From positions 186,001-250,000 of the forward strand of contig OZ210884.1 in assembly GCA_964658305.1 (NCBI GenBank): DNA of 64,000 nt. The letters run 5' to 3'. Source of the stretch: Leptogorgia sarmentosa. Taxonomy: Eukaryota. Below, one piece after another: positions 1 to 64,000 of the stretch (positions are counted from its first letter, which is position 1; each line of letters starts with the position of its first letter). The position numbers were made by a program, and so were the translations under genes. Below the pieces are notes generated by a model. It was not told the origin of the DNA. It ran no database searches and worked only from the letters and a program-made list of their open reading frames with translations.

Positions 1-1660
1 CTTTAACATGTCACTTTCACTTGGCAAAGTTCCTCAAGAGTGGAAAGAAGCTAACGTTATCCCAGTTCCGAAAAAAGGCGATTCACACTTAGTCACCAAC
101 TATCGACCAATTTCCCTGCTATCCTTAATATCCAAGACTTTAGAAAGGGTCGTGAACATGCACGTGTCTAACTTTGTTATGCCATTCCTTAATAAAGTTC
201 AACACGGATTCTGCCGGAAACGATCATGTACTACCCAACTTCTCGGTGTTTACCATGACGTTGGCAAAGCTTTAGACAATGGTAACGAAGTTGACATGAT
301 TTACCTTGACTTCTCGAAAGCCTTCGACTCAGTGTCTCATCAGAAACTTGTGTTAAAACTAGAACAGCATGGCATATCTGGTTCGTTATTATGCTGGATA
401 ACAGATTACCTAACAAATCGACGTCAGTGTGTCGTAGTTAATGGTGTTGCATCTTCCTACCTTAATGTCACATCAGGAGTACCTCAAGGTAGTATACTTG
501 GCCCACTTCTATTCATGATTTACGCGAACGATCTACCTGATGCAGTCCACCACAGCATAGTTCCCATGTTTGCTGATGACAGCAAATGCTTCCGAGAAAT
601 CATCAAACCTAAGGACAGAAACCTTCTTCAGGCTGACGTCGATTCCCTTCTGCATTGGTCAACTATCTGGGACTTACGTTTTAATGCCCAAAAGTGTGCT
701 GTTATGCATTTCTCTCGAAAGAAAAGTCCAGCCACCCAACAGGATTATTACCTCGACGGACGACCAATAAAATTATGTACCACTCAATGTGACTTGGGGA
801 TCCTCGTGAGCGATGACTTAAAATGGTCGTTACATATCCATAATTTGGTATCTAAAGCCAATAGAATGCTTTGGTTTCTACGACGAAAGTGCTTTCACCT
901 CGCTGACGTCAACGCTCGACGATTATTGTACTTGTCTCTTGTCCGATCTCATTTATCTCATGGTTGTGAAGTATGGGCACCTCAAGGACCTTCATCTGAT
1001 ATGTATCGTCTAGAAAGTATTCAGCGCCGTGCCACCAAGTTTATCCTTCAAGATTATGAATCATCTTACACAGATCGTTTAAAGAAACTCAACCTCATTC
1101 CACTTTCCTACTGGTTAGAATTAAAGGACATTGTTTTTTATTTCAAGTGCAAAGTCGGCCTGTATGAACTTGACATTCAGCAGTTTATTAAGCAACCTCA
1201 CCATCAATCAACCCGTTCAAGTTCCGGTGACTTTCTATGTCCAAACTTATGTAGAACATCTCTTTTTAGAAACTCATATTTTAATAGAATAGTAAACATA
1301 TGGAACAACCTACCTAATAATATTAAATCTTCCTCTTCTCTTTCTATCCTTAAAGCTAATCTACATAAGTACTACATTTATAAACTCAACACCGTATTCG
1401 ATACAGAAAGACCTAGAACTTGGAAAACACTGTGCAGTAAATGTAGATCACTGCAAATAAATTGTTGTTCATGAATGTTTATATAGTATAAAATAATGTC
1501 TATTATTAGTTAGCTGACTGTATGTGTGTAGAGGTTCAATTCATTGTTGTGTAGTGTATGCTGTTATAACTTTAGGAGGGACTTAGTTAGGGACTTATGT
1601 TCTGTTGTCTTTTCCTTCGATCTGTTTTAAAGATTGTAAATCAGTAATAATAATAATAAA
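1..1660 (+). mobile_element. CR1/L2-group non-LTR retrotransposon, 3' part (begins before window)
   Basis: RT ORF followed by a short 3' UTR and a (TAA)n tail at ~1645-1660 abutting the satellite. Confidence 0.9.
8..1474 (+). CDS. LINE ORF2 reverse transcriptase (5'-partial)
   Basis: Motifs NYRPISLL, YLDFSKAFDSV, GVPQGSILGPLLF, FADD, DLG; frame is open. Confidence 0.92.
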   Translation: MSLSLGKVPQEWKEANVIPVPKKGDSHLVTNYRPISLLSLISKTLERVVNMHVSNFVMPFLNKVQHGFCRKRSCTTQLLGVYHDVGKALDNGNEVDMIYLDFSKAFDSVSHQKLVLKLEQHGISGSLLCWITDYLTNRRQCVVVNGVASSYLNVTSGVPQGSILGPLLFMIYANDLPDAVHHSIVPMFADDSKCFREIIKPKDRNLLQADVDSLLHWSTIWDLRFNAQKCAVMHFSRKKSPATQQDYYLDGRPIKLCTTQCDLGILVSDDLKWSLHIHNLVSKANRMLWFLRRKCFHLADVNARRLLYLSLVRSHLSHGCEVWAPQGPSSDMYRLESIQRRATKFILQDYESSYTDRLKKLNLIPLSYWLELKDIVFYFKCKVGLYELDIQQFIKQPHHQSTRSSSGDFLCPNLCRTSLFRNSYFNRIVNIWNNLPNNIKSSSSLSILKANLHKYYIYKLNTVFDTERPRTWKTLCSKCRSLQINCCS

Positions 1661-2770
1661 CACACTCTGCAACATCGCTAGAGTGTGATTTTTTGCATTT
1701 GAAGAGTTTTAAAATTTCAAACATTAGTCAAAATCATGATCATTTTCGACACATTTTCCAACTTGGTATGAACAAATCAAAATCATTATTATCAATGTAA
1801 ACACACTCTGCAGCATCACTGGAGGGAGATTTTTAGCATCTGAAGAGTTTTAAAATTTCAAACATTAGTCAAAATCATGATCATTTTTGACACATTTTCC
1901 AACTTGGTATAAACAAATCAAAATCATTATTATCAATGTAAACACACTCTGCAACATCGCTAGAGTGTGATTTTTTGCATTTGAAGAGTTTTAAAATTTC
2001 AAACATTAGTCAAAATCATGATCATTTTCGACACATTTTCCAACTTCGTACGAACAAATCAAAATCATTGTTATCAATGTAAACACGCTCTGCAACATCG
2101 CTAGAGTGTGATTTTTTGCATTTGAAGAGTTTTAAAATTTCAAACATTAGTCAAATTCATGATCATTTTTGACACATTTTCCAACTTGGTATGAACAAAT
2201 CAAAATAATTATTATCAATGTAAACACACTCTGCAACATCGCTAGAGTGTGATTTTTTGCATTTGAAGAGTTTTAAAATTTCAAACTTTAGTCAAATTCA
2301 TGATCATTTTTGACAGATTTTCCAACTTGGTATGAACAAATCAAAATCATTATTATCAATGTAAACACACTCTGCAGCATCACTGGAGGGAGATTTTTAG
2401 CATCTGAAGAGTTTTAAAATTTCAAACATTAGTCAAAATCATGATCATTTTCGACACATTTTCCAACTTGGTATGAACAAATCAAAATCATTATTATCAA
2501 TGTAAACACACTCTGCAACATCGCTAGAGTGTGATTTTTTGCATTTGAAGAGTTTTAAAATTTCAAACTTTAGTCAAAATCATGATCATTTTCGACACAT
2601 TTTCCAACTTCGTACGAACAAATCAAAATCATTGTTATCAATGTAAACACGCTCTGCAACATCGCTAGAGTGTGATTTTTGGCATTTGAAGAGTTTTAAA
2701 ATTTCAAACTTTAGTCAAATTCATGATCATTTTTGACACATTTTCCAACTTGGTATTTTCCAACTTGGTA
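1660..2770. repeat. 141-bp tandem satellite, ~7.8 copies
   Basis: acacactctgc-type unit starts at 1660, 1801, 1942, 2083, 2224 etc. Confidence 0.95.
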
Positions 2771-2798
2771 ATGGTAAGTTCAAGGAACGAATAGGTAT

Positions 2799-5700
2799 AT
2801 TAGTATATCATTTGTTTGAAACGCTTTTTTTCATCTGACAATCGATGAAAGAAACAATATGTAGAGCAATTGATTTTGACTTTCCATCAATTTTTTTTCA
2901 GATTATGTGAACAACGTGAATGAACCAGATGACAAATACTCTCAGGAAGAAACGGTACATTATACTACGAGTCTACCACAGATTCCCTCGCAGTAAATTT
3001 AATGCCTTGCTTTCAATGATACTGTCATATTGTGCACCAGTGAATGAAATAAATAATTCAACAAATGCTAAACAGCTAGACGAATGCACAACTATAATTT
3101 GTTATGAATATTCATTTATTCATGGCACAGTTTCTATATATAGCCTACAGTCTTTGATCGAGACGATGTTTTCACTTACCATTACTGTTGTTAATTTCCA
3201 TACTTGGCTCATAAATATTTTTTACAAAGGTACAATCTTTATAAATATACTGCTGGAAGAAACTGCTACGCGCGAAAGTGACTATATACTATGGCGCCTT
3301 TTTATATTTGATAACCTAGCCTGCCACACAGAATGCGCGCTGATATTGACTGTCACAGTCAATTTGCGGGTGTTTTCACAATTAGTATATACAGTCAATT
3401 TGAGAAAGAGATTGGGTTGTATTGATACAAAAGATTACCAAGATATCTATAAATTTCTCTAGAAAAAAAGTTGAGAATAATTTATACTGTTTTAATGGCA
3501 CTTTCTCTTCCTTTTACGAAAGATATCATTCTGTTTAGCAAGGCGTAAACATGGGTCGCAGAGGAAGGGATAACTTTGGTGCTGGTTCAGCCAGTCGAAG
3601 AAGAACTGTTCTTCAAATCGAGCCTGTTTCACAAAGAAAAGAAAGCGAAGGTTGTAAAGAATTCTTTTTCTATTGACAATTGTATACTTCGGGTGTAGGT
3701 TGGTATTTTACTTCAACCGTCAAAAAGTACCTACATTTCTCAGAACATTGAAATCCAAGTGAGTATTTGTACACAGGTTATCATGCCGTATCAATACACT
3801 TAGGTCTGGTATGTGAACCAGGATCTAGAGATTAATATGAGTCAGCGAAAATATTGTCAAAATTGGATGACAATTTTGTGAATGTCAGTTTTGCACAGTC
3901 ATGAAGATGGATCAATGACTTGCTTTTTATAGGTCATTTTGAACATAACAAAGCAAGTAATGCGCCAATTAGAAAATGCTGGTTGAAATTTCCTAAACAA
4001 AATCATAATAATGCAAAATCACTAATCCTAGTAAAATCACTAAACCCATTGAGCTGAGCCCTTTGTTCCCATGAGAGATTCATGATTAACTGCATTTTTC
4101 TTTTGTTCTACACTGTTGTTTTACAAGGCACACAGGTGAAAATATGTGATTTCAACCAATAGCTTTTATCTTTCTCCATCTGTGCCAATTGATTTTCTTA
4201 TCTCACAAGTTTGTCTAAAAGTCAATTTTAAAACGTCCACCTAATCAATCATATTTTTATTGTTTACCCCTGGGGAACATTAAATTAACAGTTATCCTGC
4301 GAACCCTGAGTCTTCTATGCGCTGATATAGTCACATACTATCACCCTGGTAGAAAATGGAGATAGTCGTATACGATGAGAGTGAGCAGAATAACTGTTTT
4401 ATTATGCAAACAAGCGCTGGAAAAAAAGAACTTCAAAATTTATTTGTATTTTAGTTAATAACTGAATTTATTTTTATCCGGTCCGTAACCTAAATATAGC
4501 TTACTGATTGGTTGCTGAGCGGTCCGTATCCTACGATTTTGAGACCTCGACAAAATATTTTCCAGTACGGTCCTCCCAGCTGGTAAATAACATATATATA
4601 ATTTCAAAGTGTTCTATCGCTTTGAAATCGACATATTTACAAAAACAGTTTAACTTGATAAATACACACTAAAAAGCAGGTACATTAGTATACCATTTGT
4701 TTGAAACGCTTTTTTTCATCTGACAATCGATGAAAGAAACAATATGTAGAGCAATTGATTTTGATTTTCCATCAATTTTTTTCAGATTATGTGAACAATG
4801 TGAATGAACCAGATGACAAATACTCTCAGGAAGAAACGGTACATTGTCTACGAGTCTACCACAGATTCCCTCGCAGTAAATTTAATGCCTTGCTTTCAAT
4901 GATACTGTCATATTGTGCACCAGTGAATGAAATAAATAATTCAACAAATGCTAAACAGCTGAACGAATGCACAACTATAATTTGTTATGAATATTCATTT
5001 ATTCATGGCACAGTTTGTATATATAGCCTACAGTCTTTGATCGAGACGATGTTTTCACTTACCATTACTGTTGTTAATTTCCATACTTGGCTCATAAATA
5101 TTTTTTACAAAGGTACAATCTTTATAAATATACTGTTGGAAGAAACTGCGAAAGTGACTATATACTATGGCGCCTTTTTATATTTGATAACCTAGCCTGC
5201 CACACAGAATGCGCCCTGATATTGACTGTCACAGTCAATTTGCGGGTGTTTTCACAATTAGTATATACAGTCAATTTGAGAAAGAGATTGGGTTGTATTG
5301 ATACAAAAGATTACCAAGATATTTATAAATTTCTCTAGAAAAAAAGTTGAGAATAATTTATACTGTTTTAATGGCACTTTCTCTTCCTTTTACGAAAGAC
5401 ATCATTCTGTTTAGCAAGGCGTAAACATGGGTCGCAGAGGAAGGGATAACTTTGGTGCTGGTTCAGCCAGTCGAAGAAGAACTGTTCTTCAAATCGAGCC
5501 TGTTTCACAAAGAAAAGAAAGCGAAGGTAGTAAAGAATTCTTTTTCTATTGACAATTGTATACTTCGGGTGTAGGTTGGTATTTTACTTCAACCGTCAAA
5601 AAGTACCTACATTTCTCAGAACATTGAAATCCAAGTGAGTATTTGTACACAGGTTATCATGCCGTATCAATACACTTAGGTCTGGTATGTGAACCAGGTT

Positions 5701-6424
5701 CTAGAGATTAATATGAGTCAGCGAAAATATTGTCAAAATTGGATGACAATTTTGTGAATGTCAATTTTGCACAGTCATGAAGATGGATCAATGACTTGCT
5801 TTTTATAGGTCATTTTGAACATAACAAAGCAAGTAATGCGCCAATTAGAAAATGCTGGTTGAAATTTCCTAAACAAAATCATAATAATGCAAAATCACTA
5901 ATCCTGGTAAAATCACTAAACCCATTGAGCTGAGCCCTTTGTTCCCATGACAGATTCATGATTAACTGCATTTTTCTTTTGTTCTACACTGTTGTTTTAC
6001 AAGGCACACAGGTGAAAATATGTGATTTCAACCAATAGCTTTTATCTTTCTCCTGCTGTGCCAATTGATTTTCTTATCTCACAAGTTTGTCTAAAAGTCA
6101 ATTTTAAAAGGTCCATCTAATCAATCATATTTTTATAGTTTACCCCTGGGGAACATTAAATTAACAGTTATCCTGCGAACCCTAAGTCTTCTATGCGCTG
6201 ATATAGTCACATACTATCACCCTGGTAGAAAATGGAGATAGTCGTATACGATGAGAGTGAGCAGAATAACTGTTTTATTATGCAAACAAGCGCTGGAAAA
6301 AAAGAACTTCAAAATTTATTTATATTTTAGTTAATAACTGAGTTTATTTTTTTCCGGTCCGTAACTCCCGGTCCGTAACCTAAATAGAGCTTTCTGATTG
6401 GTTGCCGAGCGGTCCGTATCCTAC
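2799..6424 (+). repeat. ~1.9-kb direct duplication (2799-~4535 vs 4685-6424)
   Basis: Near-identical sequence with small indels; ORFs 2920, 4755 and 5087 share peptide. Confidence 0.9.
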
Positions 6425-7060
6425 TGTACGGATCGCTCGCATTCTCGTAGATACAAATATAGTCAGTGTTTTTGTTTTTTAAAATTGAATGGCCGCTTTT
6501 TAAAACATTCAAAACGAATTTAGGCGATAAAGAACACATGAAAGTTCATTTTATTTTGCTAAGGGATATTTTAGGGGGTATTTACAGCGACAAAAACTCA
6601 TAAGTATCAACAAAGTCTCATCAGTATGAACAAAACAAAACATTCTCGGCGAAATATTTCGGTGTCTAAAGCGTATTTTAACCATGTTTGTATCGTGAAA
6701 CGAACGAGAAAATAAATACTTTTAATAAGTTTACCTTTTTCGTAGTAATGTTGAGTGGAAAAGCGTCAATATTGAAGCAAATGCGTCAATATTGAAGAGT
6801 TTTTTCTCACTTCGTCTTGGCTGTTTAGCAGCCATACTTGCGATCGAGTAGCAAGTAAACAAACACAACTGATCTCAAATCTAGTTCGCAACACTGGAAT
6901 GTCTTATGAGTTTTATTATAACTTCGAGCATAAAAAAATAAATAAGTTATTTACCATTTAGGTCGGTCCGTACTGAAAATATTTTGTCTCGGTCTCAAAA
7001 TTGAGACCTCGACAAAATATTTTCCAGTGCGGACCTCCCAGCTGGTAAATAACATATATT
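6320..7060. mobile_element. Non-autonomous element with long subterminal hairpin (Crypton-like, tentative)
   Basis: Hairpin 6946-7055 (ttatttacca..ggtccgtactgaaaatattttgtc / gacaaaatattttccagtgcggacc..tggtaaataa); internally deleted derivatives at 4477-4600 and 7085-7200. Confidence 0.45.
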
Positions 7061-7832
7061 TATTTTTTTCGGTCCGTAACTCCCGGTCCGTAACCTAAAT
7101 ATAGCTTTCTGATTGGTTGCTGAGCGGTCCGTATCCTACGATTTTGAGACCTCGACAAAATATTTTCCAGTACGGACCTCCCAGCTGGTAAATAACATAT
7201 ATATAATTTCAAAGTGTTCTATGGCTTTGAAATCGACATATTTACAAAAACAGTTTAACTTGATAAATACACACCAAAAAGCACGGGAAAGACAACAGTT
7301 ACAGAATTAAAGTAGTTGACCTTACGTTTAAACTTTAGCTAGTTTTAAATTTCAGCATTTTTCATCTGTATTTTTGTTGCACTTGAAAGTACAAAACCAG
7401 CAATACAAATTTTACCGTTGTAAAATGTCAACAAACAGCAACAAGCGATCCAACTAAGTCAAGCGATGAATTTTACAGCGTCGAGTTGACTATTTTCCAG
7501 ATTCAAAACTGCACAATTAACATTTACAACTAAACTTCTTCAATTTTATTCTTTTAATCGGTCGCAAAGACGTTTTTAACTGATGACAACTTCAATTCTA
7601 TCTTCGCTCTTTCAACCATTTTGTTTACAGTTCTTCTCTTGACTGATATGAGCTAACATCCATCTTTTAGAGAACAAATCAGATTGCAGAATAGCTCATA
7701 TCCAGGGCTTGTGTATATAATAATTAAAATTCTATTTGATGATTGTGATGCTAGTTATAGTACTTCTTTGTTTCAAGGTACCCAATTGATCTCAAGAAAA
7801 AGAGAAATAAATCCAACTAGCATTTCAGGTAA

Positions 7833-8789
7833 TTAATACATACACACATATAGATTTCCCTTTGTTTTCCTGACAGGGCAATAAAAATTGTGTACCACCT
7901 GTGGGCAATACAGGAAAAACCTGAGAAGCAGTCCGAGCCAACTTGTGCTTTCAGTGGTTAAAGAACATCCTGGAAGAGACAACACCTTAAGTCCATGCTG
8001 CTTCGCTTTTAATGCATTACATAGAAATCGCATGCCATCATCACCTACATTCCGACAATAAGTAAGATTGAGCACTGCAAGTTGCTTACAAGCCTCATAG
8101 CCCAGAACATCACAAAACGTAGAAATTCCATCAGAAGTGATTCCATCATTGCCTCTCAAGCATAACTCCTTCAGACAAATCCTATGACCATTTTTAAGAA
8201 ACTCAGTTAACGTGGATAAATCAGCATCAGTAATACCGTAGACAGAAAGATCCAGGTGAGCGAGTTTAGAATGTTCGTGATTAATGTGACATTGTGATGT
8301 TGTTATTGCAGTAAGAAGATGTTCCAGGACCTCTTGTACAGGGGAAATTTCGCACTCGGTGATGGTTAATGCTTCAATGCATCTGTGGCGAAGTAATTTT
8401 GTAATTTCTACCACAAAATCAACATGTGCTATCCGATTCAAAGATAAGTTTTTTAAACGTTTTAAGTGCTTGCAAACAAACACAAGTGCCGCCAAATCAC
8501 TTGGGGGAAGCGATTCTCCGCGATAATGGAATATCTTAGTCACGTCTTTCAAAGCAGATGTCATTACGACTTCTTCTGCAATATCTTCACTCTCTGTTTC
8601 TCTTAAACACTTCATCATCAACATTCGATCAGCCCGCGGTTTGTAAACAGTATCCCCATCTTCAATTTCAATTTGCAAATGTTCTCTAAAAGCCAAAAGG
8701 CAACTCTTGTATTCTTCAGACATTTTCATTCTCTTTCCCAACAACCCAGCTAGAAACTGAAGTACCAGATGCCAATTTGCCATGTTCAA
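7833..8789 (-). CDS. NLR copy 1, C-terminal part (HD2 end + RI-like LRRs), out of frame with the NACHT ORF
   Basis: WHLVLQFLAGLLG and LRRs LAHLDLSVYGITD, LKELCLRGNDGITSDG, LAVLNLTYCRNVGDDG, LKVLSLPGCSLT. Confidence 0.85.
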   Translation of the reverse strand: MNMANWHLVLQFLAGLLGKRMKMSEEYKSCLLAFREHLQIEIEDGDTVYKPRADRMLMMKCLRETESEDIAEEVVMTSALKDVTKIFHYRGESLPPSDLAALVFVCKHLKRLKNLSLNRIAHVDFVVEITKLLRHRCIEALTITECEISPVQEVLEHLLTAITTSQCHINHEHSKLAHLDLSVYGITDADLSTLTEFLKNGHRICLKELCLRGNDGITSDGISTFCDVLGYEACKQLAVLNLTYCRNVGDDGMRFLCNALKAKQHGLKVLSLPGCSLTTESTSWLGLLLRFFLYCPQVVHNFYCPVRKTKGNLYVCMY

Positions 8790-11121
8790 AATGAGAAGTA
8801 ATAAATTCTTCGATATCCTGTGGTTTTTTTGCTTCCACTATATGTTTGGCTGCAAGAAATTCTTGTACAGTTAAATGAATGAAACAAGCTTGAGCTTGAC
8901 AGAATGGGACGGGTAAACGATGCAACAATCCTGATTTTTCCATCTGCTCATTAACAAATTCACCATCAAAAATCAATTGGTCATTTTTCATACCATCAAA
9001 AGCCAACTGCTGGAGTTCCTTAATAACTTTTTCATAATGTTCTTTGGGGAGTTCTCGATTATGATTCTGATAAAAATGATGTAAAGCTTCTCGATACAGG
9101 TCAGTTAAAGTAGTTGGCAAGGCACTGCCATTGCCTTTATCACTTAGGCCATTTAATAAAGTAAAACAAACTATAAAACAGTTCACCGGAATATAACACA
9201 TGTTCTTTAGTTCTGATGATTTGATATGATTCCATATCTTTTGTTTTAGCTCATCTTTTTCATTATTAACACAAAATTTTTCGACGTAGTTCTCAATTTT
9301 CTCTTCAGTGAATCCAATTATCTCAACTTTTCGATCAAAATGAAGTTTTGATAAAACATCAATGGCAGTTGGTCTGCTAGTTACCAACACTGTTGCCCCA
9401 GGTAAAATCTGGTCAGACAAAATTTTAATGAAAAGAAACGTTGCTGATATGGGAGAACTAGAGTGGTTCGGGAGCATTTTAGACTGATCTAGAAAGTCCT
9501 GAAATTTCTGGAGATTCGCAAGATATTCATCAAAGCCATCAAAGACAAATATAGCATTTTGAGGGTTTGCCCATATTTCTTCAAAAACACTTTCAAATTC
9601 ATCTTGACTCAGTTGTGTTCCAAGTTGAAGAAATTTCTTAAGTGTCAAATTTTGTAATTGCTCAAAATGAAACCATCTAAATTTGAAAAAGAATGGAATC
9701 TTGCCTTGGTAAAATTCGTCAATCCCCCTGGCCCAATCCCGCATAATTTTCCGGGTCAAAACAGTTTTGCCAATTCCAGGTCTTCCAAGGACTAAAATAG
9801 TTTGTGGGGAATTACCCTTTGTATCCTTGTTTGGATGAAATAAATCTTTAACCTCTTCAAGACGTATCGAGTGTTCAGGAACTTTTATATAAACATCATT
9901 GATCTCATGTCTGGTCATATGTTTTAAAAATTTCAATGGTGCTCGTTCAGTTTGAATAACAACATCAATAAAAATCTCATCCAAATTTGTGTCTGTGTTG
10001 AGGCCATAGTTAATATCTGATGTTAGAGAAGCCTTCAAAATGTTTTTCTTGTAAATCTGGGCTGTGTTTGGAGTAGGAATGTCCATGCCGATCAGAGGAT
10101 TGACTTCAGGCATATGATGATTTCGAAGGAAATGGATGAATACAAATTCCATATCACATGACCAAGATTTGGGTTTAAAATAAGGAAATCGACCCCTTTT
10201 AGTTAAACGCCTTATCATGTAAATCACTTCGAAGAGCATTAGCAGTGTAAAAATTACATTACATCCAAACACTGCATAGCTACAAGATTGTTTATCCTGT
10301 GCAGCCAAGTTCATACATGTTACCATTGATTGAGGGACACTTCCATTCTTTGCTGTAGTTATGTTGAGGTCTGGGTAAATGCAACTGAATTCTGAATCAA
10401 AACCACTCGGATCATATAATATAGTAAACTGTAGGATGGTAACTAATACACCAAATATCGCCCGAACCACAAGGTGGAAGAAATAAAAGTAGAAAATATA
10501 TAAAGTTCTTGTACCTGGTTGATTGCGACCATTGAATGTTACCATTGATTGAGGGACACTTGCATTCTTTGCTGTAGTTATGTTGAGGTCTGGGTAAATG
10601 CAACTGAATTCTGAATCAAAACCACTCGGATCATATAATATAGTAAACTGTAGGATGGTAACTAATACACCAAATATCGCCCGAACCACAAGGTGGAAGA
10701 AATAAAAGTAGAAAATATATAAAGTTCTTGTACCTGGTTGATTGCGACCATTGAGAAGATGAGCGCCATCACTTCCGCCTTCAAAGTATTTTTCTACTTC
10801 GTCGACACGACTGCCAACAGCAAGCGAATAAATGAGACTCACAACAGCCACAGGAATGAAACTCAACAGGACGAAAGCATAAAGTCTGACAGGAGAGTTG
10901 TAGTCCTCGTTGTAGATTGAAAAACACGTTTTCTCCACGTATGTCTTGTGCGTCGCAAATGTTGTGTCGACCGCACAGCTGAACTTTTCCGTCTCTCCCG
11001 CTTTTAAATTTGTCGTAATAGCTATCAATACAACTCCACAAATTGAATGAAGTATCACACATACGTAAGCCGAGATACTAAATCTCTTCGGAGAAAAATA
11101 GTCCTTTATACTATCCATCAT
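8716..11121 (-). CDS. NLR copy 1: connexin-like TM domain (2x 73-aa repeat) + NACHT; frameshift at ~8775
   Basis: Walker A GRPGIGKT, Walker B IFVFDGFDE, VLVTSRP, IIGFT, FIHLTVQEFLAA; N-terminal hydrophobic helices with connexin-like loops. Confidence 0.88.
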   Translation of the reverse strand: MMDSIKDYFSPKRFSISAYVCVILHSICGVVLIAITTNLKAGETEKFSCAVDTTFATHKTYVEKTCFSIYNEDYNSPVRLYAFVLLSFIPVAVVSLIYSLAVGSRVDEVEKYFEGGSDGAHLLNGRNQPGTRTLYIFYFYFFHLVVRAIFGVLVTILQFTILYDPSGFDSEFSCIYPDLNITTAKNASVPQSMVTFNGRNQPGTRTLYIFYFYFFHLVVRAIFGVLVTILQFTILYDPSGFDSEFSCIYPDLNITTAKNGSVPQSMVTCMNLAAQDKQSCSYAVFGCNVIFTLLMLFEVIYMIRRLTKRGRFPYFKPKSWSCDMEFVFIHFLRNHHMPEVNPLIGMDIPTPNTAQIYKKNILKASLTSDINYGLNTDTNLDEIFIDVVIQTERAPLKFLKHMTRHEINDVYIKVPEHSIRLEEVKDLFHPNKDTKGNSPQTILVLGRPGIGKTVLTRKIMRDWARGIDEFYQGKIPFFFKFRWFHFEQLQNLTLKKFLQLGTQLSQDEFESVFEEIWANPQNAIFVFDGFDEYLANLQKFQDFLDQSKMLPNHSSSPISATFLFIKILSDQILPGATVLVTSRPTAIDVLSKLHFDRKVEIIGFTEEKIENYVEKFCVNNEKDELKQKIWNHIKSSELKNMCYIPVNCFIVCFTLLNGLSDKGNGSALPTTLTDLYREALHHFYQNHNRELPKEHYEKVIKELQQLAFDGMKNDQLIFDGEFVNEQMEKSGLLHRLPVPFCQAQACFIHLTVQEFLAAKHIVEAKKPQDIEEFITSHFEHGKLASGTSVSSWVVGKENENV
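10318..10754 (-). repeat. In-frame 219-bp tandem repeat, 2 copies
   Basis: NGRNQPGTRTLYIF...PQSMVT occurs twice. Confidence 0.95.
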
Positions 11122-11220
11122 CTTTGTAAAATCAGCGAAATATTCACAATTTTTACTGCGTTTTATACAAGAAATTTTGTTGAGACTTGATTTGATTGCG
11201 CTTCTGTTAATTTATGCCAT

Positions 11221-11348
11221 TGTGGTTTCCGTGGTTTCCGTTTCGAATAATTATCTCGCTACTACTTCATGTAACTTTACTAAAGTTGCCCTCTAAGCTG
11301 TAACGATCAAAAGTCGACACATTTTTGGTTTAGGAAAGCGGAAAAGTG
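11221..11348 (-). promoter_or_regulatory. ISRE/IRF-like motifs upstream of the NLR
   Basis: Minus strand CGAAACGGAAACC (11233-11245) fits GAAANNGAAA; GGAAAGCGGAAAAGTG at 11333-11348. Confidence 0.4.
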
Positions 11349-11892
11349 TTGCAAGCCAGAGAAGCCAGAGAAGCGATTGTTAAATTGATAAAATGCTTTG
11401 ATCAGCAACCTCACTATACGATATTATATGACACTTTGTTAAATTAACGCCGATTTAATTGGTTTTTTACCAACCTCGTACCCAGGGCCTTCGTAACGGC
11501 GGAGAAAACAGAAGGAAACGAAGGCCCTGGCCCTGGTAAACTCTGGTCACGTGTCGTCAGAAACGGGGCGTTTTTCTCCACGCGAGATTTTTTAGACGGG
11601 GGGTGAAAATAGTGGTTTTCACGTGTGATGCAATGAGAACGAAGCACTATAAGATATGCAATCTTCAAAAATGTTTTACGTTATATTTGATTAAAGGGCA
11701 ATGGATCAAAGTCGAATTAGTTCTTACACTAATAATCAATAAATTGGATATAAATGTATGTGCTGTAAACGATACCACTCGGAAATTTGGTGTAGAGTAT
11801 GAAGAAATTTGAAATTGGCTCGAAATATCAATGGGATATTTGTAACATATGCTGCTACCGAACAGCCTACACAGAACTTTATGCCGATTCAT

Positions 11893-12094
11893 GTAAAGCA
11901 TTTGAATGGATGAATTGTTTTATATTTATCGTTGATGTATGGTCTACGAAGTACGAACTCGGTACCGCTACAGGGAACTCAAGGGTATCGGGGTAAAGCA
12001 TTTGAATGGATGAATTGTTTTATATTTATCGTTGATGTATGGTCTACGAAGTACGAACTCGGTACCGCTACAGGGAACTCAAGGGTATCGGGGT
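11893..12094 (+). repeat. 100-bp tandem duplication (also at 20772-20973)
   Basis: gtaaagcatttgaatgg...gggtatcgggg occurs twice. Confidence 0.9.
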
Positions 12095-12602
12095 GAACTG
12101 AAAAATATACACTGTATTCGTATAATTATTTGAAATCGAACATAATTTAAACTTCAGTTGTGACCAAAGTACTCAAACTTGTTTAAAATGTTAATAAAAT
12201 ATTTGTATTGTGTGGGAACATTGTACAAAATATAAACATACTGTGTTTGTTGTAAGATACAAAAATTTAGGATATATATTGCAGCTAAATGAAATGAGAT
12301 TGTCCTTTACAAAAAGCTAGAAAGCTAAAGCTAAATGTCAAAGAATGACTTTGTTTAAATATTTGTTCTTTTGGCTTATTGGCATATAAATTGATAAAAT
12401 TCATATGTTCACTCAATTATGTATAAAAAGTCTGATGACAATCAATGTATTGCTTGTGTTTAATCTGATATATACACTATACAGGTTAAGACTACAATCC
12501 TGCACAAAAATAGTGGCAAAAAAACAACTTTTTACTTGAAAATCTGATTTTAAGGATATACCGGCTTTAATTTTGGCAAACTTTAGTAATTATTTTGAAT
12601 AA

Positions 12603-14321
12603 TTATTCCCATATCCCAAATGTTTGGACCATTTCTTCAGCCGACTTCACAAATTCAAAATTGGCAACAATTGAGTCTATCATCTTGAGTGTCAATCCTG
12701 TGCTTGCATCAATTCCTCCCATTTGATACCCTTCTGACCCCAACTTCAACCTGTACTCTCTCATCAACGTTCTTATCTTGTCTTGCTGACTTTTCAATAT
12801 ATTGCAGCTTGGTTGTGGTACTGGGTTATGTGGCTCTTCATGCATATCAGTTATAGTTAATGATTCATTCAATGGTTGCAGAACTTCGCAAGAGTTGCAT
12901 TTGCACATCTTTAAACAATTACTGCAGCACAAATGTCTGTCGGTTTCATTGGTTGTTGTCAAATTCGATCCCAAATACCTTAAAATTATATTTCTCAAAC
13001 AGCCAGATTCTTCACGACAAAACATGCGCACCTCTTCTGTCATTCCACGCTTATTTGATGCAATATCGTGACCATTATAGTATAAAGAAGCGTGTGCTTG
13101 CTTGCCATTTCTGCCAGCCCTGCCAATCTCTTGATAGTAAGACTCCAGTGTACAGGGAGGACCAATGTGTACAATGTGTCTAACATCTGGAATATCAACC
13201 CCCAAGCCAATTGCCACGGTTGCAAAAACAACCCTTGTTTTTCTTGATGAATCATGACCTTTCAATTGCGACAATATTTCTAGCTTCATTTCTTCAGTTT
13301 GTGGGGAATGGTACTGAGCAAACAAACAGTTTTTCGGAATCCTTTCGTCAGAAGGAATATAGCTTTTATCTTCTAGTTCCTCCATAAAAAGTTTGAATGC
13401 ATACCCACACCATTTTAGAGGAAGGTAAATGATGGTAAGTGGAAACAGAATTAAACTTTTCTTCAATTCCCTTGCAATTGGAAGCAATATGGAGTCGAAG
13501 CTTTCTTCATTTGTGGATGCTGGTTTCCTTTTTTTTTTCTCAATAAAAATATTCGGACGATTTAGATTGGCAACAACAACAAATGGTTTCTTAAGGTGTA
13601 GTGTGCATATAAGCTCATCTCTCATTTGTAGAGGCGCTGTAGCGGTAAGTATAAGGAAAGGCGCGTTTGGAAATATAGAACCTAGCTGAGCCAGCTTACT
13701 GAAGTCTGGACGAAATTCCCGTCCCCATTCTTCAACCAAGTGCGCCTCATCGATCACGCTGGCAACGATACGGTGTTGAAAACTATTGGACAGTAGGAGA
13801 CGTCTACCTTCTTTACATGAAATGAACGCCTCTGGGTGGGCAAAGATTATTTTGAAGTTCTCTTTATCGATATTTTGTTTGGTTTTTTCATCAGTCAATA
13901 ACCGCATGGATTGAGTTTCTGGGGCCTCTTCCTCGTCACTTTCACATTCCGATGTACTACTTTCGTATTTACCATGCTTTTCGGTGGACGTAATGGTGGT
14001 CGTAAGAACGGCAGCTTCTATTCCACGTTTTTTTAGAATAGATGTTTGGTCGCTAATCAAAGAATTTAAGGGTGTTACGATTAGAGCAGCGCATCCATGT
14101 CTGTGACTCAGTGTAGAAATGTTAATATAATCGTAGACGAAAGGAAATAAATGAAAGATTAGTGATTTCCCATAGCCTGTTGGTAAGATTGCAACAGTGT
14201 CACGTTTTTCCAGCAGAGATGCTAACACCTGGTACTGTTTAACTTTCAGAAATATATCTTCGTATTCCAGTTTATCCAATGCGTAACGCACAGCATGAAA
14301 AAATGAATTCAATGTATACAT
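12603..14321 (-). CDS. RecQ-like SF2 helicase (transposon-encoded), copy 1
   Basis: LPTGYGKS, IDEAH, LTATA, ATVAIGLGVDIPDV, YYQEIGRAGR, Cys-rich CCSNC; intronless. Confidence 0.9.
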   Translation of the reverse strand: MYTLNSFFHAVRYALDKLEYEDIFLKVKQYQVLASLLEKRDTVAILPTGYGKSLIFHLFPFVYDYINISTLSHRHGCAALIVTPLNSLISDQTSILKKRGIEAAVLTTTITSTEKHGKYESSTSECESDEEEAPETQSMRLLTDEKTKQNIDKENFKIIFAHPEAFISCKEGRRLLLSNSFQHRIVASVIDEAHLVEEWGREFRPDFSKLAQLGSIFPNAPFLILTATAPLQMRDELICTLHLKKPFVVVANLNRPNIFIEKKKRKPASTNEESFDSILLPIARELKKSLILFPLTIIYLPLKWCGYAFKLFMEELEDKSYIPSDERIPKNCLFAQYHSPQTEEMKLEILSQLKGHDSSRKTRVVFATVAIGLGVDIPDVRHIVHIGPPCTLESYYQEIGRAGRNGKQAHASLYYNGHDIASNKRGMTEEVRMFCREESGCLRNIILRYLGSNLTTTNETDRHLCCSNCLKMCKCNSCEVLQPLNESLTITDMHEEPHNPVPQPSCNILKSQQDKIRTLMREYRLKLGSEGYQMGGIDASTGLTLKMIDSIVANFEFVKSAEEMVQTFGIWE

Positions 14322-14523
14322 ACTTGAGTTTGTAGTTTAAAATCATTCTTATTTTAGATCATTATAGAAAGACCAGTACGAAAACGCTTTCAGTGCTCCA
14401 ATTTGTTTAATTAAAACTATTTATATCGATTAGACAATTAACAACCTATGAGTCATCGCGAAAAAAAGACGGAAAAAAGGAAGTTTGCAAGAGTTTCTTA
14501 TTCACTTGCTGACCTCTCAAAAC

Positions 14524-15671
14524 ATGAGCTCAACACCTAGGAAGGAGTATTTTACATGGAAAAATGTTGATTATTGTTGTTTATGTGAAACCAGCGACAA
14601 CTCAGATCGATTTACAAACATATTTAGTGTTCCTGGACAAAGGAAGGCATTGCCGCAAAAAATCAAAAACCTGCTTGGTACAAAAATTACCACGGGGCTC
14701 ACGGGAGCGTCCTTACGAATTTGCAGAAGTTGCGAGCTCAAAATTAACAACTTCTCCAAATACAAAACATCTGCGTCGTCTGCCCTCATGGGTTTAAAAG
14801 AAATTGTAACTTCAAAACGGTGCCTGAAATTCTCGCCGCAAAAAGATAGAAAAAGGGCGAACGTCGATTTTTCCAGCTCGGGTGGCGAAAATGAAGATGA
14901 AAGCGCTGACCATGCGCCACCGCCTGCATTGCAGTCTGAGGTTGGTATGCCGAAACTTAATTTTTAAGACAAGTGTTTGAATCACAAATAAATAATGGTA
15001 TCTATAGCTACTATCGACTTTCCATTACTTTCCAATGCAAATTCACAGGAAATTCACTGGTCCACTACAGCGAAATATATATAGGGTTATTACACGGTCG
15101 TGCACTTACGCATGAGCGCAGCGAATGAGTAATTAGTAAAATATCATTTTACCACGAGAAAATAAAATTAATATCTTCAAAACCGCCGTATAATTTTCTT
15201 ATATGGTCGTGAAACCGAAAAATTGGTTCGTCGTTCTTGGACAAACGTCTCCATTTTGAAAACAAATTTATTGGGGGAAATTATCATCGATATATTTACT
15301 AGTGAAGATATGGAAAATGTCCGACTGTGTATTTTTCGGTATCTCACTGTCTACTATAATAAAACGGTGTCTCTGTTGTACTTTAGGTGTCAGTTTCTAC
15401 TGCAATGGAAGTCATTATTTCTCAAGTCGAGAAAGAGTGCTCGATGCTTTGTTGGAGACAGCAACCGTCAGAACTGCGAAAAAATGACTTTCCTAGCATG
15501 AGCACGTTTACCTGGGATAAGTTGACGGATGAGATGGTCAGTCGTTGCCCTTTGTTGCTGGATATCTTATTAACTGCTATGGGATACTCTAAGGATAATA
15601 TAGACGAGATCGTCCCACGCCTTTCCTTGTGCTATGCTATTTTATTGCAGAGCAGAAACCATGAGCTGACG
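14524..15671 (+). pseudogene. Truncated transposase gene copy (exons 14524-14940 and 15387-15671)
   Basis: Identical to copy 2 up to SRNHELT, then fused to the sequence starting at 7010. Confidence 0.8.
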
Positions 15672-16492
15672 ACAAAATATTTTCCAGTGCGGACCTCCCA
15701 GCTGGTAAATAACATATATTTATTTTTTTCGGTCCGTAACTCCCGGTCCGTAACCTAAATATAGCTTTCTGATTGGTTGCTGAGCGGTCCGTATCCTACG
15801 ATTTTGAGACCTCGACAAAATATTTTCCAGTACGGACCTCCCAGCTGGTAAATAACATATATATAATTTCAAAGTGTTCTATGGCTTTGAAATCGACATA
15901 TTTACAAAAACAGTTTAACTTGATAAATACACACCAAAAAGCACGGGAAAGACAACAGTTACAGAATTAAAGTAGTTGACCTTACGTTTAAACTTTAGCT
16001 AGTTTTAAATTTCAGCATTTTTCATCTGTATTTTTGTTGCACTTGAAAGTACAAAACCAGCAATACAAATTTTACCGTTGTAAAATGTCAACAAACAGCA
16101 ACAAGCGATCCAACTAAGTCAAGCGATGAATTTTACAGCGTCGAGTTGACTATTTTCCAGATTCAAAACTGCACAATTAACATTTACAACTAAACTTCTT
16201 CAATTTTATTCTTTTAATCGGTCGCAAAGACGTTTTTAACTGATGACAACTTCAATTCTATCTTCGCTCTTTCAACCATTTTGTTTACAGTTCTTCTCTT
16301 GACTGATATGAGCTAACATCCATCTTTTAGAGAACAAATCAGATTGCAGAATAGCTCATATCCAGGGCTTGTGTATATAATAATTAAAATTCTATTTGAT
16401 GATTGTGATGCTAGTTATAGTACTTCTTTGTTTCAAGGTACCCAATTGATCTCAAGAAAAAGAGAAATAAATCCAACTAGCATTTCAGGTAA

Positions 16493-17449
16493 TTAATACA
16501 TACACACATATAGATTTCCCTTTGTTTTCCTGACAGGGCAATAAAAATTGTGTACCACCTGTGGGCAATACAGGAAAAACCTGAGAAGCAGTCCGAGCCA
16601 ACTTGTGCTTTCAGTGGTTAAAGAACATCCTGGAAGAGACAACACCTTAAGTCCATGCTGCTTCGCTTTTAATGCATTACATAGAAATCGCATGCCATCA
16701 TCACCTACATTCCGACAATAAGTAAGATTGAGCACTGCAAGTTGCTTACAAGCCTCATAGCCCAGAACATCACAAAACGTAGAAATTCCATCAGAAGTGA
16801 TTCCATCATTGCCTCTCAAGCATAACTCCTTCAGACAAATCCTATGACCATTTTTAAGAAACTCAGTTAACGTGGATAAATCAGCATCAGTAATACCGTA
16901 GACAGAAAGATCCAGGTGAGCGAGTTTAGAATGTTCGTGATTAATGTGACATTGTGATGTTGTTATTGCAGTAAGAAGATGTTCCAGGACCTCTTGTACA
17001 GGGGAAATTTCGCACTCGGTGATGGTTAATGCTTCAATGCATCTGTGGCGAAGTAATTTTGTAATTTCTACCACAAAATCAACATGTGCTATCCGATTCA
17101 AAGATAAGTTTTTTAAACGTTTTAAGTGCTTGCAAACAAACACAAGTGCCGCCAAATCACTTGGGGGAAGCGATTCTCCGCGATAATGGAATATCTTAGT
17201 CACGTCTTTCAAAGCAGATGTCATTACGACTTCTTCTGCAATATCTTCACTCTCTGTTTCTCTTAAACACTTCATCATCAACATTCGATCAGCCCGCGGT
17301 TTGTAAACAGTATCCCCATCTTCAATTTCAATTTGCAAATGTTCTCTAAAAGCCAAAAGGCAACTCTTGTATTCTTCAGACATTTTCATTCTCTTTCCCA
17401 ACAACCCAGCTAGAAACTGAAGTACCAGATGCCAATTTGCCATGTTCAA
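16493..17449 (-). CDS. NLR copy 2, C-terminal LRR part, out of frame
   Basis: Identical peptide to 7833-8789. Confidence 0.85.
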   Translation of the reverse strand: MNMANWHLVLQFLAGLLGKRMKMSEEYKSCLLAFREHLQIEIEDGDTVYKPRADRMLMMKCLRETESEDIAEEVVMTSALKDVTKIFHYRGESLPPSDLAALVFVCKHLKRLKNLSLNRIAHVDFVVEITKLLRHRCIEALTITECEISPVQEVLEHLLTAITTSQCHINHEHSKLAHLDLSVYGITDADLSTLTEFLKNGHRICLKELCLRGNDGITSDGISTFCDVLGYEACKQLAVLNLTYCRNVGDDGMRFLCNALKAKQHGLKVLSLPGCSLTTESTSWLGLLLRFFLYCPQVVHNFYCPVRKTKGNLYVCMY

Positions 17450-20000
17450 AATGAGAAGTAATAAATTCTTCGATATCCTGTGGTTTTTTTGCTTCCACTA
17501 TATGTTTGGCTGCAAGAAATTCTTGTACAGTTAAATGAATGAAACAAGCTTGAGCTTGACAGAATGGGACGGGTAAACGATGCAACAATCCTGATTTTTC
17601 CATCTGCTCATTAACAAATTCACCATCAAAAATCAATTGGTCATTTTTCATACCATCAAAAGCCAACTGCTGGAGTTCCTTAATAACTTTTTCATAATGT
17701 TCTTTGGGGAGTTCTCGATTATGATTCTGATAAAAATGATGTAAAGCTTCTCGATACAGGTCAGTTAAAGTAGTTGGCAAGGCACTGCCATTGCCTTTAT
17801 CACTTAGGCCATTTAATAAAGTAAAACAAACTATAAAACAGTTCACCGGAATATAACACATGTTCTTTAGTTCTGATGATTTGATATGATTCCATATCTT
17901 TTGTTTTAGCTCATCTTTTTCATTATTAACACAAAATTTTTCGACGTAGTTCTCAATTTTCTCTTCAGTGAATCCAATTATCTCAACTTTTCGATCAAAA
18001 TGAAGTTTTGATAAAACATCAATGGCAGTTGGTCTGCTAGTTACCAACACTGTTGCCCCAGGTAAAATCTGGTCAGACAAAATTTTAATGAAAAGAAACG
18101 TTGCTGATATGGGAGAACTAGAGTGGTTCGGGAGCATTTTAGACTGATCTAGAAAGTCCTGAAATTTCTGGAGATTCGCAAGATATTCATCAAAGCCATC
18201 AAAGACAAATATAGCATTTTGAGGGTTTGCCCATATTTCTTCAAAAACACTTTCAAATTCATCTTGACTCAGTTGTGTTCCAAGTTGAAGAAATTTCTTA
18301 AGTGTCAAATTTTGTAATTGCTCAAAATGAAACCATCTAAATTTGAAAAAGAATGGAATCTTGCCTTGGTAAAATTCGTCAATCCCCCTGGCCCAATCCC
18401 GCATAATTTTCCGGGTCAAAACAGTTTTGCCAATTCCAGGTCTTCCAAGGACTAAAATAGTTTGTGGGGAATTACCCTTTGTATCCTTGTTTGGATGAAA
18501 TAAATCTTTAACCTCTTCAAGACGTATCGAGTGTTCAGGAACTTTTATATAAACATCATTGATCTCATGTCTGGTCATATGTTTTAAAAATTTCAATGGT
18601 GCTCGTTCAGTTTGAATAACAACATCAATAAAAATCTCATCCAAATTTGTGTCTGTGTTGAGGCCATAGTTAATATCTGATGTTAGAGAAGCCTTCAAAA
18701 TGTTTTTCTTGTAAATCTGGGCTGTGTTTGGAGTAGGAATGTCCATGCCGATCAGAGGATTGACTTCAGGCATATGATGATTTCGAAGGAAATGGATGAA
18801 TACAAATTCCATATCACATGACCAAGATTTGGGTTTAAAATAAGGAAATCGACCCCTTTTAGTTAAACGCCTTATCATGTAAATCACTTCGAAGAGCATT
18901 AGCAGTGTAAAAATTACATTACATCCAAACACTGCATAGCTACAAGATTGTTTATCCTGTGCAGCCAAGTTCATACATGTTACCATTGATTGAGGGACAC
19001 TTCCATTCTTTGCTGTAGTTATGTTGAGGTCTGGGTAAATGCAACTGAATTCTGAATCAAAACCACTCGGATCATATAATATAGTAAACTGTAGGATGGT
19101 AACTAATACACCAAATATCGCCCGAACCACAAGGTGGAAGAAATAAAAGTAGAAAATATATAAAGTTCTTGTACCTGGTTGATTGCGACCATTGAATGTT
19201 ACCATTGATTGAGGGACACTTGCATTCTTTGCTGTAGTTATGTTGAGGTCTGGGTAAATGCAACTGAATTCTGAATCAAAACCACTCGGATCATATAATA
19301 TAGTAAACTGTAGGATGGTAACTAATACACCAAATATCGCCCGAACCACAAGGTGGAAGAAATAAAAGTAGAAAATATATAAAGTTCTTGTACCTGGTTG
19401 ATTGCGACCATTGAATGTTACCATTGATTGAGGGACACTTGCATTCTTTGCTGTAGTTATGTTGAGGTCTGGGTAAATGCAACTGAATTCTGAATCAAAA
19501 CCACTCGGATCATATAATATAGTAAACTGTAGGATGGTAACTAATACACCAAATATCGCCCGAACCACAAGGTGGAAGAAATAAAAGTAGAAAATATATA
19601 AAGTTCTTGTACCTGGTTGATTGCGACCATTGAGAAGATGAGCGCCATCACTTCCGCCTTCAAAGTATTTTTCTACTTCGTCGACACGACTGCCAACAGC
19701 AAGCGAATAAATGAGACTCACAACAGCCACAGGAATGAAACTCAACAGGACGAAAGCATAAAGTCTGACAGGAGAGTTGTAGTCCTCGTTGTAGATTGAA
19801 AAACACGTTTTCTCCACGTATGTCTTGTGCGTCGCAAATGTTGTGTCGACCGCACAGCTGAACTTTTCCGTCTCTCCCGCTTTTAAATTTGTCGTAATAG
19901 CTATCAATACAACTCCACAAATTGAATGAAGTATCACACATACGTAAGCCGAGATACTAAATCTCTTCGGAGAAAAATAGTCCTTTATACTATCCATCAT
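17376..20000 (-). CDS. NLR copy 2: connexin-like TM domain (3x 73-aa repeat) + NACHT; frameshift at ~17435
   Basis: As copy 1, plus one extra 219-bp unit. Confidence 0.88.
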   Translation of the reverse strand: MMDSIKDYFSPKRFSISAYVCVILHSICGVVLIAITTNLKAGETEKFSCAVDTTFATHKTYVEKTCFSIYNEDYNSPVRLYAFVLLSFIPVAVVSLIYSLAVGSRVDEVEKYFEGGSDGAHLLNGRNQPGTRTLYIFYFYFFHLVVRAIFGVLVTILQFTILYDPSGFDSEFSCIYPDLNITTAKNASVPQSMVTFNGRNQPGTRTLYIFYFYFFHLVVRAIFGVLVTILQFTILYDPSGFDSEFSCIYPDLNITTAKNASVPQSMVTFNGRNQPGTRTLYIFYFYFFHLVVRAIFGVLVTILQFTILYDPSGFDSEFSCIYPDLNITTAKNGSVPQSMVTCMNLAAQDKQSCSYAVFGCNVIFTLLMLFEVIYMIRRLTKRGRFPYFKPKSWSCDMEFVFIHFLRNHHMPEVNPLIGMDIPTPNTAQIYKKNILKASLTSDINYGLNTDTNLDEIFIDVVIQTERAPLKFLKHMTRHEINDVYIKVPEHSIRLEEVKDLFHPNKDTKGNSPQTILVLGRPGIGKTVLTRKIMRDWARGIDEFYQGKIPFFFKFRWFHFEQLQNLTLKKFLQLGTQLSQDEFESVFEEIWANPQNAIFVFDGFDEYLANLQKFQDFLDQSKMLPNHSSSPISATFLFIKILSDQILPGATVLVTSRPTAIDVLSKLHFDRKVEIIGFTEEKIENYVEKFCVNNEKDELKQKIWNHIKSSELKNMCYIPVNCFIVCFTLLNGLSDKGNGSALPTTLTDLYREALHHFYQNHNRELPKEHYEKVIKELQQLAFDGMKNDQLIFDGEFVNEQMEKSGLLHRLPVPFCQAQACFIHLTVQEFLAAKHIVEAKKPQDIEEFITSHFEHGKLASGTSVSSWVVGKENENV
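18978..19633 (-). repeat. In-frame 219-bp tandem repeat, 3 copies
   Basis: 73-aa unit three times; overlapping 63-aa ORFs at 219-bp offset. Confidence 0.95.
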
Positions 20001-21481
20001 CTTTGTAAAATCAGCGAAATATTCACAATTTTTACTGCGTTTTATACAAGAAATTTTGTTGAGACTTGATTTGATTGCGCTTCTGTTAATTTATGCCATT
20101 GTGGTTTCCGTGGTTTCCGTTTCGAATAATTATCTCGCTACTACTTCATGTAACTTTACTAAAGTTGCCCTCTAAGCTGTAACGATCAAAAGTCGACACA
20201 TTTTTGGTTTAGGAAAGCGGAAAAGTGTTGCAAGCCAGAGAAGCCAGAGAAGCGATTGTTAAATTGATAAAATGCTTTGATCAGCAACCTCACTATACGA
20301 TATTATATGACACTTTGTTAAATTAACGCCGATTTAATTGGTTTTTTACCAACCTCGTACCCAGGGCCTTCGTAACGGCGGAGAAAACAGAAGGAAACGA
20401 AGGCCCTGGCCCTGGTAAACTCTGGTCACGTGTCGTCAGAAACGGGGCGTTTTTCTCCACGCGAGATTTTTTAGACGGGGGGTGAAAATAGTGGTTTTCA
20501 CGTGTGATGCAATGAGAACGAAGCACTATAAGATATGCAATCTTCAAAAATGTTTTACGTTATATTTGATTAAAGGGCAATGGATCAAAGTCGAATTAGT
20601 TCTTACACTAATAATCAATAAATTGGATATAAATGTATGTGCTGTAAACGATACCACTCGGAAATTTGGTGTAGAGTATGAAGAAATTTGAAATTGGCTC
20701 GAAATATCAATGGGATATTTGTAACATATGCTGCTACCGAACAGCCTACACAGAACTTTATGCCGATTCATGTAAAGCATTTGAATGGATGAATTGTTTT
20801 ATATTTATCGTTGATGTATGGTCTACGAAGTACGAACTCGGTACCGCTACAGGGAACTCAAGGGTATCGGGGTAAAGCATTTGAATGGATGAATTGTTTT
20901 ATATTTATCGTTGATGTATGGTCTACGAAGTACGAACTCGGTACCGCTACAGGGAACTCAAGGGTATCGGGGTGAACTGAAAAATATACACTGTATTCGT
21001 ATAATTATTTGAAATCGAACATAATTTAAACTTCAGTTGTGACCAAAGTACTCAAACTTGTTTAAAATGTTAATAAAATATTTGTATTGTGTGGGAACAT
21101 TGTACAAAATATAAACATACTGTGTTTGTTGTAAGATACAAAAATTTAGGATATATATTGCAGCTAAATGAAATGAGATTGTCCTTTACAAAAAGCTAGA
21201 AAGCTAAAGCTAAATGTCAAAGAATGACTTTGTTTAAATATTTGTTCTTTTGGCTTATTGGCATATAAATTGATAAAATTCATATGTTCACTCAATTATG
21301 TATAAAAAGTCTGATGACAATCAATGTATTGCTTGTGTTTAATCTGATATATACACTATACAGGTTAAGACTACAATCCTGCACAAAAATAGTGGCAAAA
21401 AAACAACTTTTTACTTGAAAATCTGATTTTAAGGATATACCGGCTTTAATTTTGGCAAACTTTAGTAATTATTTTGAATAA

Positions 21482-23200
21482 TTATTCCCATATCCCAAAT
21501 GTTTGGACCATTTCTTCAGCCGACTTCACAAATTCAAAATTGGCAACAATTGAGTCTATCATCTTGAGTGTCAATCCTGTGCTTGCATCAATTCCTCCCA
21601 TTTGATACCCTTCTGACCCCAACTTCAACCTGTACTCTCTCATCAACGTTCTTATCTTGTCTTGCTGACTTTTCAATATATTGCAGCTTGGTTGTGGTAC
21701 TGGGTTATGTGGCTCTTCATGCATATCAGTTATAGTTAATGATTCATTCAATGGTTGCAGAACTTCGCAAGAGTTGCATTTGCACATCTTTAAACAATTA
21801 CTGCAGCACAAATGTCTGTCGGTTTCATTGGTTGTTGTCAAATTCGATCCCAAATACCTTAAAATTATATTTCTCAAACAGCCAGATTCTTCACGACAAA
21901 ACATGCGCACCTCTTCTGTCATTCCACGCTTATTTGATGCAATATCGTGACCATTATAGTATAAAGAAGCGTGTGCTTGCTTGCCATTTCTGCCAGCCCT
22001 GCCAATCTCTTGATAGTAAGACTCCAGTGTACAGGGAGGACCAATGTGTACAATGTGTCTAACATCTGGAATATCAACCCCCAAGCCAATTGCCACGGTT
22101 GCAAAAACAACCCTTGTTTTTCTTGATGAATCATGACCTTTCAATTGCGACAATATTTCTAGCTTCATTTCTTCAGTTTGTGGGGAATGGTACTGAGCAA
22201 ACAAACAGTTTTTCGGAATCCTTTCGTCAGAAGGAATATAGCTTTTATCTTCTAGTTCCTCCATAAAAAGTTTGAATGCATACCCACACCATTTTAGAGG
22301 AAGGTAAATGATGGTAAGTGGAAACAGAATTAAACTTTTCTTCAATTCCCTTGCAATTGGAAGCAATATGGAGTCGAAGCTTTCTTCATTTGTGGATGCT
22401 GGTTTCCTTTTTTTTTTCTCAATAAAAATATTCGGACGATTTAGATTGGCAACAACAACAAATGGTTTCTTAAGGTGTAGTGTGCATATAAGCTCATCTC
22501 TCATTTGTAGAGGCGCTGTAGCGGTAAGTATAAGGAAAGGCGCGTTTGGAAATATAGAACCTAGCTGAGCCAGCTTACTGAAGTCTGGACGAAATTCCCG
22601 TCCCCATTCTTCAACCAAGTGCGCCTCATCGATCACGCTGGCAACGATACGGTGTTGAAAACTATTGGACAGTAGGAGACGTCTACCTTCTTTACATGAA
22701 ATGAACGCCTCTGGGTGGGCAAAGATTATTTTGAAGTTCTCTTTATCGATATTTTGTTTGGTTTTTTCATCAGTCAATAACCGCATGGATTGAGTTTCTG
22801 GGGCCTCTTCCTCGTCACTTTCACATTCCGATGTACTACTTTCGTATTTACCATGCTTTTCGGTGGACGTAATGGTGGTCGTAAGAACGGCAGCTTCTAT
22901 TCCACGTTTTTTTAGAATAGATGTTTGGTCGCTAATCAAAGAATTTAAGGGTGTTACGATTAGAGCAGCGCATCCATGTCTGTGACTCAGTGTAGAAATG
23001 TTAATATAATCGTAGACGAAAGGAAATAAATGAAAGATTAGTGATTTCCCATAGCCTGTTGGTAAGATTGCAACAGTGTCACGTTTTTCCAGCAGAGATG
23101 CTAACACCTGGTACTGTTTAACTTTCAGAAATATATCTTCGTATTCCAGTTTATCCAATGCGTAACGCACAGCATGAAAAAATGAATTCAATGTATACAT
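21482..23200 (-). CDS. RecQ-like SF2 helicase, copy 2
   Basis: Identical to 12603-14321. Confidence 0.9.
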   Translation of the reverse strand: MYTLNSFFHAVRYALDKLEYEDIFLKVKQYQVLASLLEKRDTVAILPTGYGKSLIFHLFPFVYDYINISTLSHRHGCAALIVTPLNSLISDQTSILKKRGIEAAVLTTTITSTEKHGKYESSTSECESDEEEAPETQSMRLLTDEKTKQNIDKENFKIIFAHPEAFISCKEGRRLLLSNSFQHRIVASVIDEAHLVEEWGREFRPDFSKLAQLGSIFPNAPFLILTATAPLQMRDELICTLHLKKPFVVVANLNRPNIFIEKKKRKPASTNEESFDSILLPIARELKKSLILFPLTIIYLPLKWCGYAFKLFMEELEDKSYIPSDERIPKNCLFAQYHSPQTEEMKLEILSQLKGHDSSRKTRVVFATVAIGLGVDIPDVRHIVHIGPPCTLESYYQEIGRAGRNGKQAHASLYYNGHDIASNKRGMTEEVRMFCREESGCLRNIILRYLGSNLTTTNETDRHLCCSNCLKMCKCNSCEVLQPLNESLTITDMHEEPHNPVPQPSCNILKSQQDKIRTLMREYRLKLGSEGYQMGGIDASTGLTLKMIDSIVANFEFVKSAEEMVQTFGIWE

Positions 23201-23402
23201 ACTTGAGTTTGTAGTTTAAAATCATTCTTATTTTAGATCATTATAGAAAGACCAGTACGAAAACGCTTTCAGTGCTCCAATTTGTTTAATTAAAACTATT
23301 TATATCGATTAGACAATTAACAACCTATGAGTCATCGCGAAAAAAAGACGGAAAAAAGGAAGTTTGCAAGAGTTTCTTATTCACTTGCTGACCTCTCAAA
23401 AC

Positions 23403-26400
23403 ATGAGCTCAACACCTAGGAAGGAGTATTTTACATGGAAAAATGTTGATTATTGTTGTTTATGTGAAACCAGCGACAACTCAGATCGATTTACAAACAT
23501 ATTTAGTGTTCCTGGACAAAGGAAGGCATTGCCGCAAAAAATCAAAAACCTGCTTGGTACAAAAATTACCACGGGGCTCACGGGAGCGTCCTTACGAATT
23601 TGCAGAAGTTGCGAGCTCAAAATTAACAACTTCTCCAAATACAAAACATCTGCGTCGTCTGCCCTCATGGGTTTAAAAGAAATTGTAACTTCAAAACGGT
23701 GCCTGAAATTCTCGCCGCAAAAAGATAGAAAAAGGGCGAACGTCGATTTTTCCAGCTCGGGTGGCGAAAATGAAGATGAAAGCGCTGACCATGCGCCACC
23801 GCCTGCATTGCAGTCTGAGGTTGGTATGCCGAAACTTAATTTTTAAGACAAGTGTTTGAATCACAAATAAATAATGGTATCTATAGCTACTATCGACTTT
23901 CCATTACTTTCCAATGCAAATTCACAGGAAATTCACTGGTCCACTACAGCGAAATATATATAGGGTTATTACACGGTCGTGCACTTACGCATGAGCGCAG
24001 CGAATGAGTAATTAGTAAAATATCATTTTACCACGAGAAAATAAAATTAATATCTTCAAAACCGCCGTATAATTTTCTTATATGGTCGTGAAACCGAAAA
24101 ATTGGTTCGTCGTTCTTGGACAAACGTCTCCATTTTGAAAACAAATTTATTGGGGGAAATTATCATCGATATATTTACTAGTGAAGATATGGAAAATGTC
24201 CGACTGTGTATTTTTCGGTATCTCACTGTCTACTATAATAAAACGGTGTCTCTGTTGTACTTTAGGTGTCAGTTTCTACTGCAATGGAAGTCATTATTTC
24301 TCAAGTCGAGAAAGAGTGCTCGATGCTTTGTTGGAGACAGCAACCGTCAGAACTGCGAAAAAATGACTTTCCTAGCATGAGCACGTTTACCTGGGATAAG
24401 TTGACGGATGAGATGGTCAGTCGTTGCCCTTTGTTGCTGGATATCTTATTAACTGCTATGGGATACTCTAAGGATAATATAGACGAGATCGTCCCACGCC
24501 TTTCCTTGTGCTATGCTATTTTATTGCAGAGCAGAAACCATGAGCTGACGCTAGTGCAACGACTCAATACCATATTGATGACAAATGGTAATGCAAAGAA
24601 GCAGGTATGGTATGTTAAATACCTGGTATTGAAATTATGTGAAAAGTTCAGTTTATTTAACACACGCATAACCGAAAATATAATCAACACAAACAAGATA
24701 CTTGTCAAGCGTGTATTCGAGCGAAAACAATTTTTAGGCACACAAATTTCACCAAAATAATGCAAAATAAATTCAAAACCATATGTTGATGGGTGATATA
24801 CAGGGGGTGGACAAAAAAAAGTGGCCCCCAGAACAATTCGGTTTTTACTGAAAAACATCTCTCTCAAGTAATCGGGAATGCAGAACCCCGTTTGGTTTGA
24901 GTACGACCTAAGCAAATTTATAAATCTTTCAACCTAAGCAAATTTAAATCTCAAAATTTAAATCCTCTTTAAATCTGCAAGGTTGTGGGGCTTGCCGCTT
25001 ATAAACCGAATTGTTCTGGGGGCCACTTTTTTTGTCCACCCCCTGTAAGTCTGAGTAATTAAGACAATTCTAAACATTACTGTATATCATTATATAATTT
25101 TACTCTTGTAACAAGTTGTACATATAATTGTTTTTCAGCTTTTTGTACAGTGCCAGAAAATGGGATTTTGTCTGTCACATACGAGCAAGATAAAGCTTTT
25201 AGATATCCTGGGTAACCACTTTGCTGATAGCGCAATCGATCAAATTCGTCTAGGAAACAATCTTCAAGAAACGGGAGATAATTGGGACATGAAGATACGT
25301 CCCCACGACATGCTATCTACGAATCAAAATGTTGACTTGCACAATTTTGCTTCCAACCTCATCGTTGAACGAGTCCCTTGTGACAATCTATCCAAAACGT
25401 CACCTCAAAAAGACATACTTTCGTTGCCAAACTCAACATTTCTTTTAAGTTCGGCAGAAGTTACAAAGCTAAGGGAGGATTTTAAAGTGTTGGTCGCACG
25501 AATTCTTGTGGCAAACATACCACAATTGTCGTTTCTCAGTAGTATCGTCCCCCAACATATCCCACATATGTATCAACAGGAAATGGCGAGGAAATCAACG
25601 ATCATCCCATTGCCCATGCAAATGAAGGATGAGAAGAAATATGAAGATGTCGTCGATACCTTGGATTCATATGAACAGGAATTACAAGATATTTATGTAA
25701 GAGCCGGTGCCGTACAAAAACCGAAGGGGCCAGAACAGCAGCAGCAGCCACCCGGAATTGTAAATGGCGAATCGGCAACACCAGATCAAGCCGCAGCGCA
25801 CTTCAAGAAAAATGAGGCAAACGACCACATGAACGGGATAGCAGTACCATTCGGAGGAGACCAAATGACTCGAGTTCGGTTTGCGGGTGCCAAGGATTTG
25901 AGAGCCGGAGCACACACAGCGAAACAACGTTTTGATCACTGCAGTCCATTTGTTTCAGAGCTGTTCCATACCAAAATGGCCTATGTACAGGTAAAAATAA
26001 ATAAATAAATGTAAATAACATAAATACATGTCACAGTATTGTGCAACTGTAGGTCTTAATAAATAATACAATTAATGTTCATTATGGGTTAATTCAATAA
26101 AAACCCAAAGGCCATGTTACACGGTGCAATTTAAGAAAAATTGCAACGCAATTCCACTTTTGGGCGATGTGCAATTGGCGAATACAAGTCTTTAATATAT
26201 TTTCCTAATGAATTCTTTACAGATCAAACAGATCAAACAGATCAAACAGTCTTCACTAATTAACATCTCTTAAGAGTAGAATTGCGTTGCAAGTTGCAGG
26301 AAAAATTGCACCGTGTAACATGGCCTTAAATACTACAGCAATTTATTTTTTTAAATGTAGTTCATTTTCAACCTACTGTACAAGTCAGGGTCTGCAAGAG

Positions 26401-27492
26401 AGGTAGGTACATTAAAGTTTTTTCGTGAAAAATACAACCGCCGAAATGTTACTCCTGACAAAGTTGCTAACTCGTATGAAGGAACAGAGCAATTCATCTT
26501 GAGTGTTGGTAAGGCATACCTACTATATGCAGCATTGGATTTCTGGGGAATGGAGAAGTTGGATGGCCAGCTCACAAATCATGTACCTTCCCATGGAATA
26601 CTTCACAAGACAAAGGAAAAGAAAATAGACTACTTCAATGAAGTTATTGGCAACTTTGTAGACGAGTATGTGGTAGTTGATCCAGATAAAGAGTGCAACA
26701 ACAATGGGCAGGAAGTTGATGATGATAATGATGATGAAATTGAGCAAGCAGACAGAGTTAGGTATGTAGGTGTATACATACACACATACAGTGATATATT
26801 AAATAATTCTAGAATTTGATATACAGCATATTCATATGTGTTACATTTTACACAGGGCATATGGATTGAATGTCATAGAACTTACAGTTTTCCTCATGCA
26901 GTTAATTGATACTTGTAAAGAAGGGGATGGTGAACGGAGTATGATCAACAAAAAGAGGCTGTTAATGTACTTCAAGTCATCATCATCTTTTCAAAATTAC
27001 TCGATAGCAATGTTTACTAGCATTGCTCAAGTTGAAGCACTGGTTTCTGAAGAAATGGCCCATCGACTGACATGGGGAAGATTCGTGAATTGGCATGGTG
27101 GTGCTGGCAAAAATATAGCTTGTGACATGGCGCAGGAAATATGTAATCGAACAAGCAAGGATGTTGTAAGGGGTATGGGAGCAAATAAAACGAGAAAAGC
27201 TATGATGCGGGCATCCAAAGCTTCTGCTGGTGTTTTCCAGATTGTGCAGCAAGTATGCAACACAACAAAGATCAAAAAGAGCTCTCAAGCACACACCCAC
27301 AAAAATAACGATGATGAGATTCTGATGCTGCAAGACCTGCAGAAGTTAAAGCCTTTTGAGATGAATCCTGGCAGATATCACTTGAATTTTAAAAATATGC
27401 AAGTCTCTCCTACTAGTACAGTTGATATGGCAAAGCTGTTCAGTTGGCTAGAAAAGCACAAGAAGCAGATTGCAAGGGGAAAACTTTCATAG
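23403..27492 (+). CDS. Academ-type (DUF6589-like) transposase, 5 exons: 23403-23819, 24266-24604, 25139-25990, 26361-26761, 26856-27492; 881 aa
   Basis: All introns GT-AG and phase-compatible; N-terminal CCLC..ICRSC zinc finger; GDNWD, PFGGDQMTRVR, ELFHTKM, KEGDGER, GKNIACD motifs. Confidence 0.82.
24801..25045. mobile_element. Tc1/mariner-type MITE in transposase intron 2
   Basis: TIR cagggggtggacaaaaaaaagtggcccccagaacaattcggttt; TA TSD. Confidence 0.85.
26110..26325. mobile_element. PIF/Harbinger-like MITE in transposase intron 3
   Basis: TIR ggccatgttacacggtgcaattt. Confidence 0.75.
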
Positions 27493-28529
27493 GTTGGGAA
27501 CACATAATAGGGGGGATGAACAAACATGTGTCTTGCCATGACAAGAAAACAGATTGCAGGCTTATAGTATAAAGTTGCCATGAATAATTAGACAAGTAAA
27601 TATAAATCTTAAAATAGAAAAAATTTGCTTTGAATTTTAAGATAACTCAGGGTTAAACTAATCGGCATTTGAACGACCAACCCCTGAACTTTTAAAGCAT
27701 TTATATTCCTGTGTATGAATTTCAGTTGTATTCAGTTTATGTAGTAATTCTAACGAATATTTGTAAATAATTCCATATAATTTATCATATTTAGTAACCA
27801 ATTCGAAAGTAATGCCTGTGAGATTGTGACAAAACATACATTCATAAGTATTGTGTATAAAATGGCCAGTTATTGTGGATTTACTGTTACTACATTGAAT
27901 ACGATTTCAAGGTATGTTAGTAACTACTTGGTTTTCATTTGTAATCGTAGAACAGCAACAACAAATACATGTCTTTCGTACCTTATTAATACTTCGTTGT
28001 CGTTTGAAACATCCCATTCCCATGGCATGGGACCATAAATGTGCTCGGCGATTACTTCGGTAATGATGGCATAACATCAGGCAGATGTAAAGGCAGCTGA
28101 CGCGTGTTCGACGTAATATATAAACGTTGAATCACAAAAAAATAAATGAATATGAATAATCTGCGGCACCCCTATTGACCGCCATTTGCCTTTCGTGAAC
28201 TTTTCGTAGCTCCCCTGTCTTTATTTTCATAAAACCTGCTCGCAGGCTAATACTCCAAGAATCATGGAGTATTAGCCTGACACGTGACCAGAGTTTACCA
28301 GGGCCTTCGTTTCCTTCTGTTTTCTCCGCCGTTACGAAGGCCCTGGGTACGAGGTTGAGTTGATTCGGGCTTCGCCCTCATCAACTATCACCTCATAGAA
28401 ATCTCGAGCTCGTAATCTAATTGTTAAATAAACGGTTATATTAAAATCATGACGTCATGGTACGTTAGCTCTATATCATCTAACGCTCACCGCTTTAAAG
28501 AATTTGAAAGTTTTCTAGTTTATAGGTAT

Positions 28530-28597
28530 GGAGCGGCCAGATTTGAATCACCGGCCTCTCGATCTGCAGTCGAATTAATGCACCGAGCTACACTCCT
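28530..28597 (-). pseudogene. tRNA-Cys(GCA) pseudogene
   Basis: Degenerate match to the other Cys copies. Confidence 0.6.
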
Positions 28598-28725
28598 TGT
28601 GTAGACTACTAGGTTAATTACGTACATATTATTTCAAACACAGCTATAACCAATTCACGGAGCTCTTTTTTTCAATTTTACATTCAAATACAAAATCATT
28701 CTTGGCATGTTTTACAACCTTAATT

Positions 28726-28771
28726 CTCTCCCGCGTGGCAGGCGAGAATTCTACCACTGAACCACCAAGGC
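28726..28771 (-). pseudogene. tRNA-Gly(GCC) 5' fragment
   Basis: Matches the 33057 copy; 3' half missing. Confidence 0.65.
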
Positions 28772-29053
28772 AAAGTTGCTCCATTCTTTCGTTATAATGT
28801 TAATATTCCCCAAGTTGCCGAACATTTGCACCAAACTCATTCAAATAATAAATCAGAGTAAGTTCTAGGAAATTGTTACACTTTAAACATGATCAACAAA
28901 ATGATTTTCTTTGTGGAAAAGCAAAATCCTGTCAATAAGGACTTAAATACAGAAAACTCCAAAAGGATGGGTAAGAGGGATAGAGCTAGTATAATAGCAG
29001 TGGTTTTGCTAATTTCTCGAATTGCATATTTTTCCCTTCTCTCGCAAGTATTA

Positions 29054-29125
29054 TTCCCATGCCGGGAATCGAACCCGGGCCTTGGCGGTGAGAGCGCCAG
29101 ATCCTTACCACTGGACTACATGGGA
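29054..29125 (-). tRNA. tRNA-Glu(CTC)
   Basis: Cloverleaf, loop CTCTCAC, GTTCGATTC. Confidence 0.88.
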
Positions 29126-29221
29126 GAAACATTTATCTTTTCTCGGAATGTGAAAATAACAATAATATTTTTAATTTGAATTTGGAAGAGAATGTCGAGA
29201 GAGAGCGTGGCCAGGAGTGCT

Positions 29222-29294
29222 TGACCTTGAAGTGAATTGAACACTTAACCTTCTGATCTGGAGTCAGACGCGCAACCAATTGTGCCACAAGGTC
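29222..29294 (-). tRNA. tRNA-Trp(CCA)
   Basis: gaccttg/caaggtc stem, loop CTCCAGA. Confidence 0.78.
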
Positions 29295-29702
29295 ATAGCG
29301 CTGTTGAAATGGTTTGGTTTCAGAGAACGAGTTTGAAAATGTGAACACAAGCTGCTTCAGATTGAAATTTCAGAAAAAATTCCCACGCCGGGAATAGAAC
29401 CTGGGCCACAAAAGCATATTCTGTTAAAAGCTCCTTTGCCCAATAACAAAATCAAGGACTTAAAATCAAGAATTTAAAAAACGATACAAAACTAATAATT
29501 ATGTACATTATGAAACAATTTGGGGGCATTATTCCTGAATCTTTTGTTGCTGGAATTAATTCTTTATTAATCGTCCCAACAGGTAAAAGAGGTTGATAAC
29601 GGAAAGTATTAATTTTACATTTTTTCCGTTATGGATGAAATTACGAGTTTTCCCAAAATATGGATAAGAAACGTGAACTTTTGAAATTTATATTAACTAT
29701 TG

Positions 29703-29752
29703 ATTTTCGCCTTGAGTGCGAGAGGTCATGGGTTCGATTCCCATGCAAGCCC
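29703..29752 (+). pseudogene. tRNA-Pro 3' fragment
   Basis: gcgagaggtcatgggttcgattcccatgcaagccc. Confidence 0.55.
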
Positions 29753-29858
29753 TTAATTAACCAAGTAAGACGTTGTATTATTTGAAAGCTTCCGTAAATC
29801 CATAGAAAACACCGCCCAAATTTACCATCATGACGTCTGAATAATATCACAACAAACA

Positions 29859-29932
29859 CGTCCCTGGTTGGACTCGAACCAACAACCTTTCGGTTAACAG
29901 CCGAACGTGCTAACCGATTGCGCCACAGAGAC
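29859..29932 (-). tRNA. tRNA-Asn(GTT)
   Basis: Loop CTGTTAA, GTTCGAGTC. Confidence 0.85.
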
Positions 29933-30099
29933 CGACTCCTTTGAAATCCTTCCGAAAAGAAACAAAAAATAATGGATATTATTTTTGTTCAAAATCTGAT
30001 TTTTAGCCAAGGCCATATGCAACGGCAACAATAAACAGAACTTCAACGGTGACGATGCCCGCAATGGTGATTACAATATTTTTTGGTGTTTCAAACAGA

Positions 30100-30171
30100 T
30101 GCCGTGACCAGGATTCGAACCTGGGTTATTGCGGCCACAACGCAATGTACTAACCACTATACGATCACGGC
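30100..30171 (-). tRNA. tRNA-His(GTG)
   Basis: gccgtgatcgtatagtgg, loop TTGTGGC. Confidence 0.9.
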
Positions 30172-30282
30172 GACGTCGTTGGAAGATTGGAAAGTGTTTT
30201 GGAAAGGCTGAGATATTATATTAATGCCCAATTTTTCTCCGTCAGTACAAAGTACAATAGAAAACATTTTGTTACCATCATT

Positions 30283-30354
30283 GGCTTGCTGGTCTTGTGG
30301 TATGATTCTCGCTTTGGGTGCGAGAGGTCACGGGTTTGATTCCCGTGCAAGCCC
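30283..30354 (+). tRNA. tRNA-Pro(TGG), possibly degenerate
   Basis: Loop TTTGGGT; T-loop GTTTGA. Confidence 0.7.
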
Positions 30355-30476
30355 TAGTTAATTAACCAAGTAAGACGTTCTCTTTTTTGAAAGCTTTCGT
30401 AAATCCTTAGAAAACACCGCGCAAAAAATTCGGTTACATTTACCATCACGACGTCTGAATAACATCACAACACACA

Positions 30477-30500
30477 CGTCCCTGGTTGGACTCGAAGCAA

Positions 30501-30544
<44 letters not shown>

Positions 30545-30550
30545 AGAGAC
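30477..30550 (-). tRNA. tRNA-Asn(GTT)
   Basis: Loop CTGTTAA; one T-stem mismatch. Confidence 0.75.
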
Positions 30551-30793
30551 CAACTCAAAAACCTTCCCAAAAGAAATATAAAAATAATGGATATTACTAT
30601 TTAATAACAAACACTCGTGAGTTTTCCGAAGACCGCAAATAGCACTCGTCCTTCGGACTCCAGCTAGAAGTTGAAAACTTTGCTTTAAAAAAGTTTCTTT
30701 GAGAACTTCTTTTTATAACTTTTCTCTTTTTTCTCCTTATTGCATGCTATTACACCAAAATTTTGCCAAATACATTCTGGAAATATGCTCTTC

Positions 30794-30863
30794 CGTAGTC
30801 GGCAGGATTTGAACCTGCGCGGGAATTTCCCAACAGATTTCTAGTCTGTCGCCTTAACCACTC
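30794..30863 (-). pseudogene. tRNA-Ser(AGA), 5'-truncated
   Basis: Loop CTAGAAA, long variable arm; 5' acceptor strand deleted. Confidence 0.7.
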
Positions 30864-31042
30864 AAATAAATTTTCATTCTGCGAGTAAAATCCAACAAAA
30901 TATTTTAGTAATCGTTTTCAAGTATTGGTGGATAGATTTAACACGAATCGTAGTATATGCATCTCAACTCTTTGGGTCGCATATTCCCCATCAGCCTGCT
31001 TTAAAGACTTTGAAAGTTTTCCAGTTTTTAGGTAGGATGAGA

Positions 31043-31116
31043 AGGAGCGGGCGGATTTGAACCACCGACCTCTCGATCTGCAGTCCATTGCTCTACCACT
31101 GAACTACTACACTCCC
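31043..31116 (-). pseudogene. tRNA-Cys(GCA), degenerate
   Basis: Loop CTGCAGA; small insertion near 5' end. Confidence 0.65.
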
Positions 31117-31336
31117 TGTGTAGTCGACTAGGTTAATTACTTACATAATTATATACTTTCAAACGCAGCTATAATCAATTCACGGACCTCTGTTTTTTCT
31201 ATTTTACATTCAAATACAAAATCATTCTTGGGATGTTTCATAGCCTTAATACAAATAAAAAACGCGACTTCTTTCCGTTGTTTTGTAGATGGAAAACTTA
31301 GGCATTGAATCTGTCACTTTAAACACTCAGCTGCCA

Positions 31337-31733
31337 GCAGAAAAAATTTTTGGGATCACTTCGCGGCTTGGTTACCAAGCACTGATCCAATTCTGAATCT
31401 ATTAAAACAGAAAATATTGTCTTTTCTTTAACTTTTTGTTTTTCTAATCCTGGCCCAAACAGTAATTCTGACACTAACAACAAAATGCTGAGAAAAAAAA
31501 CCTTGAAAGAAAACAAACAAAATGACAAAAAAACAAAATGACCAAAATGCACACGCGAGAATCGAAACTACAGGGTCGCTACTGGCGAGTCGGGACCATA
31601 TAGTCTGAGCTAACGAAGCTCGACAAATTTGGCGGTAAAAACCTTTTATGTGAAGAGAATGTTGCAATACGTAATGTAAATGAATGAATGCTTAGTAACC
31701 AAGCGACGAAGTGATCCAAAAAAAAATTTCTGC
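31337..31733. mobile_element. MITE with 9-bp TSD (same family as 59903-60296)
   Basis: TIR gcagaaaaaatttttgggatcacttcg; TSD cagctgcca/cagccgcga. Confidence 0.7.
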
Positions 31734-31832
31734 CAGCCGCGACCACCGAGAGCACAACTTCCTGTCATCGAGTTTTTCCCCAAAATAATTCATGTTTATC
31801 CTCGAGGCCAAAATGTTAAAGACTTGGCATTA

Positions 31833-31919
31833 CGTAGTCGGCAGGATTTGAATCGAACCTGCCCGGGAAACTCCCAACAGATTTCTAGTCTGTCGCCTTA
31901 ACCGCTTGGCCATGACTAC
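31833..31919 (-). pseudogene. tRNA-Ser(AGA), degenerate
   Basis: Loop CTAGAAA; 5-nt duplication in T-loop. Confidence 0.7.
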
Positions 31920-32241
31920 GTTGCTACGTCCAACCTGTTTCACGTTGTTCATTAATGAACATTCACATCCATCTTCAACTGACCTACACACTCTCAGCGC
32001 TACACTCTGAACAATAGAAACTTTCTATTTTGAGGTCTTTGCAAAACTCACTCGTGCAAGTTAATTCCAAATTGCACTCGAACCATTCTATTAGCAATAC
32101 TTATTTTTTTCCCAAACGTAGTGAAATGGTGGAAAGATATGAAACTTCAACTAAAATATATAGAATGCTACCTACCTGTGCAGGAACATGCCTAAACTTG
32201 CCTGAAGGCACATTTTACCTTCAGAAACGCGTGTCAACCTT

Positions 32242-32311
32242 GCGTTGGTGGATCAGTGGTAGAATCTCACCTGCCTCCCTTGAGACCGGGGCTTGATTCA
32301 CAGGAAACGCA
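32242..32311 (+). pseudogene. tRNA-Gly(GCC) pseudogene
   Basis: Degenerate copy of 33057. Confidence 0.55.
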
Positions 32312-32395
32312 GAATGTTTTCATTTTGTTGCATTTCAATTGCAACTCGAGAAAAAATGTGGGTTCGTAACACAGACATGATCTTGAAATTGTAAA

Positions 32396-32467
32396 CCCCA
32401 TGTGGTCTAGTGGTTAGGATCTGGCGTTTTCACCGCCATGGCCCCGGTTCGATTCCCGGCGTGGGAA
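32396..32467 (+). tRNA. tRNA-Glu(TTC)
   Basis: Loop TTTTCAC, GGTTCGATTCC. Confidence 0.78.
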
Positions 32468-32553
32468 TTTTTTCCGAAAAATTCAATTTGAAGCAGCTTG
32501 TGTTCACATTTTCAAACTCATTCTCTGAAGCCAAACCATTTTAACAGCGCTAC

Positions 32554-32644
32554 GACCTTGTGGCGCAATTGGTAGCGCGTCTGACTGCAGATCAGAATTA
32601 AGGTACAGATCAGAAGGTTAAGTGTTCAATTCACTTCAAGGTCA
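32554..32644 (+). pseudogene. tRNA-Trp body with GCA anticodon and 18-nt insertion
   Basis: ctgactgcagatcag followed by duplicated cagatcagaa. Confidence 0.65.
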
Positions 32645-32738
32645 AGCACTTCTGGCCACGCTGTCTCTCGAAATTTCTTCAAATTCAAATTAAACATATT
32701 ATCGCTATTTTCACATTCCGAGAAAAGATAAATGTTTC

Positions 32739-32810
32739 TCCCATGTGGTCCAGTGGTCAGGATCTGGCGCTCTCACCGCCAAGGCCCGGATTCGATTCCC
32801 GGCATTGGAA
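32739..32810 (+). tRNA. tRNA-Glu(CTC), some stem mismatches
   Basis: Loop CTCTCAC. Confidence 0.72.
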
Positions 32811-33056
32811 TAATACTTGCGAGTGAAGGGGGAAAATGCAATTTGAAAAATTAGCAAAACCATTGCTATTATACTAGCTCTATCCCCCCCCTTACCCATT
32901 CTTTTGGTATTTTCCGTATTTAAGTCTTTGTTGTCATGATCTTCCTTTTCCGCAAAATCCTAGAACTTATTCTAAATTTTTATTTGAAGGTGTTTGGTGT
33001 TAATGTTCGGCATCTTGTGGAATATGAACATTATAACGAAAAGATTAGATAACTTT

Positions 33057-33127
33057 GCGTTGGTGGTTCAGTGGTAGAATTCTCGCCTGCCACGCGGGAG
33101 ACCGAGGTTCCATTCCCCGCCAACGCA
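33057..33127 (+). tRNA. tRNA-Gly(GCC), T-loop variant
   Basis: gcgttgg/ccaacgc stem, loop CTGCCAC. Confidence 0.72.
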
Positions 33128-33172
33128 GATTAAACTGGCTTTGTAACACAGGAATAGTGAACAAGTTATCAC

Positions 33173-33234
33173 TCCCATGCAGTTTAGTGGTTAGGATCTG
33201 GCGTTTTCGCCGCCATGGCCCGGGGCCAATTCCC
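33173..33234 (+). pseudogene. tRNA-Glu(TTC) pseudogene
   Basis: 3' end lost. Confidence 0.6.
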
Positions 33235-33373
33235 GTATTATCACGTGTTTTTAATGAAATACACTCACTCCAAAAAATTTGTTTCAGGTCACACTTCCCA
33301 TACAATCTCGAGAGTTAACTGCATACTTTGTAACCAATTACAAAAAAGGAAATGGATGAACACTTATTCACAA

Positions 33374-33458
33374 AGCCTCTTCAGAGATTTGAACTCTAGA
33401 CCCCTGGTTTCCTAGCTGTTTTACTAGACCAGTGCTCTAACCCCTGAGCTGAAGAGGC
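33374..33458 (-). tRNA. tRNA-Thr(AGT) with 12-nt insert at the canonical intron site
   Basis: CT-AGT-A[aaacagctagga]A-accag; 85 nt = 73+12; U8 is C. Confidence 0.55.
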
Positions 33459-33674
33459 AACTTCTTCCCCATTGAAACTCAGAATATAAATCCAATTACG
33501 AAGTTAATTAAACTTAAATTCCCGTATTATCACGTGTTTTCATGAAATAAACTCACTTCAAAAATTTTGTTGCTGGTCACACTTATACAATCTGAAGAGT
33601 TAATTGCATACCTTGTAACCAATCACAAAAAGGAAATGAATGAATTCTTATTCACGATGAATACTTATTTACAC

Positions 33675-33747
33675 AGCCTCATCAGAGATTTGAACTCTGG
33701 ACCCCTGGTTTACGAAACCAGTGCTCTTACCCCTGAGCTAATGAGGC
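33675..33747 (-). tRNA. tRNA-Thr(CGT)
   Basis: Loop TTCGTAA, gcctcat/atgaggc stem. Confidence 0.78.
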
Positions 33748-33898
33748 GACACGCTAAAATCTTCCTAGCATGCTTTTTTCAACGTAGTACTCTTCCAATA
33801 GCTTCTTTATTTCACCCGTTTTTAACTCACAGAACAGCACATGGAATACCATCTGGGCGTTTGTCTTCCACGTTCTTCAAAGTTTCCGAAGGAAATAA

Positions 33899-33982
33899 AG
33901 CCTCATCAGAGATTTATCAGAGATTTGAACTCTGGACCCCTGGCTTACTAGACCAGTGCTCTAACCACTGAGCTAATGAGGC
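33899..33982 (-). pseudogene. tRNA-Thr(AGT) with 11-nt duplication in the 3' region
   Basis: atcagagattt duplicated. Confidence 0.65.
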
Positions 33983-34114
33983 ACCTCCAAAGCTTGCTGT
34001 AGAATTATATTACTTTCTTATCCGGCACTGATGTCATGTTTCAAAATGGTAAAAATACGAGTGAAGATTATGCACTTGTTTTCATTCTTTGTAAAACTTT
34101 ACCATTTAGTCTTT

Positions 34115-34727
34115 GGCCCCGTTTACACGGCACCACATAAAAATTTTGTCCGCATAAACTTTTGTACTGATACAAATATTTGCCAGATTGGGTCCCCGTT
34201 TACACGGTGCGGATCAATTATTTCAGTCGTTGTTCGACAGAGTACGGACATTGCTCGTGCGTTGCTCGGGCGTTACTCGGACTTCAGCGGCAGCGCCACA
34301 TTTGACATTTCTATTTCGATGAAAATTGGATTTTAGCACTAGTAAAGCCATGTTAAGCATCTCCACACCAGAAATAGTTAACAATAGTATTGTAGTAAAT
34401 AAAAATACAAATTTTTTGTTAAAAGGATTCATTTTTCAGACAACTGCGCTATATTAAACGAATTAGAAATGGCTTAAGTGATGTGTTGACGTAACTTTAT
34501 AAAAGGAAACTGGAACGAATCCGTACAAATATTTGTTCTGATTGGCGTTCACACGGCACCGGACAAATATTTGTCCGGCACTAGTACGCTTTCGTGGCAG
34601 GTTGAAAATTTGCACGGATAGGTAGTCAAAAACTTGTCCGGATAGGGTAGTGCCGTGTAAACGCAAATCGTATCAGCACGATTATTCGTCCGGATACAAA
34701 TTTGTCTGGTGCCGTGTAAACGGGGCC
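34115..34727. mobile_element. PIF/Harbinger-like MITE
   Basis: TIR ggccccgtttacacggcacca; ttt on both flanks; internal TIR-like repeats. Confidence 0.85.
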
Positions 34728-34839
34728 TTTGATTGATTTATAATATCGAATATATTTCAAGCTGGCAAGCGGTACTCTCAGTTCCACTTTAAAATTGTTT
34801 CGCATTTTCAAAACAAACTTTTTCATGAGGATACTTTTG

Positions 34840-34912
34840 AGCCTCATCAGAGATTTGAACTCTGGAACCCTGGTTTACTAGACCAGTGCTTTAACCACTG
34901 AGCTAATGAGGC
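34840..34912 (-). tRNA. tRNA-Thr(AGT)
   Basis: Loop CTAGTAA, no insert. Confidence 0.78.
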
Positions 34913-35153
34913 AAATTCTTCCATTTGAAACTCAGAATCCAATTACGGCGTTAATTGCCGATACAATCAGAGGCCAGTTGTACGAAATTCGGGTATTAAC
35001 TTTATCCACTGTATAGTGATTTTTTCAACAGTTGTAAAAATAGACAAAATGTTGTGAAAGTGCACATATGGGCGTGGCAATCAATAAATGAAGCAGCTTG
35101 TGTTTATATTCTTATACTCGTTCTCTGAAACCAAACCATTTTAACAGCGCCAC

Positions 35154-35226
35154 AACCTTGTGGCGCAATTGGTAGCGCGTCTGACTCCAGATCAGAAGGT
35201 TAAGTGTTCAATTCACTTCAAGGTCA
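35154..35226 (+). tRNA. tRNA-Trp(CCA)
   Basis: Loop CTCCAGA. Confidence 0.78.
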
Positions 35227-35321
35227 AGCACTTCTGGCCACGCTGTCTCTCGAAATTTCCTTCGAAATTAAAATAAAAATATTATCGTTATTTTCACATT
35301 CCGAGAAAAGATAAATGTTTC

Positions 35322-35393
35322 TCCCATGTAGTTTAGTGGTCAGGATCTGGCGCTCTCACCGCCAAGGCCCGGGTTCGATTCCCGGCATGGGAA
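35322..35393 (+). tRNA. tRNA-Glu(CTC)
   Basis: Intact cloverleaf. Confidence 0.85.
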
Positions 35394-35675
35394 TAATACT
35401 TGCGAGAGAAGGAAAAAATATTCAATTCCACAAATCAACACAACCGTTGCTATTATAGTAGCTCTATCCCACTTACCCATTTTTTTGGTGTTTTCTGTAT
35501 TTAAGTCCGTATTGAGATGATCTTGCTTTTCCACAAAAAAAATGATTTTGTTGATCATTGTTAAAGTGTAACAATTTCCTAGAACTTACTCTGATTTATT
35601 ATTTGAAGGTGTTTGGTGAAAATTTTCGGCATCTTGTGGAATATGAACATTATTGCGAAACAATTGGACAACTTT

Positions 35676-35746
35676 GCGTCGGTGGTTCAGTGGTAGAATT
35701 CTCGCCTGCCACGCGGGAGAGCGGGGTTCGATTCCACGCTAACGCA
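35676..35746 (+). tRNA. tRNA-Gly(GCC), stem mismatches
   Basis: Loop CTGCCAC, GTTCGATTC. Confidence 0.68.
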
Positions 35747-35830
35747 GATTCTTTTCATTTTGTTGCATTTCAACTGCAATACGAGAAACAAACTATCTTT
35801 GTAACACAGGAATAGTCTGCAAGTTATCAC

Positions 35831-35902
35831 TCCCATGTGGTCTAGTGGTTAGGATCTGGCGTTTTCACCGCCATGGCCCGGGTTCGATTGCCGCCGTGGG
35901 AA
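35831..35902 (+). tRNA. tRNA-Glu(TTC), T-stem mismatch
   Basis: Loop TTTTCAC. Confidence 0.7.
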
Positions 35903-35988
35903 TTTTTTCTAAAAATTTCAATTTGAAGCAGCTTGTGTTCACATTCTCAAACTCGTTCGCTGAAACCAAACCATTTTAACAGCAGTAC

Positions 35989-36043
35989 GACCTTGTGGCA
36001 CAATTGGTAGCGCTTCTGACTCCAGATCAGAAGATTAAGTGTT
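35989..36043 (+). pseudogene. tRNA-Trp(CCA), 3'-truncated
   Basis: Breaks off in the T arm. Confidence 0.65.
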
Positions 36044-36082
36044 GAAAGTATTAAAGAGAGATGATATTGTCAGCACGTCACA

Positions 36083-36165
36083 GGTAGCGTGGACGAGTGG
36101 TCTAAGGCGCTGGTTTTAAGGCACCAGTCATTTCGTTGGCGTGGGTTCGAATCCCACTGCAGCCA
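36083..36165 (+). tRNA. tRNA-Leu(AAG), 8-nt anticodon loop, probably degenerate
   Basis: ggtagcgtgg...ctggttttaaggcaccag...ggttcgaatccc. Confidence 0.6.
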
Positions 36166-36786
36166 AACTTTGGTTGTTCATGGACGTTGTGGTTGATTGA
36201 GCTGATATAAGTTTCAAAACGTGATGCTTCTTATCCAAATTTTGTGAAAATTCGCCATTTATCCAGCCAAAAAGAATAAAAATGACATTTTCTGATATCT
36301 CCCTCTTTTGGTGGAAATTAGTTGATAGCCACAAACTTTTTGATCATGGACAGAGTTTTTGCATTGTATTCTTAATATCATTGTTGTGAATTTCCTGGAC
36401 GCTGATTGGTTAAAAACCTTCAACAACTGTGCAAATTAATCTTTAATTTGCACATAATCTTTAATTTGCACAGTGTGCAAATTAAACTTAATTGCACGGT
36501 TTCGAGCCCGCGATACCTAATAAAAACAAATAAATAAACGCTTAAATCAACGCCAAAATTCTTGTTTTTTTTATAATTTATTTTCAACTTTGGACAAAAA
36601 AGGTTAATGGCCGTGTACTACCATGATATTAATACGAAATTACACTTGTTCTCGAAGTATTAATGAAAAATATCACTTGTGTTTGGCGAAATATTTCGCC
36701 AAACACGCATGCAATTTTTCATTAATACTTCTCGAACCGTGTAATTTCCTATACTTATTCAACGTTTCAAATGCCTAGTTCAATAT

Positions 36787-36858
36787 AGGTTCTGCCGAGA
36801 CTTGAACTCGGACCTCTGGATTCAAAGTCCAAAGTGCTAACCATTACCCCACTGAACG
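36787..36858 (-). pseudogene. tRNA-Gln(TTG), degenerate
   Basis: Loop CTTTGAA; acceptor mismatches. Confidence 0.65.
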
Positions 36859-36999
36859 TTAACACGTTAAAGTCAAAGATCCGATTTGTTTAACGTTTGT
36901 TCCTTTCTTCGATACAAAGATATCACGTTTGACAAAGGTCCGTGAATTTATTATAGCTGCGTTTGATATGTGCGTATAATTAACCTAGTAGGCAACACA

Positions 37000-37071
37000 A
37001 GGAGTGTAGCTCAATGGTAGAGCATTCGACTGCACATCGAGAGGTCGGTGGATCAAATCCGCCCGCTCCTT
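37000..37071 (+). tRNA. tRNA-Cys(GCA), possibly degenerate
   Basis: tcgactgcacatcga; T-loop variant. Confidence 0.65.
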
Positions 37072-37281
37072 CTTATCATACCTATAAACTGGAAAAATTT
37101 CAAATTCTTTAAAGCAGGCTGATGAGAAATATGCGTCCCAAAGAGTTGAGATGCATATACTACGATTCGTGTTAAATCTATCCACCAATACTTGAAAACG
37201 ATTACTAAAATATTTTCTTGGATTTTACTGGCAGAATAAAAATTTATTCATTTCGAAGTGGAAGCGATGGTTAAAGCCAAC

Positions 37282-37366
37282 GTGGTCGTGGCCGAGTGGT
37301 TAAGGCGACAGACTAGAAATCTGTTGGGAAATTCCCGCGCAGGTTCAAATCCTGCAGCCGACTACG
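37282..37366 (+). tRNA. tRNA-Ser(AGA), 3-nt insertion near 3' end
   Basis: Loop CTAGAAA. Confidence 0.68.
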
Positions 37367-37594
37367 GAAGAGCAAATCTCCAGAATGTATTTGGCAAAAT
37401 TTTGGTGTTATAGCATGGAATAAGGAGAAAAATAGAGAAATGTTATAAAAAGAAGTTGTCGAAGAAAGCTTTTAAAGCAAAGTTTTCGACTTCTAACTAG
37501 AGTCCGAACGACGCCGAGTGCTATTTGAGGTCTTTGGAAAACACACGAGTGTATGTTATTACATAGTAATATCCGAAGGTTTTCAATGGAGTCG

Positions 37595-37600
37595 GTCTCT

Positions 37601-37644
<44 letters not shown>

Positions 37645-37668
37645 TTGGTTCGAGTCCAACCAGGGACG
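37595..37668 (+). tRNA. tRNA-Asn(GTT)
   Basis: Intact cloverleaf. Confidence 0.9.
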
Positions 37669-37788
37669 TGTTTGGTGTGATGTTATTCAGACGTCGTGAC
37701 GGTAAATTAATCGAATTTTTTGCGCGGTGTTTTCTAAGGATTACGGAAGCTTTCAGAAAACAGAACGTCTTACTTGGTTAATTAACTA

Positions 37789-37860
37789 GGGCTTGCACGG
37801 GAATCGAACCCGTGACCTCTCGCACCCAAAGCGAGAATCATACCACTAGACCCGCAAGCC
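37789..37860 (-). tRNA. tRNA-Pro(TGG)
   Basis: Loop TTTGGGT, GTTCGATTC. Confidence 0.8.
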
Positions 37861-38149
37861 ATTGATGGTCTCAAAATGTTTTCTAATGTACTTTGTAGTG
37901 ACGGGGAACGTGGGTGTCGAATATTATGTGTTTGTTGCCCCCGTTGCGATCCTTACAGCGAGAAAAAATGACCAAAATCCCACTCGAATTTCAACCTTTT
38001 TATTTTATCCCGATTCACGATAATAATAACACAAGCCCCTCCCTGTTCTAAATATAAACCTTACATGCTTACATGCTATGACGTCAGTCTACGACATGGG
38101 AGATTAGTGTAAAACGTTACAAAACATTTTCCAATCTTCCAGCGAAGTC

Positions 38150-38221
38150 GCCGTGATCGTATAGTGGCTAGTACATTGCGTTGTGGCCGCAATAACCCAG
38201 ATTCAAATCCTGGTCACGGCA
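38150..38221 (+). tRNA. tRNA-His(GTG)
   Basis: Loop TTGTGGC; T-stem variant. Confidence 0.75.
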
Positions 38222-38386
38222 TCTGATTCAAACAGCAGACGTATTGTAATTACGATTGCGGACATCGTGACCGTTGAAATTCTGTTTATTGTTGCCGTTG
38301 GATGAGGCCTTGGCAAAAAATCAGATTTTGACCAATAATAATATCCATTGTTTTTATGTCTTTTCGGAAGGCTTTCAATGGAGTCG

Positions 38387-38392
38387 GTCTTT

Positions 38393-38436
<44 letters not shown>

Positions 38437-38460
38437 TTGGTTGGAATCCAACCAGGGACG
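38387..38460 (+). tRNA. tRNA-Asn(GTT), B-box variant
   Basis: Loop CTGTTAA; GTTGGAATC. Confidence 0.7.
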
Positions 38461-38582
38461 TGTTTGGTGTGATGTTATTCAGGCATCGTGACGGCAAATA
38501 TAACCGAATTTTTTGCGCGTGGTTTTCTAAGGATTTACGGAAGCTTTCAAAAAACAGAACGTCTTACTTGGTTAATTAACTA

Positions 38583-38654
38583 GGGCTTGCACGGGAATCG
38601 AACCGGTGACCTCTCGCACCTAAAGCGAAAATCATACCACTAGACCAGCAAGCC
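38583..38654 (-). pseudogene. tRNA-Pro body with anticodon changed to TAG
   Basis: Loop TTTAGGT vs TTTGGGT in paralogues; stem mismatches. Confidence 0.6.
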
Positions 38655-38892
38655 AATGATTATATCAAATTGTTCCCTAATTTGCTTTGTACTGACGAAG
38701 AAAAATATGGGATTAATGTAATATCTCAACCGTTGCAACTCGATGGGAAGAGATCCTGTTCTCGACGGAAAGAAGTCACGTGATGACACATGTGATGAAT
38801 GAGTTTGTATTTAAATGCAAAATTGACAAAACAGAGGTAATGAAAAAATTGATACTTTCCTTGGTAGGTAATTAACATAGGTCGACTACACA

Positions 38893-38943
38893 GGGAGTGT
38901 GGCTCAGTGGTGGAGCATTCGACTGCAGATCGAGAGGTCGGTG
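38893..38943 (+). pseudogene. tRNA-Cys(GCA), 3'-truncated
   Basis: tcgactgcagatcga followed by a deletion. Confidence 0.6.
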
Positions 38944-39287
38944 TTATCACATCCATAAACTGGAAATGTTCAAAATTCTTGATTTATTGATTTCGAAATA
39001 CAAAGCAATGCTAACGTAGTCTTGTGAACTGGAATCCATAAGAATAACTAGGAAATATTTGATTTGAATTGCTTGTCATTGACCTATTTTTGCTGCTGCC
39101 AAATATTTAACATACAATTATTAGAATCGCGTAGAATATTTATTCTACTATCAAAAACGGTTAATCTCGGGAATTCCTGAGAAAGAAAAATCTGAGCGAT
39201 GCTCTAGCCACTTTCGCCACGGTCTGGATGCGCGCCTGAGACGTCAATGTTAAGTTGAATAACGCGAAACCTCTTGGTTGTTGGAAC

Positions 39288-39370
39288 GTAGTCGTGGCAG
39301 AGCGGTTAAGGCGATAGACTAGAAATCTGTTGCGAGTTTCCACGCGCAGGTTCAAATCCTGCCGACTACG
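39288..39370 (+). tRNA. tRNA-Ser(AGA)
   Basis: gtagtcg/cgactac stem, loop CTAGAAA. Confidence 0.75.
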
Positions 39371-42300
39371 TTATGCAAAGTTTTGAATATTGTCGTCTCG
39401 AATGTAAACACGGTTTTTTAAGGGAATAACTCGATGAGAGGAAATTCTGTTCTCAGTGGTGATGGCTGAATGCTTAAATTCCATCTACAAAGACAACGGA
39501 AAGAAGTCGCGTTTTTTATTGTATTAAAGTTATGAAACATGCCAAGAAAGATTTTGTATTCGAATATAAAATTGATAAACAGAGGTTCGTGAATTGATTA
39601 TAGCTGCGTTTCAAAGCATATGTACGTGATAAAACTATAGGTTGTATAGGTTGGTCACGGACAAGAATAACCTCGAGAATAGACATACTATTAACTACTG
39701 CCGAGGATATTATAATTTCCGTCTCCCTGCTGCCATCGTAATGCGTGTGTCATCGGCTTCCCCGACCAGGGGGGGGGGCAGGCAATAGTTGGGACTTTCC
39801 AAATACTATCCAGTATTGTCTAAACATTACCCCACCACACGGGCCATGTTTTTTTTCAAATTCCCAACCCCTGAAGCTAAATGATGATGAAAATATCCAC
39901 CCCCCCCCTGGCAAAAAACTATTGCCAAATTTTAAAAAATTCAACCCTAAAAACAAATCAAAACATTTTCAATGATACAACTTTATTGCATTTTTTAATA
40001 CTAAAGGTATCTTACCTTGCTATCATTACCAATCTTGTAATTTCAAATTTTATTACAATCAAATTTTGTAAGTTTTTCGTAGTTTATGTTCGGCGTGCAT
40101 TAGGTAACAAAAAGCTTTTCACTGACTCTGAAAACCGCCACAAGAAGTTGCATAATGCGTCTGATGGCCATGTCGGATTTGTAAATCCCATTGAAACACT
40201 TTCTAAAACATGCTGAAAGAAGAACGACACCATTTTCTATCTCTTCCAGAGCAAACCTTATCAATGGCAAACAACGACTACAGTTAAATTGTTTGTGCGT
40301 TCTTGGACAATATGTCCTTCTAGCAACAACAAATTCCTCCAACGATAAGTTTTGAATTCGTGACAAGTATAAATTGTATGTGTTTTTTATGTTACCTGTA
40401 AGGTTCATTTTAAGGTAAACGGAATATTTTTCAAACAATGTGTTCATTCCTGCAGCAGAATGCTCTGTTACAGGCTCTGTTAATCTAAAAAAGGTTGTTC
40501 CTGGTTAGAACTTGCATCACTTTCAAGAAGAGGGGAATGACCAACACTTGTGGCACCTTGGTATTCACTTGTTTTTTTACAACTTTGCCGATTAGCTGGA
40601 CCCTCATATTCAAGAGATACAACAGGAATTTCATTTTCTGGAGCTGAATCGTAGTCCGCAACCAAATGGGCTGTTGATCATATTTCTTGATAGTATAGCA
40701 CATGACCTTTGTAGCTTTCGAATACATGAGAAGTCATTGGAAGCAGGCTCTTCGTCTGATTAAATTAATACACCAGTGTCTTCACCAACCGACGAGCTGG
40801 AGGATTCCTTTGTCACATCGATTTTTGTTTCTTTTTGCATGGTCTGCCTTCGACCTCGTCTGCTTGGTTTTGAGCTTTTGCAACTCTGCTTCTAACTTTC
40901 TTTTCTTCACATTTTCCTTCAAGATACTTCTATTGATCTAAGCTGCTTCTAGAAACTTTTCTGTATTGCTATACTTAACCGTCTTTTGTTGCAGAAAATT
41001 AATAGTCTCCTTCTGGCGTAAAATATTTTCAGAAGGTTCTTTTTTTGTGCCTGTCGAACATCTTGATGTACATACTTTCCTTTCTTTTTGCCATCTTCAC
41101 TTCCAAACACTTGAGACCTTGTTACTGAGAAATTGTTACTGCTGTTTCAGCTGTGTTAGTTTTCTCATTAAGGTTCTACCAAAGCAGATATTCAATTAAA
41201 CTGGCAAGCCAGATGATAATTTTATCTAATCACGTTAATGTTATCAGTTATTATTATTCAGTTTTCGTAAACTAGTGTTCTGATTGGCCGATTTGTACCA
41301 CGTGACTTCATTTTACATAACAACAATGCACGGCCGTGCATTATAGCCGTGCGTAAACTTTTTATTGCACTGCAAGATGGCTTCCGAGTGCGAGAAGTTT
41401 TTAGATTTGTCCACCGAGGATATAGAGGCAATAATTTCTGAGGCAACTATAAAATTTATTTTTTGTAATAAATATGGATTGTGTGGCGTTTCTTTTTGCA
41501 TATTTCTCTATGCATGTATATAACAATGTGAAATGCTTGTTCTTTTGTGGTTTACTCAAATTGAATATTAAAACGTTTAAAGCACTCTTTTTCGTGCATT
41601 ATCGGCATTTTCAAGCACTCATTCGCGAACAAGAAACTCGAAATTTAATTTGTTCGCGAATTCGTGCTTGAAATGCCGTTAATGCACTCAAAGAGTGCTG
41701 TAATCCTTAATTATCACATGATAATCCCTGAAATTACAACAACTTTATGATAAAATAATAATAATATAAACAGTACCTACACTTTACATTTTGCTTTCAA
41801 CACCTCTGAAAAAAACACGCAGCTAAATGAACATTAAAACTACAGTACAGTGGAATTACAGTATATACCTGAAATCGGTCACCAAGCATCATTTTACCAT
41901 TAACCAATTTAATAGTGCGCTGCAGGGAGTTTTTTTTTAAATTTGGTTGTTGTGTTTGATCATCTTGCACCATTGCTTTTGGTTGCTCTTCAGAAGAAAG
42001 AATAACCTTCTCTTTCAAGGCCTGTAGATGTCAAATACATAATGAACATTAGAGGAAAAATCATGTTGTAAAGCAAGAGATTACAAAGACTGGGGGATTG
42101 GAGCGGGGTAAAAAGGCAGTCAGGGATATAATGATGAAGTAGAAATCTACAGAACAATTGTGGGACCAAAACACAAATCTGTAACACTATAGCACTGAGT
42201 CACTATAGCAAGTTAGTCGAAAACAAACATTTGAAAGTGACTGAGAAGTTACAGATTGCCAATTATACGTCTTAAAATGAACACTGCACACTGAAATTAA

Positions 42301-42764
42301 ATACATCACTCACCCTCCCGCCATTAAAACTAGAAAAACTACGAGTTCCTAAATGTTTCATACTATGTCAACCTTACTTAGTAGCCTATAAATTCAATAG
42401 AGATGTGCCAATGTTTGAAATGCTTGAATTTCTTTTTGGATTTCTGACAATGAAATGCATGATATATTATGATAACAGTTTTGAAACATTGCATATTTTT
42501 TTGTTTATTGATACCATATTTTTAGCCGGTACGAGCCTTGGAGATAACGATAACTGCCAAAAGTTGAGTTTTAGAGGAACTGTATTTACAGTAAAAATAA
42601 ACAACTTCAGCAATAACATCAAACTAAGCGTTCTGGTATGCAATTCAGCTGAGCTATGAAGATTAATAACTTTATGTAGAAAACGAGCATGGGTTTATTT
42701 TGTTTGATGTCAAAAATTAAAAAACCGCTAACTCCATTAACAAACGATTACTTCAAGGCCTTAA

Positions 42765-43011
42765 GGCCTGATTCCACTACGGCGAAATATTTTGCGGGAA
42801 ATTGTGTCTGCGAAATGCGGATGGTTGCACATGAACGATTCTATTGAATTCTCCCACATTTTTCGCATTCGTAATGAGTATGACTTCTACTGACTGGCGA
42901 AGCGAAATTTTTTCTCGAGAAATCTTATTTGCTCTTATGACGCATGCGCACAATTATTTCGCGTGAAAATTTTCGCGTTTCGCCAAGACATACCGCCCGT
43001 GGAATCAGGCC
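42765..43011. mobile_element. PIF/Harbinger-like MITE
   Basis: TIR ggcctgattccac / gtggaatcaggcc. Confidence 0.7.
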
Positions 43012-43125
43012 TTTAGAAGGAACATATTTCAATTAAGTGGAATTGATCAATTCCATTCTCAACGTTTTTCTACTTTCTCAATACAACTATCCGGATTTTT
43101 CTTAGGAACCCTAGTGATAGTTTTG

Positions 43126-43195
43126 AGCCCCATCAGAGATTTGAACTCTGGACCTGTTTACAAGACCAGTGCTCTAACCACCGAGCTAATGAGGC
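43126..43195 (-). pseudogene. tRNA-Thr(TGT) with small deletion
   Basis: Loop CTTGTAA. Confidence 0.6.
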
Positions 43196-43368
43196 AACTT
43201 GTTTCGGTCTTGAAATTCATAATATAAATTTATTTACCATAATAATTTATCTTATGCTGACGTCTATTTCAATAAAAAACATTCTTTAAAAAATTGGCTT
43301 CTATTCACATTTCATAATATCGCAAGAATTCACTTCGAAATGTGTTATAACACGATTTAGAAAAATTG

Positions 43369-43453
43369 AGCCTCATCAGAGATTTGAACTCTGGACCCCT
43401 GGTTTACTAGCTGCCTTACTAGACCAGTGCTCTAACCCCTGAGCTAATGAGGC
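43369..43453 (-). tRNA. tRNA-Thr(AGT) with putative 12-nt intron (43405-43416)
   Basis: CT-AGT-A[aggcagctagta]A-accag; remainder intact. Confidence 0.7.
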
Positions 43454-43790
43454 ACGTTGACAACTTCCTGTTGCTTTCACAAGCTTGTCGTTGAATTTTA
43501 TTACCTAATTTACCTTATGCTATTCTTCACTAATTCAGTTCATATTGCAAAAAGATTAAAATTCAGATAATGTACTGGTTTTCTATCTTTGACAAACGAT
43601 TACTCCCAGAGTCGATAAGTCTGTTAGAAGTTCCTCACTTCCTGTTACAAGTTCCTAGCGTATTGACTTCCTGTGTGAAAGTTGTAACTTAATAATTCTA
43701 TTGGAACCACGAAATGGCACAAAAAACTTCGAACAATAATAATTATATAATTTAACTGAATAAATATATTTCTATTTTGCGCATAGGTGA

Positions 43791-43863
43791 GTTTCCGTAG
43801 TTTAGTGGTTATCACATGCGCTTAATACGCGCAAGGTCCCCAGTTCGAACCTGGGCGGAAACA
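43791..43863 (+). tRNA. tRNA-Val body with AAT (Ile) anticodon
   Basis: GTTTCCG..CGGAAACA Val-type acceptor; loop TTAATAC. Confidence 0.7.
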
Positions 43864-44005
43864 TACATGTGAGCTTTTTTAAATGGAGATATTTTTCTCT
43901 TTGCAAATTTTCAGTAAAAAACCTGAAAAATATTCTTGGTTATATCGAATTTGTGTAAATAGATCAGCTTTGATAAGAAATGTTCTCAATTTTTTGTAAA
44001 TTTAT

Positions 44006-44108
44006 TGTCAGGAGCGGGATTCGACCAGAACGCCCTATTACGTCAAGGTTGGTCGTGACAAGTTTTTGCACTTGAGTCTGGCGCCTTAGACCGCTCGGCC
44101 AACTTGAC
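44006..44108 (-). pseudogene. tRNA-Leu(CAA) with intron; variable/T arm deleted
   Basis: gccagactcaag + ~40-nt insert + ttctgg. Confidence 0.65.
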
Positions 44109-44556
44109 ACGCATGAAAACATGGAATTTCCTACCACATTTATTCTTTGCTACATTCAACATGCCACATCCCGTTCTGAATTTCTCTTGGGAACTGACGT
44201 GAGCCGAATACGAGTATTCCCTTAGTAGTTAAATTATCAAGTTCACCTTCACATTAATATCATATCATATATCATATCATTTTATTAAAATATCTTAGGC
44301 GCCAAAAGGGCGAATTGCGACATTCTTACAACAAGGTTAGGAAAAGGAGCTACTCTAATATTTACATAATGGTTTTTATGTTTAAAAAATGTTATTAACA
44401 TGAGGATGAGAACGTTAAGAAAGAGAATAAAAAACATTATAGGTTATTAGTACAACACATCGTAGGGATAAAACTACGTTTAAATCGTTCAGTTCTACAT
44501 CTTGGCACAGTAAGTGATTCATTATTACGTAGTTCGTAACCATGTAGATTTGCTCT

Positions 44557-45501
44557 TCATTCTGGAACAAGTTTGTTCAAACGTGATGTTGGCTGGCATA
44601 TCTTTTTGAAAGACTTTTTGCAAAGAAGAAGACGGCGTTCGCTCAAAAGGGAACATCCGGACAATGCCAAAGCTTCATCATAATGGTTTTCTGGGTAAAG
44701 AATTCGGAGAGCACGCCTCTGGACCCTTTCGATCTCGTCCGACAAAAACGCTGGAATCGAGGTGTGCCACACCGGGGCACAAAACTCCAATACAGACTGC
44801 ACCAGCGCTTTATACACTGTTAAAAGTTCGGTATTTGGAACGCCATTACGCTTGAGAACACGCAAGATGTGGAGCCGCTTTGAGGCTTTCGATGTAACAT
44901 TTTCGATGAAGATGTTCCATTTTAAATTAGATTGAAGGGGTAAACCAAGAACTTTATGACAATCAACGCGTTCGAGTAAGGTTTCGCCGATGCTTAGGGC
45001 TGGCGGGGGTTCATGCGCACTTGAAAAGGAAATAATCATCTCCTTGCATTTACTGGGGTTTAATTTCATATCGTTGGCGGTAGACCATGAATTTATTTTG
45101 TCAAGGACGAGCTGGCTTTCAGAACTATTATTATCCTGAACCACTTCAGAAAAGGCTACATCATCAACATATTTCCAGTCTGAAGTCCTAGGCGAAGACA
45201 GTGATAGGTCATTTATCATGATTATAAAAAGGATTGGGCCTAACTTTGTTCCCTGAGGGACTCCAGCAGAAACAGGGAGCCATTGTGAGATAGTAGAACC
45301 AATCTTCACAGCTTGTCGGCGACATGTTAAAAAACTACAAATCCATGGAATGATAGACCGCCTCACATTCATACTGATGAGCTTTTCGACAACAAAATTG
45401 TGATTGATATATATATATATATTATATATATAAGTTGCTGAACTGCCTTTGAGACTGCCAAATTGGCGAGGGTCAATGTCATCACCAATGTCCTCCAACA
45501 T
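44557..45501 (-). pseudogene. LINE RT C-terminal fragment
   Basis: GVPQGTKLGP, KYVDD; the DFSKAFD region is replaced by a TA-rich tract at ~45407-45432. Confidence 0.85.
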
Positions 45502-47010
45502 CCAGGAAACAACAAGGAAACAACATCCTCAAGGATTTTTGAAAGGATAGCGGTTAGGGATATAGGTCTAATATCATCTTCACATTCAGGTACTGGGATC
45601 TTTGGAACTGGTGTTAAATAGGAGTCCTTCCAGATTGATGGAACAGTTCCTGATATCAAGGATTTGTTAAAAATTGATGCAAGGGGCTCGGCAAGCTCAA
45701 AGGCAAATTCCTTGAGAATTCGAGCTTGAATTCGATCCGGACCGCACGCCTTACTAGTGTTCAGACTTAAGAGTTTTTGGCATAATTGGTGTGGGAAAAT
45801 GGCAGGTGGGACATCAGGTAGAGGCAAATATGCAGGGAGGGAAGAGGTGGCCAGCGGAGGTATGTCAGCATTCACTGAAGTAAAAAAGGTGTTGAGAGTA
45901 GAAACCAATTCACCATCAGACAAAATCTTCCCATCACGTTTCAGTTGGATATTCTTCGATGACTTTTTATTTCGACCAGATAGTTTGTTGACGATATCCC
46001 ACCATCTTTTACAATTATTTTTGGGAAGATTCTTAGATTTCTCAGCGTAAAAGTTCACCTTTCTTTTATTGATCTCAGCTTTGACTTTGTTTCTTAAGAT
46101 CTTCCACTGCTGTACGTCTCCTAAATGGAAGGCTTTTTGGCGCTTTTTTATAAGGTCCTTGATGTACGGTGTTATCCATGGTTTATCAGTTACGTGAGTG
46201 TTCACTTGCCTCAACGGGAAATACAGCTCAATTGCGTTCATTAGTTGCGAGGTAAGCGATTCTGCTAGATTATCAACTGTAGGGTTCAATCCAACATCTT
46301 TAAACCATTCATGTGTACTAACCCAACAACCAAAAGCATTAAGTGCTGGTTGTGAATAACGACGAAAAGTCCGTTTTACATTCTCGTTTTTACCGGTGTT
46401 ATTAGTTTCAGCAGAAACCGACAGCGGCGACCAGACTATTACATTGTGGTCAGATGTGCCAAGTGGCGCCAGGATTTCTGGGTCGCTGTAAAACCTGTGG
46501 AGGTCAGTGAGAAATAAATCAAGGATTGCGTTATTCCGTGTCGGTTTTGATACGATCTGTTTAAGGTTTTGCCTTACAGATAGAATCCTGGTATTTGATC
46601 TGTTAAAGTCTCCAAGGACAAGTATGCCACAATGAGAATATCTATTGCGAACGTGGTCGATAGACCATGATAAATATTCATTTAGGTCACGCTGCTCGTG
46701 TACGTTTCGATCCGGTGGGTTATATACGACACAAATGGCAATGCTTGTTAATGGCCTTGGAAGCCGACTTGGTCGCAACCATGTCCAAATACACTCGTAC
46801 TGCGGGTTTTCAAGATCCAACAAGCGTTTGCTATAAATAGAATTTGAGACGTACAAGCCAACACCACCACCACGGCCACACACACGATCACGTCGGTATA
46901 AACAGAAACCAGTCACAGATAAAAGTTCGTCATCGATCTCTTTACGGAACCAGGTTTCCGTAACTGCGGCTACATCAATTTTATTAACGTCCAGAAGTAC
47001 CGAAACACAC
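45369..47010 (-). pseudogene. LINE ORF2 APE endonuclease and RT N-terminal part
   Basis: VTETW, RGGGV, VYNPP, LGDFN, PTRNNAILD, SDH, KACGPD, IRPISLT. Confidence 0.85.
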
Positions 47011-47078
47011 AGCGAACTTTGCGAAAAGGGAAAGTTGGAGGGGCTTGCAAGGATCGAGCTGTTTCGTTACCACTTTTT

Positions 47079-48276
47079 TCATTTTGGTTCGATTTTACAT
47101 TTAGAATTCTTGTCAGTTCGGCGGACCCTAAGGTGATTAACCCTTTTTTGGTTTGTAAGTGAGTCGCAATTCCTATTGATCAGCACATATTCACAATCAT
47201 TATTATGGCTGCCTTTATCTGTCATGTTTCGGGTTTGGTGAATAAGCCTATACTCTTTAATTTGTTGATCGAATATAGGAGCTGGTTTCCGTGTATTTGA
47301 GTGAACAGGTATGCTGCGATTGTTGTTATGCAAATTATGATGCTTGGTTCTATAGTCTTCTAATTGTTGATCAAATGGGGGAGACTGTTCATGTTCATTA
47401 TGATAAATAGGGTCAGTATTATAGGAGCTTTGGTTCTTCAACGACTTTAGTTAAATTCGCATCTTGGGAATACTCACAAACATTCGCGATTTGTTGATGG
47501 AACAAAAGATTTTTGGGGGGGTTGGCCGATTCGTCATTGTGCAGAAATTCTATGTCTTTGTCCTCATGGTTTGGAAAGGCATGTGAAATAGCCTGGGGAT
47601 TAATTTGGTATGATTTAAGTATATTAAGTTCTTCTTCGAGTCTGTTCACTTGTAATTCTAAAACACACCTTTTTAATTTTTCTTCTTCCAAATCGATTTG
47701 AAGACGAGCTATTTCGCTACTCAGACTTGCGGATGTTAGCAAGGGCTGGTCAGCACACGTAATAACCGACTGCACAGAATCTACTCTGGTCTTCAGTATT
47801 TCTATCTCAAGTAGCGCGCTGTCAATTGTCTCGTTCAAGTCTCCATAACTATGCATATCGGTCACTTTTTCAGGCTTGCCGGTGAATGGATGGATACACA
47901 AATCTATCAAATATTCTTTAACTTTAGTGCCTACGAAACCGTTCAAAGTTAGTGTATTAAGTTTGCCTGGATACCAAATAGCGACGAAATCATTGCTTTT
48001 TGCATCGAATTTCTTAGAGCTCCCACCGTACGAGCGCCATTTACCTTCGAGACTGAGTGCAACTTGAATGAAATCTTGTAGGGTTTCAAAGCCATCGCAC
48101 CAACTCATACGTTTACCATCGTAGGCAATACTTTTAGACATCACATAATTCTTAATTTTTTGCTCATCCCATCTAATATCGACACAGTTATAACATTTGC
48201 CAGTGCTCTTAAGTGCATGAACGTCTGCCATTGTTGACGCCGAATGTATTACTGTTCTTGGATCAATTAGTTTCAA
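47079..48276 (-). pseudogene. LINE ORF1-like coiled-coil protein, frameshifted
   Basis: Upstream of ORF2 on the same strand; heptad-rich segment; two overlapping ORFs. Confidence 0.55.
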
Positions 48277-48363
48277 TTAACTCTGAATTGCCAAATAAAT
48301 GGTGGAAGAGAAAAGTAATACAATCCGCTGTATTATAAAAAAATCAAATGTATTGTCTAAAAT

Positions 48364-48432
48364 AGGCTCTGCCGAGACTTGAACTCGGATCGCTGGATTC
48401 AAAGTCCAAAGTGTCCATTACACCACAGAACC
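48364..48432 (-). pseudogene. tRNA-Gln(TTG) with D-arm deletion
   Basis: Loop CTTTGAA. Confidence 0.65.
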
Positions 48433-49001
48433 TTAACACGATCATGACAATGTTTCCGAGTTGTTTGATCGCGTTTCTTCCTTTCTTGTACAACGAAAGG
48501 CACCACTTCAAACGATGAGGATGTTTACTAAAGATAAATTATATAATCAGAACGCTCTTAGGTTGTGAACTAATAGACGCTGACCTATCAGACTCAAAGC
48601 CTTCCTGAAGTCAAATAGCATTACTTGTACATCATTACCGTCGTTGTCATCAGTTGATTTACTCCAAGAGTGAAGCATGTTTATGAGGCATCAACGGTGC
48701 TTGAGTTTGGAATCGTTCTGTACTGATTGGGGTCAACTTTTGTAAGCACAGCTGGTTTTATAAAATTATAAACAACATGGACCTGCACGACTTTCGACAC
48801 AATCGTACTAAGGGAACTGGGGCGAAAGTGGCGGTTAACATCGCGTACTGGTTCTTTTTTCGGAATTGGTACAACATCAGCGTGTTTCCAAGATTGTGGG
48901 AGACCGCCTTCGCAATACGACTTATTTTCAATTGATGCAATGGGAATGGTGCAAAAATATCAGCATTTTCTTTAACGACCCAACCAGAGATACCATCCGG
49001 T

Positions 49002-49680
49002 CATAGGCGTACGGGCACATTTTTTTTGGGGGGGCTGGGCTGAATTTGCCCGAATTACATGACGTCATAGATTTCGTGACGTCATCATAATATTATATAA
49101 TCTGAGAATACTATAAATGAAAAGCTTTCCTTTGAAAATTGATATAAAAAGAAATATGTCGTCCAAAGTGGCGTAGCCAGACCTTCATTTTAGGGGGCGA
49201 AGCAAACGGGGAAGGCGCGATGGCATCTAGGGGGGTCCGGGGGGATTCTCCCACGGGAAAATTTTGAAATCTGGAGTCCATCAATGGCGATTTAGCGTGT
49301 TTCTGGGGTGAGATTTGTGAAAATGTTTGGATTGAGATTGGTAGTCACATGGGTAGTCATCGCCCACCCCCTAATTTCTACCCGGATTTCATCTTTTTAC
49401 GGCGCAGTCCTTCAGCCTTTTGGGGTGGCTGAGCCCCCCCGTGACCCCCCCCCTGCCCCCCCCCCCTTGTCTACGCACTGGTCGTCCTTAGCCATTTCAA
49501 TTATAAGCTAAATATATTCATTACGATTTACAGAGAAAGTTACTAGCATAACAACATTTTTATCTAATCACCAGACCGTCGCTGCCCGAATGACAAGACA
49601 ATTTTTGCCCGAATAGATGAATTCTCAAAAAATTTGGGCGGGCTGCAGCCCCCCCAGCCCCACCCCCTCGTACGCCTATG
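49002..49680. mobile_element. hAT-type MITE
   Basis: TIR cataggcgtacg; perfect 8-bp TSD catccggt. Confidence 0.88.
49166..49480. mobile_element. hAT-type MITE nested in 49002-49680
   Basis: Ends aagtggcgtag / ctacgcactg; TSD gtcgtcca/gtcgtcct. Confidence 0.7.
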
Positions 49681-49895
49681 CATCCGGTCCCGTTGATTTA
49701 CTTGAATTTAGTGTTGGTAAGCTTTTGAAAATCTGAATTTCCCAGACTTGAAAATCCTGCGCATTACTATCAGGTATTATTTGTTGACTATTCGGAAGTA
49801 AAGGAGTAAACTCTTTCATCGGTGCCGCTTGTTTCCCTTTCGTAAACGGTCGTTGCCTTCCGAAACGACCGATGCCTTCCCTGCTCGCTTTTTAA

Positions 49896-52800
49896 ATGTT
49901 ATATAATCCTTCGCGTTTATTCTTATGGCAACTGACCAGTGCTTGTTTGCTCGAGGAAATTGCGCATGCAAATCGAGAACTAAATAACGAAAACCGCCAC
50001 CTCCGTGATGAATTAAAAAAGCGAGACGACGAAAATAAGCGGATTATTCGCGGTCTCGAGAACAAAATCGATGCTGTAGTGTCTTCGCCAAGTGAAAATG
50101 GTTCTCCTCCGGTGAGAATTTCTCGACGACGAAGAAGATCTGCTTGTCGAATCCCAGCACAATGTCGGGTATGTCATTTTGAATATATGATATAACTATG
50201 TACATTAGCAGACGTTAGCTAGGAAAATAATGGCCAACCGCTTGTACTATGATACACTGTATCAAGCAATTTCAATTAATGCAATCCCAAATTTATTTGT
50301 AGAAATACATTGGGTGGAAATGTATCGTTGGATGCAATAAATGCTATATGAAATATGAAAAGATTTGTTGAATTTATATCATCACCGGGGATTTTAAACC
50401 AGTTGAAAAACGTTATCATCTGTTTTTCGTTTAGAAATTGAGCAGAAGATTGCTCACTTTGGAAAATATGTCATGGAGCAATAAAAAAGGCTAAAGTGGC
50501 ATTGAGTATTGGTTGACGAAGCCATGTCGAGCGAAGAAAGCTCGATGGGAATGGACAACGATGGAAAGTTACCGTGGGAAAGCGAACGTTTAGTGAGATA
50601 TAAAACGGAGTTGGACGAACAATACAGGAATTCACTAACTCAACGTGCAAGACAGATTACTGCCCAGGAGCATTGCATTAGATGAATCTGCCTGGCCTGT
50701 GCCTTCCTCGTACGCGTTTCCTAATTGGGCCCAGAAATCAGAACACCGGTACGCTAGTCCATGTTCCTGAAACATGCGGGTAAAACTTTCAAAAGCAGAG
50801 GAACAGACTTTGAACATTTCTTGAGTCGTTAATTAGACCTAGTTCAGACGTCTAACATTTCATGACCCGAACCTACTGTATGTAATCTAGTATATCCAAG
50901 CCATTTTCCTAGTATATCCAAGACATTTTGTTCAAGCCATTTTTTGTTAGGTTCGACAAATGAAAAGTTCTACGTCAAAAACAGGAAAATTCCAGCTAAT
51001 ACTAGTTTAATTTACAGAGACAAATGGCGAATATACACACAACATTAAGACTATGAAGTTGTTATTCAGTTTTTTTTTCAGTAAACGGTTGTAGGTCGTT
51101 TATATCAATAAATCTATATTCTATATAATTGATGATATACGTGTAAATTGCAGTTCTATTTTATATTTAATATTAAATAATTTGGAAATTTCAATGCTGT
51201 TGTTGTTACTACATATATCCTATACCAGGCCACGCCATGCACTGGACAAACATTACACGACTGCGGTTCACTAAGATCGTGCATAACAATTTAAATTTAT
51301 GGACGTATCTTTACCTAATTGTTTCCCAATAAAACGAACAACAAATGTGGATTTAGTTGCTTTTAAGCGCCATCTATGAGCCCTTTCTGCTTCTGTCCAC
51401 GCGGACATGCGCAGCTGATCTTCAAAAGATTCATCTAAAAGCGATCGATTCGCCCAATCATTGTAATTTAAGGAACTTTAGGTGCATTAAAATTGTGTAA
51501 TTACAATGCATTAAAAATACCTTAAATGCAACTAAATAGAATTGTGGAATTAAGAACAGGTGGGAAATTTGTCGGCGCTGACCAAAAAATCGCGGGCACA
51601 TTGTGTTTACATTCCAAAACATGGCAGAAAGTTAGCAAACGACTGTTTTAGCTGACGAATTTTTGCTTTTTATTCAAATGATGTCTAACTTAGTGGTTAA
51701 TCTTTTAAAACCGATCATGAATTCCTTGTTTTGCGTTGGTTTTTTTTGCAATCGAGCGCGTGGAAGAAGTAAATATGGCGACGTTAAAATAGGAGCAAAT
51801 GAGTGGCAAATACCGTAAATGTCGAGATGTGGCTTGTTTAAATCGTAATCTACGAGGAAAACGTGCTATGAAAATGAAATGAAAGTTGAAATTATTCTTT
51901 TTATTTCTCCAATTCGCCATAATTTGTTTGTTAGTGTAACTTGTGCGATTTATACTCGAAGTACTAGCTCGCGAAATTTGACGAATTTTGAAAATTTGTG
52001 AAAATAGCTTGACTTTGAACTGTATTTTTGTAAAAATCGCCGGTGGCCTCAATTTCAAATATAGCTAAATGAAAAGATACACTTCTTTGGCGTTTAGTGG
52101 TATCAAACCTATCAACAGGAAAATAGGGCCTCATGATGCTTTAGTTAAGTGTTTGAGACCCACTTGCTTCACACGTGTTGTGGTCAAATTCTGGCCAAGA
52201 ATCAAAGGCCCAAAAGTTAGTTTACATGATCAAATCTGCTTCGAGAAAGGTCTAGTTTAAAAATATAGCTTTTAGTTTAGATTTCGTGAGCATAATTTGG
52301 TTAGAAATGAAATATTTTTGTATTTGATGAGATTCAAAATTTTGTGTTTATTCAAGTCAGGCTTCAGTGTAATTATAATGATAACAGGCAATGAAATGAA
52401 GATATTTCAAAAACTGGCGGTGGCCTCACGATGAAACATTCCAAAAATACTCTCCACTTCATGTATTTTCTTGTGATACTTTACTTGTAAGCGTCAAAAT
52501 AGGGCCTTGAACAGTCCCGGGGTTTGTATTTTAGCCTTCGATAGAAGTGAAATCTCACGCCTCATCACAAGTTATTTTGCTCCGCCGTGATTTGCGCTCT
52601 GTCGCTGATATTTAAACCTTTATGACATAAATATTGTCATTCTCGTTACGATACGAACATTTCACAGAATATTCTAATTATTGCAGATTAACTTGTGACT
52701 GTAAACAGTAGGTAGAAGTATGCCATTCAGAATCGACACAAGATTTGTTTTGATTGTTCGTGAAATGTACATTTCTTCTTCCCGCAAAATACACGCACGT

Positions 52801-53214
52801 CTCGTGGGGATTTCCCGCGTATGCTCAGTCAATTTCCCACCTGTTGGAATTAAGTGTTATTTTAGCTAAATTTAGGGTTCATTAAAGCTGAAATTACATA
52901 GGATTTAAACAACCTTAAATGTATCTTAAATATAAACCTTAAGATTTAAGTGGTATTTAGGTGACAATTAGGGCATTTAAATTCATGTTAACGTAACATA
53001 TAATGCTTACCTTAAAGAACAGCTAAAGTTCTGTTTAAGGATATTTAGAGAAACTTTAGAAGCGCCCTTAAATGGGTCGCTAGGGGCCTTTACGGTTACC
53101 TTAAATGTTCATGAAATTCAGATTTTATAAATTTAGGGAAGTTAACTTAAATGCTTCAATAAGGCGACTTTAATGAAACTTTAGGGGCACTTAAATCTGA
53201 GATTTCGTCCGGTG
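49896..53214 (+). mobile_element. Decayed DNA transposon right part (CACTA/EnSpm-like, tentative)
   Basis: Degraded coiled-coil and MSSEES..LPWES coding remnants; cttaaat-rich subterminal repeats ending CCGGTG at 53214. Confidence 0.35.
51555..52845. mobile_element. Non-autonomous DNA transposon with 9-bp TSD
   Basis: 15-bp TIR aacaggtgggaaatt; perfect TSD ggaattaag. Confidence 0.88.
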
Positions 53215-56200
53215 AACATAACCCCAATCCAATCCTTAATCTGACCCTCACCAATCAAATTCGCACCCTGAAACACACCCCCAACATAACCCCAACCCAA
53301 TCCTTAATCTGACCCTAACCAATCAAACCGAACCCTTCAAGACACCCTCAACATAACCCCGATCAAATCCTTAATCTGACCCTAACCAATACCACCCTAA
53401 CCCTTAAACACACCCTCAAAATAACCCCACCCCAATCCTTAATCTGACCCTAACCAATAAAATCCGAACCCTTCAAGACACCCTCGACATAACCCCAACC
53501 CAATCCTTAATACAGGGATTATTCTAAGGTGCAGTGATAACCAATTTGTGCAGTGATAAATGAGAATTGTGCAGTGATAAAATACATTTTGTGCAGTGAA
53601 TAAAATATGTTATTCATCATTTATTAGAATTTGGGGATAACTTTAAGCATACAACAGCAATAGTTTCATATAACTTTCCATATTTTAGCAAAAAGCTAAA
53701 TAGGAAAATAGGAAACAGTTCGATGTTCTGAATTGGGCAGTCAGACCAACACGACTTCGTATTTACATATTTTTATAATTTTTTTGCGCTTTTGTGCAGT
53801 GATAAAATTTCCTTACAATAATCCATGCCTTAATATGACCCTAACCAATCAAATCCGAACCCTTAAAAACAACCTCAACATAACCCCAACCCAATCCCTA
53901 ATCTGATCCTAACCAATCAAATCCGAACCCTTAAAGAGACCCTAGGCATAACCCCACCCAATCCATAATCTGACCCTAACCAATACCACCCTAACCCTTC
54001 AATACACGCTCAACATAACCCCAACCCAATCCTTAATCTGACCCTAACCAATACCACCCTAACCCTTCAACACACGCTCAACATAACCCCAACCCAATCC
54101 ATAATCTGACCCTAACCAATCAAATTCGAAGCCTGAAACATATCCCCAAAATAACCCCATCCCAATCCTTAATCTGACCCTAACCAATCAAATCCGAACC
54201 CTTCAAGACACCCTCGACATAACCCCAACCCAATCCTTAATCTGACCCTAACCAATACCACCCTAACCCTTAAACACATCCTCAACATAACCCCAACCCA
54301 ATCCTTAATTTGACCCTAACCAATCAAATCCGAACCCTTCAAGACACCCTCGACATATCCCCAAACCAATCCTTAATATGACCGTAACCAATCAAATCCG
54401 AACCCTTCAAGACACCCTCACCATAACCCCAACCCAATCCTTAATCTGACACTAACCAATCAAGTCCGAACCCTTAAAGACACCCTAGGCATAACCCCAC
54501 CCAATCCTTAATCTGACCCTAACCAATACCACCCTAACCCTTCAACACACGCTCAACATAACCCCAACCCAATCCTTAATCTGACCCTAACCAATACCAC
54601 CATAACCCTTAAGCACACCCTCAACATAACCCCAACCCAAACCTTAATCTGACCCTACCAATGCCACCCTAACCCTTCAACACACGCTCAACATAACCCC
54701 AACCCAATCCCTAATCTGACCCTAACCAATCAAATCCGAACCCTTAAAGACACCTTAGGCATAACCCCACACAATCCTTAATCTGACCCTAACCAATACC
54801 ACCCTAACCCTTCAACACACGCTCAACATAACCCCAACCCAATCTTTAATCTGACACTAACCAATCAAATTCGAACCCTGAAACATATCCCAAAACATAA
54901 CCCCATCCCAATCCTTAATCTGACCCTAACCAATCAAATCCGAACCCTTCAAGGCACCCTCAACATAACCCCAACCCAATCCTTAATCTGACCCTAACCA
55001 ATCAGATCCGAACCCTTCAAGACACCCTCGACATAACCCCAACCCAATTTTTAATCTGACCCTAACCAATACCACCCTAACTCTTCAACACACGCTCAAC
55101 ATAACACCAACCCAATCCTTAATCTGACCCTAACCAATCAAATCCTTCAAGACACCCTCGCCATAACCCCAACCCATCCCTTAATCTGACCTCAACCAAT
55201 TCCACCCCAACCCTTAAACACGCCCTCAACATAACCCCAACCCAATCCTTTTCTGACTCTAACCAATTAAATTCGAACCCTGAAACATATCCCCAACATA
55301 AGCCCAACCCAATCCTTAATCTGACCCTAACCAATCAAATCCGAACCCTTCAAGACACCCACAACATAACCCCGACCCAATCCTTAATCTGACCCTAACC
55401 AATACCACCCTAACCCTTCAACACACGCTCAACATAACCACAACCCAATCCTTAATCTGACAGTAACCAATCAAATCCGAACCCTTCAAGACACCCTCGA
55501 CATAACCCCAACCCATCCCTTTATCTGACCTCAACCAATTCCACCCCAACCCTTAAACACGTCCTCAACATAACCCCAACCCAATCCTTTTCTGACCCTA
55601 ACCAATTAAATCCTAACCCTTCAAGGCACCCTCAACATAACCCCAACCCAATCCTTAATCTGACCCTAACCAATCAGATCCGAACCCTTCAAGACACCCT
55701 CGACATAACCCCAACCCAATTTTTAATCTGACCCTAACCAATACCACCCTAACTCTTCAACACACGCTCAACATAACCCCAACCCAATCCTTCATCTGAC
55801 CCTAACCAATCAAATCCTTCAAGACACCCTCGACATAACCCCAACCCATCCCTTAATCTGACCTCAACCAATTCCACCCCAACCCTTAAACACGCCCTCA
55901 ACATAACCCCAACCCAATCCTTTTCTGACTCTAACCAATTAAATTCGAACCCTGAAACATATCCCCAACATAAGCCCAACCCAATCCTTAATCTGACCCT
56001 AACCAATCAAATCCGAACCCTTCAAGACACCCACAACATAACCCCGACCCAATCCTTAATCTGACCCTAACCAATACCACCCTAACCCTTCAACACACGC
56101 TCAACATAACCACAACCCAATCCTTAATCTGACAGTAACCAATCAAATCCGAACCCTTCAAGACACCCTCGACATAACCCCAACCCATCCCTTTATCTGA

Positions 56201-56412
56201 CCTCAACCAATTCCACCCCAACCCTTAAACACGTCCTCAACATAACCCCAACCCAATCCTTTTCTGACCCTAACCAATTAAATCCTAACCCTTAAAGACA
56301 CCCTCAACATAAACCCAACCCGATCCTTAATCTGACCCTAACGAATCAAATCCGAATCTTTAAAGACACGTACCCTCTAAATAACCTCAACCCAATCCTT
56401 AATCTGACCCTT
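53215..56412. repeat. 68-bp C-rich satellite containing CCCTAA motifs, with a 672-bp higher-order repeat
   Basis: Unit aacataaccccaacccaatccttaatctgaccctaaccaat...; blocks at 54951 and 55623 near-identical. Confidence 0.95.
53513..53827. mobile_element. hAT-type MITE inserted in the satellite
   Basis: Ends cagggattatt / aataatccatg; 8-bp TSD ccttaata; internal tgtgcagtgataa repeats. Confidence 0.85.
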
Positions 56413-57078
56413 AACTGCCCTGTTCCCACCTTACAACAACTCGTTGCAATAAATCAACCCCAGGCCTCCACTGTATTCGGACATCACGTCACCTCACACG
56501 TCATTCAAGCCCCAGGGCAAACATTTACATACCACGCGGCAAGCAAATGTAGGCGCAATTCTTTCCGTACTCTAAGTACCAAAGAGCGAAGTCAAGCTTA
56601 GAAGAGCCCTCTCCAAAAAGCCAAAAAAAAGCCCAACAAGAGCCACCGCAGCCACCAGTACAAAGAACGAATCAAGTAGAATCAACATGTTTCTAATTTA
56701 CTCGTTGTCACAGTTAACAAACATAATTATTTTGCCATGTATCATACCGACGTAGCGGGATAACCCGACACACAAACAGCCATTCATCCTTCCAAACCAC
56801 TATGTCAAACCACCTACCACTCATCCACCAAAAGTAAATACACTCACACACCAACCTCATTGTGTTAAACCTAACACCCAATATGCGAGCACGTCGTTCC
56901 AAGACCAGCTAGCAGGTTAGAAACGTGCTTTCCCAGTTATGCTTGGGGCCTGATGAAACATAACTACGAGTTTTCAACGGAAAACCAAGGGACAGGGCCC
57001 GGTGGTAATTGGCAATGACTACGGCCCTGGCATTCACACAAAACACCACTATAAACCCGCGTTTTGCCAGTATACACA

Positions 57079-57165
57079 TAATACAATTCGTTTTAATATA
57101 ATTCCTTTTAATGTAATTCGTTTTAATACAATTCCTTTTAATGTAATTCGTTCTAATATAATTCA
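57079..57165. repeat. 15-bp minisatellite
   Basis: aat(a/g)taattc(g/c)tttt, ~6 copies. Confidence 0.8.
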
Positions 57166-57419
57166 CTTGATTACAACCTTCCATCCTACCACAACCTTCA
57201 ACCCTGTCCACCATCAAACTCAGTCACAACCACTCTCATCACATTCCATGGTGTCACCCATCAATCCACAACTTGAACGAGGACACAACTATTTGAACCA
57301 CAGTCCAAGATCCGAATACCTGCATAAAAAACACTGTATTATTTAACAACCGCCACAAAATGGTAATCACTAAAGAAATACCGACCAGTTGGGAATCTCG
57401 TGCTCAAGGTACAAGAAAA

Positions 57420-57493
57420 ACCCCCGTGGCGCAATGGATTAGCGCGTTGGACTTCTAATTCAAAGGTTGTGGGTTCGAGTCCCATCGGGGGTG
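57420..57493 (+). tRNA. tRNA-Arg(TCT), intronless
   Basis: Loop CTTCTAA, GGTTCGAGTCC. Confidence 0.88.
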
Positions 57494-57593
57494 TCAGTCT
57501 CGTGTTCGAAACTGAATACTTTTTACACGATAGAAAATGCTCCTAAATCCTCCAGTTTATTGCAATCGTTACATGATGGTAGGCACAAGAAAA

Positions 57594-57667
57594 AGCCCCG
57601 TGGCGCAATGGATTAGCGGGTTGGACTTCTAATTCAAAGGTTGTGGGTTCGAGTCCCATCGGGGGTG
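57594..57667 (+). tRNA. tRNA-Arg(TCT), second tandem copy
   Basis: Near-identical; two stem changes. Confidence 0.75.
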
Positions 57668-58059
57668 TGAGTATGGTGGCCCATCGTTATCATTGTATTT
57701 TAGGTTAAAAAATAATGACATTTAATATTAACTTGAGAAAAAAAATATAATTAAATTATTTTAATTTTTTTACTCCAAAAGATAAAAAATATAATGAAAA
57801 AATAGTATAAAATAATTTATCAACGAAAGTAAAAACGAAAAAAATGTCATTTTAGTTTTATATTTAAAATCAGACGTTTTCATGAAAGCCCATCGTTATC
57901 ATTACATTTTTCTTTTGCAAATCAAATGTTAGGTATGCGGCCCATCGTTATCATAGACCACCATACTTTAGGCCTTAAAATACTCACAATGTATTTGACA
58001 TGAAGTAGTTCGTATTACCAAAGTTCCAAACTTCAAACTTGTCAAATTCCAAACTCAAA

Positions 58060-58392
58060 ATGGCGAAAATGAACGAAGTTTGGGAAGATTTAAATGCTAA
58101 AATGATCGCTAAAAGGACTCGAAATCAAAGTGGTCGCGGTAAAAATCCAAAAGCAACAACTAAGGAACTTGTGGTCCAGAGATTAACTGCTGAACCTGAC
58201 AACAAGCAGACATTTCGTCCCGTTCAGCCACGTGAGTTTGTCACCTTTGACTACGACGAATTGACATTGGAGAATTTGAAGAAAGCTTGCGCGACTCACT
58301 TTGGTCTTCCCGTTAAAGCCTGCGATATTCTTGTATCTAACAAGGGCCCGTCTTGTACAAACATAAACCAGATACCTCATCGAAAAGATAAG
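58060..58392 (+). CDS. Orphan first exon of an uncharacterised protein
   Basis: ATG ORF ending at donor AAG|GTAAGG; protein-like composition; no downstream exon seen. Confidence 0.45.
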
Positions 58393-58473
58393 GTAAGGTT
58401 TTAATATTTAATTTTAACAGTTCCAAAACCGGACACACTCCAGGGGCAGGGGCCAGCTCTTGCATAACTAATA

Positions 58474-59068
58474 ATGCTTCAGTCAATTGACACCACGGCC
58501 CCCCCACCCCCGGGACATAGCGGGGAATTAACAAAATTTAGCGGGGATTTAACGCTATTTAACAACGTGCTATGCCCGGGAGGGCGGTAGAATTAACAAC
58601 ACGTTTTTGTAAACCGGGGTATTAGGCGGGGATTTAACAACCGCGATATAAATTATGCCGGGATTTAAACCAGGGGTTTAAAGGATGTGGACTGGGGCGA
58701 GTCAATAAAAACACGAAAATGGCGGCCGAAAAGAAGTGTGTGAGACAGGTACGTGCTTTTAAGGTACGTGCTGTTCATTCCATTTTCCTGTTTGATACTA
58801 TTAATACTTCATTAGTATTTCATTGCATTTTGCGGCTAATTAAATAATCGCTCTTTTTTGCTGAATATTTTGACCAGCAGTCTTTTAAACTTCAGTCCTT
58901 CTCTCGCTCCCTTTAAGGTCTCCCACTAAATCCCGGCTATGCCGGGGTTTTAACAGACTATTTCGCCCGAGGGGCGGGGGAAATAATGTTTTTTAACACT
59001 TCGTTGATGTTAAATTCCCCGCTATATCCCGGGGGTCGGGGGGCCGTGGTGTCAATTGACTGAAGCAT
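58474..59068. mobile_element. MITE with ~30-bp TIR
   Basis: atgcttcagtcaattgacaccacggccccc at both ends; gcggggattt internal repeats; no TSD. Confidence 0.8.
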
Positions 59069-59657
59069 GCTAAGTTCAGGGACTGATACAGGGGTTGGTA
59101 GAGGGTCATTCTCGCTTTCTACGGGAGGAGCTGTTGTCTCGCTTTCGGTTTCGTTCTTCGTTTCCGGCTGATGTGGTTGTTTGGGCAGAGGGGCAATGAC
59201 ATCCCGGGTGTGGTCCCTAACATTTGTTGCAAACGTGGCGGTAGTTACAGGCTTCTCTTGCACAATGGCCCTTTCCATTGTACATGTGGCAACAGGCACC
59301 TCTTGCGCCCCCTGAGGAAACCTTGTAGTGGGGTCCATTTGAGAAAATAGGATATTGCTGCGCTAGCATATATGAGGTTGTTGTAAATATCATCAACCAC
59401 AGCTGTTGATCTATCTTGGACCAGTCGAGGCTCGGGTTAAGTGCAGCTTTAGATCTAAACTTGTGGTCATAAATACACCATCCCAGCCCTCGGTGCGTAT
59501 GGGCAGCATGGCGAATCAAAGACATGTACTGCAGGAGCTCCTGTGCGCGGATAGGATATTGGTGCGTCATAATACTCATGTATATAGTAAACGCAGTCGT
59601 TCACTGTTCAATATTCGTGATCTTGGCCGTAGGCTGAGATGCCTTGTCAGCCTTGAT

Positions 59658-60700
59658 CAGTGGCGGCGCCAGGATGGGGCAAGGGGGGGGCAAATGCCCC
59701 CCCCAAATTATTTTCTGCCCCCCCCATTTTGCCCCACTAAATTATTAGTCACTGAGAGCGACTAAAGGCTACACAAGCCTGCATCCATGCGACCAAGTGG
59801 GATCTAAATTTGCGGAATTTTTAAATCCTTTAAACTTAGCATTTTCGGAACTCTGTAAAGCTGTCAAAATTGCTATGACACTTCCGGTTAGTACTGCGGG
59901 ATGCAGAATAATATTTTGGGCTCACTTTGCTCGGGAAGTACTGGGTCGAGAATATTATATGGCAATCCTGACTCTAAATAGAAAATATTTTCTTTTCTTT
60001 TTGTTTTTCTAATCCAGGCCCAAACAGTAATTCTGCCCTAACAACAAAATGCTGAGAAAAAAAGCTTGAAAATAAACAAACAAAAAGACAAAAAAAGCAA
60101 AATAACAAAAAGCCAATATGCGAGATTCAAACCTGCAGGGTCGCTGATGGCGAGTCGGGACCGTATCCTATGAGCTAACGAACTCCACAAAATCGCTGTA
60201 AAAACCTTTAATATCAATAGATTTTGCAATACAACATATAAAGTACGCGCGGTTACCAAACATCCCAAAGAAAGTGAGTCCAAAATAATTTTCTGCCTGC
60301 GGGATGTGAAAGAACATTTAGCAAATTAAAAATAATCAAAAACCATTTAAGAACCAGAATGTCCAACTCTAGGTTAAAATTCTTAACAGTAATCAGCATT
60401 TACAGAAAAAGAGCACTAAGTATTGATTTGGAGAAGGAGTTGTGGATAGGTTTATTCAAAAGTTTCTGAGGTGCCGAATGATACACTAATTGTCTAAATG
60501 GCATTAAAATTTCTTATACACTATATCTGTTAAAATAATAGAAATTATGCAAAAAAGAACGATTATTTTGGGTCATCATACATATTTAATAACGGCATGG
60601 GCAAATAACAGTACTTTAAAAATTCTATTTTGCCCCCCCCCCAAATATGACTTTGCCCCTCAAATGCCCCCCCAAATTCTGAGGCCTGGGGCCGCCACTG
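59658..60700 (+). mobile_element. hAT deletion derivative inserted in the gag
   Basis: TIR cagtggcggc; 8-bp TSD gccttgat; dimerisation-domain remnant TLPVSTAGCERTFSKLKIIKNHLR. Confidence 0.88.
59903..60296. mobile_element. MITE with 9-bp TSD nested in the hAT remnant
   Basis: Ends gcagaa..ttctgc; perfect TSD ctgcgggat. Confidence 0.82.
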
Positions 60701-61499
60701 GCCTTGATCACTGAATTCTCAAGTGTCAATATGATGGCATCTTCCGACAGGTTATTTGTCGACATATTCTTAGGTAATAGCTTAGACAAATCAAAAAACT
60801 CACCCGCTTGGATTCGTTTGATGTATGGCGCCGGAACCTCGTGGAATCCATTGCCGTAGGGCACGGTGGTTAGGACAGGATTAGGGCCGCTGGGCTGCGT
60901 GTGACGCTCGTTGCTGAAGGTAAACTGGAGTTAGTCGTACTAACCGCGGTCTCGACTATGTCAACTGGGCTTCGGTTCTCGTGGCTTTGCTGGGGCGTTG
61001 AAGACATGGCTTCGACAGCAGCCCGGGCTGCATTAGTTGCTATCACGGTCACCGATTGCTCTATACTTTGCGTCACGATAGACTGTATTTGCGCCAAATG
61101 TTCCCCAGAGAAAGGCGGCAGTGACTGGTCATCAGATTGGGATGAAGTCGACGTAGACGGGATATTTTCGGCAGCTACAGTTGTGTTCACACTTGCGGCG
61201 TGTCGTTGAAGCCGGGAAATTAGAACGTTTCGCCGTCCGGAGCTTGCCAATCCTTTTTCAGCACATTGACGACGTAGGCTGTCCGTGTTCCCATCGACTA
61301 GGTTTGTGTTGGAGGAGCTTTCCCTGGTTGAATGTCCTTTAGCGTTTCTGCGGCGGACGGGAGGCATTCCAGTGAATAATTTGCGTTGAAAAATCGCGAT
61401 ATATGAATAATTCACAATTTTTAAAATCGTTTTCAGCTCTCGCAATTGTTCTCTGTTGAGTGCTTGGAATAAAGATATAGCTAACGGGCATCCCTTATC

Positions 61500-61575
61500 C
61501 ATTTATCTCTAAATTGTGCGATTCTCATTGGTCAATTAGATCTTGACGTCGTTAGTCTGTATTCTCATTGGTTGC
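61500..61575 (-). promoter_or_regulatory. Putative promoter upstream of the gag
   Basis: Two CCAAT boxes (ctcattgg twice on +), TGACGTC, ATAAAT. Confidence 0.35.
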
Positions 61576-62104
61576 CTTAGGTAGTATCTAGCATGGTGCA
61601 CACGTGCTTGCATCGTGCTATGTGTGTGTTTAATAATGCCTCAGATCAAAGTATCATGACCTTTGATCGCTGCGTGAGATTTTTTTGGATATCGTACCAA
61701 AGTCCAGCCTTGCTCCATTAACTTTAATTTATAATCGATATTAGTAGAATCATACTCGTATTCTATTGCAAATGCTGCAATTTGATTGGCTACTCTACTC
61801 GATATCTATTCCTCGATAGATACCGAGTAGCAAAATATGTGAATTTTCGTTCAAGAAAATGTCTTCTGAGACGTGTTTTTAAATTATTTTTTGCAATATT
61901 TTCATGTTTGATCTCTGATTCTACTCATAGAAATCACGAGCTCGTAATCTAATGATTAATTATAAATTGGCTAAAAAATGTAAGGAGTTTAAGGACGACC
62001 TTCCAGAATTCCAGTCACCCAGTCACACGTACACTTTCCAGTTCTTCGTCGTAACGATATTTGTTCTCATCCAAACGTAGATTGAGAGGAAAGAGAGAAG
62101 ACTG

Positions 62105-62177
62105 CGACCCCACCAGGATTCGAACCTGGAATCTTCTCATCCGAAGTGAGACGCCTTATCCGTTAGGCCATGAGGCC
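62105..62177 (-). tRNA. tRNA-Arg(TCG)
   Basis: Loop CTTCGGA, GGTTCGAATCC. Confidence 0.8.
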
Positions 62178-62267
62178 ACCTGATACCATCGCCCTCTAAA
62201 ATCAAGAAATTTTACTTCTTGTAACTATCCAATCAACTCCCGGTTGAAAATTATCACAGATAAAAAA

Positions 62268-62326
62268 CGACCCCGCCAGGATTCGAACCTGGAATCTTCT
62301 GATCCGTAGTCAGACACCTTATCCAT
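62268..62326 (-). pseudogene. tRNA-Arg(ACG), 5'-truncated
   Basis: Loop CTACGGA. Confidence 0.65.
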
Positions 62327-62446
62327 ATACCCAATGGGAAGAAGTGAATTAGTTGACTGGATTAAAACAATAGCCGGTTTCCAAAATTATATTTCAAAAT
62401 TGTTACAAATAAATTCAAAAATTGTTACAATTCCGGGCAACATCGT

Positions 62447-62529
62447 TTTAGCGTTTGCCAAGTGGTTCAGAAGGCTGGTTTAAGGCACCAGTTATTTTGA
62501 TGGCGTGGGTTCGAATCACACCACTGCCC
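62447..62529 (+). pseudogene. tRNA-Leu(AAG), degenerate
   Basis: ctggtttaaggcaccag. Confidence 0.6.
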
Positions 62530-62689
62530 AAAAAACAAATTGTGTACCCAATCAGAAAACTCAGATGAACGTAGTACATAAATACCTTATTTTTATTATA
62601 CCTAATGGGAAGAAGTGAATTAGTTGGCTGGATTAGAAAAATAGTTTCCAAAATTGGTCTTTGTGTTCAGGATCGACATTACACATCAA

Positions 62690-62761
62690 AGGTCCTGCCG
62701 AGTCTTGAACTCGGATTCTTGCATTCAGAGTCCAAAGTGCTAACCATTACACCACAGAACC
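62690..62761 (-). tRNA. tRNA-Gln(CTG), possibly degenerate
   Basis: Loop CTCTGAA. Confidence 0.65.
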
Positions 62762-62890
62762 AGTTATCATTTACTATACAAATAAATAGATTAACAAAAA
62801 ACTGTCTTGGTTGTTCGCAAGATGCAAACTTCATTTCCCAAGTTCTGTCACCGCGAGATTTTGAAGATTACAGTCAAGAGAAAACGTATA

Positions 62891-62991
62891 GTCAGATTGG
62901 CCGAGCGGTCGAAGGCGCCGGACTTAAGAACAACTACGCTTAAGGTTACTGGTCCGCATTTGTGGCGTGGGTTCGAATCCCACACCTGACA
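62891..62991 (+). tRNA. tRNA-Leu(TAA) with ~18-nt intron
   Basis: ccggaCTTAAG[aacaactacgcttaaggt]..; GGTTCGAATCCC. Confidence 0.7.
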
Positions 62992-63079
62992 AGAATGTGC
63001 TGGACGATTTTTTACTTTCTCCTACATCATACCATCTCGAAAAGAATACAAATATACAAAAGAAGAGGGAATAAACACA

Positions 63080-63151
63080 GCGTTGATGGTGTAATGGCTA
63101 GCATTGTTGCCTTACAAGCAATAGATCCGGGTTCGACTCCCGGTCAACGCA
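63080..63151 (+). tRNA. tRNA-Gly(TCC)-type body with TAC (Val) anticodon
   Basis: GCGTTGA/TCAACGC acceptor; loop CTTACAA. Confidence 0.7.
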
Positions 63152-63234
63152 GAAGAATTAGCTTATTGTATATCTGACTTCATCGATAACAATAACAAAC
63201 CTTAGATTTTTTTACAATTCCAGGCAACATCCTT

Positions 63235-63317
63235 TGTAGCGTTTGCCGAGTGGTTTAAGAGCCTGCTTTCAGGCGCAAGTCGTTTCGATGACGTGGGTTG
63301 CAACCCCACTACTGCCA
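63235..63317 (+). pseudogene. tRNA-Leu(CAG), degenerate
   Basis: ttcagg loop; damaged arms. Confidence 0.55.
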
Positions 63318-63412
63318 TTTAATTTTCTTGGGAAAAATTATTACTGGTAACTACAGGACAATTTCCTAGGTCGGACGACTTTTTCTGCATTGCCAAGGAG
63401 AGGAATGACAGC

Positions 63413-63494
63413 GGTAGTGTGGCCGAGTGGTCCAAGGCGCTGCTTTCAGGTACCAGACATTTCGATGGGGCGGGTTCGCCTGCCACCACTGCCA
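63413..63494 (+). pseudogene. tRNA-Leu(CAG), degenerate
   Basis: ggtagtgtggccgagtggtccaagg; damaged T arm. Confidence 0.6.
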
Positions 63495-63501
63495 AAAAAA
63501 A

Positions 63502-63558
63502 TTCGAACTGGAATCTTCTGATCCGTAACAGACAGCTTATCCATTGGGCCATGGGGCC
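63502..63558 (-). pseudogene. tRNA-Arg(ACG) fragment
   Basis: Similar to the 62268 copy; 3' end missing. Confidence 0.5.
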
Positions 63559-63620
63559 AAAATTTATTTCCTGCGCCAATGACAAGCCACACTAATCGAA
63601 TTCTTATCGAAACAATGTCG

Positions 63621-63693
63621 TGGCCGGTGTGAGGATCGGACTCACGACCTTAGCGTTATTAGCACCACGCTCTGCCTACTGTGCCAACGGGCC
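63621..63693 (-). tRNA. tRNA-Ile(AAT), possibly degenerate
   Basis: Loop CTAATAA; T-loop GTCCGA. Confidence 0.62.
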
Positions 63694-63928
63694 AGTGGTG
63701 ACACTTCGCCCATCTCCATTAAAGTCCATTATACTTGGCAAGGATTGAAATTTTTATCGAACTTTCACATCTTTCAAAAATGTCCGCACGAAGGAGGTTA
63801 TTGAAGATAAAAAATATAAGGAGTTTAAGGACGATCTTCCAGAATTCCAGTCACACACTTTCCTGTACTTCGTTTTAACGATATTTATTCTCATCCAAAC
63901 GTAGTTTGAGAGAAAAGATAGAAGACTG

Positions 63929-64000
63929 CGGCCCTACCAGGATTCGAACCTGCAATCTTCTCATCCCAATTGAGACGCCTTATCCGTTAGGCCATGAGGC
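63929..64000 (-). pseudogene. tRNA-Arg(TCG) paralogue, anticodon mutated to TGG, at window edge
   Basis: 63817-64000 duplicates 61980-62177. Confidence 0.6.

What the first reader, a model, noticed from the sequence alone, without database searches (positions are those of the whole stretch)
16493..20000. NLR with an N-terminal connexin-like channel domain (connexin-NACHT-LRR)
Seen: the NACHT is preceded, in one uninterrupted frame, by hydrophobic helices and loops. By eye these follow connexin order: TM1, then E..KFSC...KTCFSIY...SPVRLYAF (compare connexin DEQS.F.CNT...CYD..PISH.R.W), TM2, FYFFHLVVRAIFG..LQFTILY..GFDSEFSC (TM3/EL2), and VTC..AAQDK..FTLLMLFEVIYM (compare VDCF.SRPTEK..LLN..EL.YL). 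Each loop has 2 Cys rather than the 3 of chordate connexins. Established: canonical connexins are chordate hexameric large-pore channels, and NACHT domains oligomerise on activation. Inference: NACHT oligomerisation could assemble or gate a large pore, making a self-contained immune effector channel and a possible clue to connexin origin. TM-bearing anthozoan NLRs may already be catalogued; the channel function is untested here. A second copy lies at 7833-11121.
Basis: partly seen in the sequence, partly recalled or inferred. Interest (0 to 1): 0.9.

Follow-up and report, generated by a model that had tools for sequence, protein, structure and literature searches.

The report
Broken copy of connexin-like NLR receptor
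This is a damaged, duplicated copy of an already described coral immune-receptor gene whose front end resembles the vertebrate gap-junction channel connexin; relatives from other corals are reported to form membrane pores, but this copy is probably non-functional.

Summary
A hydrophobic N-terminal domain runs in one frame into a NACHT domain. Its single-unit relatives are connexin-like: Pfam Connexin hits 20 of 22 aligned domains at E≤1 (best 4.6e-9). A model of a 76%-identical homologue returns connexins in the first 40 Foldseek rows shown. This is the anthozoan CxL-NLR family, noted in 2013 (PMC3879445) and characterised in a June 2026 preprint (10.64898/2026.06.13.731801), which reports two-Cys loops, hexamer models and ATP/glutamate-permeable hemichannels gated by depolarisation and CO2. 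The window copy is damaged three ways: TM3/EL2 is triplicated (0 of 199 homologues), a +1 frameshift cuts off HD2-LRR, and about 230 C-terminal residues are missing. Its own sequence gets no Connexin hit. The second copy belongs to an 8.66-kb tandem duplication, identical except for one repeat unit. It is most likely a recent pseudogene; an assembly error is not excluded. Whether the NLR module gates the pore remains open, but an intact paralogue is the right test object.

The parts
18780..20000 (-). Connexin-like (CxL) N-terminal domain: N-terminal helix, TM1, EL1 (2 Cys), TM2, loop, TM3/EL2 in three copies, TM4
   Evidence: Translation; hydropathy; 76% identical to P0001 N-terminus (two-unit copy); homologue profile and fold match connexins
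18977..19633 (-). In-frame 219-bp (73-aa) tandem repeat, three units, each TM3 plus most of EL2; the unit nearest the NACHT differs by 1 nt
   Evidence: TRF; unit comparison; absent from 199 of 199 homologues tested
17931..18464 (-). NACHT domain with intact Walker A and Walker B
   Evidence: Pfam PF05729 E=1.6e-26; translation
17430..17440 (-). +1 frameshift in the conserved HGK-WHLV stretch; the first frame stops at 17376-17378, giving 875 aa
   Evidence: tblastn frame switch; the extra base is absent from contigs in 4 of 4 runs laid and from 2 of 2 related loci
16581..17440 (-). HD2 and RI-type LRRs, out of frame with the NACHT and cut short at 16581
   Evidence: LRR_6 E=9.9e-5; matches P0001 712-996 of 1227; L002 alignment ends at 16580 while its ORF continues
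7833..11121 (-). Second copy: same frameshift and truncation, two repeat units (10317-10754) instead of three
7010..24550 (.). Tandem duplication 7010-15669 / 15670-24550 with a 2-nt (CG) overlap at the junction; 0 differences in 8660 bp apart from the extra repeat unit
   Evidence: Self-blastn; direct comparison and junction sequences
20350..28357 (.). 8-kb element with perfect 60-nt terminal inverted repeats, RecQ-like helicase, zf-AD and DUF6589 pieces, 350 bp upstream of the start codon; its left part is copied at 11471-15669. Likely an AcademH-type DNA transposon (label recalled)
   Evidence: Inverted repeat I25; Pfam; termini; no target-site duplication seen

Best explanation
The locus is a damaged, tandemly duplicated copy of an anthozoan connexin-like NLR (CxL-NACHT-LRR) gene, likely from an octocoral and likely a recent pseudogene. 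Shown here: the domain order, the connexin-like profile and predicted fold of single-unit relatives, and three lesions (TM3/EL2 amplification, +1 frameshift before HD2-LRR, loss of about 230 C-terminal residues). Reported for other species (preprint): CxL domains reach the plasma membrane, are modelled as hexamers or heptamers, release ATP and glutamate on depolarisation or raised CO2, and in anthozoans act as hemichannels, not gap junctions. Inferred for intact relatives: the CxL domain assembles the pore by itself and holds a ring of NACHT-LRR modules on its cytosolic side; the LRR/NACHT module likely senses a danger or microbial signal and biases the pore open, releasing ATP as an immune signal (not tested anywhere I read; about 0.35-0.4). 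Inferred history of this copy: TM3/EL2 duplication, frameshift and 3' truncation came first, then the 8.66-kb duplication, then gain or loss of one unit in one copy.
For: Family: 69 homologues, 68 with NACHT, 9 with precomputed PF00029; the 9 hits that name an organism name Dendronephthya gigantea or Paramuricea clavata. 282 clusters at 50% identity with E≤0.001. Pfam Connexin in 20 of 22 domains at E≤1, best 4.6e-9; no innexin or pannexin family among the 22 families listed. Profile versus PDB sequences: Cx32 best, E=0.0016; pannexin-2 E=0.7. P0001 model: pLDDT 72.9, four long helices with strands in both loops. Foldseek best Cx31.3 E=8.1e-6, first pannexin at rank 42. VIA ranks 1-5 are connexins, best Z 14.7, rmsd 3.4, 162 aligned. 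Damage. The three-unit domain folds poorly (pLDDT 56.2, pTM 0.42) and has no Foldseek hit at E≤0.001. Contigs from 4 runs (at most 3 samples) lack the extra base, including a 292-nt piece with 5 other letters and 1 gap. Literature.
Against: Little decay: 12 deviations at 265 conserved columns, against a median of 8 in 60 homologues (range 2-32; 3-9 in the closest), no internal stops, Walker motifs intact. The lesions are therefore very young or partly assembly errors. The two copies are base-identical and the window's own form was not demonstrated in any run; at 17450 every laid contig in all 4 runs differs from the window. The window domain and P0001 each get no Pfam Connexin hit alone. In VIA, LRRC8A (Z 13.9) ties with the top connexins and pannexins (13.3) are close, so fold alone does not separate the large-pore families.
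Confidence: 0.65

Rival explanations
1. The animal carries one intact (or less damaged) CxL-NLR here, and the frameshift, repeat number and/or 8.66-kb duplication are assembly or consensus errors.
For: 0 differences between the copies over 8660 bp. Contigs in 4 of 4 runs lack the extra base; summed contig depth dips in the bin holding one repeat junction (19271-19447), a weak sign; an X1 contig matches 15329-15671 and then runs on unlike the window. Conserved columns are barely decayed.
Against: Three different lesion types sit in one gene. The repeat units carry one diagnostic substitution in the same unit of both copies. The large junction has a 2-nt overlap, which fits a real rearrangement better than a merged overlap (inference). 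The runs differ from the window at many sites, so they are probably other individuals or paralogues, and contigs cannot show absence. One of two related loci is also frameshifted, at another site (L001).
Confidence: 0.2
2. The copy is expressed as an 875-aa, LRR-less CxL-NACHT with six membrane helices. Three TM3 units would keep TM4 and the NACHT on the cytosolic side (two units would invert them), so the product might act as a deregulated or dominant-negative subunit.
For: The frame from Met 20000 is open through NACHT and winged helix. The family is typically single-exon, and NACHT-bearing constructs of 50-62 kDa form channels (preprint). The parity argument follows from the helix count (inference).
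Against: No such amplification in 199 homologues. The model is low-confidence and loses the connexin match. The sister copy has the parity-breaking two units with otherwise identical sequence. There is no evidence of expression either way.
Confidence: 0.1
3. The N-terminal domain belongs to the innexin/pannexin/LRRC8 branch of four-helix large-pore channels, or is only convergently connexin-like.
For: Two Cys per loop as in innexins (preprint). VIA Z for LRRC8A 13.9 and pannexins 13.3 lie within 1.4 of the best connexin, 14.7. Identity to connexins is only 13-20%.
Against: Sequence signal points to connexins: Pfam 20 of 22 with no innexin or pannexin family listed; Cx32 E=0.0016 against pannexin-2 E=0.7, with the aligned 'C...S..dK....' EL2/TM4 motif; Foldseek order. 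The preprint reports HHpred 99.95% to Cx31.3 and no significant network link to innexins.
Confidence: 0.05

Closest known systems
Anthozoan CxL-NLR (connexin-NLR) family, bioRxiv 10.64898/2026.06.13.731801 (main text read whole); earlier as TM-bearing cnidarian NLRs with a Gene3D gap-junction domain match, PMC3879445 and PMC5094078 (passages read)
   Same: N-terminal four-helix connexin-like domain with two Cys per extracellular loop, then NACHT and LRRs, with no sign of introns; member of a multicopy family
   Different: This copy has TM3/EL2 in three (or two) tandem units, a frameshift before HD2-LRR and a truncated LRR tail, so it cannot encode the canonical protein of about 1200 aa
Chordate connexins (Cx26, Cx31.3, Cx32, Cx43, Cx46/50; Pfam PF00029)
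   Same: Predicted fold and helix/loop order in a close homologue; weak profile similarity across TM2-TM4
   Different: Two instead of three Cys per loop, 13-20% identity, longer EL2 with N-glycosylation sequons, fused NLR module; anthozoan members are reported not to form gap junctions
LRRC8 and pannexin/innexin large-pore channels
   Same: Four-helix large-pore fold (Z 13.9 and 13.3); LRRC8 also carries cytosolic LRRs (recalled)
   Different: No Pfam family match, much weaker profile and Foldseek ranks, and no NACHT in those channels (recalled)
Plant CNL resistosomes such as ZAR1 (recalled, not tested)
   Same: Conceptual parallel only: an NLR whose N-terminal domain forms a membrane channel
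   Different: NB-ARC and coiled-coil based, with the pore formed on activation; CxL pores are reported to assemble and gate without an NLR ligand

Membership tests
Anthozoan CxL-NLR | N-terminal domain homologous to CxL domains | tested here: met
   76% to P0001; 60% over 192 aa to P0022, which carries precomputed PF00029
Anthozoan CxL-NLR | NACHT in frame behind the CxL domain | tested here: met
   One ORF 17376-20090; PF05729 E=1.6e-26
Anthozoan CxL-NLR | C-terminal LRRs in the same protein | tested here: not met
   LRR coding DNA is present but out of frame and truncated: a gene-family member by descent, not an intact tripartite protein
Anthozoan CxL-NLR | Two Cys per extracellular loop | tested here: met
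   C49, C66 and two EL2 Cys invariant in 22 of 22 and 54 of 54; the repeat adds extra copies of one EL2 Cys
Anthozoan CxL-NLR | CxL domain coded by a single exon | tested here: inconclusive
   Open genomic frame colinear with homologues; no transcript examined
Anthozoan CxL-NLR | Forms an ATP-permeable hemichannel | not testable with these tools
   Reported for other species only (preprint)
Connexin superfamily | Four-TM connexin fold | tested here: met
   Met for the single-unit homologue P0001; see the next row for the window's own product
Connexin superfamily | Four-TM fold in the window's own three-unit product | tested here: inconclusive
   Six hydrophobic helices; low-confidence model, best Foldseek row Cx50 E=3.1
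Canonical chordate connexin (PF00029) | Pfam Connexin above the curated cut-off | tested here: not met
   No hit for the window domain up to E=10. Some relatives pass (P0153, 31.7 bits against cut-off 31.3; best E 4.6e-9)
Canonical chordate connexin (PF00029) | Three Cys per extracellular loop | tested here: not met
   Two per loop; the preprint notes that epsilon-clade connexins also have two
Canonical chordate connexin (PF00029) | Hexamer and gap-junction docking | not tested
   No oligomer model was run; the preprint models hexamers/heptamers and finds no coupling for three cnidarian CxLs
Innexin/pannexin/LRRC8 | Family profile match | tested here: inconclusive
   Pannexin-2 only at E=0.7; structural Z close to connexins
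AcademH transposon (neighbouring element) | TIRs plus helicase (DEAD, Helicase_C) | tested here: met
   60-nt TIRs; Pfam; PMC10799480 passages tie these domains to AcademH, KolobokH or Helitron
AcademH transposon (neighbouring element) | Academ transposase and target-site duplication | tested here: inconclusive
   DUF6589 pieces present (the link to Academ is recalled); no TSD at the flanks; primary description not read

The most novel reading that the evidence does not exclude
Intact members of this family are ligand-gated immune channels: a signal sensed by the LRRs rearranges the ring of NACHT domains beneath a pre-assembled connexin-like hexamer and opens it, an animal counterpart of plant resistosome channels built on the connexin fold. 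The preprint did not test this. The window's LRR-less, six-helix product would then be a natural deregulated variant, though that last part is much less likely (about 0.1).
Probability: 0.35. Interest if true: 0.7.

Novelty: new member of a known kind. Interest (0 to 1): 0.2.

Why it matters
The family matters: it moves the origin of connexins back to the cnidarian-bilaterian ancestor and ties them to innate immunity. That case is already made, with functional data, in the June 2026 preprint, and the domain match dates from 2013. This window adds independent sequence and fold confirmation for a probable octocoral clade and an example of rapid turnover in an NLR cluster (internal TM3 amplification, frameshift, truncation, tandem duplication next to a DNA transposon). 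The open question, whether the NLR module gates the pore, is testable, but with an intact paralogue and not with this copy.

Tried and rejected
Direct Pfam and phmmer searches with the window's domain, whole or in parts: no connexin hit. A BLAST self-comparison for internal repeats missed the window's own repeat (failed positive control), so that part is void. It was replaced by a diagonal scan that detects the control 40/40: 199 of 216 proteins tested (17 under 200 aa dropped); 13 scored 16/40 or more, all in linkers, LRRs, low-complexity tails or a whole-domain duplication, none a TM3/EL2 unit. Folding the three-unit domain gave a poor model and no significant match; this is weak evidence, as the alignment covers only one unit. 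No remainder of the LRR tail was found elsewhere in the window; no whole genome was available to look further. Run search: 12 of 17 listed runs hold part of the stretch, in 4 studies; no RNA holder listed, which says nothing about expression. Only 4 of the 17 runs were laid, at 90% likeness, so paralogues mix in. No innexin or pannexin family appeared in the Pfam scan. Capture of the NLR as transposon cargo was rejected: the gene lies outside the TIRs. Splicing around the lesions was considered but not tested; the family is reported as typically single-exon. CO2 motif: the window has Arg where 15 of 60 homologues have Lys at the start of TM3, but equivalence to the preprint's K140 could not be checked, so no claim is made. 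PMC8260672 has no occurrence of 'connexin'. A search for connexin + NOD-like receptor + cnidarian up to 2025 listed one unrelated paper; a DUF6589 search listed one paper on rust fungi, not opened. Two look-ups of earlier scan findings returned nothing.
Full report
Observation. The minus strand carries one stop-free frame from 20090 to 17376 (Met at 20000) and a second, overlapping frame from 17497 to 16493. The first holds a hydrophobic N-terminal region and a NACHT domain (PF05729, E=1.6e-26); the second holds HD2-region sequence and RI-type LRRs (LRR_6, E=9.9e-5). Hydropathy finds six helices before the NACHT, three of them copies of TM3 produced by a 219-bp in-frame tandem repeat at 18977-19633. 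A second copy lies at 7833-11121 with two repeat units.

Family. A search with the N-terminal 340 aa found 69 proteins at E≤0.001 among 1764 candidates of 440-1402 aa; 68 have a NACHT and 9 carry a precomputed Connexin hit. Nine rows name an organism, either Dendronephthya gigantea or Paramuricea clavata (octocorals, recalled), so an octocoral source is inferred. A profile of 22 N-terminal domains (21 homologues chosen by hand for spread, plus the window's) finds 282 clusters at 50% identity with E≤0.001; of the 150 listed, 69 newly returned ones are 450 aa or longer and 58 of these have a P-loop motif.

Is it connexin-like? The window's own domain gives no Connexin hit, nor does P0001 alone, but 20 of 22 aligned domains hit PF00029 at E≤1 (best 4.6e-9), and no innexin or pannexin family is listed. 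The profile's best PDB sequence match is Cx32 (E=0.0016), against 0.7 for pannexin-2. The AlphaFold2 model of the P0001 domain (pLDDT 72.9, pTM 0.64) has four long helices and strands in both loops. Foldseek lists connexins in the first 40 rows shown (best Cx31.3, E=8.1e-6, TM 0.54/0.68) and the first pannexin at rank 42. VIA ranks connexins 1-5 (Z 14.7-13.9), but LRRC8A (13.9) and pannexins (13.3) are close, and helical bundles score high in general. So the fold shows a large-pore channel, and the sequence signal picks connexins.

What is known. PMC3879445 (2013; passages) reported cnidarian NLRs with three to four N-terminal TM helices and a Gene3D match to the gap-junction channel domain. 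PMC5094078 (2016; passages) found such NLRs in sea anemones. The preprint 10.64898/2026.06.13.731801 (main text read whole; figures, Table 1, reference list and supplements not seen) names them CxL-NLRs. It reports 4-100 copies per coral genome, 92% with NACHT, two Cys per loop, typically single-exon genes, HHpred 99.95% to Cx31.3 and hexamer/heptamer models. In HeLa cells it shows ATP and glutamate release on depolarisation and, for a subset, CO2, with no gap-junction coupling for three cnidarian constructs. Every conceptual step of the finding except NACHT-driven gating is therefore in print.

State of this copy. (1) TM3/EL2 is triplicated; none of 199 homologues tested has such a unit. The three-unit domain models poorly (pLDDT 56.2) and has no Foldseek match at E≤0.001. 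(2) One extra base near 17434 shifts the frame at the conserved HGK-WHLV stretch, ending the protein at 875 aa without HD2 or LRRs. Contigs in 4 of 4 laid runs (at most 3 samples) lack this base, and so do 2 of 2 related loci. About half the contig depth at that site in three runs is not listed as lacking it, which may be contig ends or the window's form; this was not resolved. (3) Homology ends at 16581, position 996 of 1227 in P0001, leaving 277 aa after WHLV against a median of 484 in 59 homologues; L002 continues in frame past this point. Otherwise the gene is little decayed: 12 deviations at 265 conserved columns against a median of 8 in 60 homologues. The lesions are young.

Surroundings. 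Both copies belong to a tandem duplication, 7010-15669 and 15670-24550, with no difference in 8660 bp except the unit number, and a 2-nt overlap at the junction. An 8-kb element with perfect 60-nt inverted ends (20350-28357) starts 350 bp upstream of the start codon. It encodes a RecQ-like helicase, a zf-AD and DUF6589 pieces and is likely an AcademH-type transposon (label recalled; no TSD found). The duplication breakpoint falls inside it, and the NLR lies outside it.

Mechanism. Shown here: architecture and connexin-like fold in relatives. Reported: hemichannel activity of CxL domains with or without a NACHT. Inferred: in intact genes the CxL domain forms the pore itself, the NACHT-LRR ring hangs beneath it, and sensing by the NLR module likely biases opening to release ATP as a danger signal (about 0.35-0.4; I found no test in the preprint or in searches). 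For this locus the most likely reading is a recent pseudogene (0.65). Rivals are an assembly artefact (0.2), an expressed LRR-less six-helix variant (0.1; three units would keep the NACHT cytosolic, two would not) and a non-connexin large-pore ancestry (0.05).

Verdict. The family is described and functionally tested, and this member is broken. New member of a known kind; interest 0.2.

Noticed in passing
window 20350-28357 (partial copy 11471-15669): 8-kb element with perfect 60-nt TIRs, a 577-aa RecQ-like helicase frame, a zf-AD frame and DUF6589 pieces that look like exons; likely an AcademH-type transposon; no TSD seen.
   Followed up: partly
protein P0110 (778 aa, representative library): Two CxL domains in tandem (about aa 1-250 and 363-620) with no NACHT and no Pfam hit at E≤0.001; may be two neighbouring genes read as one.
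   Followed up: partly
protein P0139 (637 aa): CxL domain (Connexin E=3.4e-5) followed by LRRs, with no NACHT hit or P-loop motif.
   Followed up: no
L001:1036-1117: A related NLR locus has its own frameshift inside the NACHT-associated region, at another site than the window's.
   Followed up: no
proteins P0046, P0050, P0074, P0078, P0149, P0157, P0162, P0177: The region just behind the CxL domain often carries low-complexity tandem repeats of variable length.
   Followed up: no
window 44557-48276: Frameshifted non-LTR retrotransposon on the minus strand (endonuclease and RT frames, an upstream ORF1-like frame).
   Followed up: no
window 53215-56411: 68-bp satellite, about 38 copies, with strong strand skew and TAACCC-like words.
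   Followed up: no
window 1657-2756, 2793-6424, 28487-39637: A 141-bp tandem array, a 1.75-kb direct duplication at 97% identity, and a nest of 85-94% inverted and direct repeat fragments.
   Followed up: no
window 60870-61502: 210-aa minus-strand frame with a SAP domain (E=4.1e-5).
   Followed up: no
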